DNA of 64,000 nucleotides from Candidatus Onstottus arcticum (GCA_038040485.1 JBBPIE010000001.1:152014-216013); one strand, 5' to 3'; positions 1-64,000 are shown, counted from the first letter of the stretch. Notes: generated by a model from the letters alone, not told the origin. Program-made: numbers and translations.

Positions 1-246
1 AGCGCGGGCGTTAACCAGGGGGTACCCGGCGAAGTGGGGCCGGAGTTCAAGTTCCAGTGATAGCCGGGGACCGAATCCTCACGGTCCCTGTTCCATAGAG
101 GCAGACCAGCGGCAATTGTGCTATTCTGTATACGGTTTCAGGCGCCCCAGTTCATAGTCCTAAGATCACAGTTGCCCCTGTCGCGCTGGCGCAAGTTGGC
201 CAGGGCGAGTCGGAAACCATCAAAGTACAAAATCGAAGCTGAGTAA

Positions 247-2526
247 TTGGAAATAAGGCAGGTCATGAAAAGAAAGCTTTATGTAGTTGCGTTACTAGTG
301 CTGGCGCTTGCCATGCAGGCGTCGAACGGGTTGCTGGGCACGACTCGAGCGCAGGTTCGGGTCCGCGATGACGGCCAGCCGGCCCGCAAGTCGCAGCAGT
401 CCACGGGACGAGCAAGGGCGATCGTCGAGCTTGAAAGCGCTCCGGTTGCGGCGCATGAACGAGCAGCAGTTGGTCTGCCCCGGAGAAGCATCGACTTTGA
501 AGCGCCGAGGGCAAGGGCTTATGAATCGCGGCTGGAAGGCGAGCAGCAAGACTTCATGACGCGCGCAGCGCTGGTTTCGCCGGGCATTCGAGTGAGGGCG
601 AAGCTTCGAAGGCTTGCCAACGCGGTATCCGTTGAGGCCGGCGCGAGTGAGGTTGCGGCGCTTGCGAGTCTGCCGGGCGTAAAGCGAGTACAGATCGCCC
701 GCGAGTATCACTCCACACTCGATACGAGCGTGCCGCTGATCAACGCGCCGGCAGTGTGGAACAATGCGGCCGGACCATCAGCCAAGGGTGAGGGGATGAA
801 GATTGCGATTCTCGACACGGGGATCGACATAACCAACGCGTTGTTCTCCGGCGCTGGCTTCATTGCACCTGCCGGATTCCCACGCGCAAACCACGGCAAC
901 CTGGTGTTCACCAACAACAAGGTCATCGTCGCGAAGTCATTCCTCGACGAGTCGACGTCGGCGCAGGACGAGTTCGGGCACGGGTCGAACGTAGCTGGGA
1001 TCGCGGCCGGAAACTCCGGAACAGTATCGCCGCTCGCCGCGCTTTCCGGAGTTGCACCGCGCGCTTTCCTCGGAAACTATCGAGTGCTGGACGAAGAGGG
1101 CAACGGTTTTGAAGACCAGATTGCGTTGGCTCTCGATGAAGCTCTGTCCGACGGATTCGACGTAGCGAACCTGAGTCTTGGCGGGCCGGCCGACGACACG
1201 ATTGGCTTTCTGGATCAAGCAGTTGAGGATGCGGTGAGTGGGGGAATGATCGTTGTCTGCTCGGCGGGCAACGAAGGGGCCGGCGGCGAGGATGATGACA
1301 TGACAATCGGATCGCCGGGCATCGCGCCTTCGGCGATCACCGTTGCCGCTTCTTCAAACGCTCACATTGTTGGGCCGGTCATCACGGTCGATCAACCGGC
1401 GCCGGTCGCGGAGACTCTGCTGAAGATAGGCTCGTCAACCGGCAACTCGGTCGTAGTGGGAGACACCCTTACTCAGGTGCCTTATGCCTACGTGGACCCG
1501 CAGCGCCGGGCATGCGGCGGGAGCCAGATTGGCTCACTGACAGGAAACGTTGCGCTAATCGAACGCGGCGGAACAAAGCCAAACGGGAGCGCGTGTGGCT
1601 TCGCGGATAAGGTCAATGCAGCGAGCGCGGCGGGCGCCCGGGCGGCGATCATCTTTAACAAGGACGTATCAGAGGGAGCAGACGGCGGCGAGAGTATCCT
1701 CAACATGGAGGTTAGCGGCACGACCATTCCTTCGGTGTTCATCGCACGAAGCGCGGGTCTGGCGCTTCGAGATTTTCTGGCTGCGAATCCGAGTGCGCTT
1801 CTGACCATCAAGCCGCTAGGAACCGGGAGCTTTACGGCGGACGTGTTAGCTGATTTCAGCTCGCGTGGTCCGTCCACGATCCTGGGCTTGAAGCCGGACA
1901 TAACCGCGCCGGGAGTCATCATTTACTCGGCCGCGATTACGGACCCGAACGGGGCCGTCACAGACCCAAGCGGATTCGCAGCGGTGAGCGGCACTAGCCA
2001 GGCTGCACCCCACATCGCAGGCGGCGCCGCGTTGATCAAGCAGCTCAACCCCAACTTCACTCCGGTGCAGGTCAAATCGGTTTTGATGAGTTCCGCTTTG
2101 GCCGACGTGTTCGACACCGTCAACAAAACCACGCGAGTCCCTGTGCTGGCACAGGGCGCGGGGCGCGTGGATTTGGCTCGCGCTGCCGCGGTCAAAGCGA
2201 GCTGTTCTCCGGCCAGCGTGAGCTTTGGAATCGTCAAGCGAAAGAACAAGCTGACGCTCACTGCCGCTCTGACCTTCACTAATGTCGGCGGCAACCAAAA
2301 CACGTTCAACCTGAGCACGCTGCAGCTCGATACAGAGTCGCCTCTCGTAGTGTCGGTGTCCTCGCCGGCGATGACTCTCGCCGCAGGCCAGACGGGTACG
2401 GTGGAGCTTTCGGTCTTTTTGAAGAAGAAGAACAAAGCTGAGAAGCGTGACTACACGGGCTACGTGAACGTCACGGACTCGCTCGGCCTGACCGTTCACG
2501 TTCCTTACTGGGTGCGCTACAAGTAG
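247..2526 (+). CDS. Secreted subtilisin-like serine peptidase (S8 family) with N-terminal signal peptide
   Basis: 759-aa ORF. Catalytic-triad motifs DTGID (Asp), HGSNVAGIAAG (His) and GTSQAAPHIAGGAALI (Ser) are present. Hydrophobic N-terminus. Confidence 0.9.
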   Translation: MEIRQVMKRKLYVVALLVLALAMQASNGLLGTTRAQVRVRDDGQPARKSQQSTGRARAIVELESAPVAAHERAAVGLPRRSIDFEAPRARAYESRLEGEQQDFMTRAALVSPGIRVRAKLRRLANAVSVEAGASEVAALASLPGVKRVQIAREYHSTLDTSVPLINAPAVWNNAAGPSAKGEGMKIAILDTGIDITNALFSGAGFIAPAGFPRANHGNLVFTNNKVIVAKSFLDESTSAQDEFGHGSNVAGIAAGNSGTVSPLAALSGVAPRAFLGNYRVLDEEGNGFEDQIALALDEALSDGFDVANLSLGGPADDTIGFLDQAVEDAVSGGMIVVCSAGNEGAGGEDDDMTIGSPGIAPSAITVAASSNAHIVGPVITVDQPAPVAETLLKIGSSTGNSVVVGDTLTQVPYAYVDPQRRACGGSQIGSLTGNVALIERGGTKPNGSACGFADKVNAASAAGARAAIIFNKDVSEGADGGESILNMEVSGTTIPSVFIARSAGLALRDFLAANPSALLTIKPLGTGSFTADVLADFSSRGPSTILGLKPDITAPGVIIYSAAITDPNGAVTDPSGFAAVSGTSQAAPHIAGGAALIKQLNPNFTPVQVKSVLMSSALADVFDTVNKTTRVPVLAQGAGRVDLARAAAVKASCSPASVSFGIVKRKNKLTLTAALTFTNVGGNQNTFNLSTLQLDTESPLVVSVSSPAMTLAAGQTGTVELSVFLKKKNKAEKRDYTGYVNVTDSLGLTVHVPYWVRYK

Positions 2527-2530
2527 ACGA

Positions 2531-2660
2531 AGCGAGGGCGCGAAGGGGATAGGGAGACAGGGCGAAGGGGAGACGGGGTGAAGGCATCTCGTCTCCCCTT
2601 CGCCGCGTCTCCCCCTCGCCCCCTCTCCCCTTCGCCCCTTCGCCCCTTCGCCCCTTCGCC
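2531..2660. repeat. Imperfect palindrome made of CGAAGGGG(A) / (T)CCCCTTCG tandem repeats, between convergent genes
   Basis: G-rich arm 2534-2583 and complementary C-rich arm 2590-2660 around centre 'aaggcatctcgtc'. The C-rich arm carries extra CCCCTTCG units. Confidence 0.8.
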
Positions 2661-2674
2661 GAGTCACTCCTCAA

Positions 2675-3787
2675 TCACGGCTTCTTCCGCCTCTGCTTCT
2701 CCTTTTCCCTCTCAAGCTCTCGCTGTTTTCGAAGTTCTTCTTCCATCTCGAGAATCGAAGGGGGAGGCGGCGCAAACGTTAGTTCCTCGCGATAAGTCGC
2801 GTAAACCGGCTTGCCGTTGAGCAGCGCAGGCGAGAAGCGATACTGGCGGAACGCGTCGATCGCGCGTTCGTCAATAATCGCATCCAGCGAGCGCATCACT
2901 CGCACGTTCACGATCTTCCCTTCGGGTGTGACGACGCCGCCCAACAACACCGAGCCTCGGATTGCGCGGACGGCCTCGAACTTTGGCGCCACCCGCTCGA
3001 GCGGAACCGGCAGCGTGAACCGATCGTTTTCCGTCATCTTCAACGCAGCCCCGAACTCATCGACTGGATGCGACAATTCCTGGGGCCGGTTGCGCAGGTT
3101 TGCAAGCGGGACGATCTCCGGCGTTACCGACATCAGCAGCGTCCGTTCGATTGGCACGCTTTCCTGGCGCCCGCCTGCTCCGATGTAGCTTTTTACGCCG
3201 AACATTCCTTTTCCGCCGCGAAGCAATACCGTCTCGAAGTTGTCCAACTCGACGCCCTTCAGGTCAAGCAGTGGTTGGTTCGCGTAGCGAACCTGCACGT
3301 CCAGTTTCATGAATCCCCGAACCACTTCGCGCGGAGTCACCGAGAAAACCATGTACTCCGGACCGAGCAAGACCGCGTCGCTGAAAGTATCGCCCGAGCG
3401 CAGACCGACTTCGCGCACGTGGCGCATCGCAAGTTCTTCGAGCTTGTGCTTGTCCTTCACATAGGCGCTCTCTTCTTGCGCGCTCGAAGCGGTGCTTGCA
3501 AGACGCGTGACTTCTTGCATCGCAGGCGAGCGAGCCGCATCGTATTGGTACGCGGCAAACGTAAAGTTGACTGCGTACTCGCGGCCGCCGGATCGCACGC
3601 CGCCCGACCCGCTTTGACCAGGCGCCGGCGAAGAACAAGTCAGAAACAGCGCAATAGCCGAGAGCGCGCAGAACGCCTTCCGCGAGCCTTGCGGTTTACT
3701 TTCCTTGAGCAAAGGAAGGGTCACTAAACGGCGCGAACGCGCCAGGACTAACCGCGAGTTTGAAACCCAACGGAACCAGTAGCTCAT
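2675..3787 (-). CDS. Lipoprotein/secreted protein with C-terminal TonB_C-like domain
   Basis: C-terminal segment VLLGGVVTPEGKIVNVRVMRSLDAIIDERAIDAFRQYRFSPALLNGKPV resembles the TonB C-terminal domain. N-terminal lipobox-like LTCSS. Start moved to ATG at 3787 (MSYWF) to avoid overlap with rsmI; start uncertain. Confidence 0.55.
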   Translation of the reverse strand: MSYWFRWVSNSRLVLARSRRLVTLPLLKESKPQGSRKAFCALSAIALFLTCSSPAPGQSGSGGVRSGGREYAVNFTFAAYQYDAARSPAMQEVTRLASTASSAQEESAYVKDKHKLEELAMRHVREVGLRSGDTFSDAVLLGPEYMVFSVTPREVVRGFMKLDVQVRYANQPLLDLKGVELDNFETVLLRGGKGMFGVKSYIGAGGRQESVPIERTLLMSVTPEIVPLANLRNRPQELSHPVDEFGAALKMTENDRFTLPVPLERVAPKFEAVRAIRGSVLLGGVVTPEGKIVNVRVMRSLDAIIDERAIDAFRQYRFSPALLNGKPVYATYREELTFAPPPPSILEMEEELRKQRELEREKEKQRRKKP

Positions 3788-3791
3788 ATGA

Positions 3792-4658
3792 TTAACCCCC
3801 GTCGCGCTCGCCATCGCGCTCGCCGGCGCGCTCAGTCAGCATTTGCCGATAAGCTTCGCTTTTGCCAATTCCGCGTGCGCGAGCGACTCGCTTGAGCGCG
3901 GTTTTCTTGTCAACGCGTTCAACGCGCATCAGTTCTTCGACGTCTTCAATCACCGGGCGGCTTGCGTGGACTTCCCCTGTGCGTGTCGCGGCCGGCGGAC
4001 CGAATAACAACACTATCTCGCCGCGTGTGCCTTCGGGAAGCTCGATCTCCGTCAGGTCGCCCCTGATGAATTCCTCGTGAATCTTTGTCAGCTCGCGCGC
4101 AACCACGACCCGCCGTTCGCCGAGCATCTCGCGCGCGTCGGCAAGCGCTTGTTTGATGCGATGAGGAGCTTCATAAAAAACAATCGTCATCGGCAGCGTC
4201 CCAAGCTCCGCGAGCCTCGCGCGGCGCGCCGTACGTTTGGACGGCAGAAACCCGGCGAAGATGAACTGATCGGTTGGAAGCCCTGAAGCTGCAACCGCCG
4301 CAATAAATGCCGACGCTCCGGGGATCGGCACTACGGGGATTCCTCGCTCGATCGCTTCCTGAACCACGCGAAGGCCCGGGTCGGAAACCAGCGGCGTGCC
4401 TGCGTCCGAGACCAACGCGATATTCGCGCCCGATTCGAGCCTGGCTATAAGCTCGCTCGTGCGCTCGCGCTCGTTGTGTTCGTGGTAGCTAACCGTCGGC
4501 CTGGAAATCTGATGGTGAGAGAGGAGCTTCCTCGTGTGGCGTGTGTCTTCACAGGCAATGAGATCCGCTTCCTTGAGGATGCGAAGCGCTCGAAGCGTGA
4601 TGTCTTCGAGATTCCCTATCGGAGTTGCAACTATGAAAAGCGTTCCTGACATGATCAA
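3792..4658 (-). CDS. rsmI: 16S rRNA (cytidine1402-2'-O)-methyltransferase
   Basis: N-terminus LFIVATPIGNLEDITLRALRILKEADLIACEDTRHTRKLL is the RsmI/YraL tetrapyrrole-methylase signature. Has a C-terminal ERDGERDGG extension. Confidence 0.9.
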   Translation of the reverse strand: MIMSGTLFIVATPIGNLEDITLRALRILKEADLIACEDTRHTRKLLSHHQISRPTVSYHEHNERERTSELIARLESGANIALVSDAGTPLVSDPGLRVVQEAIERGIPVVPIPGASAFIAAVAASGLPTDQFIFAGFLPSKRTARRARLAELGTLPMTIVFYEAPHRIKQALADAREMLGERRVVVARELTKIHEEFIRGDLTEIELPEGTRGEIVLLFGPPAATRTGEVHASRPVIEDVEELMRVERVDKKTALKRVARARGIGKSEAYRQMLTERAGERDGERDGG

Positions 4659-4855
4659 GCCCTTTAGTCCGGACGCTTCGATTATAGGCAGTCAAGGGGG
4701 CCGCGTATAATCGCTTTCAGTGTATTCGCGGAGATTAGCGTTATTCGTGGATGAAGTGGCCGCCAACCTGAATAGTTCGGCTACTGGCACTCTCGCCGCT
4801 CGCGTATAATCGAATGCGGGCAATCGTGGAAATTCGTGTTATTCGCGGAGGCGAT

Positions 4856-5287
4856 ATGCTCATATACAAGGAGGAGGTCTACTCCATAGTCGGCGCGGCG
4901 ATGGAAGTCTACAATACCCTGGGTGCAGGGTTTCTAGAACCCGTGTACCAGGAGGCTTTCGAGATCGAACTTGGGTCACGGGGCATCCCGTTCGGAGCCA
5001 AAAGGGAACTAAGAATAGCCTACAAAGAGCGCATACTCAGCAAGTCTTACGTGGCCGATCTGATTGTCTTCGAGAAGATCATCGTGGAGGTCAAAGCTCT
5101 AACAAATCTAACGTCTCGCGAAGAAGCTCAACTGCTCAACTATCTCAAAGCAACTGGCCACCAGGTCGGCGTGCTCATCAACTTCGGCTCTGATCGTAAA
5201 CTGGACTGGAAGCGTATGGTATTCACAAAGCTGTCCACGAATAACGCGAATCATCGCGAATTTTCCGGGGACATTGGCGAAGATTAG
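4856..5287 (+). CDS. GxxExxY family protein (PD-(D/E)XK nuclease-like)
   Basis: Matches the family pattern: EVYSIVGAAMEVYNTLGAGFLEPVYQEAFEIEL ... YVADLIVFEKIIVEVKA. Start chosen at internal ATG 4856 (MLIYKEE). Confidence 0.75.
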   Translation: MLIYKEEVYSIVGAAMEVYNTLGAGFLEPVYQEAFEIELGSRGIPFGAKRELRIAYKERILSKSYVADLIVFEKIIVEVKALTNLTSREEAQLLNYLKATGHQVGVLINFGSDRKLDWKRMVFTKLSTNNANHREFSGDIGED

Positions 5288-5402
5288 TGTTGTTCGCGGA
5301 GCAAGGCATGAAGTTTGACAGTCCAAACACTCTACACTATAGTGTGCCAGGCCGTTATTATAGCGCTATTCATAGTGGCCACGCTGAGCCACGGGGTTTT
5401 GA

Positions 5403-8400
5403 ATGTTCAGACTCGAAAAACTTGAGATCATCGGATTTAAGTCTTTTGCCGACCGCACAACTCTCGTCTTTGGCGAAGGGATTACCGGCGTCGTAGGCCC
5501 GAACGGCTGCGGCAAAAGCAACATCGCCGAAGCCATCTCGTGGGTGCTGGGCGAACAGTCCGCCAAGAATCTGCGCGGCGGCAAGATGGAAGACGTCATC
5601 TTCAACGGCACCCGTGACCGCAAGCCCACTGGCCTCGCCGAAGTGTTGCTCACGATGGTAGCTATCGAAGACATCGCTGCTCGCGACGCCCAGGAGCCGG
5701 ACGGCGACGACGAACTTGAGTTCGACGAAGCGCTCTCCAGCGCCCAGCGCGCCGCCGATGCCGCGCGCTCGCTAGTCGAGGAGCTTGCGCCGCCTGAGGA
5801 AGAAACAGCCGAGCTTCCGGAAGCCACGGCATCCGAAGCCGGCGAAACAACCGAACCGCTGGCGCAGCCCGACGACGTTGATTGCGCACTCTCTGATCAG
5901 GCAGGCGCAACCGAGCCAGCCACTGACGATCAATCGGCGGAAGTGCGAGGCGATTCCTCCCTCTCTCAACTTGAAGTCGAGCCCGTCGCCGGTGAGACAG
6001 ACGCGCAAACCGATCGCGAGGAAAAGAAGAAGCGTCGCTCGCCGCGCCCGCCCAAGCGCCGCACGATTGCAATATCGGCGGGTGAGCGCGTCACCGTCGG
6101 CCGCAGGCTTTACCGCACGGGCGACAGCGACTACCTCATGAACGGCCGGCCTTGCTTGTTGCGCGACGTTCAGGATCTGTTCGCTGGAACCGGACTGGGC
6201 GGCGCGCACTACGCGATCATCGAACAAGGCCGCATCGGGCAGATACTCTCTTCAAAGCCGCTCGACCGCCGCGGCCTGATCGAAGAAGCTGCGGGCATCA
6301 CTAAGTTCAAATCTCGCAAGCGCGCCACCGAACTCAAGCTCGATTCGGCCAAGCTGAACCTCACCCGGCTCAACGACATCATCAGCGAAGTCGAGCGGCA
6401 AGTGAACAGCCTCAAGCGGCAAGCGCAGAAGGCGCGCCGCTATCGCCGCCTCCGCGAAGAGATGCGCTCGCTGATGAAGGTGGTGTTCACCGCCGACCAC
6501 TACCGGCTCAGTGAAGCCAACGAGCGAGTTGCACGCGAGCTTCAAGAAGCCGGGCGCAACCAGACCGAGCTTGACACCCAACTCACCGAGCGTGAAACCG
6601 AGCATCGCGGTGTTTCGGGTCACGCGCGCTCGGCGGAAGACCAGCTTGCGGGTCTGCGCGAGCAGGCGGCGGCGCTCGAGCTTGAAGCGGACCGGGCGCG
6701 CAATCGCCGCGCGTTCGAGGAACAACAGATCAAGGAACTCGGCGCGCGGATCGAAGAACTCAATCGCGATCAACAAGCTTTTGACTCGCGGCTCGAGTTA
6801 CTGGACGAAGAAGCGAAGCGCCGCGGCGAAAGTCTCAGCGCGCTCGAGACTGAACTTGCGGCCGCGCAAGCCGGGCTGCTGACCTGCGACGGCGAATACC
6901 AGGAAGAGCTTTCGCGATTGCGCGCAGCCGAAGTCGAGATCGAAGCGATGCGCCAGCGAATGGTCTGGGAGATCGGCGCAACCGAACGGCTCCGGAACCT
7001 GGGCGCGAGCGTTCAGGATTCGTTTAAACGGCTCGAACTGAGGCAAACAACCCTGCAGGCTGAGTTCGAACGCGCGACGGCCCGGCGCGACGAAGCCGCA
7101 ACGGAGCACTCGCGCGTCCAGAGCGAATCCGACGACGGCCGCCGCCGCCTCGACGAACTTACTGCAAGAATCGCGGAGCGCGCTGCTGAAGTGATCACGC
7201 TACGCGACCAGCGCGCCGCGCTTCGCGCCGAGCTCGAGAAGACACAGGCCGAGCGGGTTGCTGCTCAGCACAGGCTTGCGTCGCTCGAAGATCTCGACCG
7301 ACACCGCGCCTACTACACCGACGCGGTTCAACAAGTGCTGTCGCCCGAACAAGCCACGCGCATAAACGCGCTTGGCACTCTGGCCGATTTCGTCGAGGTC
7401 GATAAGCCATACGAGGCGCTCGTCGAAAGCCTGTTTGGACGCGAGCTGCAATCCGTCCTCGTTCCCACCATCGATGATGCGCTTGCCGGCGTCGATTACA
7501 TCAAGAGCGAAGAACTGGGTCGCGGCGCGTTCCTTGTGGTTGGCCTGCACGGGGGCGAGGAAGACGCTTCGGATTCGGACGGTCGCCCAGACGACGAAGG
7601 CAGAGAGCCAAGCGACGACTCGCGAACCGAATGGTCGCAACAACCGGTCTTCGAAGTTGACGACAGAGGCCGCGTCTTCGACTCCGCGTCCGAGCCCGTG
7701 CCTATGCAGTTTCATCTCGAAGTGCTGCGCGCGATTGACCTGCTGGGGTTGAGGCCGGAAATCAAGAACGTAGTCGAACACGCTTTCCCGGAGAAATGCG
7801 GCGCGGCGGTCGTGCCGGATCTCGAAGCCGCGCTTCACCTCTCAATCGAGAACCAGTCGCGAATCTACGTCACGTCGGACGGCGAAATGGTAGTCAACGG
7901 GCGTTTGATCGTCACCGGCGCACAGGCCGGCCAGCGCGGGACTTCGCTTCTAGGGTTGAAGCGCGAGATCAAGGAGCTGCGAATTCAGAGTGAGACGCTT
8001 GGCCTCGAGCAAGAGCGGTTGAGCGGCGAGATGGACGACGCCGAGCGGAAGCTTGCGGGGATGGAAGGCGAGGCCGCCGCGCTCGACGGCGAGCTTCGCG
8101 AACACGAGAAGACCGCTGCCGCGCGAAGCTCCCAGCTCGAAGGGTTGGCACGGGATCTCGAACGCGCCGAGCAGCACGTGCGAGTCGTCGGGCTCGAGTT
8201 AGAGCAAACTGCCGATGAGCGGCGCGAGCAAGAAACACGTGACGAGCAGATCGCGGCGGAGCTCGCGGCTGCCGAAGCTTCCCGACTGAGCGTGCAGGCA
8301 TCGCTCGCGGAATCTCAGTTGTCTCTCTCTGAGATGCGGGCGGGCGCGGAGCAGATCTCCGAGCGATTGTCCTCAGCGAGGGCTTCGGCTGCGGCGCTTG

Positions 8401-9605
8401 GCGAGCGATTGCAAGCGGCGCGCGCTGAGATGCGGCGAATCGAAAGTGAGACTGAGGAGTTGAACTCGCGGATTAACCGCAACCGCCTCGAGATGTACGA
8501 GAGCCACGGCCGCATCGAGGAACTGACCGTCTCGCAGACCGAAGCGGCGGGCGCACTGGCGCGCTTCGAGGCCGAGCGCGCGTCGCTCGATGAAAGCATC
8601 GACGCCGCGAGCAAGGAACTTCAAACGGCGCGCGCAAGGACCGACGAGCTCGAGACGATGCTCAGCGAGATGCGCCAGGCCGTTTCGGCGGCGCACGACC
8701 GGCGAAGCCAGTTCGAAATCGAACGTGCGAGAATCGAATCCGAGGCCGAGCATCTCGCGCGCACCTGCCTATCCGAGCTTGCGATGTCACTCGAAGACGT
8801 GGTGACCAGCGTTGAGATCAGTGGTCAGTGGCCGGAAGGCGGAGGCCAGAGGTCAGAAGTCGGAGATCAGAAGTCAGAAGTCGGCAGTCAGGTCCCGGAT
8901 CATTTGGCAGAGACTGATGGGGAGCAGACCGATCTGACCTCTGACCTCCGACCTCTGACCTCTGATTCCGCGCGCAGCCGCCTCGACGAGTTGCGCCGAA
9001 AGATAGACGAGATCGGGCCGGTCAATATGATGGCGCTCGAGGAGCTGGAGGAGTCCGAGCAGCGGTTCAAGTTCCTGAGCGAACAACGACGCGACATACT
9101 TGACTCGATCCGAATGACCGAGGAAGCGCTCACCGAGATTCGGCGGAGGTCGCGCGAGCGATTCCGCCACGCGTTCGCGCACATCAATGAAAACTTCCAG
9201 CGGATGTTCGTCGAGTTGTTTGGCGGCGGGCGCGGCGAGATGATTTTGATCGACCAAGACGACGTGCTCGAGTCGGGCATCGATCTGATCGCGCAGCCGC
9301 CCGGTAAGCGATTACAAAACGTGTTGCTCTTGTCGGGCGGTGAGAAAGCGATGGCGGCGATCGCGCTTGTGCTTGCGATCTTCCAGTACCGGCCTTCGCC
9401 GTTCTGCATACTCGACGAAGTCGATGCGCCGCTTGATGAGGTCAACGTCGGCCGGTTCTCGGACAAAGTGATAGAGATGAGCCGCGACACGCAGTTTCTG
9501 GTCATCACTCACAACAAACGCACTATGGAAGCCGCGCGAGCGCTTTACGGCGTCACTATGCAAGAGCCCGGCGTATCGAAACTCGTCTCGGTCAAGTTCG
9601 AGTAG
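5403..9605 (+). CDS. smc: Chromosome segregation protein SMC
   Basis: N-terminal head MFRLEKLEIIGFKSFADRTTLVFGEGITGVVGPNGCGKSNI (Walker A). Long coiled coils. C-terminal LSGGEKAMAAIALVLAIF signature and Walker B (ILDEVDAPLD). Confidence 0.93.
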   Translation: MFRLEKLEIIGFKSFADRTTLVFGEGITGVVGPNGCGKSNIAEAISWVLGEQSAKNLRGGKMEDVIFNGTRDRKPTGLAEVLLTMVAIEDIAARDAQEPDGDDELEFDEALSSAQRAADAARSLVEELAPPEEETAELPEATASEAGETTEPLAQPDDVDCALSDQAGATEPATDDQSAEVRGDSSLSQLEVEPVAGETDAQTDREEKKKRRSPRPPKRRTIAISAGERVTVGRRLYRTGDSDYLMNGRPCLLRDVQDLFAGTGLGGAHYAIIEQGRIGQILSSKPLDRRGLIEEAAGITKFKSRKRATELKLDSAKLNLTRLNDIISEVERQVNSLKRQAQKARRYRRLREEMRSLMKVVFTADHYRLSEANERVARELQEAGRNQTELDTQLTERETEHRGVSGHARSAEDQLAGLREQAAALELEADRARNRRAFEEQQIKELGARIEELNRDQQAFDSRLELLDEEAKRRGESLSALETELAAAQAGLLTCDGEYQEELSRLRAAEVEIEAMRQRMVWEIGATERLRNLGASVQDSFKRLELRQTTLQAEFERATARRDEAATEHSRVQSESDDGRRRLDELTARIAERAAEVITLRDQRAALRAELEKTQAERVAAQHRLASLEDLDRHRAYYTDAVQQVLSPEQATRINALGTLADFVEVDKPYEALVESLFGRELQSVLVPTIDDALAGVDYIKSEELGRGAFLVVGLHGGEEDASDSDGRPDDEGREPSDDSRTEWSQQPVFEVDDRGRVFDSASEPVPMQFHLEVLRAIDLLGLRPEIKNVVEHAFPEKCGAAVVPDLEAALHLSIENQSRIYVTSDGEMVVNGRLIVTGAQAGQRGTSLLGLKREIKELRIQSETLGLEQERLSGEMDDAERKLAGMEGEAAALDGELREHEKTAAARSSQLEGLARDLERAEQHVRVVGLELEQTADERREQETRDEQIAAELAAAEASRLSVQASLAESQLSLSEMRAGAEQISERLSSARASAAALGERLQAARAEMRRIESETEELNSRINRNRLEMYESHGRIEELTVSQTEAAGALARFEAERASLDESIDAASKELQTARARTDELETMLSEMRQAVSAAHDRRSQFEIERARIESEAEHLARTCLSELAMSLEDVVTSVEISGQWPEGGGQRSEVGDQKSEVGSQVPDHLAETDGEQTDLTSDLRPLTSDSARSRLDELRRKIDEIGPVNMMALEELEESEQRFKFLSEQRRDILDSIRMTEEALTEIRRRSRERFRHAFAHINENFQRMFVELFGGGRGEMILIDQDDVLESGIDLIAQPPGKRLQNVLLLSGGEKAMAAIALVLAIFQYRPSPFCILDEVDAPLDEVNVGRFSDKVIEMSRDTQFLVITHNKRTMEAARALYGVTMQEPGVSKLVSVKFE
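8818..8965. repeat. Imperfect palindromic simple-repeat element, in-frame inside smc
   Basis: Left arm 'agtggtcagtggccggaaggcggaggccagaggtcagaagtcggagatcagaagtcagaagtcgg'. Right arm 'gatctgacctctgacctccgacctctgacctctga' is the reverse complement of the GTCAGAGG-type units. Centre contains GGATCAT. Encodes QWPEGGGQRSEVGDQKSEVGS...TDLTSDLRPLTSDS. Confidence 0.85.
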
Positions 9606-9685
9606 GGAAATCTCAAACAGGGATGGTCGCACGCACGAGGAGGCCCGGATCACGGGGCGTCTTGTGCGCGCGGCCATCCCTGTTT
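9606..9685 (+). terminator. Long stem-loop immediately downstream of smc
   Basis: AAACAGGGATGGTCGCACGCACGAG ... CTTGTGCGCGCGGCCATCCCTGTTT are near-perfect inverted arms. No clear U-tract follows. Confidence 0.45.
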
Positions 9686-9703
9686 AAGCTCTGTAGTTGG
9701 GAT

Positions 9704-10408
9704 ATGAGTGCAACCCCGCTTTCATTTCGACTTCTGCTGCTGCTGATGGCCGCCGCAAGCCTCGCCAGTCCGACGGCGGCGCAAAACGGTGACGCCGGGA
9801 CAGGACCAGCGGGCTTGAGCTTGGCATACAAGTTTGAGAACGCACGCTTCTATATTCCGTTGTTGGAGATCGACCTGGCGCGGGACGGCGCCGGCGAGTT
9901 GCGCTTCAAACGCGGCGAATCCGACGAGGTCGTCGATCTAAAATTCAGACTCCTGCCGTCAACGCTGGCCCGAGTTCGCCAGTTGTGCGCAGCGACCCAG
10001 TTTCTGACGTCGGACGCCGGCTATCAAGATAAGAAGGACTTTTCGCATCTAGGCTGGATCAGCATTTCGGCGAGGCAAGGCGCGCTTTCCCGGTCCGTCC
10101 GTTTCAACTACACGACGAACGCCGAGATTCGCGAGTTGGCCGACATCTTTCGGGCTATCGCGACTCAGGAGATCCATGTGTTTGACATGGAGACGGCACA
10201 GCGGTATCAACCGCTCGATCTGCCTGGGCGGCTGGAAGCGGTTGAAAACGATTTGCGGCTGGAGCGGCTGGCCGAGCCCGAAAGGATGCTTGTGCCGCTT
10301 AGCGAGATCGCCGGCGACGACACGCAAGCGTTGATCGCGCGCAATCACGCGAGCCGAATCATCGACGCCATCAAGAAGGGTAAGTTCAAAGCGCCGGTGA
10401 AGAAATAG
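9704..10408 (+). CDS. Hypothetical secreted protein
   Basis: Start chosen at internal ATG 9704 giving a signal peptide MSATPLSFRLLLLLMAAASLASPTAAQ. No recognisable domain. Confidence 0.5.
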   Translation: MSATPLSFRLLLLLMAAASLASPTAAQNGDAGTGPAGLSLAYKFENARFYIPLLEIDLARDGAGELRFKRGESDEVVDLKFRLLPSTLARVRQLCAATQFLTSDAGYQDKKDFSHLGWISISARQGALSRSVRFNYTTNAEIRELADIFRAIATQEIHVFDMETAQRYQPLDLPGRLEAVENDLRLERLAEPERMLVPLSEIAGDDTQALIARNHASRIIDAIKKGKFKAPVKK

Positions 10409-10560
10409 TGGTCAGTCAGTAGTCCGTAGTCCGTTGTCAGTAGTCCGTAGCTACGGATCATCGAGCATAGACGGACTCGTGACTACAGCCGCTGAGTGCG
10501 AGTTACGAACTGCTAACTGCGAGCTACTGACTAAGGACTACTGACTACTGACTACGTGCC
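10408..10560. repeat. Intergenic palindromic simple-repeat element (GTAGTCC/AGTCAGT units)
   Basis: Left arm 'agtggtcagtcagtagtccgtagtccgttgtcagtagtccgtag'. Centre contains ACGGATCATCGAG. Right arm 'ctactgactaaggactactgactactgactacg'. Confidence 0.85.
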
Positions 10561-12081
10561 ATGTTCATACCGAGAGGAAGAGTCATTCACGAGAACCTGG
10601 CGACGAGCTACGTGCTTGTAGAAGCGCTGGTCGCCGACTTGTCTGAGGGCGGCTTCACCGGAGTGGTAGAAGTACTCCTGCGCGATACCGACAGTCACGT
10701 CATCATTTCGCGCGGCGAAGTGACGGCTACCGTTGAAACCCGGCTCAATGCTGAAAGCGGAGCCCGAGCGGTCCTCACGCCTGCGGTTGCCGAGCTTGCA
10801 GCGCGGGCGAAACTCGAACGCGGCCGCGTCTCCGTTTTCAGCTATCCTATGGCCACCTGCAGCGCGATCTCTGGACGAATAAACTCTCAACCGCTCTACA
10901 CGAAGCTGAGCTCCGAATTTGCGGACCTCGAAAGGATGCTCTCCAAACTCGGGCGCGAACCCGACAAGCAGTGGTTTATCGAAATCGAATCGGCAAGCGG
11001 GCTATGCGCGCTGATCCACCTTAACGGCGAACGCTGTCTGGTGATGAGCTCCGACGTTGACCGTCGCGAGGCGGAAGCTAACAGCGCTGATTTGATGCAG
11101 AACTCGGAGGTTCGAGGACTCATCGACGACTTCAACCGGGCGGGAGGCACGTTCGATGTGTTCTTCAAGGAATTGGAAGCGCCAGCGCGCGCGACTGAGT
11201 CGTCGCCAACCCTGCATCAGTGGATTGAACCGCCGGGACTCGCTCGCGAAGGCGTGACCGCCGTTGCGCCCACCTCCGGCAAAGAAGACCACCCGGCAGT
11301 GGCCGAGTCTCAAGACGAAGTAGCCCAGGCGGTGCTGGATGCCAAAACCGCCTATGACTCGCTGTCAGTTGCGGATTCACCTTTCAGCGCCATCGACGAA
11401 CGGGAAGCTGAAGTCGAGTCACCGCCCGATCCGTTGCCACCAAGTCCCGCGGAGTTGGAAGAAGCAAGGCTCGCGGTGCTCGGGCTGGCTCGCGAATCGG
11501 AGTTCGGAAACGATCCGTTCAACGACGAAGCTTCCGAACAGTTTTCATCGGACGAGACGCAATACTCCTCGTTCACGTTCGACTCGCCAGAGGCGGCGGC
11601 TGACGAGAGTCAAGAAGGCGATCTATTGGCTGTCGGTTACGACTTCAAGACTTCGGACGACTTGCAGCGGGCCAGCGAGGCCGAAGTAATGGCCGAAGTG
11701 AAGCGGCTGATGGCTGAGATCGCAAGGACAATCGAAGAGGCTATCGAGTCCGTCGAACAGCGAAGCACGTTTCCGATACACCTTCGCGCCGGGCAGTTGA
11801 AAGTAGCGGACCGCTATCCATTTCTCGATCCGTTCGGACCCGAGTTCGAATACCTGGCTGGCGAGATCGTCTTCGTCGGGCACGTAAGTCCGGCTGAGTT
11901 TGTCGAAGGGCTGACCGAAGCGCTAAAGCTCGCGGTTGACGGAGTGGCTCAAGTCAGCGCGCAGCCTGCGCGGGTCCGCGGGCGTGTCGCGGACGTTCTG
12001 CGAAGACTGCTGAACCGGCAGCAAACGGAGTTTGAAGCGTATGGGTTGGATGAGTCGGTCCGTGAAATCCTGGATGCATGA
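10561..12081 (+). CDS. Hypothetical protein with acidic low-complexity central region
   Basis: 506-aa ORF with good coding periodicity. The N-terminal segment is possibly duplicated around residue 140 and looks DUF4388/roadblock-like (weak). Central region is D/E/S-rich and likely disordered. Confidence 0.5.
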   Translation: MFIPRGRVIHENLATSYVLVEALVADLSEGGFTGVVEVLLRDTDSHVIISRGEVTATVETRLNAESGARAVLTPAVAELAARAKLERGRVSVFSYPMATCSAISGRINSQPLYTKLSSEFADLERMLSKLGREPDKQWFIEIESASGLCALIHLNGERCLVMSSDVDRREAEANSADLMQNSEVRGLIDDFNRAGGTFDVFFKELEAPARATESSPTLHQWIEPPGLAREGVTAVAPTSGKEDHPAVAESQDEVAQAVLDAKTAYDSLSVADSPFSAIDEREAEVESPPDPLPPSPAELEEARLAVLGLARESEFGNDPFNDEASEQFSSDETQYSSFTFDSPEAAADESQEGDLLAVGYDFKTSDDLQRASEAEVMAEVKRLMAEIARTIEEAIESVEQRSTFPIHLRAGQLKVADRYPFLDPFGPEFEYLAGEIVFVGHVSPAEFVEGLTEALKLAVDGVAQVSAQPARVRGRVADVLRRLLNRQQTEFEAYGLDESVREILDA

Positions 12082-12099
12082 CCTCCCTTGAAACTCGGC

Positions 12100-13047
12100 T
12101 CAAGACGATCCTCTCAGGTACTCAACTGCCTCTTCGAAAGCTCGCTGCTCATCGCCAAACCGATTGATCCACTTCACATCAGGCCACGAGCGCCACCATG
12201 AAAGCTGACGCTTGGCATAGTGGCGTGTGTCGAGCTTCATCTGATTCAACGCGTCTTCGCGTGATCGCTTTCCCTCCAGGTACTCCACCACCCTTCGGTA
12301 TCCATGAGCCCCGAACGCCTTTGCCGATGCGGGCACGCCTGACGCGATCAGCGATTCAACCTCTTCGACAAGTCCGCCGGCAAACATGCGCTCGGCCCGG
12401 GCGTTGATCCTCGCATACAGCTCGTCGCGCGGCGGGTTGAGTGCGATCACCCGAATGCGCGCGGCGAATTCCGGAGGAGCAGGACCGCCGGTTCTCACTT
12501 CCGAAATTCTCTGCCCGGTTTGAAAAAAGACTTCCAGAGCACGCATCGTTCGAGACCAATCTCGAGGGCTGATTGTCTTTGCTGCCTCGGCGTCCACGCG
12601 GCTGAGGATGTGGTGCAAGTGTTCCGTGCCTCGCTTGTCGCGAAGCGCAATGAGCCTGTTGCGAAACGCGGTGTTTGTTTCCGGCCCTTCAAACAGCGGG
12701 CGCATCAAGGCGCGCAAGTAGAAGCCGGTGCCGCCAACCAAAACCGCGGACCGGCCGCGCGTTTCGATCTCGCTCACAGTCCGCGCAGCAACCCGCGCGT
12801 ACTCGCCGGCTGTGAAGTTCTGGGCGGGCTCGGCAATATCGATCAAGTGATGAGGCACCCCGCGGCGCTCGGCAAGCGGCACCTTCGCAGTGGCGACGTA
12901 GATTCCTCGATAGACCTGAACTGAATCGAGGTTGACGATTTCGCCCGAGGAGACCAGCGCAAGCAGCAGACCTAGCTCGCTCTTGCCCGAGGCGGTCGGA
13001 CCAACGATCGCCGGAATCAATCGCGCCGGACCATCATCGCTTTTCAC
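12100..13047 (-). CDS. miaA: tRNA dimethylallyltransferase
   Basis: P-loop IVGPTASGKSELGL. Also the motifs NLDSVQVYRGIYVATAKV and HHLIDI typical of MiaA. Confidence 0.9.
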   Translation of the reverse strand: MKSDDGPARLIPAIVGPTASGKSELGLLLALVSSGEIVNLDSVQVYRGIYVATAKVPLAERRGVPHHLIDIAEPAQNFTAGEYARVAARTVSEIETRGRSAVLVGGTGFYLRALMRPLFEGPETNTAFRNRLIALRDKRGTEHLHHILSRVDAEAAKTISPRDWSRTMRALEVFFQTGQRISEVRTGGPAPPEFAARIRVIALNPPRDELYARINARAERMFAGGLVEEVESLIASGVPASAKAFGAHGYRRVVEYLEGKRSREDALNQMKLDTRHYAKRQLSWWRSWPDVKWINRFGDEQRAFEEAVEYLRGSS

Positions 13048-13445
13048 GCGGCGATGTTAGCAACCGACCCGAGGAGTAACAAGCGAACGAGCTGCAAACG
13101 TTGCCGGCAGATGGGTCTCCGGTGGCGGTTCCGACCAAAGCTTGGATTTTGCGCTACGTTCTTCTTGACACTGATTGGTGGTTGCGCTAGGATGCGGCCC
13201 ACCTCGCAACAACTAAACATTCACTCAGAGCAGTCGGGAAAAGGCTTGAGCAGCACGCATTCAAAGCTTGGTAAAGCCACAATATCGAAGCTCGCAAGGG
13301 CGGAGCTTCCGGGTTGCGGTCTTGCGTTCTACGCTTCGCTCCCGGCGTCGAAACGCCTGGGGCAGCGGCTGACAACGGCACCGAATGCAAATTCACTGAG
13401 GTGAATGAGGCTCAGCGCGGCAACACTTGGAGGAGGATTCTCAGG

Positions 13446-13652
13446 ATGTCAACATCACAGGGAAAGGTGAAATGGTTTAGCAATGCCAAGGGCTATGGCT
13501 TCATCGAGCAGCCGGGAGGGGCCGACGTATTCGTCCACTACTCGGCGATTCAAGACGAAGGCTACAAGTCTTTGAAGCAAGGCGAGACGGTGGAGTACGA
13601 AGTAGTCGAGGGCCCCAAGGGACCTCAGGCCGAAGCCGTGAAGCGGCTCTGA
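13446..13652 (+). CDS. Cold-shock protein (CspA family)
   Basis: [14 protein letters not shown] (RNP1) and VFVHYSAI (RNP2). About 68 aa from internal ATG 13446. The listed longer ORF start at 13314 is unlikely. Confidence 0.9.
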
Positions 13653-13685
13653 GCATAATCAGGCGCATCTATTACGCTCGCAAAG

Positions 13686-13715
13686 GCCCCGCCCTGAGAA
13701 AGCGGGGCTTTTTTG
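13686..13715 (+). terminator. Rho-independent terminator after the csp gene
   Basis: GCCCCGCCC-TGAGAAA-GCGGGGC followed by TTTTTTG. Confidence 0.8.
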
Positions 13716-13728
13716 TCACGAAACTGTC

Positions 13729-14298
13729 TCACTCCGCGGCCGCCGCGCGCGCCGAGAATTTCACCCGGCCATTTTGGACGCCTACTACAAAGTCAACTGC
13801 GCTCGTCGCCAAATGACTCTTGATGTTGTAAGCGCGTGAGGTGAGGAACTGAGTGAACACCTCGAGGCTTAGCGCGCCGATTCGTTCGCCGCACTCGCGC
13901 TTGGCCGCGATCAAATGATCGTAAAGCTCGCTGACCTTCTCCGGTTCCTGCAGCGGGTCGTAGCAGCGTATAACCGTGGTGTGCTCGCGAAGCGCTGTGT
14001 GAGCTTCCACCGTAGGCGGCCGCCCGCTCTCCTCGCGCTCTTGAGTCTGCCGCCGCCACAGCTCGCGCATCACGTTGTAACGCGCGACCAGACCGTTGTA
14101 TCTGAACCGCTGGCCAAAAGACGTTCCGCGCATGTCGTAGACGCGCTTGATGCTGGTTTCGACGCGACCCTTCGTTTCATACGGCGGGCGAATAGTTCCA
14201 CCGTTGAAGAAGATGTCGTACTCGACCTTCAGCCGGCGAATCTCGTGTTCGAGGCGATCCAAATCCAGATCAATTGGATTAATTGCTTTAGCATCCAT
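13729..14298 (-). CDS. Hypothetical protein
   Basis: 189-aa ORF with good codon usage. No domain recognised by eye. Confidence 0.45.
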   Translation of the reverse strand: MDAKAINPIDLDLDRLEHEIRRLKVEYDIFFNGGTIRPPYETKGRVETSIKRVYDMRGTSFGQRFRYNGLVARYNVMRELWRRQTQEREESGRPPTVEAHTALREHTTVIRCYDPLQEPEKVSELYDHLIAAKRECGERIGALSLEVFTQFLTSRAYNIKSHLATSAVDFVVGVQNGRVKFSARAAAAE

Positions 14299-14390
14299 AC
14301 GGGTGAGTCTCGATTCGAGGACTTATTTTAGGGCCGTGGGGGATGTGTTAGAATGTACGGCAGGCACTCAGAGGTGTCAACAGAAATCAC

Positions 14391-15872
14391 ATGCACAACG
14401 AACTGCTTAGATCGCTGCCCTCGATTGAGCGGCTGCTTGCCGGTGAAGCTGCCGAGCGGCTCTCAGCAGCGTTGAACCGCGGCATCGTGCGCGACTTGTT
14501 ACGCGAGATCCTGGAGCAGATGCGGCACGAGATCGAAGTCCAAAGTCCAAAGTCCAAAGTCCAGAGTCCAGAGTCCGGCGTGACGGATCAGACGTTGGAC
14601 TTTGGACTTTGGACTTTGGACCTTCCTTCCGAGATCGAGCGGCGGCTTGAAGCGCGCGCGGCGGGTCTGACCACTCCTTCGCTGCGCCGGGTGATCAACG
14701 CAACCGGTGTCATAATCCACACAAACCTGGGGCGCGCTCCGCTTGCAAAAGCAGCGATCGAGGCGCTGGCCGGCGTGGCTTCTCGCTACTCAAACCTTGA
14801 ATACGACCTCTCCCGAGGCGAGCGAGGGCATCGCGAGTCGCATTGTCAGGAGCTGCTGGCACGCCTTGCAGGAAGCGATGCTGCCATCGTCGCCAACAAC
14901 AACGCGGCAGCCGTGATGCTTGTGCTGAATACGCTTGCGGAAGGCGGCGAAGCGATTGTCTCGCGCGGCGAGCTGATCGAGATCGGCGGGAGCTTTCGAA
15001 TTCCCGACGTGATCGAAAAAAGCGGCGCGCGATTGCGCGAAGTCGGAACGACCAACAGAACACGCATCGCCGATTATGAGCGCGCCATCAACGAGCGGAC
15101 GAAACTCGTTCTGCGAGTGCATCCTTCGAACTACAAGATCACTGGCTTCACCGAACGGCCCTCGGTTCACGAGATCGCCGAGCTCGCGCGGCGCGCCGGA
15201 ATTCCATCTTTCGAAGATCTCGGCTCGGGGTGTTTGATCGATCTTTCGCGTTACGGAGTTACCGGCGAGCCTGTTGTCCGGAATTCGCTCGACGCTGGAA
15301 TCTCGGTAGTCTCGTTCAGCGGCGACAAGATGCTGGGCGGCCCGCAAGCGGGAATCATCGCCGGCTCGCGCGAGATCATCGATCGCGTGCGTAAGAACGC
15401 GTTGATGCGGGCACTTCGAGTTGACAAGATGACTTACGCCGCGCTCGAGGCGACCCTGAGGCTCTATGAGCGCGGCGCCGCGGAATCGGAAGTGCCCGTC
15501 ATCCGCGCGATCGCCGCCTCGCGGGACGAGGTCGCAGACCGAGCCGCCAGCTTCAGCATTCTGGTCGAGGCCAGAACCAACGGGCGGGTCAAAGCCTCAT
15601 GCGAAGACGGCGAGTCAGTCATTGGAGGCGGCTCAGCACCTGACGCGAAGCTTCAAACCGTTCTAGTCTCGCTCGAACACAGCGAGGCGTCGGCGGCCTC
15701 GCTGGAAGCGCGGCTTCGATGCAACCCGGTTCCGATCATCGCACGCACCGAGCGCGGCCGCGTGTTGATCGACTTGCGCACGGTGGCTGCCGATGAGGAG
15801 AAGACGATTCTGGATGCGCTGGCCGCAATCGGCGAACCCGTGCCGGTGACTGCGGCATCAGCAGAGATGTAG
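14391..15872 (+). CDS. selA: L-seryl-tRNA(Sec) selenium transferase
   Basis: RRVINATGVIIHTNLGRAPL, the PLP-lysine region FSGDKMLGGPQAGIIAG and the overall SelA layout. Confidence 0.88.
   Translation: MHNELLRSLPSIERLLAGEAAERLSAALNRGIVRDLLREILEQMRHEIEVQSPKSKVQSPESGVTDQTLDFGLWTLDLPSEIERRLEARAAGLTTPSLRRVINATGVIIHTNLGRAPLAKAAIEALAGVASRYSNLEYDLSRGERGHRESHCQELLARLAGSDAAIVANNNAAAVMLVLNTLAEGGEAIVSRGELIEIGGSFRIPDVIEKSGARLREVGTTNRTRIADYERAINERTKLVLRVHPSNYKITGFTERPSVHEIAELARRAGIPSFEDLGSGCLIDLSRYGVTGEPVVRNSLDAGISVVSFSGDKMLGGPQAGIIAGSREIIDRVRKNALMRALRVDKMTYAALEATLRLYERGAAESEVPVIRAIAASRDEVADRAASFSILVEARTNGRVKASCEDGESVIGGGSAPDAKLQTVLVSLEHSEASAASLEARLRCNPVPIIARTERGRVLIDLRTVAADEEKTILDALAAIGEPVPVTAASAEM
14537..14624. 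repeat. Palindromic simple-repeat element, in-frame inside selA
   Basis: (GTCCAAA)x3-(GTCCAGA)x2 ... centre GACGGATCAGACG ... (TTGGACT-type)x4. Encodes VQSPKSKVQSPESGVTDQTLDFGLWTLDL in the N-terminal region of SelA. Confidence 0.85.
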
Positions 15873-15887
15873 AGAGGAACAACCCCT

Positions 15888-17456
15888 TTGGCAAAGATGA
15901 GTCTGTTGTTGTTTGCTTTGATTCAAGCACAAGAGCCGCGCCGGCTTTCAAAGACCGTAGTAGTCGTTGTGGTTTTTGTTTTTCTGGCTGGTGTGTCGCT
16001 GCTTGTTTACTTTTTCCGCCGCTACAAGAAAACCGAGAAGGAAGCTCAGGACGAATGGGATCGGCCGGAGCAGAGCTTGTTCGCGGCCCCTGCACTGCCG
16101 GCGGATCGAGAACAGCCGCATTCGGCAGCAACGGCTGCGAGCGCTCACGATGAAATTCCTGAACCGGTTGGCGAGCCAATGCACGACCCGTCTCTGGCCT
16201 TGGCGATTGATCCTCAGCCACCGGTTGAGACGCAGCCGTCTACCGCGGGGGTCGACAACGATGTGACGACACCGATCATCGCCGCCGCGCCAATCGATGA
16301 GATTTCTCAACCTGCAACCCAGGTACTTTCAAGCCCGAGTCGCGAACCAGAAAGCGACGCTGCGATTGAGGCGATTTCCTTCGATGATGATGATCTGTGG
16401 GCAGGGCTCGAGGCGGCTGAGCAGGAGAGTCCGGCATCCACGCAACTACTGGGAGTCGAAGCAGCACCGGCGGAACCACTCGCGGAGATTCAAATCCCAA
16501 CCGAGATCGCCGAGCCCGCGAAGCTCCAGTCCCAAACGTCCCAAACCGAACTGCTCGGAGCTGCACGCGTCGATGCGCCAGCGCCGCGCGAGCCCTTCGA
16601 GCCGCCCAGCATCACGCGCATCGTTCATCGTGAGCCCTGGGAGCCGCCGCACATCGAGCCGCTCAAGCCGCGCGTGCAATCGCCCCCAACGCTCGCGGAG
16701 CCAACCGCTGCGAACACCCAGTTGCTCGCGTCGCCGCCGGCCTTGCACCAGCCGCCGCCCGCGTCTGCTGAAATTGTCGCTGCATCCGGAACATCGCTAG
16801 CAGAAACAGAAGCTCCTTTAGTTGCTCCGGCCGGCGCGCGCGCGATGAGAATTCCTGCCGGCTCGATCTTAGGTCTTCCGGCTGAGCGATCGCACGCGCC
16901 GCTGGTGCTTGGAGAGCCGGCGAGGCCAAGGGATGAGATAGGAATCGGCGCTCTCTCGAACTACGGAAAGAGCGCCGAAAGCGGCGGGCACGCGGGCACA
17001 ATCGCGCTGGGAGTAGTGATCTTGCTGGTAGGTGGAGCGATCGCGTCGTATCTGCTCGTGCCGTCGGTCAAAACACGAGCTAACGAGGTAGTAGCGCGCA
17101 TTCGCGGAATCGATCCGAACCCACCTCCAGCGATCGACCAACCAAAGGCGAGAATCTTCCTGGCGCGTGGCGAGGCTGTTAAGAACACCGTCAAGGCGCG
17201 GGGCGCGGTCGACAACGTCTCCGAAGAAACGCTGAACGACTTGTCGGTGGAAGTGTCGATCGAGCGGTGGAACGGAGCGCCTCCCGAAATCCGAAAGATC
17301 GCAGTCAAGCCTGCTCAGCTCATCCCGAACCAGCGCGGTGTTTTTGAGTTTGAGTACGACGGCAACCGGGCTACGGGTTTTAGCGGCTACCGGCCCGTGC
17401 GGCTGGTTTCAGGGGAAGCCGAGATCAAATTCTCGACGCCCGCAAAAACGGGGTAA
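15888..17456 (+). CDS. Proline-rich membrane-anchored hypothetical protein
   Basis: N-terminal TM helix VVVVVVFVFLAGVSLLVYFF. Long P/A/E-rich low-complexity region. Second hydrophobic segment near residue 370. Confidence 0.5.
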   Translation: MAKMSLLLFALIQAQEPRRLSKTVVVVVVFVFLAGVSLLVYFFRRYKKTEKEAQDEWDRPEQSLFAAPALPADREQPHSAATAASAHDEIPEPVGEPMHDPSLALAIDPQPPVETQPSTAGVDNDVTTPIIAAAPIDEISQPATQVLSSPSREPESDAAIEAISFDDDDLWAGLEAAEQESPASTQLLGVEAAPAEPLAEIQIPTEIAEPAKLQSQTSQTELLGAARVDAPAPREPFEPPSITRIVHREPWEPPHIEPLKPRVQSPPTLAEPTAANTQLLASPPALHQPPPASAEIVAASGTSLAETEAPLVAPAGARAMRIPAGSILGLPAERSHAPLVLGEPARPRDEIGIGALSNYGKSAESGGHAGTIALGVVILLVGGAIASYLLVPSVKTRANEVVARIRGIDPNPPPAIDQPKARIFLARGEAVKNTVKARGAVDNVSEETLNDLSVEVSIERWNGAPPEIRKIAVKPAQLIPNQRGVFEFEYDGNRATGFSGYRPVRLVSGEAEIKFSTPAKTG

Positions 17457-17738
17457 AGCGGAATCCGGCGAGTCAGATCACTGCGGTACGGGCTCCGGAG
17501 CCCTCCCGCTATCCCCTGACTTAATTACTGTTGCGGCGGATTTGGGTTGCGCTTATAATACGACCCGCTGAGCTTAACCCCCTCAAAGTTCTCAAAGATG
17601 CCCTCGTAGTTCGACGCAAGCCCGACTTCCTGCGTGACTCGTGCTGTGTCGGGCGTTTCCCTTCGGTCGCGATAAGCGTCGCGGCCGTCCCCGCGTGATT
17701 CCTGAACCAAGCTGACAAGCTTTGCGAGGCAAGCGCTA

Positions 17739-18947
17739 ATGTCACCGAGCATCGATCAACTCCTCACCATTGCGTGCAGTAAGGGCGCGTCTGATCTTCA
17801 CATCAAAGCGGGAAGCTTTCCTTTCATGCGGATCAACGGCGAGCTTCAGCCGATGGTCGAAGCTCAAAGGTTGTCGGGCGAAGACACGCTCAACATGGCC
17901 TTCTCGATCATGAACAATCGCCAGAAGCAACGCTTCGGTGAGAACTCGGAAATCGATATCGCATACGGGGTTTCCGGGCTCGGCCGCTTTCGCTGCAACA
18001 TCTTCCAACAGCGCGGAACGGTCGGCATGGTGTTGAGGGTCATCCCTACGACAGTCCGGACCACCGAAGAGTTGCGGCTGCCAACAGTCATCGAAAAGAT
18101 AGCCGACGAGAATCGCGGGCTGGTGCTGGTCACCGGCTCGACCGGATCAGGCAAGTCAACCACGCTCGCGGCGATGATCGACTACATGAACCGTGCACGG
18201 ACCGGCCACATAGTCACGATCGAAGACCCGATCGAGTTTCTTCATCGCGACAAAAAGTCTTATGTGAATCAGCGAGAGGTTGACGTCGACACCCGAAGCT
18301 TCTCGGAAGCCTTGCGAGGAGCATTGCGGCAAGACCCCGACATCATCCTGGTTGGCGAGATGCGCGACTACGAGACAATAGAAACCGCGATGACCGCCGC
18401 CGAGACGGGACATCTGGTGCTGTCGACTTTGCACACGCTCGACGCGACCGAGACGATCAACCGAATAGTTTCGGTCTTCCCGCCGCATCAACAGCGCGCG
18501 ATTCGTTTGCAGCTCGCCGGAGTTCTCAAATCGGTTATCTCGATGCGGCTCGTTCGCGCAGCCGAAGCCATACAGGGCCGCGTCCCCGCGGTCGAAGTGA
18601 TGATCGTGACCCCTTATATTCGCGATTGCATTATTCATCCGGAAAAAACCGCGATGATTCGCGACGCGATCGCGCAAGGAACCTCGCAGTACGGTATGCA
18701 GACCTTCGATCAGTCGTTGTTTGATCTGTACACTCGCGGGTTGATAACATACGAAGAGGCACTCAACGGAGCGACCAACCCCGACGAGTTCCGATTGCGA
18801 GTATCCGGCGTGAGGTCGGCGGCCGACCAGGGACGCGACGACATGGAGCGCGCTCGAAGGAAGACCGGCCCGCTTGATGCCACCAAGCCCGAGACTAAAC
18901 AGTTCGTCAATTGGCTTTTAGAAGGAACAGAACAAGTGACAAGGTAG
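17739..18947 (+). CDS. pilT: Type IV pilus retraction ATPase PilT (twitching motility protein)
   Basis: GLVLVTGSTGSGKSTTLAAMIDYMN Walker A. Also IVTIEDPIEF and ILVGEMRDYETIETAMTAAETGHLVLSTLHT, typical of PilT/PilU. About 55-aa C-terminal extension. Confidence 0.88.
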   Translation: MSPSIDQLLTIACSKGASDLHIKAGSFPFMRINGELQPMVEAQRLSGEDTLNMAFSIMNNRQKQRFGENSEIDIAYGVSGLGRFRCNIFQQRGTVGMVLRVIPTTVRTTEELRLPTVIEKIADENRGLVLVTGSTGSGKSTTLAAMIDYMNRARTGHIVTIEDPIEFLHRDKKSYVNQREVDVDTRSFSEALRGALRQDPDIILVGEMRDYETIETAMTAAETGHLVLSTLHTLDATETINRIVSVFPPHQQRAIRLQLAGVLKSVISMRLVRAAEAIQGRVPAVEVMIVTPYIRDCIIHPEKTAMIRDAIAQGTSQYGMQTFDQSLFDLYTRGLITYEEALNGATNPDEFRLRVSGVRSAADQGRDDMERARRKTGPLDATKPETKQFVNWLLEGTEQVTR

Positions 18948-19507
18948 GCCGCCGAGACGTGGAGGCCGGCACCGCTTCTCGCGCGCGCGGCGAAACGGAA
19001 CCGCCGGGCAAACCCGGAGATCGGGAAGCGGAAAAAGTCACTGCTGCCGCGTTGAAACTGCTCGCCGCGCGTCCGCGAACTGAAATGCAACTGCGCGAGC
19101 GACTGATGCAAAAGCCCTGGGCGAATCGAAGGCTGATCGATGATTGCATTCGCCGTTTGAAAGAAATGGGCTATGTTGACGACGGCCGCTTCGCCGAGAG
19201 TTACGCAAGCCATCGGCTGAGCATGAGGCCAATCGGACGAGCCAGGCTTGCGCGCGAGCTTGCACTCAAGAAGGTCGACCGGACAACGATCAATCGCGCG
19301 CTCGACCAGGCGTTTGGCGAAACCGGGGAGGATGGCCTGATTGATCGGGCGATCCAAAAACGCATTCGCACTCACGGCAGCCCTGCGGACCGCCGGGATG
19401 AAAAGCGAATGTTCGACCATCTGGCCCGGCTCGGCTTTGAGTTCGATTTGATAATGCGCAAGCTGGATGCCCTTAGACGACAAGCCACAATGACGAATGA
19501 TCCTTAA
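18911..19507 (+). CDS. recX: Regulatory protein RecX
   Basis: AAALKLLAARPRTEMQLRERLMQK...YVDDGRFAESYA fits the RecX repeats. The listed start overlaps the pilT 3' end by 37 nt, so the true start may be internal. Confidence 0.7.
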   Translation: MAFRRNRTSDKVGRRDVEAGTASRARGETEPPGKPGDREAEKVTAAALKLLAARPRTEMQLRERLMQKPWANRRLIDDCIRRLKEMGYVDDGRFAESYASHRLSMRPIGRARLARELALKKVDRTTINRALDQAFGETGEDGLIDRAIQKRIRTHGSPADRRDEKRMFDHLARLGFEFDLIMRKLDALRRQATMTNDP

Positions 19508-19545
19508 TCGTCCTTCGTCATTCATCACTTCGAAGTGGGATTCGG

Positions 19546-20250
19546 ATGGGGCACGGTCGAGACAGGCGCAACGCCACACGCGTAAGCTACGTTTGCGCGC
19601 TTGAATGTGAAGACGAAGCCGCCGGCTCCGCTTGCGAGACGACACGCATCTCCGACTTAAGCCTATCCGGCGCGTTCGTCGATTCGACGACCTCCTTCGC
19701 GCCGGGCACCTTACTCACTCTCACCTTCCAGGCCGGCAAAACCCAAATCCGTACTGGCGCCGAAGTGCGCTACTCCATTCCGCAAAACGGCATGGGAGTC
19801 CGATTTCTAGGCCTGACGCCCGAGCACTCCGTCGCGATCGAGTGCCTGATCGGAGGAGAACCCCGATCTACTCCCGCCGATGAGTTGCCGCACCGTTCGG
19901 ACGCTCGCCCGGGGCAGCCCGATAAGAAACTGTTCCTCGGGAGCTTTACCGTCATAAGCCTGTTTGATGTGATTCAGATGATCGAGAACTCGCGGCTCAC
20001 CGGAGTTCTGACCGTCTCGCTTACATCGGTAAAGGGCGACGTTCACTTCGATGAAGGCGAGATAATCGGAGCCGCAACCGAAGGCGAGACAGGCTCGGAA
20101 GCTCTGAGCAAACTACTGAATGCGGTCGAAGGCACATTCGAGTTCAGGAAATCCGCCGCCCACCTCGAACGCACCATCCATGCTGCGAGCAACATCGCTC
20201 TCCTGCTAGACCTCCTGCGCGCCACGGACGAGCAGTCCGCTCTTCGCTAA
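19546..20250 (+). CDS. PilZ domain plus DUF4388 domain protein
   Basis: N-terminal PilZ-like RxxxR...DLSLSGAFV. C-terminal FLGSFTVISLFDVIQMIENSRLTGVLTV...GEIIGA matches the DUF4388 pattern. Confidence 0.6.
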   Translation: MGHGRDRRNATRVSYVCALECEDEAAGSACETTRISDLSLSGAFVDSTTSFAPGTLLTLTFQAGKTQIRTGAEVRYSIPQNGMGVRFLGLTPEHSVAIECLIGGEPRSTPADELPHRSDARPGQPDKKLFLGSFTVISLFDVIQMIENSRLTGVLTVSLTSVKGDVHFDEGEIIGAATEGETGSEALSKLLNAVEGTFEFRKSAAHLERTIHAASNIALLLDLLRATDEQSALR

Positions 20251-20382
20251 TACACATAGATCCCTTGGGCGCCCGGCGGCGCTCCGCGACCCTCCCAGGC
20301 TCACAGACTAAAGTCTATGCCACTCTCTCGCCCGCGTTTGCTATAATTCAGTTTTCAAATCTGAACGGAAAAGACGACTGAT

Positions 20383-23115
20383 ATGACTGGACCTGAAATA
20401 AGACAGAAGTTTCTCGACTACTTTGCCGAGCGCGGACACCGCATCGTCAAGAGTTCGCCGCTGTTGCTTCCCAACGACCCGACACTGCTTTTCGCAAACG
20501 CCGGTATGAATCAGTTCAAAGAAACGTTTCTCGGGCTCGAGACTCGTGACTACAAGCGCGCTTGCTCGTCGCAGAAGTGTATTCGCGCGGGTGGAAAGCA
20601 CAACGACCTCGACGAGGTAGGCCGCACCACGCGGCATCACACGTTCTTCGAGATGCTCGGGAATTTTTCCTTCGGCGACTACTTCAAAAAGGAAGCGATC
20701 TATTTCGCATGGGATCTCTTGGTGAATGAGTTCAAGCTCGAACCGGCGCGGATGTGGTTCTCGGTTTTTGAAGGAGATGCAGAGGTCGGCGCCGATGAGG
20801 AAGCGATCAGGTACTGGCAACAAGTAGGCGCGCGGCCCGAGCGCATTCTTCGCTTTGGACGCAAGGACAACTTTTGGCAGATGGGCGAGACCGGGCCTTG
20901 CGGGCCGTGCTCGGAGATTCATTACTACCAGGGCCCGAACCCCGAAGACCCCGAGTTCAACAGGCCCGAGCTGGTCAACGGGCCCGACGATACGACGATG
21001 GAGATCTGGAACCTGGTCTTCATGCAGTTCAATCGATCCAGGATTTCAGACAGCGAGTACAAGCTCGATCCACTGCCTGCTCCTTCCGTTGACACTGGCG
21101 CGGGACTCGAACGCGTCACCGCGGTCATTCAGAAGGTCGGATCGAACTACGACACCGATCTGATTAAACCGATCATCGACTTCATCGCCGGGCTGTCCGG
21201 CAAGCAGTACGTCTACGAATCGCCGGAAGGAATGTCGATGCGGGTGATCGCCGATCATGCTCGCGCGACCGCGTTCTCGATCGCCGACGGCATCGCGCCG
21301 GGCAACGTGGGCAGGAACTACGTTCTGCGAAAGATCATGCGCCGCGCGATCTATCACGGCGCAAAGGAACTTGGGCTAAAGCCTCCGTTCCTTTACCGCG
21401 TGACCGAGTTCGTCATTGAATTGATGGCTGACGCGTATCCCGAGCTTGTCGCGTCGCGGCGTCTGATCGATCAGACGGTGAGAAGCGAGGAGCAACGCTT
21501 CGCGCGGATACTCAACGTCGGTGAACCGCGCCTCGCGGAGTTGTTCGCGCGCTTCGCACCGGCCGCGCCGCCGATGATCGAGCTTGCGCGAACATATGAT
21601 ACGTATGGTGTGCCGCGCGATTTGATCCGCGTCGTTCTGGACCAGCACGGAACAGCGATCAGTGAAGAAGAATTCAACGAGCAGTTCGAGGCGGCGCTTC
21701 GAGAGCTTCAGCAGCAAACAGCTCCCTCCATGGCCGAAGCGGCCGGGGCGCGACGCTCGCGCGAGGTCTACAGCAAAGCGACCGAGTCGCTGCATCGAAC
21801 CGACTTCACCGGCTATCGCGAGACCGACAGCGCCGAAGCGCGCGTCCTCGCAATCATAGTCGGTGACAAGCAAACCAAGGCACTCGAAGCTGGCGAGACC
21901 GGCGAAGTCATCCTGGATCGCACTCCGTTCTACGCCGAAGCCGGCGGTCAGATCGGCGACACCGGTATGTTCGAGGGCGAAGGCTCGCTTACAACGGTCG
22001 AAGACACATACTCTCCAACGGCCGGCTATCACGTGCACAAGACCAAAGTCGAGCGCGGCGTTCTCCGCGTTGGCGATACGGTTTATGCGCGGGTTGACGT
22101 CGAGCGTCGGCGGCGCATCCGCGCCAATCACACCGGGACTCACTTGCTGCATGCCGCGCTGCGCGAGGTACTCGGGCCTCACGTCAAACAAGCCGGCTCG
22201 CTTGTAGCGCCCGACCGCTTGCGATTCGACTTCACTCATTATGCGCCTCTCACTGAAGACGAGATCGCCGACATCGAGCGACTGGTGAACAACGAAGTGC
22301 TGCAGAACCGCGCAGTCGAGACCGAGATACAGCCGCTCGAAGAAGCGCTCAAGTCCGGAGCGATGGCGTTGTTCGGAGAGAAGTACGCTTCGGACGTTCG
22401 AGTCGTGAGCGTGCCGGGATTCTCAACCGAGCTGTGCGGCGGCACTCACGTTCGGGCGACCGGCGACATCGGGCCTTTCAAGATTACAAGCGACCAATCG
22501 ATCGCGGCGGGCGTGAGAAGGCTTGAAGCTCTGACGGCTGATGGTGCAATCGCGCGGCTTCAGACGGATGAACACATCATCAAGCAACTGACCGAGCGCT
22601 TCAAAACAAAGACGGAAGACATTCCGGCGCAGGTCGATAAGCTTGTCGATCAGGTTCGCCGCTACGAGCGCGAGATCAAGGAGTTGAAACTCAAGCTTGC
22701 CCAGGCCGGCAGCAGTGTTGGACTAAAGGGCGAGCTAAAGGGCACGGTGTTGACTCCAGCGGATAGGGCCCGGAAGGTGCTCGACTGTCTCGTGCTAGCA
22801 GAGAGAGTTTCGGATCTCGACCCCGGTAGTATGCGTCAATTTGCCGATGCGCTGGCTCAGAGGCTCAAGTCAGGCGTCGCAATACTGGGCCAGGAAAGCG
22901 ACGGGAAAGCGTCGCTTGTGGTTCGCGTGACCGACGACCTGACGACACGGCTTAATGCGGGTCAAATCGTGCGCGAGATTGCTAAGGTTATCGGCGGCAA
23001 AGGCGGCGGCCGCGCAGACATGGCAACTGGCGGCGGGGCCCAACCGGAGAAGCTGGACGAAGCGCTTGAAGCGAGTTACTCGACGGTAGAACGAATGCTG
23101 GAAGTAGCAGGGTGA
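20383..23115 (+). CDS. alaS: Alanine--tRNA ligase
   Basis: 910 aa with class II AlaRS N-terminal motifs (FLDYFAERGHRIVKSSPLL, FANAGMNQFK). Editing domain HTGTHLLHAALREVLG. C-terminal DHHA1-like GGKGGGRADMATGGG. Confidence 0.95.
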   Translation: MTGPEIRQKFLDYFAERGHRIVKSSPLLLPNDPTLLFANAGMNQFKETFLGLETRDYKRACSSQKCIRAGGKHNDLDEVGRTTRHHTFFEMLGNFSFGDYFKKEAIYFAWDLLVNEFKLEPARMWFSVFEGDAEVGADEEAIRYWQQVGARPERILRFGRKDNFWQMGETGPCGPCSEIHYYQGPNPEDPEFNRPELVNGPDDTTMEIWNLVFMQFNRSRISDSEYKLDPLPAPSVDTGAGLERVTAVIQKVGSNYDTDLIKPIIDFIAGLSGKQYVYESPEGMSMRVIADHARATAFSIADGIAPGNVGRNYVLRKIMRRAIYHGAKELGLKPPFLYRVTEFVIELMADAYPELVASRRLIDQTVRSEEQRFARILNVGEPRLAELFARFAPAAPPMIELARTYDTYGVPRDLIRVVLDQHGTAISEEEFNEQFEAALRELQQQTAPSMAEAAGARRSREVYSKATESLHRTDFTGYRETDSAEARVLAIIVGDKQTKALEAGETGEVILDRTPFYAEAGGQIGDTGMFEGEGSLTTVEDTYSPTAGYHVHKTKVERGVLRVGDTVYARVDVERRRRIRANHTGTHLLHAALREVLGPHVKQAGSLVAPDRLRFDFTHYAPLTEDEIADIERLVNNEVLQNRAVETEIQPLEEALKSGAMALFGEKYASDVRVVSVPGFSTELCGGTHVRATGDIGPFKITSDQSIAAGVRRLEALTADGAIARLQTDEHIIKQLTERFKTKTEDIPAQVDKLVDQVRRYEREIKELKLKLAQAGSSVGLKGELKGTVLTPADRARKVLDCLVLAERVSDLDPGSMRQFADALAQRLKSGVAILGQESDGKASLVVRVTDDLTTRLNAGQIVREIAKVIGGKGGGRADMATGGGAQPEKLDEALEASYSTVERMLEVAG

Positions 23116-23513
23116 GGTTGCCGGACCGCCTGAACGGTTTCACCAAAACGAGCCGTGAGACGCTGAACGTTCGGGTTCATCTACGAGTTTGCGTATCACG
23201 CCTTGCTGATTAGCCGTAGATCCAACCGTGCTCCGTGCGCCTTTCTGGACTTGAAGTCCGTAACCCAGGATCGGATGGTATCCATGATTTGAACCTCCTC
23301 TGACCGTTCCTCGATTTTGTCTGACTGTTGCTCAGTTTTGTTTTGTTTGGCGCGTGATGCGCCCGGTTTGGTCAATCGTACGTTCATCATTGCACTCATT
23401 CCTATTTAGTTTGGTTGTTTCCAACCGTTGGAACCGAGACTCGATAAGACTCGCGCGTTGTGTTTTCGAAATGCCCCTGCGCGAAGTCAATGCGCTGCAA
23501 GTCCCCCCATCCC

Positions 23514-23945
23514 TTAGACTGCTACCTTGCGGTGCGCCACTAAGCGAAACGCGCCGTTGATGGCAAGGTGAAGGAGGATGTACACGACGAGCGCGAATAG
23601 GTACGACATACGAAATTGATGAACCCCGGCCGTGGGCGTTCCGACTATCCGCTCGAAGGGCGCGAGCAGAGGCCGCGTAAGAAAGCCGATAAACTGAACG
23701 AATCCGTTGCCGGCGCGCGCGCCCATCAGGCCTAACAAGAACCCCAGGGCAATCAGCCCGTAGATGAGGTAGAAGACGTAATCCACCACCTGTGAAACTC
23801 GCGCTGCTGTTCTGCCGCGCTCCAGTTCGCGTTCCGTCGCAACCGCTTCGTGCACAGACTTCTGCTTTAGACTCGTGAGCCACTTCGGCCACGTCGGCTG
23901 CTTCAGATGGCTCGACTCGGGCAGATTCCCGCTTGATGCGAGCAT
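23514..23945 (-). CDS. Hypothetical membrane protein
   Basis: Three hydrophobic helices (YVFYLIYGLIALGFLLGLMGA; LFALVVYILLHLAI). A frameshift from an upstream ORF (24061-23940, other frame) may extend the N-terminus. Confidence 0.45.
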   Translation of the reverse strand: MLASSGNLPESSHLKQPTWPKWLTSLKQKSVHEAVATERELERGRTAARVSQVVDYVFYLIYGLIALGFLLGLMGARAGNGFVQFIGFLTRPLLAPFERIVGTPTAGVHQFRMSYLFALVVYILLHLAINGAFRLVAHRKVAV

Positions 23946-25014
23946 TCACATCGTTATCAACCTGAGCCTTGACCTCCTGATGCGAAGCCAGCCGACGCTC
24001 TTCGTCCAGCAACACGTTGTTCTTATCAACACCTTCGCTCATGCGATCTCCTTCGTATCTGCGACTCATCACACGGCAACCAACTACGGCTTCACTGTTC
24101 TTTTTATTGCTTTCCTGGTGCCGCGGCCGACGTGCCGTGCTGCGTGACCGATGCGTTTGCCAAAGCAAAAACCGCGAACCAGGATCCAAGCATGTCAGAA
24201 ATAATTCGTAACGCGCTGCCCGACGCCCGGCATAGCAAACCGGTGCTGTTCCCAAACTCGCGATTCCCGTGGTTCATCCAGCAGTTTTGCAACGCTGCAT
24301 TCAAAGTCTTCGTCTGATGAAACATAAAGCAGCGGCCTAATGCCCTTTGCCGCGCGTGCGAAGAGCATCTCCTCGCAAAGGTCGAGCACATTCGAATCCA
24401 TTATTTCCTGGGCCATCTCATCCCCTTTCGCTTAGCTTCCTTAGACCGGAAGCTCTGGCGATTGTATCGGATTAGGTCATCGTTCCTGCCCGGCCGTACC
24501 GAAAACAGCCAACACAATCGATAAAGCAGCCTCGCAGAAAAGAACGGCAATATCCGTGCCTTCCCCCGACAGCACCGTGCTCAACGATTGAGAGTTACGT
24601 GGTCTCCGATGAATGGAGTGTTTTTGGGGAGAAGGCAATGGCCCCTCTGTGCCTTCTCCCCAGCATTCAAAACTTTCGCGCAAGCGTCTTGGGTGGACGC
24701 CGCGGGAAGGCTCTTGTTCCAGGTTGCGCGAACATCACTCTGGGGGTGATGCTGCCGAAAACTGCATATCTTATACCCTTCAAAGACTCACAGGTCTGTT
24801 CAATATTAGACAATTCCCTAAAAAAACCTGATTCGTTTCGGCGGAGACTCAGGAGCCAATCTGCAATCTCTCTCTTTCGGCGCCTCGATCCTACTGAATA
24901 CAAGCAATTCTTTTCGAAACCCTCCAGTATTGAACGTTGAGCTTTGATTCTTCAGCTTTAACACTTCTAATGATAAGCCTCAGCATCAACCATAAAGAAA
25001 GCTGCCATAAAGGA

Positions 25015-26547
25015 TCACACACTCACTGACTTTAAGTAGGCATTGGGGTCGTGATGCATCGCGCCTTGCGGAAGCCACTCCCAGAGCGGCCCAAGATCTC
25101 TTCGCGCGAGGTCCAGATAGAATTGCGGAAGCTCGCTTGTCTCCTGCTCGAAATAGCTTCGGAACTGCCGGTCCGCGTCCAGCCGCCGGCGCACTTCAGT
25201 GTGGTATTTGATCCTGCCGAACCCTTCAGACGAAACCGCCCGCACAACATTCATCCATCGGGGAATTGTGGACTTGTTCGCTCTTACCCGGTTGAAGATC
25301 GCGCGCTTTGAATAGGTGTATTTCACCAGACCGATCACCTGCTCGTAGAAACCCGGCCAGGAATAGTTCTTCGGCTTCACGTTCATGGCTTGATTGTTGT
25401 TGAGGAACTGGAACGGAAAAGGCAAAACGCGATTGGCGCGCTGGTATTCCAGGTTGAGCGGCGCAGCCTGTCCAAAGGCGGAGAGGAGCGAATAACCCGG
25501 AAACGCTCCGGGCGCAAGATCCACAAATCGCTTCGTCAACTCGAATGGTTCCGATCCTTCCTCCGAGTCGAGTCCCAGCACGAAGTTTGTCTGAATGTAG
25601 GGCATATATCTCAGAATCATGTTGACGTGTTCCGCGACTTGCCTGACCTTGTCCGTACCCTTCAACTTCCCGGTCTTCGATTTGTCGCCGACGTCATACC
25701 ACGACTCGACGCCGGGCAGCAGAGCTTTGAATCCATTTCGCTTGAGCCGTTTCAGATGAGGCTCTGACAGCAGCGACAGGCTGCTTTCGGCGATGAAGTC
25801 GATGCTGTCAGGAGGTGCGGCGTCTTCGATCGCATCCATCACGTTGTTGAACCGGACTCCGAAGTTTGGATCGTGCCAGCCTACAAGCGGCCGCTTGAAC
25901 TTCCCCAACAGAAATCGCAGGTCCTCCTTGATCACGTCGAAGTCCAGCGGTTGATATGGTATGACCGAGTCGATGCAGAAGCTGCAAGTGTAGGGACACC
26001 CCAGGCTTCCGATCATCGGGACCATCTTTATGAATGGCGCTTTTCGAAGAGTCGGTTCGATGAACTTCCAGCGCTCGCGCACACCGGGGAGTTCCTCAGG
26101 CTGCCGACTGGCCGCCAATCGCACTCCGAGCGGCCTGTGTCTGGAGCAGTCCTGCAAGACATCGCAAACCGTCTTCTTGTCGGTGAAGCCCAGAACGTAG
26201 TCGAAATACTTGAGCGCGTCCTCGGGGTAGCAGCGGGCGTGAGGGCCGCCGATGACGGTGACCGCGCCCCTGGAGCGGAACAGATTGCTGAGCGCGTAGG
26301 CCAGTTGCGCGGCTTCGGTGAACGCGCCTATGAAGACGAGGTCTACATTCTCCGGCAACTCTTCGACCAGATTCTCAAACCCCGTGTAGCACACCAGAGT
26401 GACCTCGTGTCCCTGTTGCTCGCACCACACGGCGATGACCTGCGGCATGATGGCGGCGAAGTTGGCGTTCATCACGCGCGCGAACATCGCCCGAGTGGGT
26501 CCTTTGGAGACGAGATCGATGATTCCTATGCGAAGCTTTCGAGTCAT
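25015..26547 (-). CDS. B12-binding domain / radical SAM domain protein (class B radical SAM)
   Basis: N-terminal Rossmann-like B12-binding region (LRIGIIDLVS...VIGGPHA) followed by CPYTCSFC (CxxxCxxC). Start chosen at ATG 26547 (MTRKL). The listed longer ORF extension is probably not coding. Confidence 0.75.
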   Translation of the reverse strand: MTRKLRIGIIDLVSKGPTRAMFARVMNANFAAIMPQVIAVWCEQQGHEVTLVCYTGFENLVEELPENVDLVFIGAFTEAAQLAYALSNLFRSRGAVTVIGGPHARCYPEDALKYFDYVLGFTDKKTVCDVLQDCSRHRPLGVRLAASRQPEELPGVRERWKFIEPTLRKAPFIKMVPMIGSLGCPYTCSFCIDSVIPYQPLDFDVIKEDLRFLLGKFKRPLVGWHDPNFGVRFNNVMDAIEDAAPPDSIDFIAESSLSLLSEPHLKRLKRNGFKALLPGVESWYDVGDKSKTGKLKGTDKVRQVAEHVNMILRYMPYIQTNFVLGLDSEEGSEPFELTKRFVDLAPGAFPGYSLLSAFGQAAPLNLEYQRANRVLPFPFQFLNNNQAMNVKPKNYSWPGFYEQVIGLVKYTYSKRAIFNRVRANKSTIPRWMNVVRAVSSEGFGRIKYHTEVRRRLDADRQFRSYFEQETSELPQFYLDLARRDLGPLWEWLPQGAMHHDPNAYLKSVSV

Positions 26548-26702
26548 AGAAGTATTCCCACAGTGGGGACTTGGTTGTTGACGGCCTGTGCTTGTCTTTT
26601 GAATTTCAAGTACCGGGCAAGCACCTGTTCGTTGAGTGGGGCCAATATATCGGCTGACCTGGGGCCTGTCAATGGTGGCACGCCGGGGGTTGTGTCCTAG
26701 GA

Positions 26703-26782
26703 ACCGCCAAGCCGCAAAGGCCGCCAAGATCATCCATAAGAACTTATCGAACTCTTGGCGTCCTTGGCGGCTTGGCGGTTAG
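26703..26782. repeat. Palindromic simple-repeat element (GCCAAG-type units)
   Basis: CCGCCAAGCCGCAAAGGCCGCCAAG | ATCATCCATAAGAACTTATCGAACT | CTTGGCGTCCTTGGCGGCTTGGCGG. Centre again contains GATCAT. Confidence 0.8.
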
Positions 26783-26883
26783 TCGTTTCGCTGCCGAAAC
26801 AGATCAACACGAATCTAGGACAGTACCAGGCCGGAAGGTGAACAAACCGATTCAGTTCCAGATAGAAAAACGAGGCTCGCAAG

Positions 26884-26918
26884 CTGAAGCTTGCGAGCCT
26901 CGTCGTTTGCGAGAGGAT
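26884..26918 (-). terminator. Rho-independent terminator of the TonB-dependent receptor gene
   Basis: Perfect palindrome CGAGGCTCGCAAGCT-GA-AGCTTGCGAGCCTCG. On the minus strand it is followed by TTTTTCTATCT. Confidence 0.75.
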
Positions 26919-26935
26919 GCGCAATGACTCGCGCT

Positions 26936-29896
26936 TTAGAACGTGAACTTCACGGCAAGCTGCACTTGTCTGGGGTCCCCGACTCCCTGTCTCAGGAAGC
27001 CGTCGAAGTTGAACAGCCCCGGAGTGGTCAGCGGGTTCACGTTGTTGTCGTTGTTAAACGTGTTGAACATTTCGAACGTAGGCGTCAGCGCCATTCGCTC
27101 TCCTAACTTGAACGGCCGCAGCAAGCGCCAGTCAAACGAAAAGTACTTGTTGTCCTTGCGATCGGTGTTGCGATTGGTCGCAGTGCGGGCGCCGGGCGTG
27201 ATTGGTTGAGCCGACCGAGCCTGAATCCGTCCGCTGACCTGGAAGCTGTGTCCCAGCTCGGCGTACGAGTAGAGGTTGAACTTGTGACGGATGTCGCGAT
27301 CCGACAAGGCATAGTCAAGCGATAGGTTGTTGATATCGAACGCGCGGTCCGTGAACGGATCGCGCTCATTCGAGTCGTCGTCCAGATCCTTTGAAACGAC
27401 GTAGTTGCCTTCGAGTTGAAAGCGATCGCTGAATCGTTTCCGGATCCCGATTGTGAACCCGCGATAGAGCGACTTGCCCGGGCTGCCTGTAACCATCACT
27501 TCGCCCAGGTCAGGACCGAAGATCGGGTTTCCGCTTCCGTCAAGCTTGCGATTGAAGTTCAGGAAGCGGGTCAGGTGGACGCCTTTTGCATGCGTGAAGT
27601 CGAGATAGAAAGCCCAGTTCGGAGCGATCTCCTGTTCATAGGCTACGTTGGTTGTGTAGATCCGCGGGTTGGCATAGTCCCGGCTGAAGACGCGAACTCC
27701 GCTAAAGCATGGGAACGGGTTTGAACCGCAGCTCTGTGCAGTAGGCACGACCACTCCCGGCCAGGTCGGCAGGATTGTCGGATTTGCAAATAGGCCGCCG
27801 GCGATGGTTTGCTGCTGAACGCCGTTCGTCGTGATCGAACCGACCTGCGACAGCATATTCTGCCGGGCGCTGTAGATTCCCCAACTGGCTCGCAGCACCG
27901 ACTTGCCGGCCCCTCTCAAATCCCAGGCGAATCCAACCCGAGGCTGAAACATCTTCTTCTGATTGGGCAGCGTTCCATCGGACGGGAACCTGGGATCATT
28001 CAAGAATTTGCCATACGCGGTCTGAGCAGGCGCGACACTCGGGTCCGGGAATATCTGGGCTTCCCATCTTAGCCCGTAGTTCAAAGTGAAGTTCGGCTTA
28101 ATTTGCCACTTGTCCTGAACGAACAGTGCGTATTCTTCGTTGTCGATCGTCGACGCGCCGGCGGCGTCGGTCGCTGGCCCGGACGGCCCCGCGCCCTGCA
28201 AGTAGAGCAGGAGGTGTGCGCCATTTGCACTTGGACCAAACCCGGGGCCAAGCCCTGGTGACGCGTAGCGCAAGAAGCCGGTCACGCTGTCGAACAGATA
28301 GCGTCCTTGGAAGAACCCGCGGAAGATCTGATCGTTGAGTGTGTGCAGCCATTCGCCGCCGAACTTGTAGGTGTGCGTGCCCGAGACGATCGCGAAACTG
28401 TCTCTGAGTTGCGTGCGCCAGATCAACTCGTCCACGTTGGGTCCCAGAAAGAACGGATTGCCGAAACGGAAGTCAGGCGCGAATCCAATGCCGGTGTCGG
28501 CCCCGAGGTTCGACGGAGTGGCCGAGCGCGGACGCGATTCTCGCGCGTATGTGAAGTGCGCCTCGTTGAGCTTCGTCGGTGAAAACGAGCTGAACAGGTT
28601 CAGGTTGAACACGTTGATTTTCGACGGACCCTCGGTCCCGTTCGCCGAAGTACCGTAGGTTGCAACGTCAAAGGTCTGGTTCTCATTCTTCGAATAGTTG
28701 AAGTTGTGAGACGCGGTAAGCTTGTTGGTGGTGGAAAGCTCCCAGTCGAGCTTGCTCAGCACTCCCCCGTTCCGGATCGGGTGCTTGACTGGCAGGCCTT
28801 CGTTCTGGCTCAGCCTCGCCGAAAAGAAGTTTATGAGAGCGACGCGCTGACAGTCGGCGTTGCTGTCTATCAGCGCTTCGTTTCCGGTAATCGTAGGAGC
28901 GGAAACCGGACACGGGGTGCCAATTGCCTCGCTCAAATTGGCGCGGGTCAGATTGGAAATAATTCCCTCGGCCGCGACGAAGAAGAACACCTTGTCCTTG
29001 CGAATGGGCCCGCCGATGGTTCCTCCGAACTGCTCGCGGTGAAAGTCGGTGAGCGACTTGCCGTCCGACGTATTGGCGCTCAAGCTTTCCAGGCGCTGAA
29101 AGTAAAAGAGGCTGCCGTGAAAACTGTTGGTGCCCGACTTCGTGATCACATTGACGATGCCGCCTGCAGTGCGTCCAAACTCCGCGCTGGCACCGGTTGC
29201 GATTACCTGGAACTCCTTGACGGCATCGAGCGGAATGTCCATCGCGGCTCGCTGGCCCCCGGCTTGTTCGCCAAAGAACCCGTTGTTGTAGTCGCCGCCG
29301 TCCAGGCTGATGTTGTTGAATATCCCGCGCTGCCCGGCGAAGTTGATCTCGTCACCGTCGGGTCCTTGAGTTATGCTTACTCCCGGTGTCAGAGTGAGCA
29401 GGTCTTCGAACTTCCTTCCGAGAATCGGCAAGTTACTGACCGCTCGTTCGTTGAGCGTCGTGCTGGACTCAGTCTTGACCGTGTCGATTGTGGGCGCGGC
29501 GGTGATGGTTATCTTCTCTTCCAGCCGCGAGACTTTCATGTTCAGGCTTAGACTAATGGTCTGGCCGACAGTGAGATCGAGATTCTCCTGAACCAAAGTA
29601 GCGAAACCTTGCTTCGAGACCGTCAACAGATACCGGCCAGGTTGCAGTTGGAGAAACACGAACCGGCCCGACGAGTCGCTGGGGAGGCTGCGGGTGAAGT
29701 TCGTGTCCGGGTTTTTGACTTCAACGTTTGCCGCGGGTAACACCGCGCTGGATTCATCCAGCACCGTTCCCTGAATTACTCCGGTGGTTGTCTGAGTCTG
29801 CGCTCTCGCGCCGATACCAAGTGCAAGAAGCAAAACCAGGCAAAAGGTGCCTCGCCAAAACGATCTGTCCATCCTTGTTATCCCTCCAATTGTCAA
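26936..29896 (-). CDS. TonB-dependent outer-membrane receptor with N-terminal carboxypeptidase-regulatory-like domain
   Basis: Signal peptide. CarboxypepD_reg-like TGVIQGTVLDESSAVLPAANVEVKNPDTNFTRSLPSDSSGRFVFLQLQPGRYLLTV. Plug region. Long beta-barrel ending in the aromatic residue ...VKFTF. Confidence 0.85.
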   Translation of the reverse strand: MTIGGITRMDRSFWRGTFCLVLLLALGIGARAQTQTTTGVIQGTVLDESSAVLPAANVEVKNPDTNFTRSLPSDSSGRFVFLQLQPGRYLLTVSKQGFATLVQENLDLTVGQTISLSLNMKVSRLEEKITITAAPTIDTVKTESSTTLNERAVSNLPILGRKFEDLLTLTPGVSITQGPDGDEINFAGQRGIFNNISLDGGDYNNGFFGEQAGGQRAAMDIPLDAVKEFQVIATGASAEFGRTAGGIVNVITKSGTNSFHGSLFYFQRLESLSANTSDGKSLTDFHREQFGGTIGGPIRKDKVFFFVAAEGIISNLTRANLSEAIGTPCPVSAPTITGNEALIDSNADCQRVALINFFSARLSQNEGLPVKHPIRNGGVLSKLDWELSTTNKLTASHNFNYSKNENQTFDVATYGTSANGTEGPSKINVFNLNLFSSFSPTKLNEAHFTYARESRPRSATPSNLGADTGIGFAPDFRFGNPFFLGPNVDELIWRTQLRDSFAIVSGTHTYKFGGEWLHTLNDQIFRGFFQGRYLFDSVTGFLRYASPGLGPGFGPSANGAHLLLYLQGAGPSGPATDAAGASTIDNEEYALFVQDKWQIKPNFTLNYGLRWEAQIFPDPSVAPAQTAYGKFLNDPRFPSDGTLPNQKKMFQPRVGFAWDLRGAGKSVLRASWGIYSARQNMLSQVGSITTNGVQQQTIAGGLFANPTILPTWPGVVVPTAQSCGSNPFPCFSGVRVFSRDYANPRIYTTNVAYEQEIAPNWAFYLDFTHAKGVHLTRFLNFNRKLDGSGNPIFGPDLGEVMVTGSPGKSLYRGFTIGIRKRFSDRFQLEGNYVVSKDLDDDSNERDPFTDRAFDINNLSLDYALSDRDIRHKFNLYSYAELGHSFQVSGRIQARSAQPITPGARTATNRNTDRKDNKYFSFDWRLLRPFKLGERMALTPTFEMFNTFNNDNNVNPLTTPGLFNFDGFLRQGVGDPRQVQLAVKFTF

Positions 29897-30175
29897 AGGT
29901 AAGAAGCGACGCCCAATGGGCTGTCGTTTCTATAAAACAGAGCGGCTTCAAAGTCAACAAATAGTATGCGAAGCGCTGCATGACTTCTTGCAAAACACAC
30001 GTTTTCCTTCGGTTGGCGACCGATAGTTACTCTTTTCGCGCGCAGACAACGCCTGCTCCACGTTGTGTCAGATTGCGCTCGACCATCACGTCGTGGCTGC
30101 TCCCAGTGAGTGCGGCTCAAGCCGGACACGGAAAAGAGCGCCCCCGATTGTTGCCGCGAAGGATGGCAGGCTCCA

Positions 30176-30865
30176 ATGATTCTCGCTTTCATCGCAATAT
30201 TAGTTGTGCTGGCGGCCGCCGCTTCCGTGATGTATCTCCTGAAGCGCAACAATCCTGATCCCAGGTGCGCTCCCGCGCTCGAACCGCCGGTGCAACGGGG
30301 GTTGTTCGATCATTCCGTCAAGAACGCCGAGCAAACGGAACTCCTGGCAGCAGACGAGGCTTTCGAGCGCCGGGCGGCATTGACGAAACGCGCCGCTGCC
30401 GGCGAGGCTGCGGCACTGCTCGACGCTCACGAGTTGAACGATGCGAAGCTCTGCCGCGAAGTGCTTGACGCGCTGGTGGAGCAAGCTGCGACTCGGCGGG
30501 AAACTCTAAGCGCGCTCGTATCGCTGGTTGCTTCAAGCAACGGCCTGCGAGCGAACATCCGAATGGCCGAGCTTGTGATCGAAGCGTGGAAGAACGAGCC
30601 AACCAGTCGCGGGACTGCTGATACCCTGCACATAGCGGCGCTGTCCGATGATGCGACAACCTATCAAGCAGCGGTTGAGCTGGTCAGTGAGTACTCGCGC
30701 AGCGGAAGGCTCCCCCAGGTATCCGCCGCCGATTTGATCGCTCTCGCCGAGAGCCAGTACTGGGTGCTTTCTTCGGAAGCGAGGAGTTCGGGCGCGGGCT
30801 TTGCCTTGAAGCAAAGACTCGCCCGTGTTCGCCGTGAACTGACCGCGGCGACATCCACACGGTAA
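30176..30865 (+). CDS. Hypothetical membrane-anchored alpha-helical protein
   Basis: Start at ATG 30176 gives N-terminal TM MILAFIAILVVLAAAASVMYLL. Remainder is A/E/L-rich. Abuts the SPFH gene. Confidence 0.5.
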   Translation: MILAFIAILVVLAAAASVMYLLKRNNPDPRCAPALEPPVQRGLFDHSVKNAEQTELLAADEAFERRAALTKRAAAGEAAALLDAHELNDAKLCREVLDALVEQAATRRETLSALVSLVASSNGLRANIRMAELVIEAWKNEPTSRGTADTLHIAALSDDATTYQAAVELVSEYSRSGRLPQVSAADLIALAESQYWVLSSEARSSGAGFALKQRLARVRRELTAATSTR

Positions 30866-30901
30866 GTGTGCGGCTCTAAGAGTCAGCCATCGAGGTTCAC
30901 C

Positions 30902-33100
30902 ATGCCAAACAGTTTCTCACCTTTTCTTCCCTTTGTTATCGCGGGCTTTGTCGCGCTGGTCGTGCTGGTTATCGTACTGCGCCGAATACTAGTCAACGTA
31001 GGCGCGCGAGAAATCGCCATCAAGGAGCGCCGGTATATCGGCGCAAAGATGCCGCCCGGGCGAGTCGTCGCCACTGAAGGCGAGGTCGGCATTCAGGCCA
31101 ACGTGCTCAAACCGGGCTTGCACTTGATCAGATGGCCGGTCGAGCGTGTGGTTCGCAAGGTTCCGCTGATCGAGATCGGCTCGGACGAGATGGGTCTGAT
31201 CGAAGCGGTAGACGGCGACCCGATGCCTCCTGGCAGAATCTTCGCGCCCGATCGCGCGCAGAACGCGCATAACAACTTTCAGGACCCGATCGCGTTCATC
31301 AAGGAGGGCGGCGTCAAAGGCATTCAGCTTCGCACACTGCCGCCAGGCTTGTGGCCGATTCATCCCTACCTGTTTCGTGTTTCGATCGCCAAGACGACGG
31401 TGATCCCGCAAGGTAGAGTCGGCATCGTCAGCAGCGCCGATGGCGCGCCGCTCGATCCCGGACGACTGCTCGCTAAAGCGATCGGGACTCATATGAACTT
31501 TCAGGACTCCGAACAGTTCATCGCTTCGGGCGGCCAAAAGGGGCCACAGGTCGAGATACTCACTCCGGGAACGTATCGTATCCTGACCGATTCGACTCCG
31601 ATCGACGGCGGCAATGAACGAAAGCCCGGGCTGTTCACGATGCGGCTTTATGACGCGACTGTGATCAGCGAGAACACGATCGGACTGGTCGAAGCGTTGG
31701 ACGGCGCGCCACTCGATCCGCGGGACTACGTCGCCACTCCGGTGGAGGGCCACGACAACTTCCAGGACGCCAATGAGTTCATCAAGAGCGGCGGACAGCG
31801 CGGCCCTCAAAAGGACATCCTTCTGCCAGGCACGTACTACATCAACCCGTTGCTCTTTAAAGTCATTCCCGAGACGGCGAAAGAGGTGAAGCCGGGCGAG
31901 GTGGCAGTCATTGTCTCAAACGTCGGCAAGGACCCGTCGGATGAGGTGCGCCGCGCGATGGCTCAGAAGGTTCGCGAGCGGCTCGACCGCGAAGAGCACG
32001 CGCACGTCACTCAAGTTGCGGCGCGTTTGGACAAGCTTGATACGGAGACGCGCACCGTCGAGGAGATCGAAGAGGATCTGACGCTTTCCGATCCCGCTGA
32101 TCGCCGGCTCGATGAAGGCGCGCACGAAGCTTACGTGGTACCCGCCGGCTATCGCGGGATCCAGGAGACGGTGGTCGGACCCGGCCGCTACTACGTAAAC
32201 ACGCTCGCGATCACGCCGATTGTAATACCTACGACGAATCAGACGGTCGAGTGGACAACCGGCGAAGTCGCAAACACGTTCAACCCGTTCGAGGTGATTT
32301 CGAAGGACGGCTTCACTATGCAGCTCGAAGTGCGCGTGGTTTTTCGAGTCAAGCCGAAGGACGCGCCGTTCATGGTGGCGAAGATCGGCTCGATCGAGAA
32401 GCTGATCCAAAACGTGATGCATCCGCTCATCGACTCGATCTTCCGCAACCAGGCTTCCGAGTCGTCTGCGATGGCTTACCTTCAAAACCGTCACGAAGAA
32501 CAGGAGCGCGCCGAAGCACGAGTGCGCGCGCACCTGCTCAAGTATCACGTCGATGTGGTCAACGTGCTGATCTGCCACATACGCCTGCCTGAAGAGCTGA
32601 TGAAGACTCAAACCGAGAAGATCCTGGCTGAGCAGAAACAAAGCATGTTCGACGCGCAGCGCGAGGCTGAGGAGAAGAGGATTCAGCTCGAGAAGACCAA
32701 GGCTCACGCCGACAATCAGCGCGACTTGATGGTAGCGACCGTGGGCGTCGAGATCGCCGGCAAGCGAGCCGAACAGCGTAAAGCTGAAGGCGAAGGCGAA
32801 GCTCACTACATTCTCGCCACCGGCAAAGCCGAAGCCGAGAAGGTTCGCTTGATGGGTGAAGCGCAGGGCGTGGCTTACTCCGAGCAGGTGAACGCGATTG
32901 GTCCGCAAGGAGTCGCGCTCATCGAGACGCTCAAGGTCATCGGCGAAAAAGGCGTCCGCATCACGCCCGACGTAATGGCATCCGGTGGTTCGGGCGACGG
33001 CGCGAGCGGCATTGGCACGCTTCTGCTGTTGAATTTGTTCCGCGACCGGTTGAGCCTGACACCGGGGACTGACAACGGCGCGCCCGCGAAGCAGAAGTAA
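30902..33100 (+). CDS. SPFH/band-7 (flotillin-like) protein with N-terminal TM helix and three tandem ~110-aa NFQD-containing repeats
   Basis: TM FLPFVIAGFVALVVLVIVL. Repeats each contain DG.P..PGR...H.NFQD..xFI..GG.KG.Q...L.PG.Y..P.LF. C-terminal SPFH core plus EA-rich coiled coil (flotillin-like: RAEQRKAEGEGEAHYILATGKAEAEKVRLMGEAQG). Confidence 0.7.
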   Translation: MPNSFSPFLPFVIAGFVALVVLVIVLRRILVNVGAREIAIKERRYIGAKMPPGRVVATEGEVGIQANVLKPGLHLIRWPVERVVRKVPLIEIGSDEMGLIEAVDGDPMPPGRIFAPDRAQNAHNNFQDPIAFIKEGGVKGIQLRTLPPGLWPIHPYLFRVSIAKTTVIPQGRVGIVSSADGAPLDPGRLLAKAIGTHMNFQDSEQFIASGGQKGPQVEILTPGTYRILTDSTPIDGGNERKPGLFTMRLYDATVISENTIGLVEALDGAPLDPRDYVATPVEGHDNFQDANEFIKSGGQRGPQKDILLPGTYYINPLLFKVIPETAKEVKPGEVAVIVSNVGKDPSDEVRRAMAQKVRERLDREEHAHVTQVAARLDKLDTETRTVEEIEEDLTLSDPADRRLDEGAHEAYVVPAGYRGIQETVVGPGRYYVNTLAITPIVIPTTNQTVEWTTGEVANTFNPFEVISKDGFTMQLEVRVVFRVKPKDAPFMVAKIGSIEKLIQNVMHPLIDSIFRNQASESSAMAYLQNRHEEQERAEARVRAHLLKYHVDVVNVLICHIRLPEELMKTQTEKILAEQKQSMFDAQREAEEKRIQLEKTKAHADNQRDLMVATVGVEIAGKRAEQRKAEGEGEAHYILATGKAEAEKVRLMGEAQGVAYSEQVNAIGPQGVALIETLKVIGEKGVRITPDVMASGGSGDGASGIGTLLLLNLFRDRLSLTPGTDNGAPAKQK

Positions 33101-33366
33101 CCGCGGCCGGAAAGGGCCGCGCTCTCAGGAACCGTTCGGCGGCTTGCTTCGTGCAGGCCGCCGAGCATCATCTCTTAGAAACTCGCTTCGCCAGCGCTCC
33201 GATCCCCTCGATTTCAAATTTATTGCTTAACCTCACCGCTCGCGATTATAATTGCCTGTCTCCGAATCCTTTCGCAGTAGAAACTCTGACTGTATTCGAT
33301 CAGCCTCACTGAGCCACACGCAACCCGTTGCGCCGGCTTTGACAATCGCGAGATAGAGGTAAGCAG

Positions 33367-35025
33367 ATGAAGAAGGTCTTGTCATTCGGGATTCTCGTGA
33401 CCCTGCTCTCGGCGTGGGCAGTGCCGAGTTATCCCGTTTACTCCCAACCCCGGCAGCCGGGCGACCAGTACGTCGATGATCAGATACTCGTCAAGTTCAA
33501 AGCCGACGCTGATCTTGCCTCCGACGCCGAAGAACTAGCCGACGAGATCTTTCAAGTGCGCGGCGCACACGCCGAAGCGCTATCAGCACGTGGCCGGAGT
33601 TCTCAACTGGTTCACTTGAATGGAAGGCTGTCCGTTGACGAAGCCGTTCAGCGCGCCAAAGCCGATCCGCGGGTCGAATACGCTGAACCCAACTACCTCG
33701 TGCAAACCGGCCAGACGATACCCAACGACCCGTCATTCAGTCAGATGTGGGGCCTTTCCAATGCCGGATGTCCCGGCTGCGTGGCTGTCCACATCGACGC
33801 GACCAGAGCGTGGGACATTTCTAAAGGAAGCGACGACGTTGTGGCAGTGGTTTTGGACACGGGAGTGGACATCGCGCACGAGGACCTCGCGCCGAACGTC
33901 TGGGTTAACCCTCGCGAGATCGCGGGCAACGGCGTGGACGATGACGGCAACGGTTTCGTGGATGACGTGAACGGTTGGAATTTCCGTGACAAGACAAACC
34001 AGGTCTTCATATCGTCGAGCGAGGACCTTCACGGCACTCATGTGGCAGGCACGATCGGAGCTCTCGGGAACAACGGGAAAGGTGTCACCGGAGTGGCGTG
34101 GCATGTGAAGCTGATGTCTCTGAAGTTTTTGGGTGGGCCCGAGGGTAAGGGCTCGACTGGAAACGCGATCAAGGGAATCAACTACGCGATCGATCAGCGC
34201 AATCGAGGCATCAATGTAACAGTCATCAACGCGAGCTGGGGCGGCTCGGGCAGTTCGCAATCGCTGCAGGACGCGATAACGGCAGCCGGAAACGCGGGCA
34301 TCCTGTTTGTGTGCTCGGCTGGCAACAACGGCACCGACGTGGCCGAGGATCCGGAGTTCCCTTCGGGATTTGGCGCGCTGCCAACGTGCCTGTCAGTGGC
34401 GGCGATGGATTTTTTTGACAACCTGGCTTTGTTTTCAAGCTTCGGGCATTCCGCGGTTGGAGTCGCGGCACCCGGTCTTAGCATCCTCAGCACGTCGCCT
34501 CGGAACCAGTTTTCACCCAACGGGGGATACGCAACGTTGAGCGGCACATCGATGTCAGCGCCTCACGTCACAGGAATAGCGGTGCTGTTGTGGTCGCTCG
34601 AACCGTCGCTGTCGCCCGCCGAAGTAAAGCAGCGCATCGTTTCTACTTCGGAACCGATACCGGCTCTCGCGTCCAGGGTCGCGAACTCCGGCCGGGCAAA
34701 CGCTTTTTACGCTTTAACAAGGCGAACAGCGCCGCCTCGAAGCCCGATTATTACCAGAGTGGATTTCACAAAGAAGTTTGTAACTCTGGATGGGCTCGGC
34801 TTCGTGAACGGCGCGACGGTCATCGAGGTCAACGGCGTGGCACTTCCCACGGTTGAGTACGAGGCTTCGTATACACTTTCAAACGGGACGTTTACGCGGA
34901 TATCATCGAAGCTCGGCACGAAACCGATGAAAAAGACCTTCCCGAAAGGTCAGTTTGTTGGGGTCACGGTCTTCAACCCGGCTACCGGCGAGCGCTCAGT
35001 GCAGTTCACAACAGCGAGATTCTAG
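33367..35025 (+). CDS. Secreted subtilisin-like serine peptidase (S8) with I9-like propeptide
   Basis: DTGVDIAHEDL, HGTHVAGTIGA and GTSMSAPHVTGIAVLL catalytic motifs. Signal peptide. Confidence 0.9.
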   Translation: MKKVLSFGILVTLLSAWAVPSYPVYSQPRQPGDQYVDDQILVKFKADADLASDAEELADEIFQVRGAHAEALSARGRSSQLVHLNGRLSVDEAVQRAKADPRVEYAEPNYLVQTGQTIPNDPSFSQMWGLSNAGCPGCVAVHIDATRAWDISKGSDDVVAVVLDTGVDIAHEDLAPNVWVNPREIAGNGVDDDGNGFVDDVNGWNFRDKTNQVFISSSEDLHGTHVAGTIGALGNNGKGVTGVAWHVKLMSLKFLGGPEGKGSTGNAIKGINYAIDQRNRGINVTVINASWGGSGSSQSLQDAITAAGNAGILFVCSAGNNGTDVAEDPEFPSGFGALPTCLSVAAMDFFDNLALFSSFGHSAVGVAAPGLSILSTSPRNQFSPNGGYATLSGTSMSAPHVTGIAVLLWSLEPSLSPAEVKQRIVSTSEPIPALASRVANSGRANAFYALTRRTAPPRSPIITRVDFTKKFVTLDGLGFVNGATVIEVNGVALPTVEYEASYTLSNGTFTRISSKLGTKPMKKTFPKGQFVGVTVFNPATGERSVQFTTARF

Positions 35026-35097
35026 CGCCGCAAGCTTGAGTCCGTGCCTTTGCGTGTTGACCTCTAAGCCTTATCCCAACGGGATTCCATCTCCTAG

Positions 35098-35343
35098 CCC
35101 AAGGTTGCCGTACTCGGCTACCTTGGGTTGGCTGATCGCGATGCGTTCAAACCCCAACGGGGTTGCGGCACTCGCAGCCAGGATGATGAACAATTAGACC
35201 ATGGCAGTTCTACCTGCTACCGTCGGCTGCAACGTCTTCGAGGTTGGCACACGACCGACCCGACCTCGGGACCGGCACCGTCACCCAAGGTAGCCGAGTA
35301 CGGCAACCTTGGGCTGCGAGTCGCAACCCCTTCGGGGTAGGCT
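35098..35343. repeat. Nested inverted-repeat / multi-hairpin structure upstream of thyA
   Basis: 31-nt perfect inverted repeat 35098-35128 vs 35283-35313; each arm is itself a hairpin (CCCAAGG...CCTTGGG). Adjacent module 35146-35178 (CCCCAACGGGG + TTGCGGCACTCGCAGC) is reverse-complementary to 35314-35343 (GCTGCGAGTCGCAA + CCCCTTCGGGG). Confidence 0.8.
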
Positions 35344-35390
35344 TGTCCGCCTGAGCGCCGTGCCAATAGAATACCCTCGCGATCAAAGCC

Positions 35391-36185
35391 ATGAAACAAT
35401 ACCTCGACTTGATGAAACACGTTCTCGATCACGGCGCGACCAGGCAAGATCGAACCGGAACGGGAACGCTGTCAGTCTTCGGTTATCAAACGAGGTTCGA
35501 CCTCGCCGAGGGCTTCCCGCTTCTTACCACCAAGAAGCTGCACGTCAAGTCGATCATCTACGAGTTGCTCTGGTTCTTGAGAGGCGATACGAATGTCCGC
35601 TACCTGAAAGAGCACGGCGTGAACATCTGGAATGAGTGGGCCGATGAGCAGGGCGAACTGGGGCCCGTGTACGGCTCGCAGTGGAGGTCGTGGCGCACCG
35701 CGGAGCGCGGATCGATCGACCAGATCACCGAAGTGATCGGCCAGATCAAGACTAACCCAAACTCACGCAGGTTGATGGTCACGGCGTGGAACCCGGGCGA
35801 ACTCTCCGAGATGAAGCTGCCGCCTTGCCACGCGCTCTTTCAGTTCTACGTCTCCCAGGGGAAGCTTTCGTGTCAGCTCTATCAACGCTCGGCCGACGTG
35901 TTTCTTGGCGTGCCGTTCAACATCGCGTCTTACGCGCTGCTGACTATGATGGTAGCTCGAGTGTGCGATCTCGAACCGGGAGAGTTTGTGCACACCTTCG
36001 GGGACGTTCACCTTTACTCGAATCACATCGAGCAGGCAAGGGAGCAGCTCACTCGTGAGCCTTTCGAGCTTCCGAAGATGAAGATCAATCCGGAGGTCCG
36101 GTCGATCTTCGAGTTCGACTATGCGGATTTCGAGCTTGTGGGCTACCGGGCTCATCCTCACATCAAAGCCGAGGTCGCGGTGTGA
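35391..36185 (+). CDS. thyA: Thymidylate synthase
   Basis: [31 protein letters not shown]...[11 protein letters not shown] is the classic ThyA sequence. Confidence 0.95.
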
Positions 36186-36676
36186 TCATCTCATTGATCG
36201 TTGCAATGGACGAGAAGCGCGGAATCGGCAAAGCGGGCACGCTGCCCTGGCGGCTGTCTTCGGACCTGAAGCGGTTTCGCGAGCTGACGATGGGTCATCA
36301 CATCATCGTCGGCCGCAAGACTTTTGAATCGATCGGCAAGCCGCTGCCCGGCAGGCACACGATAGTCGTCACCCGAAGCGAGGCTCGCTATCCCGAAGGT
36401 TGCCTGGTCGCGCTTTCGGTCGAAGCTGCAATTCAACTCGCTCGCGAACGAGGCGAGACCGAAGCGTTCATCTGCGGAGGCGCGGCGATCTACTGCGGCG
36501 CGCTTGCTGTTGCTGATCGGTTGTATGTAACCGTGGTGCAGGCTTCGGTTGACGCCGACGTGTTCTTTCCGCATATCGATGACGCAGCCTGGGTCGAGAA
36601 GGAAAGCGAAAGCCACAACGCTGACGAGAAGAATCAATACCCATTCACGTTCAAGCTGCTAGAGAAGAAGGAGTGA
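36182..36676 (+). CDS. folA: Dihydrofolate reductase
   Basis: [50 protein letters not shown] start overlapping the thyA stop (GTGA). Confidence 0.9.
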
Positions 36677-36722
36677 TCGCTGGTGGGAGCGCGCAGTCCC
36701 GGCAGCTGCTCGTACTTAGTCG

Positions 36723-37172
36723 ATGATCGAACTCAAGATAAAACTGCTTGATCCCGATGGTACGTTGCCGCGCTATCAGCACGAAGGCGACGCGGGCCTC
36801 GACTTGTCGAGCCGTGTTGACCTGACGCTTCAGCCGGGCGATCGAGCTACGGTTCCGACGGGCATCGCGGTGGCGATACCGGGCGGCTACGCGGGGTTTG
36901 TGTTGCCTCGCAGCGGGCTTGCAGCGCGCCACGGAATCGCGCTGGTGAACTCGCCCGGGTTGATCGATGCTGGTTATCGTGGCGAGGTAGCCATCGTCAT
37001 GATCAACACCGACAAGAACGAAGCGTTTCACATCAAGTGCGGCGACCGCATCGCCCAGTTGGTACTGCAACAAGTCGTTGAAGCTACGACCGTCGAAGTC
37101 GAAGAGCTGGATGAAACGTCGCGCGGCTCGGGCGGCTTCGGAAGCACCGGCACTTCGAAAGGGCGTGAGTGA
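36723..37172 (+). CDS. dut: dUTP diphosphatase
   Basis: dUTPase motifs AGLDL, PRSGLA, GLIDAGYRGE and the C-terminal RGSGGFGSTG. Confidence 0.92.
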   Translation: MIELKIKLLDPDGTLPRYQHEGDAGLDLSSRVDLTLQPGDRATVPTGIAVAIPGGYAGFVLPRSGLAARHGIALVNSPGLIDAGYRGEVAIVMINTDKNEAFHIKCGDRIAQLVLQQVVEATTVEVEELDETSRGSGGFGSTGTSKGRE

Positions 37173-37198
37173 TTTCCCTCTGGCGCCTGGTTGGCAAG

Positions 37199-37260
37199 CA
37201 ATTTTGGATTTTAGATTTTGGATTTTGGATTAGCGGAATGGCCTGTTTCACAGGCCCTCG
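37199..37260. repeat. TTTTGGA(TTTTAGA) tandem-repeat half-element followed by a small hairpin
   Basis: aattttggattttagattttggattttggatt, then GGCCTGT-TTCAC-AGGCC. Same repeat unit as the full palindromic copy at 41578-41692. Confidence 0.75.
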
Positions 37261-37292
37261 GTTCAAAGCATCAAGCCAGGAGAGGAGACGAA

Positions 37293-37514
37293 ATGGGTTG
37301 GAATGATGAGGAAGACAATAACATCTACAAAGTCGTGATGAACCACGAAGAGCAGTATTCAATTTGGCCTGCCGATCGAGAGAACCCGCTTGGCTGGACG
37401 GACGTCGGCAAGGTTGGGCCAAAAGCCGAATGCCTGGACTACATAAAAGAGGTGTGGACCGACATGCGGCCGCTCAGCCTGAGAAAAAAGATGGAAGAAG
37501 ACGCGAAACGCTAA
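37293..37514 (+). CDS. MbtH-like protein
   Basis: [51 protein letters not shown] is a textbook MbtH-like sequence with conserved W residues. Strong SD (aggagaggagacgaaATG). Confidence 0.88.
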
Positions 37515-37672
37515 AGGAGATGCGCGATCAGTGCCGGCTAGGCGAGCGCGGGCTGTAACCCGTGTGTTTGCGGCCGTGATAACGCAAGGCACGGGTCTTT
37601 CCTGGCGACACCGCCAACATACTGTGGGCTCCATCCGAGAGTCTGGTAGAATGACGCCGAGGTAACCAGGCT

Positions 37673-37900
37673 ATGGAAGCATTAAGCGCCAAGGAAGTAT
37701 ACGAACTTCACGTGAAACGGCTGCCACCAGAGGAGCGCAAGCGATTGGCGGAGATGATTACCCGCGCGATAGAACCACCGACTCATCAAGGCGAACGCAG
37801 CCTCCTGGAACTAGAAGGGCTCGGCGCCGAACTCTGGGAAGGAGTCGACGCCCAGGAATACGTCAATGAACTGAGAAAAGAATGGGACCACCGCCCGTAA
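37673..37900 (+). CDS. Putative antitoxin (VapB-like)
   Basis: 75-aa ORF immediately upstream of and overlapping a PIN-domain gene. Charged and helical. Confidence 0.55.
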   Translation: MEALSAKEVYELHVKRLPPEERKRLAEMITRAIEPPTHQGERSLLELEGLGAELWEGVDAQEYVNELRKEWDHRP

Positions 37901-38346
37901 TCAAGCTCGACGACGCTCTTGAGGGTGTTACAAGGCTCGGCTTTGACACGTCGCCCTTCATCTACTTTGTTGAACGTAACCCTAAGTATCTGGATCTGGT
38001 CCGCGAGGTTATTCGCAGAGTTGATCTTGGGGAAATTGAGGGCCTGAGTTCGGTCGTTACCCTCACCGAGGTACTCACCAAGCCCAAGCAATCCGGCAAT
38101 GCCGTCATCGAAGCCGAGTACAGTTCCTTGCTGCTCACCAGTCGAAACTTCGCGCTCTTGCCAATCAGCATCGGAGTTGCTGAGATCGCTGCAGATTTGC
38201 GCGCGCGATACAGCATACGCACACCGGACGCTCTGCAGATCGCCGCAACTCTGAGCGTGGGCTGCCAGGCGTTCCTCACAAACGATGCCGCGTTACGGCG
38301 TGTAAACGACCTCAGGATTCTGGTCTTGGACCAACTGGAATTGTGA
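37882..38346 (+). CDS. PIN-domain toxin (VapC-like)
   Basis: LGFDTSPFIYF...SVVTLTEV...FLTNDAALRR fits the PIN acidic residues. The 19-nt overlap with the upstream ORF suggests the true start may be a downstream codon. Confidence 0.65.
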   Translation: MGPPPVIKLDDALEGVTRLGFDTSPFIYFVERNPKYLDLVREVIRRVDLGEIEGLSSVVTLTEVLTKPKQSGNAVIEAEYSSLLLTSRNFALLPISIGVAEIAADLRARYSIRTPDALQIAATLSVGCQAFLTNDAALRRVNDLRILVLDQLEL

Positions 38347-38348
38347 AT

Positions 38349-38939
38349 CTACACCTTCGCCAACGTGAGTCCATTCTGGTCTTGATACTTCCCGCCTCGG
38401 TCGCTGTAGCTCGTTTCGCAATCTTCGTCCGATTCGAAAAACAGTATCTGAATAAAGCCTTCTTCCGCGTACAGCCTCACCGGTAGGTTCGCAGCATTGT
38501 ACAACTCCACGACTAACCTTCCGCACCAGTTTGCTTCCAGCGGCGTTGTGTTTGCCATCAACCCGCATCGCGCGTAGGTGCTCTTTCCTATCGCAAGCGC
38601 AGTCACTCTCCGCGGAATCTGGAAGCGCTCGATGGTGACTCCCAGTGCGTAAGAGTGGGGAGGCAGCAGCCAGTAATCCGAACCGTCTTCCGCGCGGCGG
38701 ATCGGAACATCCAACAAGCTGTTCGGATCAAAGTTCTTGGGGTCGATCTCAGTGCCGGTCACGGGCGAGAAGACCTTGAACTCGTCGCGCGCCAGGCGGC
38801 AGTCATAACCGTAGCTCGACAGCCCGCAGCTTATGATGCGGCGATCCTCGACCGTCCGAACGAGCTTCTCCTCGAACGGGTTGATCAGCTTCTGCTCGCG
38901 GCACATCTGCTTGATCCAAGTGTCTGACTTGATGGACAT
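38349..38939 (-). CDS. dcd: dCTP deaminase
   Basis: MSIKSDTWIKQM...SCGLSSYGYDCRLA...VELYNAAN...ILFFES is the conserved Dcd sequence. Confidence 0.9.
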   Translation of the reverse strand: MSIKSDTWIKQMCREQKLINPFEEKLVRTVEDRRIISCGLSSYGYDCRLARDEFKVFSPVTGTEIDPKNFDPNSLLDVPIRRAEDGSDYWLLPPHSYALGVTIERFQIPRRVTALAIGKSTYARCGLMANTTPLEANWCGRLVVELYNAANLPVRLYAEEGFIQILFFESDEDCETSYSDRGGKYQDQNGLTLAKV

Positions 38940-39063
38940 CGGGCCTCCGGTGAGTGGTAATCGAGCGAGGAATCTAACGGGCTGCGATGAGGCAAGTCAA
39001 ACGGCCTTCAAACCAAGCCGGGCAGTGCTTTTCGAGCAAACCCGTTTTGGCTAAGATGCTTGC

Positions 39064-40632
39064 ATGCCTGAGCGCTTACCCGAGAACGTACGCCAACTGC
39101 TCGAAGCACAGGTAGAGCTGTACGCAGGCAAACGATTTCTGATCCTCGAGTCCGGGGAGCGCGAGTTCACCTACCGCGAGTTTGACGACCAGGTCAATCG
39201 AGCCGCGAATGTGCTCATCGAGCTTGGCGCGGTAAAAGGCGATCGGGTGAGCTTGCTCCTGACCAATCGCCCCGAGTATCTGATCTTCTATTTCGCTTGC
39301 TTCAAGATCGGCGCCTGGGCGGGTCCGGTGAACTCTCTGCTCAAGCCCAACGAGATCCAGTTCATCGTCGCCAACTCAGAAGCAAAGATCGTGGTCACCG
39401 AGTCGTCGCTTTCTCCGGGGATCGAGCAAGCACGCGCGAACATAGACTCGCTCCGTCACGTGCTGGTCATCGACCAGGATAGTAGTCAGTGGTCAGTGGC
39501 GGAACAGTCCGAAGGTTCAGGGTTCAGGGTTCAGGGTTCCGAATCAGACCCGGAACTCGGAACGCGAGACTCGGAACCGCGCGCCGACGACGAAGCCGTC
39601 ATCATCTACACCTCGGGCACTACCGGCAAGCCAAAGGGCGTGCTGCTAACGCACGGGAACTTGCTCTCAAACGCACAGCAGATTGCCGAATGGCTTCGGC
39701 TCACGGAAGAAGACCGCTCGCTGATGATAATGCCGCTGTTTCATGTCAACGCGCTGATGACCACGTGTCTGGCCGCGATGTGGGTCGGCGGGAGCGTCGT
39801 GCTGGCGCCGCGCTTTAGCGCCTCGCGTCACTGGGAGACAGTCACGCGACACGGGGTTACCTACTTCGGTTCGGTCGCGACGATGTTGTCGTTGCTCAAC
39901 CAGACTTATCCCGAGGGCGTGCCCTCAGGAGTGAACATCAGCCGCTTGCGATTCGCGCTCTGCGGTTCCGCGCCCGTTCCGGTCGAGGTGCTGAAAACTT
40001 TCGAGTCGCTGTTTCAGTGTCCGGTGATCGAAGGGTACGGCTTGTCGGAATCGACCTGCCGCTCGACGTTCAACCCGCCGGACGAGCGTCGCCGAATTGG
40101 GTCAGTCGGACTGCCGATCGGCAACGAAGCCAAAGTCTTTGACGAAAACGATCGCGAGCTTGGCGTGGGTGAGGTCGGCGAGATCGTTCTACGCGGACCG
40201 AACATCATGAAGGGCTACTACCGGAACGAGGACGCGAACGCCGAAGCGTTTCGTTCGGGCTGGTTTCACACCGGCGACCTCGGCTGTTGCGATGAGGACG
40301 GGTTCTTTTTCGTGGTGGACCGTAAGAGCGACATGATCATTCGCGGCGGCGAGAACATATACCCGCGCGAGATCGACGAAGTGCTCTACCAACATTCGAA
40401 GGTGCAAGACGCTGCAACGATCGGAGTGAAAGACGGTCTGTACGGGGAAGAAGTAAAGTCGTTCATAGTGTTGCGCGAAGGCGAGGAGGCCGGCGAAGGA
40501 GAGATTCTTGATTTTTGCCGCGAGCGGCTCGCAGATTTCAAATGTCCAAAATCGATAGAGTTTCTTGACGAGATTCCGAAGGGCCCAACGGGTAAGCTTC
40601 TAAAGCGGGAACTCGCGTCGAGGAAACCATGA
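39064..40632 (+). CDS. AMP-dependent synthetase/ligase (acyl-CoA synthetase family)
   Basis: AMP-binding box IIYTSGTTGKPKGVLLTH, TGDLGCCDEDGFFFVVDRKSDMIIRGGENIYPREIDEVL, and the C-terminal K of ...PKGPTGKLLKREL. Confidence 0.88.
   Translation: MPERLPENVRQLLEAQVELYAGKRFLILESGEREFTYREFDDQVNRAANVLIELGAVKGDRVSLLLTNRPEYLIFYFACFKIGAWAGPVNSLLKPNEIQFIVANSEAKIVVTESSLSPGIEQARANIDSLRHVLVIDQDSSQWSVAEQSEGSGFRVQGSESDPELGTRDSEPRADDEAVIIYTSGTTGKPKGVLLTHGNLLSNAQQIAEWLRLTEEDRSLMIMPLFHVNALMTTCLAAMWVGGSVVLAPRFSASRHWETVTRHGVTYFGSVATMLSLLNQTYPEGVPSGVNISRLRFALCGSAPVPVEVLKTFESLFQCPVIEGYGLSESTCRSTFNPPDERRRIGSVGLPIGNEAKVFDENDRELGVGEVGEIVLRGPNIMKGYYRNEDANAEAFRSGWFHTGDLGCCDEDGFFFVVDRKSDMIIRGGENIYPREIDEVLYQHSKVQDAATIGVKDGLYGEEVKSFIVLREGEEAGEGEILDFCRERLADFKCPKSIEFLDEIPKGPTGKLLKRELASRKP
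39478..39600. repeat. Palindromic simple-repeat element, in-frame inside the acyl-CoA synthetase gene
   Basis: agtagtcagtggtcagtggcgg... (GGTTCAG)x3 ... centre CGAATCAGACC ... cggaactcggaacgcgagactcggaaccg. Encodes DSSQWSVAEQSEGSGFRVQGSESDPELGTRDSEPR between conserved AMP-binding subdomains. Confidence 0.85.
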
Positions 40633-40972
40633 TCCGTGACCGGGGTTTGATCCGGCAGCCGTCGCCTCCCAATCCCCCGAGCGCAGGTCCCGAATCACTG
40701 GTCACTTCATCTGCAGCCAGATAAGGCGCCCAACCCCGAACGCAAGGGCAATGCACGCGAAGAACAGCGCGCCGCAAGCGACCCCCTCCGCGATACGCAG
40801 ACTCCTCGTGCCTGTAAGCTGAGGATGCCGAGTCTCGACTCGCTCGAGAGAGGTCGCGATCCATATGGAACCGCCGCACCAAAAGGCGATCCCTATTGCG
40901 AAACCACAGACTGTCGGTACCAGGTACAAGCGTGTTCTCCCCCGCCGACTGAACGGTAGAACTCTCTTAAGG

Positions 40973-41482
40973 TCAGCCCTTGGCAAGCAAGCGGAGCTGT
41001 TTTGGTGTCATCAGCCACACCAGCTCACCGCGAAACGCCGGAACTGTCTCAACGACGTTGATGCTGCAGACGCTTCCCTTCCTGAGGTTCATCGCAAAGC
41101 GCCCGCTGCCCTGCACCATCCGCGCCGCCAGTTCGCCCAGGTACGGCTCGTGCCCGACTAAGGCCGCTGACTCAACGCCGGTGTGGCTCTTGATCTCAGC
41201 GAACAACTCGTCGGCAGAACCGCCTGGCGCAAGCCCGCCAGTTTGGATGATCTCCTTCTTGCTAAGCCCAACCGCCTCGGCAACCAACTCAGCCGTCTCG
41301 ACCGCGCGCACGAGCGGACTGGTGAGCAGCAAGTCCAACTGGACTCCGAGCTTCCTCAAGCCGCGAGCAGCCTCACGCATGCGGTCGCGGCCCTCGGTCG
41401 TGAGCGTGCGCTTCTCGTCGGTGAAGTCGTTCTTCAATCCGAGCTGCTGAGCTACGCCGTGTCTGATCAGATAAAGTTCCAT
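40973..41482 (-). CDS. sixA: Phosphohistidine phosphatase SixA / histidine phosphatase family
   Basis: MELYLIRHGVA...TEGRD...LLLTSPLVRAVETAEL...LVGHEP. Start chosen at ATG 41482. Confidence 0.8.
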   Translation of the reverse strand: MELYLIRHGVAQQLGLKNDFTDEKRTLTTEGRDRMREAARGLRKLGVQLDLLLTSPLVRAVETAELVAEAVGLSKKEIIQTGGLAPGGSADELFAEIKSHTGVESAALVGHEPYLGELAARMVQGSGRFAMNLRKGSVCSINVVETVPAFRGELVWLMTPKQLRLLAKG

Positions 41483-41577
41483 TGAGAATTGCGCCTCGCG
41501 CCGCGCGTGGTGATTATAGGACATCGTCTCGGAAGCAGTCTACGCACAGTTCCGCGGGAGCACAGGCAAAGGTGATT

Positions 41578-41692
41578 TTTTGGATTTTAGATTTTAGATT
41601 TTGGATTTTGGATTTTGGATTGCGCCGCTGCCCTTGTAGCTCTTGGTGGCAAGCTCGAGCTATTCCAAAATCCAAAATCCAAAATCCAAAAT
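41578..41692. repeat. Palindromic simple-repeat element (TTTTGGA/TTTTAGA units)
   Basis: tttttggattttagattttagattttggattttggattttggatt | gcgccgctgcccttgtagctcttggtggcaagctcgagctatt | ccaaaatccaaaatccaaaatccaaaatg. Confidence 0.85.
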
Positions 41693-41791
41693 GACCTTCG
41701 CCTCCCAGGGACTACCGGCAAGTAGGGCTTCTTGTTCGCTGAACGCGGCCAAGGTAGACTCGCCTTTGAGCGCAAGCTTGGTCATCGGGCA

Positions 41792-42925
41792 ATGATATTC
41801 AACTCGAAACCGTTTTATCTGGGCCGCGTCCTGGGCATACCGATCCGGGCACACTACAGTTGGCTGCCCGTCTTCCCGTTCTATGCGTGGGCGATCGCGT
41901 CGGGGTTGCTGCCTCGCGAGGCGCCCGGCCGCAGCACCTTTGAGTACTGGGCGCTCGGGCTTCTGACGACGATGCTGTTGTTTGTTTCAGTGCTCGCGCA
42001 CGAGCTTGCGCACGCATTAATGGCAAGAGCGGAAGGGCTCGGCACCGGCAACATAACGCTCTATATGTTTGGAGGGCTCGCATCGCTGAACGGGCAGCCG
42101 GCCTCGCCTTCATCTGAGTTCAAGATCGCCATCGTCGGTCCGGCTGCCAGCTTCCTGATCGGCGGCGTTTTCTTTTTGACCGTCGAACTACTCCTTCACG
42201 GTACAACCCATCGAGCGCTTGGGCAGGTGCTTCGGCACCTGGGTCTGGTGAACTGGTTTCTGGCGGGCTTCAACATATTGCCCGGCCTGCCGCTTGACGG
42301 CGGACGAGTGCTTCGCGCGGCGCTGTGGCGGTACAACAAGAATTTTCGAGTGGCAACCCAGATCGCGGTGCGCTCGGGGCTGATGATTGCAATAACGCTT
42401 GTGGTGTTTGGCGTCTACTTTTTTTTGAAAGTACCCGATTACGGGATCACCGGGATTTGGTGCGCGATCGTCGGGTTGATAATCGCCTTGATGCTGGGCA
42501 CAACCGAGGGCCGCAGCCGCGGCGTCTGGCGCGTGAAACGCGGAACCGTCGAGGATGTGATGATCCAGGACGTGGTTCAGATTCCGCCGTCGATGAAGAT
42601 CAATGACTTCATTGACAAGGTGCTCAATAACAATCACCACACGAGTTTTCCGGTGGTCGACAACAGACGACTTCACGGGTTGTTGCTGCTGGAAGAGTTA
42701 AAGAAAGTGCCGCGCGAGGAGTGGCCCCAGCTTGAAGCCCGTGACGTGATGCGCCCGGTTGACCCTTCGATGTTTGTGAACTGGAACGCGACGATTGATC
42801 AGGCGCAGTCTATGCTGGCGGCCAATGGCCTCGAGCGCGCGGTAGTATTAGACTCGAATGGATTCATTGTGGGCTATATCAGCTTGCAGGATGTCGCCAA
42901 GGTGCAGGGCGGTAGGCCCAGCTAG
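41792..42925 (+). CDS. Site-2 protease family (M50) zinc metalloprotease with tandem CBS domains
   Basis: HELAHALMAR (HExxH) in TM helix. Multiple TM segments. C-terminal CBS pairs (VMIQDVVQIPPSM...; GYISLQDV). Start chosen at ATG 41792. Confidence 0.8.
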   Translation: MIFNSKPFYLGRVLGIPIRAHYSWLPVFPFYAWAIASGLLPREAPGRSTFEYWALGLLTTMLLFVSVLAHELAHALMARAEGLGTGNITLYMFGGLASLNGQPASPSSEFKIAIVGPAASFLIGGVFFLTVELLLHGTTHRALGQVLRHLGLVNWFLAGFNILPGLPLDGGRVLRAALWRYNKNFRVATQIAVRSGLMIAITLVVFGVYFFLKVPDYGITGIWCAIVGLIIALMLGTTEGRSRGVWRVKRGTVEDVMIQDVVQIPPSMKINDFIDKVLNNNHHTSFPVVDNRRLHGLLLLEELKKVPREEWPQLEARDVMRPVDPSMFVNWNATIDQAQSMLAANGLERAVVLDSNGFIVGYISLQDVAKVQGGRPS

Positions 42926-43007
42926 CAGGAAGTCAATCTGGTGTGTTCTCGAAGGCGCAAACTAGTATACTGTACGCGCGCAACGTGGGTGCGTCGGAGA
43001 CGCTCGA

Positions 43008-43448
43008 TTGAACAAGACCTTTAGCCCTTTGGAATGGCTGAACATTATTGGCAGCGTTGCGTCCATCGTCGGAATTGCTCTTTCAGTTTACGTGATCTAC
43101 AATCTTCGTCAAATTCGAAGGTCGTATATGTTCACAGCGAGAGCCCCCGACCTGCTTAAGCGACTTAAGGCGCACTCGTCCCAAGTAAAGAAACTGTTAA
43201 TCGACTTCGACAATTCAAGAGATGAAATCGAGGCAGAGTTGGCGCTGTGCTCGGCCGTTCTAGGCTCTCTCTTGAACAAGGTTAGTCGGAATGAACGTAA
43301 AACCATCTTGAATGTTATTCAGTTGATCGCTGAGAATAGAACTTTGGGCGAGCAGTCCAAGGATCAAGTTTGGATGGTATACAAAAGACTTGTGGGAGTC
43401 GGTGAAACGTTGCGGAACCTGCAAAAGGATAAGCTATGGGAGAAGTAA
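43008..43448 (+). CDS. Hypothetical protein with one N-terminal TM helix (AT-rich cassette, gene 1)
   Basis: 146 aa with TM LNIIGSVASIVGIALSVYVIY, then a helical K/E-rich domain. Codon usage and GC clearly lower than flanking genes. Confidence 0.6.
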   Translation: MNKTFSPLEWLNIIGSVASIVGIALSVYVIYNLRQIRRSYMFTARAPDLLKRLKAHSSQVKKLLIDFDNSRDEIEAELALCSAVLGSLLNKVSRNERKTILNVIQLIAENRTLGEQSKDQVWMVYKRLVGVGETLRNLQKDKLWEK

Positions 43449-43868
43449 ATGACATCCGAAAAAGAAAAACTCATTGAAGTAATCGTAAAGTTAATAAGGG
43501 AAACGCAAGAAGGCAAAATCCGATGGGACATTAAGGAACCGCCTGCCTCATTGAAGTTAGATGTCGATGCCGCAGTCGATTTGGCCTATGAAACGGAGTA
43601 CAAAGGCAAACGACTTCGATTGTACAAAGAGAACTACGTGGTCGAGCGAGGTCTCATTCAGCGAGATCCCATCTTGGATAACCTGCTCGGGACAAAATAT
43701 CCCCACTGGGCAGCCAATATTATGTTGGAGATCACGGACGAGAAGGGAAAAACGTTATGGACTTTTCCGGACGTAAACGGCCTGGACGATCTATTGGATT
43801 CCGTGGAGTATCAAGCCGCAGGAGTAAGCGATTTCCTTGATGAAATTGTGAGTGATAAGGTCTCTTGA
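43449..43868 (+). CDS. Hypothetical soluble protein (AT-rich cassette, gene 2)
   Basis: 139 aa. Translationally coupled to gene 1 (TAAATG). No recognisable domain. Confidence 0.6.
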   Translation: MTSEKEKLIEVIVKLIRETQEGKIRWDIKEPPASLKLDVDAAVDLAYETEYKGKRLRLYKENYVVERGLIQRDPILDNLLGTKYPHWAANIMLEITDEKGKTLWTFPDVNGLDDLLDSVEYQAAGVSDFLDEIVSDKVS

Positions 43869-43877
43869 AGCATTGAG

Positions 43878-45788
43878 TCATTTGACTGCGTCGCTGCCTT
43901 TTGGCAAGCCCGCGCGCAGCTTCCTTAAGTAGGCATTCAAACCCGCATACAACGAAGCCGCAACGCGCTCGCGGAATTCAACTGTTTGCAGCAGAGCTTC
44001 GTCTTTCGGGTTCGAGAGGAAGGAAACCTCAGCGAGCACGCTTGGCATCGACGCGCCGAGCAGCACGACGAACGGCGCGTGCTTTACGCCGCGATTGGCA
44101 GCAGTTCGAGGTGATTGAGCGCCAATGCCTCGCACCAATCCTGATTGAATGTACCGCGCAAGCTCACGGGACTCGGCTACGCGATTGCCCATGGTCGTAA
44201 CGCTGGCGACTACCGGTTGAGCACGATCGGCGGTCTTCGCGCTCGCAAGAGTCGCGTTCTCGCGAGCCGCTGTCTGCAAGTCCTCGGCTGGAACGCGGTC
44301 CGGGCTGACAAAATAGGTTTCCACTCCAGAAGCAATGCGCGATTGGCTCGCGTTGGCGTGGATCGATATGAACAGATCTGCGCGCCGCGAGTTCGCAATC
44401 GCAGTGCGCTCCTCGAGCGCGACAAATCGATCCGCGTCCCGCGTGAGAATCACTTCGACCTCCGGGTAACTGTGTTTGATGTAACCCCTCAGCCTTCGTG
44501 CTACGTCCAGCACGAGGTCCTTCTCGCGCATGCCGCCTGAGCTGATTGTACCGGTGTCGTGTCCGCCGTGGCCGGGGTCGATCACGATACGATGGATCGA
44601 AGCTACGGCGGCTTTGGCGTCGATTTTCGCGCCCAGCGCCTTTGCGAGGACGTCTGCCGGGTTAGCAGCGGGCGGCGCGCTGCGAGCTGTCGCGAGCGTG
44701 ACTATCGGCTCCTGGATCTCGGGTAATGAAATCAGCGGGTTCCGATCGGCTGCGCTCAGTTTGCCCGCGCGAGCCTGCTCGTCTGAAGAGTGCGCGTTCG
44801 CAGATCGCGACTCGCTCGATTCCGATGCGTGAGCAATCCCGCCCGCTCGAAGATCGATCACGATGCGTTCCGGATCCGAAAGACGAAAGGCCGAGTAGTC
44901 GAACGCCGTGCTCAGGTCGATGTCGATCTGAATCCCCGTTGCTGTGCCCTGCGAGACTCTAACTCGTCTCAACAATCCCGACTCGCCGACTATGAATCTG
45001 CGGCCGTACAGCGAGCGCGCGACCGTCGATTCATCAAGCTCAAAGCTCACTCGATTCGCCTCGCGGCGCGCGATGAACTTCGATGCATCCGACAGGTCGA
45101 GCACGACCCGCGCATAGTCCGGTCCGCTGAAGCTCCGGACGTTGGTGAGTCGCGAAGGCCCAATCGTTGCGGCGTCTCCCGCGCCGACCCCCGGAGCTAC
45201 AACAACGTCGACCGGTCTGCGTGCGAGTTCGGCTTCGAATCGCGCGACAACCGCCCGCGCTTCCCGGCCCAAAACAGAGGCGGGGAAATGGGCCGCCAGC
45301 TCTCGATAAGCGCCAGCGGCTCCATCCAGGTCCTGAAGGTTCTGTTCGTAGATTTGCGCTATGCTGATCAACGCGTCGCCGACAAACGCGCTGTTCGAGT
45401 GCTCATCGATCACGTTGCGATAGGTTTCAATCGACTGCTGATACAAAGCGGAATCGCCGGACACATCGGCCATTTCGCGCAAGAGTTCCGCGCGACGGGC
45501 AAGCGACTCTGCGGAAAAGTACATCTCCGTGTTGAGCCTTATCACTTGCCCATAGGCGTCGAGCACGCGGCGATAGTCGGCGGCGCTTCGCTGCTCGGGC
45601 GGCCGGTTATGCAGGTCGCTGCTTAGCGTGCCGGCATACTGGAAGAGTTCTTCGGCAAGAGATCGCGAGATGTGGGAAGGAGAACTCTCAGGATCGGCGG
45701 CGTTCAACACGGGGCGGACCGCCAGACAGAAAACCAGCGCGAAGACAACGCCGTTGAATATCACCTTGTCGCGCACCTGTCGTCGCAT
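43878..45788 (-). CDS. N-acetylmuramoyl-L-alanine amidase (Amidase_3/AmiC-like) with N-terminal TPR-like and AMIN-like regions
   Basis: C-terminal HRIVIDPGHGGHDTGTIS...DLFISIHANAS is the Amidase_3 catalytic core. Signal peptide. Confidence 0.85.
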   Translation of the reverse strand: MRRQVRDKVIFNGVVFALVFCLAVRPVLNAADPESSPSHISRSLAEELFQYAGTLSSDLHNRPPEQRSAADYRRVLDAYGQVIRLNTEMYFSAESLARRAELLREMADVSGDSALYQQSIETYRNVIDEHSNSAFVGDALISIAQIYEQNLQDLDGAAGAYRELAAHFPASVLGREARAVVARFEAELARRPVDVVVAPGVGAGDAATIGPSRLTNVRSFSGPDYARVVLDLSDASKFIARREANRVSFELDESTVARSLYGRRFIVGESGLLRRVRVSQGTATGIQIDIDLSTAFDYSAFRLSDPERIVIDLRAGGIAHASESSESRSANAHSSDEQARAGKLSAADRNPLISLPEIQEPIVTLATARSAPPAANPADVLAKALGAKIDAKAAVASIHRIVIDPGHGGHDTGTISSGGMREKDLVLDVARRLRGYIKHSYPEVEVILTRDADRFVALEERTAIANSRRADLFISIHANASQSRIASGVETYFVSPDRVPAEDLQTAARENATLASAKTADRAQPVVASVTTMGNRVAESRELARYIQSGLVRGIGAQSPRTAANRGVKHAPFVVLLGASMPSVLAEVSFLSNPKDEALLQTVEFRERVAASLYAGLNAYLRKLRAGLPKGSDAVK

Positions 45789-45856
45789 AGCTTCTGACTT
45801 TCGCTGGGGACGGTCGGGGCATTGAGTCTATTCAACAAGGGAGCGCAAAGCAACAG

Positions 45857-46594
45857 TCACTGTTGGCGTACCACGGCCAGGTCGGGGTCCTCGCGCCGGC
45901 CGCCATACCAGACTTCCAAAGCGTCGCGGCTTCTTAGCGCCTTCGGTCCGGTGAGCAGAATACCTCCAAAGAACCGGAGGACGTCCCTGCCGGAGTACAT
46001 TCGAAGTTTTCTGCCGGACGTCGTGACGGACTCGCGAAGAACAACAAAACGGCCTTGTCGCTTCAACGAGCGGCTCATTGTGACCTCTTCTGATGCGAAG
46101 AGCGTTTCGTCGAAGCCGCCTGCCGCTTCGAAAGCGCGACGCGTGCAGAAAAGAAAACAGCCGCACGCAATACCGAGAGCGCGGAAGATCCGTACCATTA
46201 CAGGGTGGACACGCTCTGCGTACTTTGGAACCTTGCCGTCGAATTTGACCGCTGAGCCGCCCCCGCTCGCTCCGTCGTCCATTGCTTCGATCGCAGCTCG
46301 AACGACCGCCTCGCAGACCACAGTATCGGCATCGACGAAGACCAGTTTGTCGCCCGTTGCTTCTCGCGCGCCGGCGTTGCGAGTGGCGGCTATCTGCCGG
46401 AGTTCGACTCTGACCACTCGAGCCCCGTGAGCCCTGGCAATCTCAGTCGTTAGGTCGGACGAAGCATCGTCCGCGACCACGATCTCATAAGCTTCACCAA
46501 GCGTTTGAGCGACTCGGTTCAAGGCCTCGAGCGTGCGGCCGATAAGCGCTTCTTCGTTGTAAGCTGGGACGATGAATGAAATCATTCGAGTCAC
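45857..46594 (-). CDS. Glycosyltransferase family 2
   Basis: ISFIVPAYNEE...VVADDASSD...FVDAD are GT-A fold DxD motifs. Confidence 0.85.
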   Translation of the reverse strand: MTRMISFIVPAYNEEALIGRTLEALNRVAQTLGEAYEIVVADDASSDLTTEIARAHGARVVRVELRQIAATRNAGAREATGDKLVFVDADTVVCEAVVRAAIEAMDDGASGGGSAVKFDGKVPKYAERVHPVMVRIFRALGIACGCFLFCTRRAFEAAGGFDETLFASEEVTMSRSLKRQGRFVVLRESVTTSGRKLRMYSGRDVLRFFGGILLTGPKALRSRDALEVWYGGRREDPDLAVVRQQ

Positions 46595-47410
46595 TTAGTA
46601 GTTATTCGACAGACGCCCGTTCGCAAACGTCTCGGCGCTTGGAGCAACCGCGACCGCGGCGATTCGAGGCGAGCCGGCAGCCCTACTCCTTGCGCGATCA
46701 TAGCGCGCCGAGATGCTCTTCACGTAGTTCTGCGTCTCGCGATAACGCGGCACTCGATAGCCCGAGTTCATCACCGCGTGCTCGCCTGCGTTGTACCCGG
46801 CAAGCATCAGTTCGACGTCTCCGTTGAAAGTGTCTGACAAGAATCTCAGATACTTCGCCCCGCCTTCGATATTCTGCGCAACGTCGTAAATGTTTGTCAC
46901 GCCGAACCGGGCTGCGGTCGCAGGCATCAGCTGCATCAGTCCTGTTGCTCCCTTGTACGAACGCGCGCGCGGGTTGAATCCAGACTCCTGACGCATAACC
47001 GCAACCATTAGATTGGGATCTATTCCATTGCGAGTTGCCGACTTCGCGATGAGCTCGTTGTACTTGGGATTGCCCGTGGTGTTCATCTCCGGTGCGACGC
47101 TCGAGCTTGGCGTGCCGGGCATGAAGATCGGTGGTTGAACGACGATTGGTCCCTGTGCCGTGGTCGCGGCCGCCGAGGACGGAGCTTTGCTCCCGTTCTT
47201 TAAGCCAGCGGCTGGACCGCGAGCCGGGTCAGCAACGGGTTTCTGAACTGGGATTGCGATCTCGTGGACGATCATCGCCGGCGTGCGCAAAAGCTGAGAT
47301 GTATCTGCGATTGAATCGGCGTTAATCGAAATTCTGGCTTCCTGCCCCTGAGCTTCGCCTGCTGCCAGCAGCAACGCAAAGGCGGTCAGACTTATGACTG
47401 ATTTCATCAA
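46595..47410 (-). CDS. Lytic transglycosylase (SLT domain) with signal peptide
   Basis: LMVAVMRQESGFNPRARSYKGATGLMQLMPATAARFGV is the SLT catalytic E-S motif. Confidence 0.85.
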   Translation of the reverse strand: MMKSVISLTAFALLLAAGEAQGQEARISINADSIADTSQLLRTPAMIVHEIAIPVQKPVADPARGPAAGLKNGSKAPSSAAATTAQGPIVVQPPIFMPGTPSSSVAPEMNTTGNPKYNELIAKSATRNGIDPNLMVAVMRQESGFNPRARSYKGATGLMQLMPATAARFGVTNIYDVAQNIEGGAKYLRFLSDTFNGDVELMLAGYNAGEHAVMNSGYRVPRYRETQNYVKSISARYDRARSRAAGSPRIAAVAVAPSAETFANGRLSNNY

Positions 47411-47862
47411 CGATCATTCCTCGGGCCCCATCCACATGCGGAGGCCGCACTGATTGTATTAAACGTGAGTTGAATCAATGGGGGGAGTCGTTTCAACTTC
47501 ACTTCGGTAGCCAGACTTTCTCAGGAACGAAGCTTCGAGCGACGACCTCAAGAGAAGCATTCGTCGCCAGTTGCGCAGCGTTCCAAAGACCTTGGCTTTG
47601 CGACCCAGGATCACTCCTGGTGTGCCCTTATCGGCTTCGTTCAAAACAACTTAAGTGCATAGCCAGTGTAGTCTGCGGGGTCAGGGGAGTCAATAGTTAG
47701 TATTTGCAGCGGTGTTCCCGTCGCGCGATAGAATTAGTTGCTTGATGTTGGCTTCTTTGCGCTAGGCTGAGGCGGGGTTCAGCTTGACACTCAATCTCGG
47801 CCTCCGCTATTTTGAGGGGTCTCATTGTTCGCAAAAAAGCTAACAAAGGCAGTTCCTCGAAG

Positions 47863-47938
47863 GCCAGCGTAGCTCAGTTGGTAGAGCATCGGTTTCGTAA
47901 ACCGGAGGTCAAGGGTTCGAGTCCCTTCGCTGGCTCCA
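47863..47938 (+). tRNA. tRNA-Thr (anticodon CGU)
   Basis: GCCAGCGTAGCTCAGTTGGTAGAGCATCGGTTTCGTAAACCGGAGGTCAAGGGTTCGAGTCCCTTCGCTGGCTCCA. Acceptor stem 7 bp, GTTCGAGTC T-loop, anticodon loop TTCGTAA, encoded CCA. Confidence 0.85.
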
Positions 47939-48327
47939 TAGGATCAAGACTTTCAAATCAACGCCCTAGTTCTTGTAGTCCCCGGCTGCTTCCTCCCGGT
48001 TACCTTAAGAGTCGCGCCATCGAAGCACGCCTCAGCGCGTTGAGCGGATCCAACTCAACGGACCGCCGACCCCGTACCAGGGTTTCCTCAAAATGGCCGA
48101 GCATGGCCGCCATTGGCATCGAAACTGCCGCCATCACCGGTGTCAGCCAGGCGCTGCGTTGAACCAGGTCGAGAAGGCTCCACTGGTTATCACCACAAGT
48201 TGGAGATTTCCCGCTACGGGAATGATCTAAGCCTGAATTCCTCAGACCGAGGTCTGCCGCGGGGACGTGCTGGTAGCTGTAACCAAGAGACCTTTGTTGC
48301 CAACTGGTGGTTTGCAAAAGTTCAGTC

Positions 48328-48891
48328 TTAATCTATATCGGAAGCGTCGAGGATCGCCTCGGCATCAATGGTTATTTCTACGGTGTCGCCTACGACGATG
48401 CCGCCTTTGTCCATCTTGTCGTTCCAACTTACCCCGAAGTCGTGCCGATTGATTGTGGTCTTGGCGACGAAGCCGGCGCGTGTCTTGGGTCCTTTGTCGA
48501 CCCCGTCTTCCCACCAGGGCGTTTGCCATTGCCCGAGGTAGTGAACCTCCAGCGTAACAGGCCGTGCAACTCCGCGAATCGTAAGATTACCGGTCACTTG
48601 GTAGTCTACCTCGCCTATAACAATTACCTGATTGCCGTAGAAACTGATCTCGGGAAAACTCTCTACGTCGAGAAAGTCCGCGCTGCGGAGGTGCGCGTCC
48701 CGCGCTGGCTCGCCGGTCCAGATCTTGCGCGCATCGATGACGACTTCGAAGGAAGAGCCGGCAGGGCTTTTCGGATCGAAGTTGAGCGTGCCGTGCACGT
48801 CTTTAAAATGTCCACGCACATGAGTGACCATCATGTGCCGAGCGCAGAATTCGGCGGCGGTATGTCCCGGTTCAAAAGTCCATTTAGCCAT
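48328..48891 (-). CDS. YceI-like domain protein
   Basis: MAKWTFEPGHTAAEFCARHMMVTHVRGHF...GNLTIRGV fits the YceI family. Confidence 0.7.
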   Translation of the reverse strand: MAKWTFEPGHTAAEFCARHMMVTHVRGHFKDVHGTLNFDPKSPAGSSFEVVIDARKIWTGEPARDAHLRSADFLDVESFPEISFYGNQVIVIGEVDYQVTGNLTIRGVARPVTLEVHYLGQWQTPWWEDGVDKGPKTRAGFVAKTTINRHDFGVSWNDKMDKGGIVVGDTVEITIDAEAILDASDID

Positions 48892-48922
48892 CGTTACTAC
48901 CTCCCGTGAATATTAGTAGTGC

Positions 48923-49510
48923 TCAATTCCGCAAAGTCTTCAAGGCGCCGCCCCAGGCGATGACCTGGTCAAGCATGGCGTTGACAGACTTCTCTTGCTG
49001 GGGAGCCGGCTTGAAGACGCTAAAGTTCTCGAAGTCTGTGAAGAGTGAAAGCCCGACCTGCGCGCGCACATCGGCGACCTGCAACTCGCCCATCACCAGA
49101 CGCAGATTCTCAACCGCGCGAGTCCCCGATGCGCCGCCGTAGCCAACGAACCCGGCCGCTTTGTTGGTCCACTCATTGTAGAGATAATCAATCGCATTCT
49201 TGAGCGCGCCCGAAGTCCCGTGGTTGTACTCGGGCGTCACGAAGACGTAGGCGTCGAAGGACCCGATCTTGGCGGACCAATCTTTCGTGTGCTGATGGGA
49301 GTACTGGCCCATCATCGGCGACATCGGCTCGTCGAGGAAAGGCAGGTTGTAGTCTTTGATGTCCACGAGTTCAAACTCGGCGTCGCTACGCTTTTGCGCG
49401 ATTTCGTAAACCCATTTGGCCACGGTCTCCGCCTTGCGACCGGGCCGCGTGCTTCCGATGATGATGGCAATCCTTATCATGAATTCGTCCCGTGCTGTTT
49501 CCGTTACCAA
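48923..49510 (-). CDS. NAD(P)H-dependent FMN reductase
   Basis: IRIAIIIGSTRPGRKAETVAKWVYE...YVFVTPEYNHGTSGALKNAIDYLYNEW (flavodoxin-like fold). Confidence 0.8.
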   Translation of the reverse strand: MVTETARDEFMIRIAIIIGSTRPGRKAETVAKWVYEIAQKRSDAEFELVDIKDYNLPFLDEPMSPMMGQYSHQHTKDWSAKIGSFDAYVFVTPEYNHGTSGALKNAIDYLYNEWTNKAAGFVGYGGASGTRAVENLRLVMGELQVADVRAQVGLSLFTDFENFSVFKPAPQQEKSVNAMLDQVIAWGGALKTLRN

Positions 49511-49520
49511 AACTCTACCT

Positions 49521-49880
49521 TTAACGCACCCCGGCTAAAAGATTCATCGTTCGCTGCCGTCGTCCCCACGCGACGAGGCCAGTGACAACTAAAAGAATAA
49601 TCGCCATCAATGGGCTTCCTCCGACGATGAACAGGTGCGTCACAACAGCCCCGGCCATCACCCCGGCGAGTAAGAGTGCGCCCAATCCGCTCGTGCGCGG
49701 GATCAAAAGCAGAATCGCGCCCGCGACTTCCAGCGCCCCGGTCAGGTAGCGGAACCACTGCCCGACTCCGATGGTCTCGAACAGCCCGACCATTTGCTCA
49801 TTTCCCGACAGTTTCGAGAACCCCGCCATCAGGAACATCCCGGCGGCGGCGATCTGCAAAATCCACAGTACAACGTTCAT
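49521..49880 (-). CDS. DoxX family membrane protein
   Basis: MNVVLWILQIAAAGMFLMAGFSKL...TGALEVAGAILLLI. Start at internal ATG 49880; the listed ORF extends to 49943. Confidence 0.75.
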   Translation of the reverse strand: MNVVLWILQIAAAGMFLMAGFSKLSGNEQMVGLFETIGVGQWFRYLTGALEVAGAILLLIPRTSGLGALLLAGVMAGAVVTHLFIVGGSPLMAIILLVVTGLVAWGRRQRTMNLLAGVR

Positions 49881-50085
49881 GATCTTCCCGGTCGAACTCG
49901 AACCCGACCGCGTGCCTTCTATTGTTGCCTCTTCCTCTGCCATACCTTAACCACTCCTTCCATCTTCGATCATTCAAGAGTTAGTCGCGCCCATCCTGCC
50001 CTGACGGTAATCCTCAATCGCCTGACGGATTTCCGCCTGCGTGTTCATCACAAACGGTCCGGAGCGCGCGGCGTCGCTGCCACCC

Positions 50086-50349
50086 TTAATCTTTTTCTCT
50101 TTCCATCCATTCGCAAATATATGCAGCGCAGTTCTCAAGCTCCACGCCATCCGCTTCGCAACGCACGAAAAAGCACACTACGTCGCGATCGACCACGCCA
50201 ACGTCTTTCAAATCTAAAACGATGTCGCGGTAGTCCGTTTGGAGTTCAAAGAGTCTCCTCAACTCGGCTATCGCCTGTGTTTCGATTCGGCCACTTAGGA
50301 GGAATACTGTGAATCTCCCTCGCACTGTACTCTCAATCCTAAAAGTCAT
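50086..50349 (-). CDS. Small STAS-domain protein (anti-sigma-factor-antagonist-like)
   Basis: [22 protein letters not shown]...[16 protein letters not shown] is the SpoIIAA-like pattern. 87 aa. Confidence 0.55.
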
Positions 50350-50700
50350 TGATCAGCCACAATGCAGTCGCGGCTGTGCCGCATTGCATTCCTTCCATCC
50401 GAGCATCGATCACGAGTATCGCAAACCGCGTACCCAATTGGATTTCACTGAAAACAGGGCTCGAACATGAAATTGGAGTGACAGAATGTTAGGAAGTGCC
50501 AGAATTCTGGGAGTTCAACGAGGGGACTTATCGGATGGTGTGTTTCTTCGTATTGAGTTGTTTGATTTTCAAATCTAGCGTCGACCGCGGAATTCCAAGC
50601 TTGGCAGCCGCACCAGTTGGCCCGGCAACTTTTCCGTTGCTTTCCGTAAGAGCCGCGTCGATGAGTTCTTTTCATAGTTCTGGAGGGTCTTTGTGAGAGA
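50342..50700 (-). pseudogene. Direct-repeat copy A: degenerate duplicate of the 3' end (Fis-type HTH) of a sigma-54 activator gene plus about 170 bp of downstream sequence
   Basis: About 88% identical to 62160-62520. A 1-bp deletion relative to copy B breaks the reading frame (…GPTGAAAKLGIPRSTLDLKIKQLN… is recoverable). Confidence 0.8.
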
Positions 50701-51236
50701 ACCTTGAAAATATGTCGCCGGTAGGCACGAGCGCGACTCCCTGCCAGCACATCCGCGTCAAGAGGTCTCTCCCCTCGGCGTCGATGAACGTCACATTCGC
50801 TAAGTTCACCCTGACGGCGCTGCCCGGTCTCTCCGCAACGGCGGTCTGCCAGCATTCCTCCAGTACTATCACCCAAGGGTCCTACCAGTTTTCCCGCGAC
50901 GGTGAAATTCGTCGCTTCAGTCGCGTACTGTGTGTCGATCCCAGAATGCAAGCTATTGCTGATAGTCGGCTTCCCGCGCGTCGATTTCCTTCTTCGGAAA
51001 CGGCGAGAACCTCTGGACGAACTTCTTAAAGCGGCTAAAACGATCCGCGTATTTTATTCCCACCACTCTATTGAATATCGCCGGGACGTTCGTGGAAAGG
51101 TACATCGGGCTCGTAGTTGGATTCTAGAAGCCCTGCCTGCCTGCCGGATGGATCGTATCGATCCTTGGAGTGTTAGTCTTACTGGCGCTATATCACCTGC
51201 TTTTTGTCCGCCGGCGTGCGTAGCATGTCTTTTGAC

Positions 51237-52193
51237 TTACTCTAGTGGCGCATCCATCGGATTCACAACGAAAAGCTGTTCTCTGTGCGGAGGCTCAGCG
51301 GCAGGCTTACCCATTTTCGCTGCCGCGTTCTCTATCTCGGCATTAACCTTGCCACCGACGAGAATGGCTGCGCCCGTCAGGTAGAACCACAACATCAGGA
51401 TGATCACTGCTCCCAGGGATCCATAGGTCACGCTGTATCTGTCGAAGTAATACAGATAGATGCGAAAGCAGAAGGTCACCAGCAGCCAAAGGACGGCGCC
51501 TACAGCCGAGCCTGGTGTGATCCAATGCCACTTCCGATGATGGCGGTCCGGCGCAAAGTAGTAGATCAGAGCGAAGGCAAGTAGCAGGAAGGCGATCACG
51601 ATTGGCCACTGTAGGATGTGCGAAGCCAGCCTGAAGGCTTCACCGAAACCGAAACGCTTAGACACTGCTTTACCGATCTCACCGCCGTAGAGTACCAGTG
51701 CGAGGGCCGAGATAATCAGCACGGCGAGCGTGATAGTAAGACCGACCGCGGAGAGACGCATCCTCCAAAACGAGCGCGTTTCCTTCACCCCATACGCGGC
51801 GTTCAGAGTCTCGGTGATAGCTCCCGTTCCATAAGAAGCGAACCACAGGGCCGCCAGTAATCCAAATGAAAGCTTGCTGCCGTCAGCGTCTTTGTGGATC
51901 TCGTCAATGATAGTGTAGATGAGTTGTGAACCCGAGCGAGGCACGACACGTCCGAGGTAGATGAAGAGGTTCTTGCGCAGTTCTGTTCCCGCCTCTGCGA
52001 GATAGCCGAGCATTGCCGTAAGAAAGATGAGCAACGGAAACAGTGCGAGCAGGAAGTAGTAGGAGAGAGCCGCCGCGCGGGTGAAGAGGTCGCCCTCATA
52101 AATCTCCAGCCAGATGCGCCGACCCAACTCTCGTCGTGTTAATCCGCCGAGCTTCCAAATGGATGCATCAACACTCTGTTCTTCCGTATGCAT
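51237..52193 (-). CDS. YihY/BrkB family membrane protein
   Basis: RAAALSYYFLLALFPLLIFLTAMLGY and 6 TM segments typical of the YihY/virulence factor BrkB family. Confidence 0.8.
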   Translation of the reverse strand: MHTEEQSVDASIWKLGGLTRRELGRRIWLEIYEGDLFTRAAALSYYFLLALFPLLIFLTAMLGYLAEAGTELRKNLFIYLGRVVPRSGSQLIYTIIDEIHKDADGSKLSFGLLAALWFASYGTGAITETLNAAYGVKETRSFWRMRLSAVGLTITLAVLIISALALVLYGGEIGKAVSKRFGFGEAFRLASHILQWPIVIAFLLLAFALIYYFAPDRHHRKWHWITPGSAVGAVLWLLVTFCFRIYLYYFDRYSVTYGSLGAVIILMLWFYLTGAAILVGGKVNAEIENAAAKMGKPAAEPPHREQLFVVNPMDAPLE

Positions 52194-52410
52194 TCATTTC
52201 GAACCTAACATCGAGAGAATTCCTTCACAAGACGCGGCAATAGGGTAGCAGGCAACGCGGTAGTTTATTTGAACCATCTGTTTTGAGAGCGGGAATTTCA
52301 AACTGAACCGCTCCCCGCAACGCAACGTCATAGTTTGCCTTTAACTCCGAGCGTGGGTATGCTGTTTGTCTTGGCGCTTGTGACAATCCATCCGAAGGCA
52401 AGCGGCCTAT

Positions 52411-52790
52411 GCCGAGGAAGATTCTTGTCGTTGACGATAACCTCGACACACGCGAACTAACTCACCTGACCACTGAAGGATTTACAGTAGTGTCGCAGCC
52501 GACGGGCGTGAAGGTTTGTATATGGCCGGCGCTGAGACTCCCGATCTGATAATCACCGACATCAGCATGCCTGAACGTGACGGCATCGACATGATCAGAC
52601 AAATAAGAGAGCAGCCGGATAACAACAACATGCCGATATTGGTCTTGACCGCTTTCGGCAGCGAAGTGGTAGATCAATCAATTGCAGTTGGAGCCACCCT
52701 GCTCTGAAGAAACCCGTACACCTTGATGTGCTTCTAGCTGAAGTGAGAGAATTATTAGACCTCGGAAAGCATGGTAATTAAAGTGCAAAC
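52411..52790 (+). pseudogene. CheY-like receiver-domain gene disrupted by two frameshifts
   Basis: MPRKILVVDDNLDTRELTHLTTEGFTVVS is in frame 1. ...LYMAGAETPDLIITDISMPERDGIDMIRQIRE...PILVLTAFG is in frame 2. ...KKPVHLDVLLAEVRELLD is in frame 3. Confidence 0.7.
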
Positions 52791-53065
52791 GGCACGGGCA
52801 GGCGAGCCGATCTATCGGTTAGTGCGATATAAAGTAGTGCTGTTCGTAGCAAGTTAAAATGTCCGCTTTTCATAGCAAGTTATATGTCCGGTCTGCTGGC
52901 CCTTCCATAACGATTGCTTCTTTATAAGGTTATCCGAAAAGTTTTTGCTCAAGAAATCCGAGCAGCTTTTACACAAATTGAAATAGCCACAGAGACGCCG
53001 CCCGGCGGCGTCTCTGTGGCTTCTTGTCTGTTCTGATTAGACGATCGGCTCGTAAACGGCCATCA

Positions 53066-53560
53066 TTATCTGAACAACTCCAGCGCGACTTGGGAGAGCG
53101 CCGCCACAATAGGCTCTGCAAAACGAGTGTTGCGGCTGCGCCCGCCGCCGAGACCCGAGGCGAGAAGTACGCCTATGCCTATTCCCGCGCCGAACGCGAT
53201 AAGGGTAAGCTTGCCGGGATTCTCCTTGCCGTAGCTCATCGTCTGATCGTAGGTGTTGCCAACGACTTCGCTCGTCTTGTCGTAGGCCTGGCTTACAGCC
53301 TTCACCGTCTGATCGTAGGCAGTCTGTACTCCGCTGCCAACATCCGAAACGATTTCGCGCGCACGTTGAGGCGCAGTGCCCGCGAACCCTGGTGTCCCAG
53401 ATGGTTGCGCTGTTGCGGTAGACGGCTTGTTAGCAGCATCCGGATCCTGCTGAACGTGCCTCTGTGGCTGTGAGGTGGATTGCGGGGTTGTGTTAGACGG
53501 GTTATTAGGACTACCACCGGTCGTTTTGCCCTGCTCTGTTACATTCTTGTTCGATTCCAT
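53066..53560 (-). CDS. Membrane-anchored stress protein (DUF883/YqjD/ElaB-like)
   Basis: Hydrophilic N-terminus, central helical region, C-terminal TM KLTLIAFGAGIGIGVLLASGL. Confidence 0.55.
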   Translation of the reverse strand: MESNKNVTEQGKTTGGSPNNPSNTTPQSTSQPQRHVQQDPDAANKPSTATAQPSGTPGFAGTAPQRAREIVSDVGSGVQTAYDQTVKAVSQAYDKTSEVVGNTYDQTMSYGKENPGKLTLIAFGAGIGIGVLLASGLGGGRSRNTRFAEPIVAALSQVALELFR

Positions 53561-53588
53561 TTACTTTCCTCCTTGTTAAATTGAAATG

Positions 53589-54143
53589 TCAGTCGCGTTT
53601 ACTACCTACCTGCGTAGAGAAGCGAGAAGGTTGAACATTCGTATCGGAATTGTTCGGCGTTCTGCTCTGAGTCCGTGTCTGACTTGGCCGCGATATGTCG
53701 CCGGCTATCGCGCCACTTATCCGTTTCCTCAGAAAATCTACCGCTGCCTTCGCGATCATCGCGGTAGCAGCCGCCTTCACAGTGCGGCCCGACAACATCT
53801 TCTTCTGTATCACTCCTGCCATGACCCCGCCAACGCGGTCAGTCATGTCCTCAGTGAGTTCGGCCATTGCATCCAGAATTCGCTCTTGCGGCGTGGGCTT
53901 TCGCTTGAAGATTCCTGCTATTAGAAACCCTGCTCCGGCAGCCAACCCCAACGCGCCCACAGGATACTCAGCGACGTACTCATGCCAGTCGAACGTCTCC
54001 TGTATGCGCTCGCCGAGCTTGTCTACCGTCTCGGAGATAGACTCTCGCTTGGCGGCTATATCTTGACGAATCGCGACTGCGCTTCGATCAGGCGTCTCTT
54101 CCTGCACGCGCCGTTGAGTCGCTACGTTAGTTCTTTCAGCCAT
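53589..54143 (-). CDS. Hypothetical membrane-anchored protein (stress cluster)
   Basis: 184 aa. Amphipathic N-terminus, TM VGALGLAAGAGFLIAGIF. Overlaps the next gene by 22 nt. Confidence 0.5.
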   Translation of the reverse strand: MAERTNVATQRRVQEETPDRSAVAIRQDIAAKRESISETVDKLGERIQETFDWHEYVAEYPVGALGLAAGAGFLIAGIFKRKPTPQERILDAMAELTEDMTDRVGGVMAGVIQKKMLSGRTVKAAATAMIAKAAVDFLRKRISGAIAGDISRPSQTRTQSRTPNNSDTNVQPSRFSTQVGSKRD

Positions 54144-54541
54144 TCTTTATCCTCCTCAAGGGTCTCGATGGTCTGGCTTGGCGTAAGGCTGATGCGCTTG
54201 ATTTGGCCGAGCCCTACGGAGGCGGTTACTCCTCCCACGATAGCAAGCGTTCCGCCTATGATAAGGGCCGAGTAACCAGGGCCAACATAATTGGCTAGCC
54301 CTATGATTGCGGCCGCCGTTAGCGCCAGTATTGCTACAAGTCCGATAAGCGATCCGGTTGCGACGACGAATATACCGGAGCGAAATACGCTGACTTTCTC
54401 GCTCATCTCCTGCTTGGCGAGCTGGATCTCATCGCGGACCAGAGCAGCGGAGTTGTTAGCCAATTGACCCAGCAACTCGCCAAACGATTCGCGCGGCAAG
54501 CTTGCTTCGGGTCGCTGATCAAAGTCCCTTCGCACCTGCAT
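54122..54541 (-). CDS. Phage holin family protein (superfamily-III holin-X-like)
   Basis: LVRDEIQLAKQEMSEKV followed by two TM helices (IFVVATGSLIGLVAILALTAAAII; LIIGGTLAIVGGV). Confidence 0.6.
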   Translation of the reverse strand: MQVRRDFDQRPEASLPRESFGELLGQLANNSAALVRDEIQLAKQEMSEKVSVFRSGIFVVATGSLIGLVAILALTAAAIIGLANYVGPGYSALIIGGTLAIVGGVTASVGLGQIKRISLTPSQTIETLEEDKEWLKELT

Positions 54542-54548
54542 ACGGGCT

Positions 54549-54902
54549 TTACCTCCTCCTGAATAGAAAACCGAGCAAAAGCCCGGCAGCTCCCGCTACG
54601 AGCAGGCTGCGGCCAGGATTGTTCCGTACCTGTTTTTGAAGGTCCGCCTTAACCTTTTGCTGGTCCACGTCGCGAACGTATTCCGCTGCGTCATCCAACC
54701 ATCCGGCAGCCTGACCGGCGTAGCCGGCAACTGCGTTTTCTTGATTCTGCCCTGCCTTCTGCTGAATTGCTCCGGCAACGGCGTGCAACTTGTCGGCAAC
54801 AGTGTCCTTGATTGTGTCGAGTGTGGAAACACCGCTCGTGGATGGTGATCCGTAACTAGAAACCTCTTTCCCTGCGGTCTCACTGCGGTTCATTGGATCC
54901 AT
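54549..54902 (-). CDS. DUF883 (ElaB/YqjD-like) protein
   Basis: C-terminus QKQVRNNPGRSLLVAGAAGLLLGFLFRRR is the family-typical terminus. Confidence 0.7.
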   Translation of the reverse strand: MDPMNRSETAGKEVSSYGSPSTSGVSTLDTIKDTVADKLHAVAGAIQQKAGQNQENAVAGYAGQAAGWLDDAAEYVRDVDQQKVKADLQKQVRNNPGRSLLVAGAAGLLLGFLFRRR

Positions 54903-55065
54903 ATTGCGCTCCTTGCTCAGTTTGTTTCTGTCTGCCGTTCTTCGATGAGGTATAGCATCTCGCGAGCGCCTGCCTACGCAGGCGAGGTCTTCTGCGCCTG
55001 ATTCAGAATCACGTCCCTTACTTCCTCATCTGCCTCAGTCACAGTAAAGCGGTTGCGTTTCGCTT

Positions 55066-55213
55066 AGACGGCCCTTCGGCGGCCGCTTAACAGGTTGAAG
55101 ACCAATACTATTGCCGCCACAACAAGCAACAGGTGGATTAATCCACCGCCGACGCCGCCGATCATCCCCAGCAGCCACAGGACCAGTAGAATAACTAAGA
55201 TTGTCCAAAGCAT
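55066..55213 (-). CDS. lmo0937-family small membrane protein (49 aa)
   Basis: MLWTILVILLVLWLLGMIGGVGGGLIHLLLVVAAIVLVFNLLSGRRRAV. Strong SD (cctggaggtgaaccATG). Not in the supplied ORF track in this frame. Confidence 0.7.
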
Positions 55214-55591
55214 GGTTCACCTCCAGGTGTTAGCACGTTCTCCGTGTCGAGTGCACCAAGGCTCTATCCCGACTCCGGTTTACTCTCGAATGCTACGCGT
55301 GTTCGAGATCAGTTTCTGTGCAGTATGGGACATTCTCGAAAATAGTTGGCCGGGATTAGGTGGACTAGCCAGCAGGCACAGGCAAGGTGTAGCCAGATAA
55401 GCTGCGCCCATGATCACTCAATCAACTAGTCGGGCTAAAGAGGCGGTTAGCTTCCAGTCTTGAAAGCTCTTACCGTGATTGTTTACATTATTGGCCCGAA
55501 CGGTAATTAACAGTCACTACCTCCTAAGACCCCAGAACGGAGGCAAAGCACGATTCAAGATTATCCAGAGACCGATCTATTAAAAAAGCAG

Positions 55592-56229
55592 ATGCGCGAG
55601 TCGTTGGAACGCGAGGCGAAGAACTCGCGTGCCATCAAGATTCCGAAACACGAAAACGTCACACTATTGGAGAGCAAGACGAGATGGTCTACTTCATTGA
55701 GAGCGGGGAGGTAAAGCTGCTGATGCTCTCTTCTGAAGGCAGAGAATGTCTACTTGCTATCCACGCTCCAGGAGATGTCTTTGGCGAGCTGTGCCTGTCG
55801 GGGATAGCGGGCCGGCTGGAAACTGCGACCGCAATGGAAGACACGCGATTGAAGAAGGTTCCGTGTGCAAAGTTCCTTGAACGTTTAGCCACCGACTCGC
55901 TGCTTGAAGGTTTCGTCAAGTATCTGGCTGTGCGCGTGGGAGACCAACAGGAAGTCATCGCTAATCTGGTGACGGTTGATAGCGAACAACGCTTAGGGAA
56001 GACCTTGTTGCACCTGGCCAGACAATTGGGCAAGAAAGGCCCTCGCATTACACAGATCGAGCTGAGGATTTCACACGAAGAACTGTCGAACATGATCGGC
56101 ACAACGCGGCCACGGATCAGCGTATTCATGCAGCGATTCCGGAACCTCGACCTCATTGAATACAGCACAGAGCACCATCTAATTGTTAAGGAAATTAAGC
56201 TCACCGCTTACCTGGCATCGATTGCCTAG
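55592..56229 (+). pseudogene. Crp/Fnr family transcriptional regulator, paralog 1, apparent +/-1 frameshift near 55670-55690
   Basis: N-terminal MRESLEREAKNSRAIKIPKHENV is in one frame and aligns to paralog 2 (QMQGSLFNETKNSSPIKIGKHDHV). The rest, from MVYFIESGEVKL, is in another frame. cNMP-binding region plus C-terminal HTH (HEELSNMIGTTRPRISVFMQRF). Confidence 0.7.
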
Positions 56230-56497
56230 CCGGCTGCGCACGCCCTGTCCCATCGAATCTAAATTTTTACACTTGTCTAGTATTGAACAGCATTGAATCC
56301 GCGATGCGAGTCTTGTGGCCGCAGTTTACTAATAGGTCTACCGCGTCGGCAACGATGACATTCATTCACGACGACCCCGTAGACCGATTGGTAAGGTGTT
56401 CAAGGCCTAACTGCTTCGGCAGGTACAAAGAAAGCTTAAACGTTCGATTAGAAGGGGGCCTGTATAAAGTAATAGGCTCGAAATTGCGAGGTGGTAA

Positions 56498-56908
56498 ATG
56501 ACAGCAATGGCAACCACGTCAGAAGCAAGAAAACGGATTCTCTGGGTCGATGACCATGAGGACACCAGGAATATGATGAGTGTCCTGCTTGACCAGTACG
56601 GCTACGAAGCGGAAATCGCCGCTTCTCTGTCCGCTGCGTTGGAAAGTGCCAGGTCCGGCGGGCTCGCCTTGTGCATACTCGATCATTGGATAACCGAGGG
56701 CAGCAACGGAATTGAGCTATGTCAGCAGATTCGCGCCTTTGACTCAGACACGCCGATAATGTTCTATTCAGGCGCGGGCTATCAAGCTGATATTAAGAAG
56801 GGACTGGATGCCGGCGCGCAGGCGTACCTTGTCAAACCGGACTTTGACCATCTGGAGCAAACGATTGACCGGCTTATTGACGAAGCTGACTCCACCACTC
56901 ATCACTAG
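56498..56908 (+). CDS. Stand-alone response-regulator receiver domain protein (CheY-like)
   Basis: RILWVDDHEDTRNMM...LCILDHWITEGSNGIELCQQIR...AYLVKPDF includes the Asp pocket and the phospho-acceptor D. Confidence 0.8.
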   Translation: MTAMATTSEARKRILWVDDHEDTRNMMSVLLDQYGYEAEIAASLSAALESARSGGLALCILDHWITEGSNGIELCQQIRAFDSDTPIMFYSGAGYQADIKKGLDAGAQAYLVKPDFDHLEQTIDRLIDEADSTTHH

Positions 56909-57190
56909 TCGTTTAGGAAGTAACTCTCAGAAACGAACCTGCAAAACCTGCCCTTCACCTTATTCCTTCGGCAACGGGGAATCTGAGCTAGAGATGAGGG
57001 AGAAACCGATATCCGTTCGCGTTGACGGGCTAGAAGGGACGAGTTCTTTTAGTTCAGGGTATTTTCAACTCCGTGGATGGCAAAGTGGACAATTGTTCAA
57101 TATCGAACAGCGCCGCTTTTATCGGAAGCGCATACTTAGGTAGTCGATAAGCATTGAAAGATAAATCAGCGGAAATGGAAGAGAAGAAGT

Positions 57191-57871
57191 ATGATTCAAG
57201 AAGCTTCTCAGTCGGATCAATTCAAAGAACAGATGCAAGGGTCGTTGTTCAACGAAACCAAGAACTCGAGCCCTATCAAGATCGGCAAGCACGATCATGT
57301 CTACACGCCTGGAGATGAACGCGAGACTGTATACTTCATCGAAAAAGGACAGATCAAGCTGGTCATGGCCTCGTCTGAAGGTAAAGAGTGCATGCTGGCC
57401 ATCCACGGCCCGGGAGATGTTTTCGGCGAGCTGTGCCTGTCTGGGCTTGGGGGCCGGTTGGAAACAGCGACCGCGATGGAAGATTCTTTCCTGAAAGAGA
57501 TCCCTTGTACCAAGTTTCTCGATCGCCTAGCTCAAGACTCTCTCCTCGAAGGCTTCATCAAGTATCTGGCTGTGCGGGTTGCCGACCAACAGGCTGTCAT
57601 CGCCAATCTGGTAACGGTTGATAGCGAGCAGCGCCTGGGGACGACCTTATTGCAAATCGCCAGAAAGTTCGGAAAGAAAGACCCGCGGAGCATACGCATC
57701 GAGGTCAAGATTTCTCATGAAGAATTGGGGACAATGGTGGGCACGACTCGACCGCGGGTCAGCGTATTCATGCAGCGATTTCGGAACCTCGACCTCATTG
57801 AGTACAACACAGAGCACCATCTGATTATCAAGGAAAAAAAGCTCACTGCTTACCTAACATCGATCCTCTAG
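57191..57871 (+). CDS. Crp/Fnr family transcriptional regulator, paralog 2 (intact)
   Basis: cNMP-binding domain VYFIEKGQIKLVMASSEGKECMLAIHGPGDVFGELCL plus HTH. About 80% identical to paralog 1. Confidence 0.85.
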   Translation: MIQEASQSDQFKEQMQGSLFNETKNSSPIKIGKHDHVYTPGDERETVYFIEKGQIKLVMASSEGKECMLAIHGPGDVFGELCLSGLGGRLETATAMEDSFLKEIPCTKFLDRLAQDSLLEGFIKYLAVRVADQQAVIANLVTVDSEQRLGTTLLQIARKFGKKDPRSIRIEVKISHEELGTMVGTTRPRVSVFMQRFRNLDLIEYNTEHHLIIKEKKLTAYLTSIL

Positions 57872-58008
57872 GCCCCCCGTGCCGCCCGCCAAGCCGAGGC
57901 CGCCGCGCCGAAAATGGCCGAAGCCCTCACGGCGCAGCACGCGCTCGATGATCCGACTGAAAGGCCGCCGGCATACAAGAACCAGAGTGTTTGAATTCTT
58001 CTGAGGCA

Positions 58009-58371
58009 CTATGATCGAACGTCGACCCGCCATACGTCGAGCGGGACCGACATCACATCGCTGTCTCGGCCCACCGTGGCGGCGGAGAGATCGGCCGCCA
58101 CGTTGAACAGGCCATCGAGCCTGCCGAACTCCTTGACGGTGAAGTCGACGAGCTCTTTGTACGACGCCTCGTCGGTGATATCGAACGATCGAGCGATAGC
58201 CCTACCGCCCAACGTTCGGATCTCGTCGACGACGGACCGAGCGGCCGCCTCGTTCAGGTCTGCCGCCACGACGGCCGTGCCCTCCTCAGCGAGGCGGACG
58301 GCGGTTGCCGCGCCAATGTTGCCCGGCGCCGCGCCCGCAATGATGGCAACCTTGTCCTTAAGTCCTCTCAT
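58009..58371 (-). pseudogene. Truncated short-chain dehydrogenase (N-terminal about 120 aa only)
   Basis: VAIIAGAAPGNIGAATAVRLAEEG...DITDEAS...NVAA. The ORF stops before the catalytic YxxxK region. Confidence 0.6.
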
Positions 58372-58383
58372 TGCTCACTCCTC

Positions 58384-59226
58384 TTATAGACGGCCTTCCT
58401 TCTGTAACCGCGCCTGTATGTTGGCGATGTGCCGCTCTCCGGCTTTAAGCGTGGCCGGACCTGTGTGCACGGAATAGTTTCCGAGTGCGAGTTCATACGG
58501 GTGGCTTGCCGCCGATCCAAGAACGAATTCGGTGTCGGCCTCGGCATAGAAACCGATCGCTTCGTTCGACGGCTCGAAGACCGCGAGTTCACCGGCCTGC
58601 ACGTGCTCGGGAACAAGAAGGCTTCCCGTACTAAGCGCGACCCAGCCGACGGTGTGATCGGAAGGTGGCTGGTAGCTCCAAGACTCGCCGGCCTTGAGGT
58701 GCACAAACAGGTAGGTCATTGAGGACGGTGCCGGAAGCTGACTCGACACCCCGCTGTATTTGCCAAGCAATACGATGGCGGGCCCATGCCGCTGAATGGC
58801 GGACGGTGCCAGATAGATGCTTTCGACCGATCCGAGTTCTTGTTCGGGAGGCAGGGCGATCCAGAGCTGGAATCCGCGTGCTCGCCCGGACCCGTTAGGC
58901 CCACCGCCGTGCCACGCGCCGTGACCGGCCCTGAACCATTCGACGCCACCCTCCCCCAAAATCCCGGTTGCCCCGGATGTGTCTTCGTATCGCACGCTGC
59001 CTTCGATCATGTAGGACAGTGTCGCGATGCCCGAGTGCGGGTGCAGCGCCATGCCGGAAAACGACGTTCCCTCAGTATCGAAGAGGTCGACGAAAACGAA
59101 CGGCTTGAGAACCTGGCCAAGATCAGACGGACTCATCAGGCGCGTGATGGCCCCGTGACGCAGGCCTCGGGTCCGATGCACGATCTGACGCCGGCTCTCG
59201 CTAATCGCGGCAGTGGATTTACTCAT
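58384..59226 (-). CDS. Pirin family protein (cupin)
   Basis: HPHSGIATLSYMIEG...VEWFRAGHGAWHGG fits the bicupin pirin His-rich motifs. Confidence 0.75.
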   Translation of the reverse strand: MSKSTAAISESRRQIVHRTRGLRHGAITRLMSPSDLGQVLKPFVFVDLFDTEGTSFSGMALHPHSGIATLSYMIEGSVRYEDTSGATGILGEGGVEWFRAGHGAWHGGGPNGSGRARGFQLWIALPPEQELGSVESIYLAPSAIQRHGPAIVLLGKYSGVSSQLPAPSSMTYLFVHLKAGESWSYQPPSDHTVGWVALSTGSLLVPEHVQAGELAVFEPSNEAIGFYAEADTEFVLGSAASHPYELALGNYSVHTGPATLKAGERHIANIQARLQKEGRL

Positions 59227-59448
59227 TGACGAAACTCCTTGTTTACGGCCACGTGGAAGGCCCGCGAAGATGACACAAGCCCTCCACAGTAGCGGTCTTC
59301 GGCCAAGCCTCCTGAGTTTGGGCGGATTAAACGATAAGTTATTTGGCCGCCGCTTGCGCCTGCTCAGCCGCTCGCGCGTCAGCCGCTTGGGTTCGAGCGC
59401 ACGCTGGTAAGCCCTTGAGAGGCAGATCGGAGACCGCGCCCTGTGGCT

Positions 59449-60213
59449 CTACCAAGCGGTCGCGCCGCCGTCGACCGGGTAGTTGGCGCCTGTGATGTAA
59501 GACGCCCGGTCAGAAGCGATGAAGGCCGCGAGCTCCGCGACCTCCTCGGGTTGACCGAAGCGCTTGAGAAGCGTCTTTCTGGTTATCGCGTCCCGGGCCG
59601 CCTGGTTGTCGCCGAGGTCGCGGTCGGCGGCCGGGGTCAGGAAAGGCCCGGGACTGATCGTCACCGCACGGATCCCATGGCGCGCGCCTTCAAGCGCTAA
59701 TTGTCTCGTCATGGCGATGACGCCGCCTTTCGCTGTGGCGTGCCCGACCATCGGGGGGGTCTCTTGGGCGATCATGCCTGACACGGACGCGACGTTTATG
59801 ATTACACCGCCACCGCGCTGGACCAGGTGCGGCCATGCGAACTTCGACACGAAGAAGGGAATGTCGAGGTCGCCAGTTATGGTCGCCCGCCAGTCATCGA
59901 TAGAGAAATCGGGCATCGGACCGAAGTATTGTATGGCCGCGTTGTTGTAGACCACGTCGAGCCCGCCGTAGGCGGCGACGGCATCCTCAACCATCTTCCG
60001 CGCCTGTTCGGGGTCGGTGAGATCGATCGGCGCGATGCCAGTCATCTCACCGCCGGCGCGACGTATGAGCTCGACCGTCTCGTTGTTGGCATCAGCCTTG
60101 ATGTCGCACCCGACAACCTTTGCGCCTTCTCGCGCAAAGGTCTGCGCCGCGACGCGGCCCAGACCTCCTCCGGTGCCGGTGATCAGCACGACCTTCTTGT
60201 CAAGTATTCCCAT
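59449..60213 (-). CDS. SDR family oxidoreductase
   Basis: VVLITGTGGGLG, NNAA, VASVSG, Y...K. Confidence 0.85.
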   Translation of the reverse strand: MGILDKKVVLITGTGGGLGRVAAQTFAREGAKVVGCDIKADANNETVELIRRAGGEMTGIAPIDLTDPEQARKMVEDAVAAYGGLDVVYNNAAIQYFGPMPDFSIDDWRATITGDLDIPFFVSKFAWPHLVQRGGGVIINVASVSGMIAQETPPMVGHATAKGGVIAMTRQLALEGARHGIRAVTISPGPFLTPAADRDLGDNQAARDAITRKTLLKRFGQPEEVAELAAFIASDRASYITGANYPVDGGATAW

Positions 60214-60358
60214 AGCTTCCTCCTGGTCTCAACTGTCTCAGGCCAATCCACCCTCAGCGCGTGGACTAGCCGGTCGATTTGAAATTCGGTTGTTCGACTC
60301 TCGCAACGATGAAATTGCTGCCCCATGACCATTAAAGAAACGAGGACCCGATTGGTCG

Positions 60359-61108
60359 TCAGATCTGCGCTTGTCCACCATCAACGAAAACCTCGCTCCC
60401 GGTCATGAAGCTGCTCTCGTCGCTCGCCAGGAATAGGGCCACAGCGGCCGTTTCCTCCGGGCGACCGAGGCGGCCGAGCGGGGTTTGTGCGACCAGGCCA
60501 GCGACCATCGCCTCCTGCTTCCCCGTCTTCGCCAAGCCATCAAGAAGGCCGGGCGTAGCGGTAGCGCCTGGAGAGAGCACGTTCACTCGAACTCCCGTGG
60601 CCTTCAGATCCAGAGCCCAGCTCCTGGCAAAATTTCGGATGGCAGCCTTCGTCGCACTGTAAACGCTGAATGCCGGCGTCCCGGTCGAACCCGTAGTCGA
60701 CCCACTGAGAATGATCGATCCACCGGCCTGCATCAGTGGCAACGCCTTCTGAACAGTAAACAAGGTCCCTTTGACGTTCACGCCGAACGTCAGATCGAAC
60801 TGAGCCTCAGTGATCTCGCCCAAGGGCTCACTTCCACCAAGACCCGCATTGGCAAACAGGACGTCCAAACTACCCACCTCGGCCCGGATCGTTGCAAAGA
60901 GCCGGTCCAGGTCGTCGAGATTTGCGACATCTCCCTGGACCGCCATGGCGGTGCTGCCGATTGCCTCTACAGCCTTGTCCAGTTCGTCCTGGCGACGTCC
61001 CGTAATGAAAACGCGCGCACCCTCCGCCACGAATCGCCTGGCTGTTGCCAAGCCGATGCCGCTGCTTCCCCCGGTGATCAGAGCTGTCTTGCCTTGAAGT
61101 GTGCCCAT
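60359..61108 (-). CDS. SDR family oxidoreductase
   Basis: TALITGGSSGIG...NAGL...SGSTTG...YSATKAA. Start at ATG 61108 with AGGAGG SD. Confidence 0.85.
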   Translation of the reverse strand: MGTLQGKTALITGGSSGIGLATARRFVAEGARVFITGRRQDELDKAVEAIGSTAMAVQGDVANLDDLDRLFATIRAEVGSLDVLFANAGLGGSEPLGEITEAQFDLTFGVNVKGTLFTVQKALPLMQAGGSIILSGSTTGSTGTPAFSVYSATKAAIRNFARSWALDLKATGVRVNVLSPGATATPGLLDGLAKTGKQEAMVAGLVAQTPLGRLGRPEETAAVALFLASDESSFMTGSEVFVDGGQAQI

Positions 61109-61251
61109 GCGAGCCTCCTGATTCAAATTTCCCCTTTTATTTGTAACGACCATCAAAGACACTCGGGAATATCACGACCTCGTCGTCCAGACTTGCCTGG
61201 GTCGAATGTGATTCCTCTCAAGTGGATATGTTGGAGATAGTGCCATCAAAC

Positions 61252-62148
61252 TTAGGCCGGGAAATTCGCTCGAGCCCACGTCGAGAATTTGGTCGGTTGC
61301 CGTCCTGCTATTTTGTTTGCGAGCGCAATTTCGTCGTGTGAATCCGAACCCAGGTAGGTATGAGCTTGGAAGTAACTAAACCCCTCCGCCACCGCGGCGC
61401 CCCCAGGGAAGAGAGCAGCGAAAACTTCCTTTGGCACTTGTTTGAATGAGAACTTGTGACCCTGTCGATTTAGCGTGTCCACGACTTCGTTGAAGCTCAT
61501 GAAATCACCGACCAGTGGCAGATACTCGCCATTGCCTGCCTGATCCGGATGTGCGAATGCTCCAGCAACGATGTTGCCGAGTTCGGTAATGTCGCCCATG
61601 TGGATGCAACGCACCTTTGGATCAAGAGGGAGAGCCCAGCCCAAGGATCCGTCTAATTGCTTTTGCGGAGCTAGAACGGCCACAAGATTCTGGTAGAAGA
61701 AAGGCGCGATGACGAACGTATGATTCGCAAACCCGGCTTCCTGGACTATCCGATCAATCTTGGCCTTGCCGGTAAAATGGGGAACGTCGAACTTGCCGCC
61801 GCTGATCGCTTCTACATCAGGCAGCGTTGACCAGATAAAGTGTTTGACACCAGCATCCTTGGCAGCGCGTACCGCCGCGGTTGCCTGCTTGCGCTCGTCG
61901 GTGCCTTTTTCCCAACCAGTGGTGACCAGAAAGACGCCATGCGCCCCTTCAAATGCAGCTTTGAGGGTTTCCGGGCGGTTTAAATCAGCTTCGACGACTT
62001 CGTCGGCGAGGTCGCGATGCTTGTCTGGATTGCGGCTCAGCGCGCGTACCTTAAATTGGTCGCTGGCTTGCAGGGCACGTACCACTGCGCCTCCCTGCTG
62101 CCCCGTTGCGCCGATCACGGCGATCAGTTTCTTATTGTCGGATAACAT
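61252..62148 (-). CDS. NmrA-like NAD(P)-binding protein
   Basis: IAVIGATGQQGGAVVRALQASDQFKVRALSRNPDK. Confidence 0.8.
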   Translation of the reverse strand: MLSDNKKLIAVIGATGQQGGAVVRALQASDQFKVRALSRNPDKHRDLADEVVEADLNRPETLKAAFEGAHGVFLVTTGWEKGTDERKQATAAVRAAKDAGVKHFIWSTLPDVEAISGGKFDVPHFTGKAKIDRIVQEAGFANHTFVIAPFFYQNLVAVLAPQKQLDGSLGWALPLDPKVRCIHMGDITELGNIVAGAFAHPDQAGNGEYLPLVGDFMSFNEVVDTLNRQGHKFSFKQVPKEVFAALFPGGAAVAEGFSYFQAHTYLGSDSHDEIALANKIAGRQPTKFSTWARANFPA

Positions 62149-62159
62149 GTCTAGTCCCT

Positions 62160-62520
62160 GTCTATACGATTACGATCAGCCGCATCGCCGTCGCGGCTGT
62201 GCCGCCACTGCATTCCTTCCACCGATGATGAGTAGTGCAAACCAAGTGCCCAATTGGATTTCACTGAAAACAGGGCTCGAAAAAGAAATTGGAATGACAG
62301 AATGTTAGGAAGTGCCAGAATTCTGGGAGTTCAACGAGAGGACTTATCGGAGGGTGTGTTTCGTTATATTGAGTTGTTTGATTTTCAAATCCAGCGTCGA
62401 CCGGGGAATTCCGAGTTTGGCAGCCGCACCATTTGGCCCGGCAACTTTTCCGTTGCTTTCCGCAAGAGCCGTCTCGATGAGCTCCTTCTCATAGTTCTGA
62501 AGGTTCTGTTTGAGAAGACC
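62160..62520. repeat. Direct-repeat copy B (3' end of the sigma-54 activator gene plus downstream intergenic sequence)
   Basis: About 88% identical to 50342-50700 in the same orientation. Confidence 0.8.
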
Positions 62521-63988
62521 TGATGAATCCAGGCGAGGTGCGTTCTGACTTGAAAGCCAGGCCTCATCGATCCATAAGGTATCCCCGGTGCAGAGGATCA
62601 CAGATCGCTCAATAATATTTTGTAACTCACGAATATTGCCGGGCCAATGATAGGACTGACATAACTTGAGCGTATTTTTGTCGATCTTGCTGAATTGCTT
62701 CCTGGCTTTGTCCGCATAGCGCTTCACGAAGTACTCGACCAGCATTGGAATGTCTTCTTTCCGTTGCCGGAGAGGCGGCACATCAATCGGGAAAACATTC
62801 AGCCGGTAGAAGAGGTCGGCGCGAAATGTTCCCGAAGCAATGGGCTGCCGGCAAATCGCTGTTGGTGGCGGCAATTATTCGAACATCAGTGGGAATGACG
62901 CGGCTGCCCCCCACTCGTTCAAATTGGCGCTCCTGGATCACTCGAAGGAGTGCGATCTGAGTTTCCGCGGGAAGCTCGCCGATCTCATCGAGGAAGATCG
63001 TGCCGGAGTGCGCCAGCTCAAACCGGCCTTGTCGGCGCTGCATGGCGCCGGTAAATGCCCCCTTCTCGTGGCCAAACAATTCTGAGGCGATAAGCGAAGA
63101 AGGAATCGCGGCGCAATTCACGCTAATAAAAGCCTGGCCGGCACGCTGCGAACCCTTATGTATGGCGCGCGCGATCAGTTCCTTCCCGGTACCTGTTTCG
63201 CCCGTGATCAGCACCGTAGAGTCGGTGGGAGCGACTTTCACGATGCTCGAAAGGACGGTTTTCAAGGCGGGCGAGGAGCCCACGATTTCTTCAAACATGA
63301 AGGCCTGATCGATTTGCTCTCGCAACGCGAAGTTCTCTTGCAGCGTTCTTTCCTCCGCATGTTTGCGATCGTCGATGTCGGTACCGGTCGCATACCAGCG
63401 GATGACCTTGCCGTGTTCGTCCAGCAGCGGGTTGTATTGGATCAGGAACCAACGATAGTGACCATCTCTCCGGCGCACTCGTCGTTCGTACTCGAATGGG
63501 ACCCCTCGCGAGATGGCCGCATTGCGTTCGTCGCGCAATCTCTCGGTATCCTCCGGATGAAAGACCTCACCAAAGTTTTCTGCCTTCACTTCTTCTTTCG
63601 TCAGGCCGGTGTACTCCAGTACAGCCTGATTCGCGTTTAGAAATGCTCCGTCGGCTCCGATAACGACGATGAGCTGCGGTATTGCATCGATGATTGTTCG
63701 AAGTTCAGCTTCGGATTTGGCTATTTCGGCGAAAGCCCTCTCTAATTCATCCTCAGCGCGCTTGCGCTCATCGATATCCGTCACCAAGTTATACCAGCGG
63801 ACAATGCGACCTTCGGCATCACGCTGCGGACGACCTCGTACCTGGAACCAACGGTACACGCCATCGGCTCGACGGCTACGATTCTCAACATCAAGTGGCT
63901 CCCCAGTTTCGATCGAGCGACGATAGGCGTCGATCATTCGAGCAAGGTCATCCGGATGGACAGCGTCGCTGGTGGACCAATTCTTCAT
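62344..63988 (-). pseudogene. Sigma-54-dependent Fis-family transcriptional activator with PAS domains; frameshift within 62783-62874; 5' end beyond window
   Basis: AAA+ sigma-54 interaction domain ([19 protein letters not shown]...GAFTGA...[15 protein letters not shown]) in one frame. The downstream half ([24 protein letters not shown]...HTH AAKLGIPRSTLDLKIKQL) continues in another frame. Confidence 0.75.
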
Positions 63989-64000
63989 TTCCTCAATCGT

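Follow-up and report, generated by a model that had tools for sequence, protein, structure and literature searches.

On integration, some elements of bacterial chromosomes leave a second copy of the target gene's 3' end, among them e14 and phage 21 in icd of E. coli and islands at tRNA genes. We analysed a window of 64,000 nt from Candidatus Onstottus arcticum, in which two direct copies of a gene 3' end, named A and B, flank a block of unrelated genes. The likeness to e14, phage 21 and tRNA-gene islands lies in the direct repeats of a gene 3' end, one of them a relic that has been moved to the distal side of the inserted DNA and is no longer functional. The window differs from them in having neither integrase nor att core, in carrying an insert that is partly native to the locus, and in the differing lengths of the duplications in relatives.

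Homology-facilitated illegitimate recombination on uptake of foreign DNA has been described in Acinetobacter and pneumococcus, and its usual outcome is that recipient DNA is replaced or deleted and the anchor is not duplicated. In the window, one end could likewise be anchored by homology, in the gene of an enhancer-binding protein (EBP) or its adjacent promoter region, and the other could lie at an ATCG microhomology at the nmrA junction. However, the anchor is duplicated here, and neither a donor nor a same-species pre-insertion allele was found. The locus also resembles cases in which a regulon grows by duplication of sigma-54 promoters and upstream activating sequences: the activator lies beside its target promoter, a -24/-12 element and a dyad are present, and extra copies precede other genes; the module described here is, by contrast, a predicted one.

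The closest match is the duplication-insertion, or Dup-In. In laboratory experiments, linear DNA gives rise to Dup-Ins, presumably via bridged sister chromosomes, and recombination between the copies removes them again (Nasvall et al., NAR 2017, PMC5389514). As in Dup-Ins and marker-held tandem duplications, the window has an insert without a recombinase of its own between direct copies of a normally single-copy segment, and homologous recombination between the copies can restore the original arrangement. Whereas laboratory Dup-Ins were built by means of lambda Red, through purpose-designed homologies, and have identical, unstable copies (PMC5389514), the arrangement in the window is natural and old, with copies 11% diverged, a composite insert and a joining mechanism that we infer.

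The direct repeats and the block between them

A repeat finder, MAFFT and self-BLAST of the window all recover a pair of direct repeats (50351–50698 and 62174–62515; 88.0% identity over 350 nt; E = 3.4e-113), in agreement with the original prediction of same-orientation repeats about 88% identical. Alignment stretches the bounds to 50706 and 62523, and the copies differ by 11–12%, indels included. The prediction had also correctly taken copy B as the genuine 3' end of the activator gene (with its Fis-type HTH) plus intergenic DNA, and copy A as a frameshifted remnant of that sequence. The HTH relic of copy A contains a 1-nt deletion near 50670 and no usable ORF. Copy B abuts the EBP gene and copy A abuts STAS87, each thus keeping its original outer flank. 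The inner junctions, between STAS pseudogene and HTH relic and between promoter and nmrA, are present in no relative examined; the left junction, that with nmrA, shows the ATCG microhomology and a 6-nt tandem ATCGTA.

Table 1 Features of the repeats, the intervening block and the flanks (window coordinates).
Feature	Position	Strand	Remarks
YceI	48328–48891	-	Ancestral downstream gene; Pfam and synteny
FMN reductase	48923–49510	-	Ancestral downstream gene; Pfam and synteny
DoxX	49521–49943	-	Ancestral downstream gene; Pfam and synteny
STAS87 (small 87-aa STAS-like)	50086–50349	-	Ancestral downstream gene; synteny with L001, L004, L011, L101
Repeat copy A	50351–50706	-	HTH relic 50528–50706; intergenic 50351–50527
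-24/-12 element, copy A, GGTAC-GCGGT-TTGC (GGTACGCGGTTTGC)	50421–50434	-	~70 nt upstream of STAS87 ATG
Palindrome CCAGAATTCTGG, copy A	50499–50510	-	Same candidate dyad as in copy B
Segment Z	50707–58026	mixed	7.3 kb, foreign to locus; absent from all EBP-linked loci
STAS-like pseudogene	50707–50951	-	Segment Z; fused to copy A; one frameshift
YihY/BrkB	51237–52193	-	Segment Z
REC pseudogene	52409–52781	+	Segment Z; two frameshifts (two single-base deletions outside homopolymers)
164-aa ORF	53066–53560	-	Segment Z
DUF3618	53589–54143	-	Segment Z
Holin-X	54122–54541	-	Segment Z
DUF883_C-like	54549–54902	-	Segment Z; weak Pfam match
61-aa ORF	55035–55220	-	Segment Z
crp1 pseudogene	55550–56229	+	Segment Z; ATG to ACG and 1-nt deletion
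REC	56498–56908	+	Segment Z
crp2	57191–57871	+	Segment Z
Oxidoreductase cluster	58027–62173	-	Pfam; homologous clusters at same locus in L098, L099, L102
Truncated SDR	58009–58371 (ORF)	-	Homology to intact gene stops at 58027
Pirin	58384–59226	-	Pfam
SDR	59449–60213	-	Pfam
SDR	60359–61162	-	Pfam
nmrA	61252–62148	-	Pfam
Repeat copy B	62174–62523	-	Last ~60 codons of EBP (62344–62523, stop 62344–62346); 170 nt intergenic downstream
-24/-12 element, copy B, GGCAC-TTGGT-TTGC (GGCACTTGGTTTGC)	62237–62250	-	~90 nt upstream of nmrA ATG
Palindrome CCAGAATTCTGG, copy B	62315–62326	-	Candidate activator-binding dyad (putative function)
PAS / sigma-54 AAA+ / HTH_8 enhancer-binding protein (EBP)	62344–64000	-	Pfam; continues past window end

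Pfam agrees overall with the gene content first listed for the block, except that the label 'lmo0937' for the 61-aa ORF has no Pfam support. The listed receiver pseudogene is present, with strand, bounds and frameshifts corrected in Table 1; the STAS-like pseudogene and a frameshift in the activator that owns copy B are additional to that list. At least four damaged genes had been claimed, and five are found (HTH relic, STAS pseudogene, REC pseudogene, crp1 and SDR). Sequencing error is rejected as the source of the frameshifts in the block, because they are accompanied by a start-codon substitution and by deletions outside homopolymers, and the other long ORFs of the window are intact. In the EBP gene, alignment to five orthologues reveals a +1 frameshift, an extra C in CCC at 62842–62844, and the Sigma54_activat match is divided between two ORFs; this single extra C is ambiguous between a real lesion and a sequencing error.

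In 16 related Acidobacteriota loci (numbered L), the EBP gene, one intergenic copy and STAS87 are contiguous. The window splits this module by an 11.5-kb insertion, and its gene order, as it stands or with a single repeat copy, is found in no relative examined. The synteny supports the idea that the repeats mark a past segmental duplication or insertion. Copy A together with STAS87 aligns uninterrupted to L001, L097 and L101, and the nearest neighbour is constant along the stretch, with no sign of a recombination crossover. The nearest STAS87 is 92% identical in protein and the nearest EBP 3' region, that of L101, 94% identical in DNA.

The block itself is composite. A homologue of the 4.1-kb oxidoreductase cluster occupies the same locus in L098, L099 and L102, with junctions different from those of the window; in these three loci, the cluster has a common junction equivalent to window 50413/50414 and is flanked by a 26-nt repeat. 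The truncated SDR retains just the first ~340 nt; L102 has the gene intact, precisely where that of the window breaks off. Synteny with segment Z is confined to L094 and L095 and is partial there (a crp-REC-REC-YihY' neighbourhood). A metagenome scan for the block with YihY returned only ~70% relatives, none with the block, and in a tblastn search of all EBP-linked loci the STAS pseudogene had no match close to EBP. A 58% homologue of this pseudogene lies 8 kb downstream in L097.

Flanking RNA genes were considered as well. A tRNA-Thr gene at 47863–47938 is rejected as an island attachment site, because the genes from there up to copy A are conserved neighbours in relatives; the tRNA-Thr gene has a counterpart in no relative locus. 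No credible RNA family is detected by an Rfam scan of 49.8–64 kb.

A predicted sigma-54 promoter region in the repeat

The non-coding half of the repeat is probably a conserved sigma-54 promoter region; this, the composite nature of the block and the independent promoter-region duplications in relatives go beyond the original prediction. Both copies contain an element of the TGGCAC-N5-TTGC type, with GG at -24, GC at -12 and canonical spacing. The base preceding GG is G, and for this reason a strict pattern (TGGYAY-N5-YTGCW) did not match the repeats, whereas a relaxed core pattern did; GGYAC-N5-TTGC occurs three times in the window, twice inside the repeats. Across 18 aligned orthologous intergenic regions, GG-N10-GC is kept despite diverged flanks. 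The -24/-12 element is also retained in the extra copies of relatives (L004b, L004c, L101rev and the left copies of L098 and L102). Between copies A and B, identity is 93.5% in the promoter core, 87.7% in the coding part and 83.9% in the 5'UTR, which is only suggestive of better preservation of the core (Fisher p = 0.07).

The palindrome, ~70 nt upstream of -24, shows covariation among lineages and has the EBP gene immediately upstream. It is a candidate activator-binding site, or may have another role. Searches for terminators and sigma-70 promoters around copy A gave nothing above chance, so that nothing marks the dyad as an intrinsic terminator.

Copy B is predicted to drive nmrA-SDR-SDR-pirin, and copy A STAS87-doxX-FMN reductase-yceI. 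The -24/-12 promoter is retained in both copies, together with the dyad upstream of it, and the input of the activator would be distributed to two transcription units. Copying of the promoter and the tail of the regulator gene along with the insertion would bring the new oxidoreductase genes under the same activator, the original target keeping its own copy. Both promoters may currently be silent if the EBP frameshift is real.

The conserved module comprises a PAS-sigma-54 activator, a small STAS protein and the predicted sigma-54 promoter between them, with a variable set of redox and detoxification genes downstream. A literature search found no description of the EBP-STAS pair or the module. 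Studies of stress regulation in Acidobacteriota could take the module as a starting point.

Origin of the arrangement

We favour, at a probability of roughly 55%, an old Dup-In formed by recombination without a dedicated recombinase, illegitimate or homology-assisted, in a rearrangement-prone regulon island, a mechanism we infer from the architecture. The segment present in two direct copies is single-copy and contiguous in the ancestral arrangement; the copies are joined to the original outer flanks, and novel junctions occur on the inner sides only. The ancestral segment would have comprised the last ~60 EBP codons and the sigma-54 promoter region of the downstream STAS-like target. DNA ends would have joined the locus in 'reverse' order, for instance across two bridged sister chromosomes, at one point immediately ahead of the STAS87 start codon and at another within the C-terminal linker of the activator. 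The interval between these points would then be present on both sides of the insert. The insert would combine the oxidoreductase cluster with a foreign stretch of 7.3 kb that cuts an SDR short. Such a composite insert implies more than one event, and the homologous cluster at the locus of relatives, with different junctions, makes a single-event history unlikely.

The event is old, as copies A and B have diverged about as much as either has from sister-species orthologues. Identity is 88.8% between A and B, 91.6% between A and L101 and 93.1% between B and L101. That the copies are closer to L101 than to each other fits a very old duplication or different origins, and is hard to square with a recent duplication in situ. 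At 0.55, A versus B has the highest pN/pS of any pair, a result to be expected under neutral evolution of one copy; the coding half of A is a relic in decay. Synonymous distance, calculated from few sites, is lowest for the A-B pair.

A history in several steps is possible but doubtful. From an L102-like ancestor, with the cluster between the 5' and 3' parts of the promoter, a large tandem or EBP-promoter duplication with segment Z at the join would be followed by a deletion, in which short-repeat recombination removes the second cluster copy or most of the second EBP. The outcome would be an HTH relic and a full promoter before STAS87. The intact SDR of L102 at the truncation point, the junction shared by L098, L099 and L102 and the contiguity of copy A and STAS87 are all consistent with this course, as is a second EBP-like fragment after STAS87 in L015, and recombination of the 26-nt flanking repeat would restore an intact promoter region. 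However, at least three events are required, the tandem intermediate is seen in no relative, and the left junction of the window (full promoter region to nmrA leader) differs from that of L098 and L102 and is not derivable by deletion.

The remnant of a site-specific integrative element is an origin we consider very unlikely. Such an element would have targeted the EBP 3' end with its own copy, leaving the repeats as attL and attR, and would since have lost its integrase. Repeats made of a gene 3' end and downstream sequence, a gene-adjacent copy that is in frame, copies diverged about as much as different lineages and a block of uneven GC content (50–62%) all agree with it. But no integrase, transposase, excisionase or conjugation gene is present in or next to the block. 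The ORFs of at least 60 aa in 50.3–62.5 kb are all assigned or spurious overlaps, none with a recombinase-family match, and the unassigned gaps are below 350 nt, leaving no room for an integrase or transposase. There is no distinct identical core apart from the conserved promoter, and relatives have part of the block as a native cluster at this locus. The duplications measure 26 nt in L098, L099 and L102, ~160 nt in L004 and 350 nt in the window, with different end points, unlike the products expected of a single att site.

No terminal inverted repeat is found. An IS, composite transposon or MITE is rejected, because there are no transposase or inverted repeats, the ends vary among copies and genomes, and copies occur only around EBP. 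An integron-like cassette array is likewise rejected: there is no integrase, and no conserved structured repeats edge the 97.7%-identical SDR segment. An assembly artefact, a chimeric contig or misjoined repeat, could be suspected in a metagenome-assembled genome, and the L002 contig breaks within the same region, but it is extremely unlikely and a chimera unlikely, given 12% divergence plus indels (no k-mer collapse or bridging), a unique junction for each copy, pseudogene-like evolution of the relic and similar architectures in the independent assemblies L004, L098, L101 and L102.

Recurrence and stability

Promoter-region duplications in relatives are independent of that in the window. L004 has the promoter region in three copies, two of them separated by a 3.1-kb insert, and its extra copies precede an SDR and STAS87-nmrA. 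In L101, a reverse copy precedes FMN reductase-SnoaL. We consider it quite unlikely that the sigma-54 promoter region downstream of the activator is a recurrent capture site that works without a recombinase. On this reading, at least three lineages carry independent insertions of redox or other genes at exactly this point, each flanked by a partial promoter duplication (26, ~160 and 350 nt), and further copies have come to lie before other oxidoreductase genes. Forks stalling at a stably bound complex of sigma-54 holoenzyme and activator, followed by template switching, could be the mechanism. If real, the site would be a natural platform for adding genes to the regulon of one activator.

As a rearrangement, the locus is tidy but ordinary, the kind of product that illegitimate or homologous recombination commonly yields, and opens no new question. 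It illustrates how the target set of a regulator can grow in an abundant uncultured soil lineage of the Acidobacteriota.

That the block is prone to deletion or amplification, as predicted, has weak support. Recombination between the copies is possible, their longest identical runs being 44, 33, 30 and 25 nt, whereas the 11% divergence and the decay of the relic indicate a long-lived structure. The only other sizeable repeat within the window is the crp paralogue pair (55574–56222 and 57215–57864; 76%).

Direct repeats and the ancestral gene order

The original prediction placed direct repeats of about 350 bp around a pseudogene-rich block of 11.8 kb. The pair (copies A and B) is recovered by a repeat finder, by MAFFT alignment and by BLAST of the window against itself, which matches 50351-50698 to 62174-62515 in direct orientation (88.0% identity, 350 nt, E 3.4e-113). 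By alignment, the homology extends to 50706 and 62523. About 40 substitutions separate the copies, together with one indel of 8 nt and two of 1 nt, and their longest runs of identity are 44, 33, 30 and 25 nt. The sole other large repeat in the window is formed by two crp paralogues (55574-56222 versus 57215-57864, 76%).

Copy B belongs to the gene of a PAS/sigma-54 AAA+/HTH_8 enhancer-binding protein (EBP). The coding part of copy A is a relic, because a stop precedes the remaining reading frame. Together with the 1-nt deletion, this agrees with the prediction that copy B is the true 3' end of the activator gene plus intergenic sequence and copy A a frameshifted relic of it. The frame of the EBP gene is broken as well: an extra C (CCC at 62842-62844, CC in five orthologues) gives a +1 frameshift inside the AAA+ domain and leaves two ORFs. 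Either the regulator has truly been inactivated or the base was miscalled.

Features at the repeats and in the intervening block (window positions)
Feature	Position	Strand	Description
STAS87, intact, 87 aa	50086-50349	-	STAS-like; directly downstream of copy A, followed by doxX, FMN reductase and yceI
Copy A	50351-50706	-	same sequence as copy B, with a 1-nt deletion near 50670
Copy A -24/-12 element	50421-50434	-	GGTAC-GCGGT-TTGC; motif match and conservation
Copy B -24/-12 element	62237-62250	-	GGCAC-TTGGT-TTGC; motif match and conservation
Palindrome CCAGAATTCTGG	50499-50510 (copy A), 62315-62326 (copy B)	-	about 70 nt upstream of the -24/-12 element
STAS-like pseudogene, frameshifted	50707-50951	-	weak STAS_2 match; directly upstream of the HTH relic in gene orientation
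Segment Z	50707-58026		crp-REC-crp, five small membrane/stress-type genes, REC pseudogene, yihY, STAS pseudogene
Oxidoreductase cluster	58027-62173	-	nmrA, two SDRs, pirin, first ~340 nt of a third SDR
Copy B	62174-62523	-	last ~60 EBP codons and 170 nt 3' of the stop codon (62344-62346)

Searching species-representative genomes with the C-terminal part of EBP gave 80 loci; related loci are cited by L number, each with its own coordinates. A STAS87 homologue lies 150-210 nt after EBP on the same strand in L001, L003, L005-L010 and L012-L017, and the arrangement is alike in L097 and L101, to which homologues of STAS87 led. Copy A plus STAS87 aligns to such loci in a single piece (e.g., L101, 92.4% over 642 nt), and these loci are matched by EBP plus copy B as well (L101, 94.0% over 1148 nt). 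Therefore, the ancestral arrangement is EBP, one intergenic region and STAS87. Relative to it, the window has an extra 11,467 bp (50707-62173) and a second 350-nt junction segment. The window gene order is seen in no relative among the EBP-linked and STAS87-linked loci compared, and in 16 of these loci a single intergenic copy joins EBP to STAS87, in line with the predicted scar of a segmental duplication or insertion. The STAS87 family has more than 2000 members in the databases; the closest to the STAS87 protein of the window is 92% identical, so that none of the genomes compared is from the same species.

A conserved promoter motif in the non-coding half of the repeat

When 18 orthologous intergenic regions are aligned, some of them so distant that their flanks can no longer be aligned, one block, TGG-N9/10-TTGC, is kept, and it matches the sigma-54 -24/-12 signature. 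The pattern GGYAC-N5-TTGC has three matches in 64 kb, where chance would give 0.76, and the repeat copies account for two of them. The third is located at 24547-24560 (-), GGCACGGATATTGC. Upstream of the element, the palindrome has a counterpart of different sequence and retained dyad symmetry in other lineages of the intergenic alignment, and is a candidate activator-binding site. Scans show no intrinsic terminator around copy A and no credible RNA family at 49.8-64 kb.

What has been duplicated is probably a regulatory cassette, a point that the original prediction did not include. In copy B the putative promoter lies about 90 nt upstream of nmrA, which leads a set of five genes in one orientation; in copy A it still precedes STAS87. 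Both promoters probably depend on sigma-54 and EBP, and the nmrA-led and STAS87-led gene sets are probably co-regulated. Between the copies, identity is 93.5% from the stop codon to the -12 element, 87.7% in the coding part and 83.9% (plus 9 gapped positions) in the 5'UTR; the better preservation of the promoter stretch than of its flanks is suggestive only (Fisher p=0.07).

A composite block between the copies

The block is composite. The oxidoreductase cluster is homologous to clusters at the same locus in L098, L099 and L102 (L102, 92% over 2.2 kb), and its third SDR, truncated in the window, is intact in L102. In these three relatives the cluster separates a 5' from a 3' part of the promoter region, an imperfect repeat of 26 nt, GTGATCGATGCTCGGATGGAAGGAAT, lies on either side of it, and its left junction is unlike that of the window. 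Within the cluster, the segment carrying a 254-aa SDR gene (59428-60254, including about 40 nt 5' and 20 nt 3') is 97.7% identical to L001 10989-11814 and 95.7% identical to L098, as compared with 85-92% for neighboring genes. In L001 the gene occupies another position, after STAS87. No flanking repeats are seen at the segment, which looks like a recent single-gene exchange between species.

Segment Z, the part foreign to the locus, adjoins EBP in none of the EBP-linked loci examined, and its crp-REC-REC-yihY' neighborhood is common to the window and only two short metagenome contigs. GC content across the block ranges from 50% to 62%. The block contains pseudogenes: crp1 has an ATG-to-ACG change and a 1-nt deletion, and the REC pseudogene has two single-base deletions, neither in a homopolymer. 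The start-codon change, the non-homopolymer deletions and the intact long ORFs in the rest of the window make these lesions look real. In L097, a close relative, a region 5-8 kb downstream of STAS87 (15223-18928) holds a FecR-like gene and the genes of a second, GAF-type sigma-54 activator and of a STAS protein of 115 aa, which is 58% identical to the window STAS pseudogene.

Origin of the two-copy structure and other features of the window

The homology of copy B reaches up to the base just before the STAS87 start-codon position, and the sequence past it is GGCTGATCG-TA-ATCGTATAGAC..ATG(nmrA), with an nmrA leader homologous to that of L098. The ATCG microhomology and 6-nt tandem ATCGTA at this junction point to illegitimate joining. 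At the other novel junction, the EBP C-terminal linker meets the STAS pseudogene at its 3' end.

The observation in the original prediction and its main interpretation hold, and the kind of rearrangement is already known. A segment that is normally single-copy is present here as two direct copies with an insert between them, an architecture that matches a duplication-insertion (Dup-In). Such a structure arises from linear DNA, presumably via sister-chromosome bridging, and can be resolved by inter-copy recombination (PMC5389514). Insertion with duplication of the segment, driven by illegitimate or homology-assisted recombination, would give such a Dup-In and is the best explanation (probability about 0.55); we infer both the joining mechanism and the order of events.

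The main rival, a multi-step history of duplications and deletions, is rather less probable.

Relatives show similar structures, and the redox genes around this one activator make up an island prone to rearrangement. L004 has three promoter regions (8027-8255, 10470-10645 and 13749-13952), two of which bracket a 3.1-kb insert; an SDR (13940-14737) following one of these begins in-frame with the first STAS87 codons (MPLRIEAA...). The third is inverted, upstream of EBP and ahead of STAS87-nmrA-yceI, a unit by which EBP is apparently 5'-truncated. L101 carries an extra inverted copy (2258-2438) upstream of EBP, preceding an FMN reductase and a SnoaL-like gene. In L098, a restriction-modification module on the opposite strand (2050-4815; a 299-aa ORF and two genes for DNA methyltransferases) sits cleanly about 14 nt past the EBP stop and parts EBP from the promoter region without duplication.

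A degraded integrative element is unlikely; the block lacks an integrase, a transposase and terminal inverted repeats, and has no space for an unrecognized one.

Over the 350-nt segment, A and B are 88.8% identical, A and L101 91.6%, and B and L101 93.1%. By synonymous sites, no pair is closer than A-B (pS 0.18), and its pN/pS is the highest (0.55; other pairs, 0.11-0.36), an excess that would fit neutral evolution of one copy. Copy A plus STAS87 does not switch nearest neighbor along its length. On these few sites, the duplication would date from about the time when the nearest sequenced species split off, or the copies come from lineages separated by a similar distance. The two-copy structure is long-lived under either reading, and an assembly artefact is very improbable.

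A tRNA-Thr(CGT) gene at 47863-47938 (+), 2.4 kb from copy A, is not in the relatives' loci and has no integrase beside it. A perfect 33-nt inverted repeat pair (35096-35128 and 35283-35315) and a 30-34-nt element present three times in both orientations (37201-37234, 41578-41614 and 41659-41692; 94-97% identical) may be REP-like or terminator elements. GC content is 47-50% at 42500-44000 and about 57-62% to each side. Two same-strand ORF pairs overlap by 126-165 nt (5403-9605 and 9440-10408; 35370-36185 and 36059-36676), and may represent additional genes with frameshifts, beyond those of the block.
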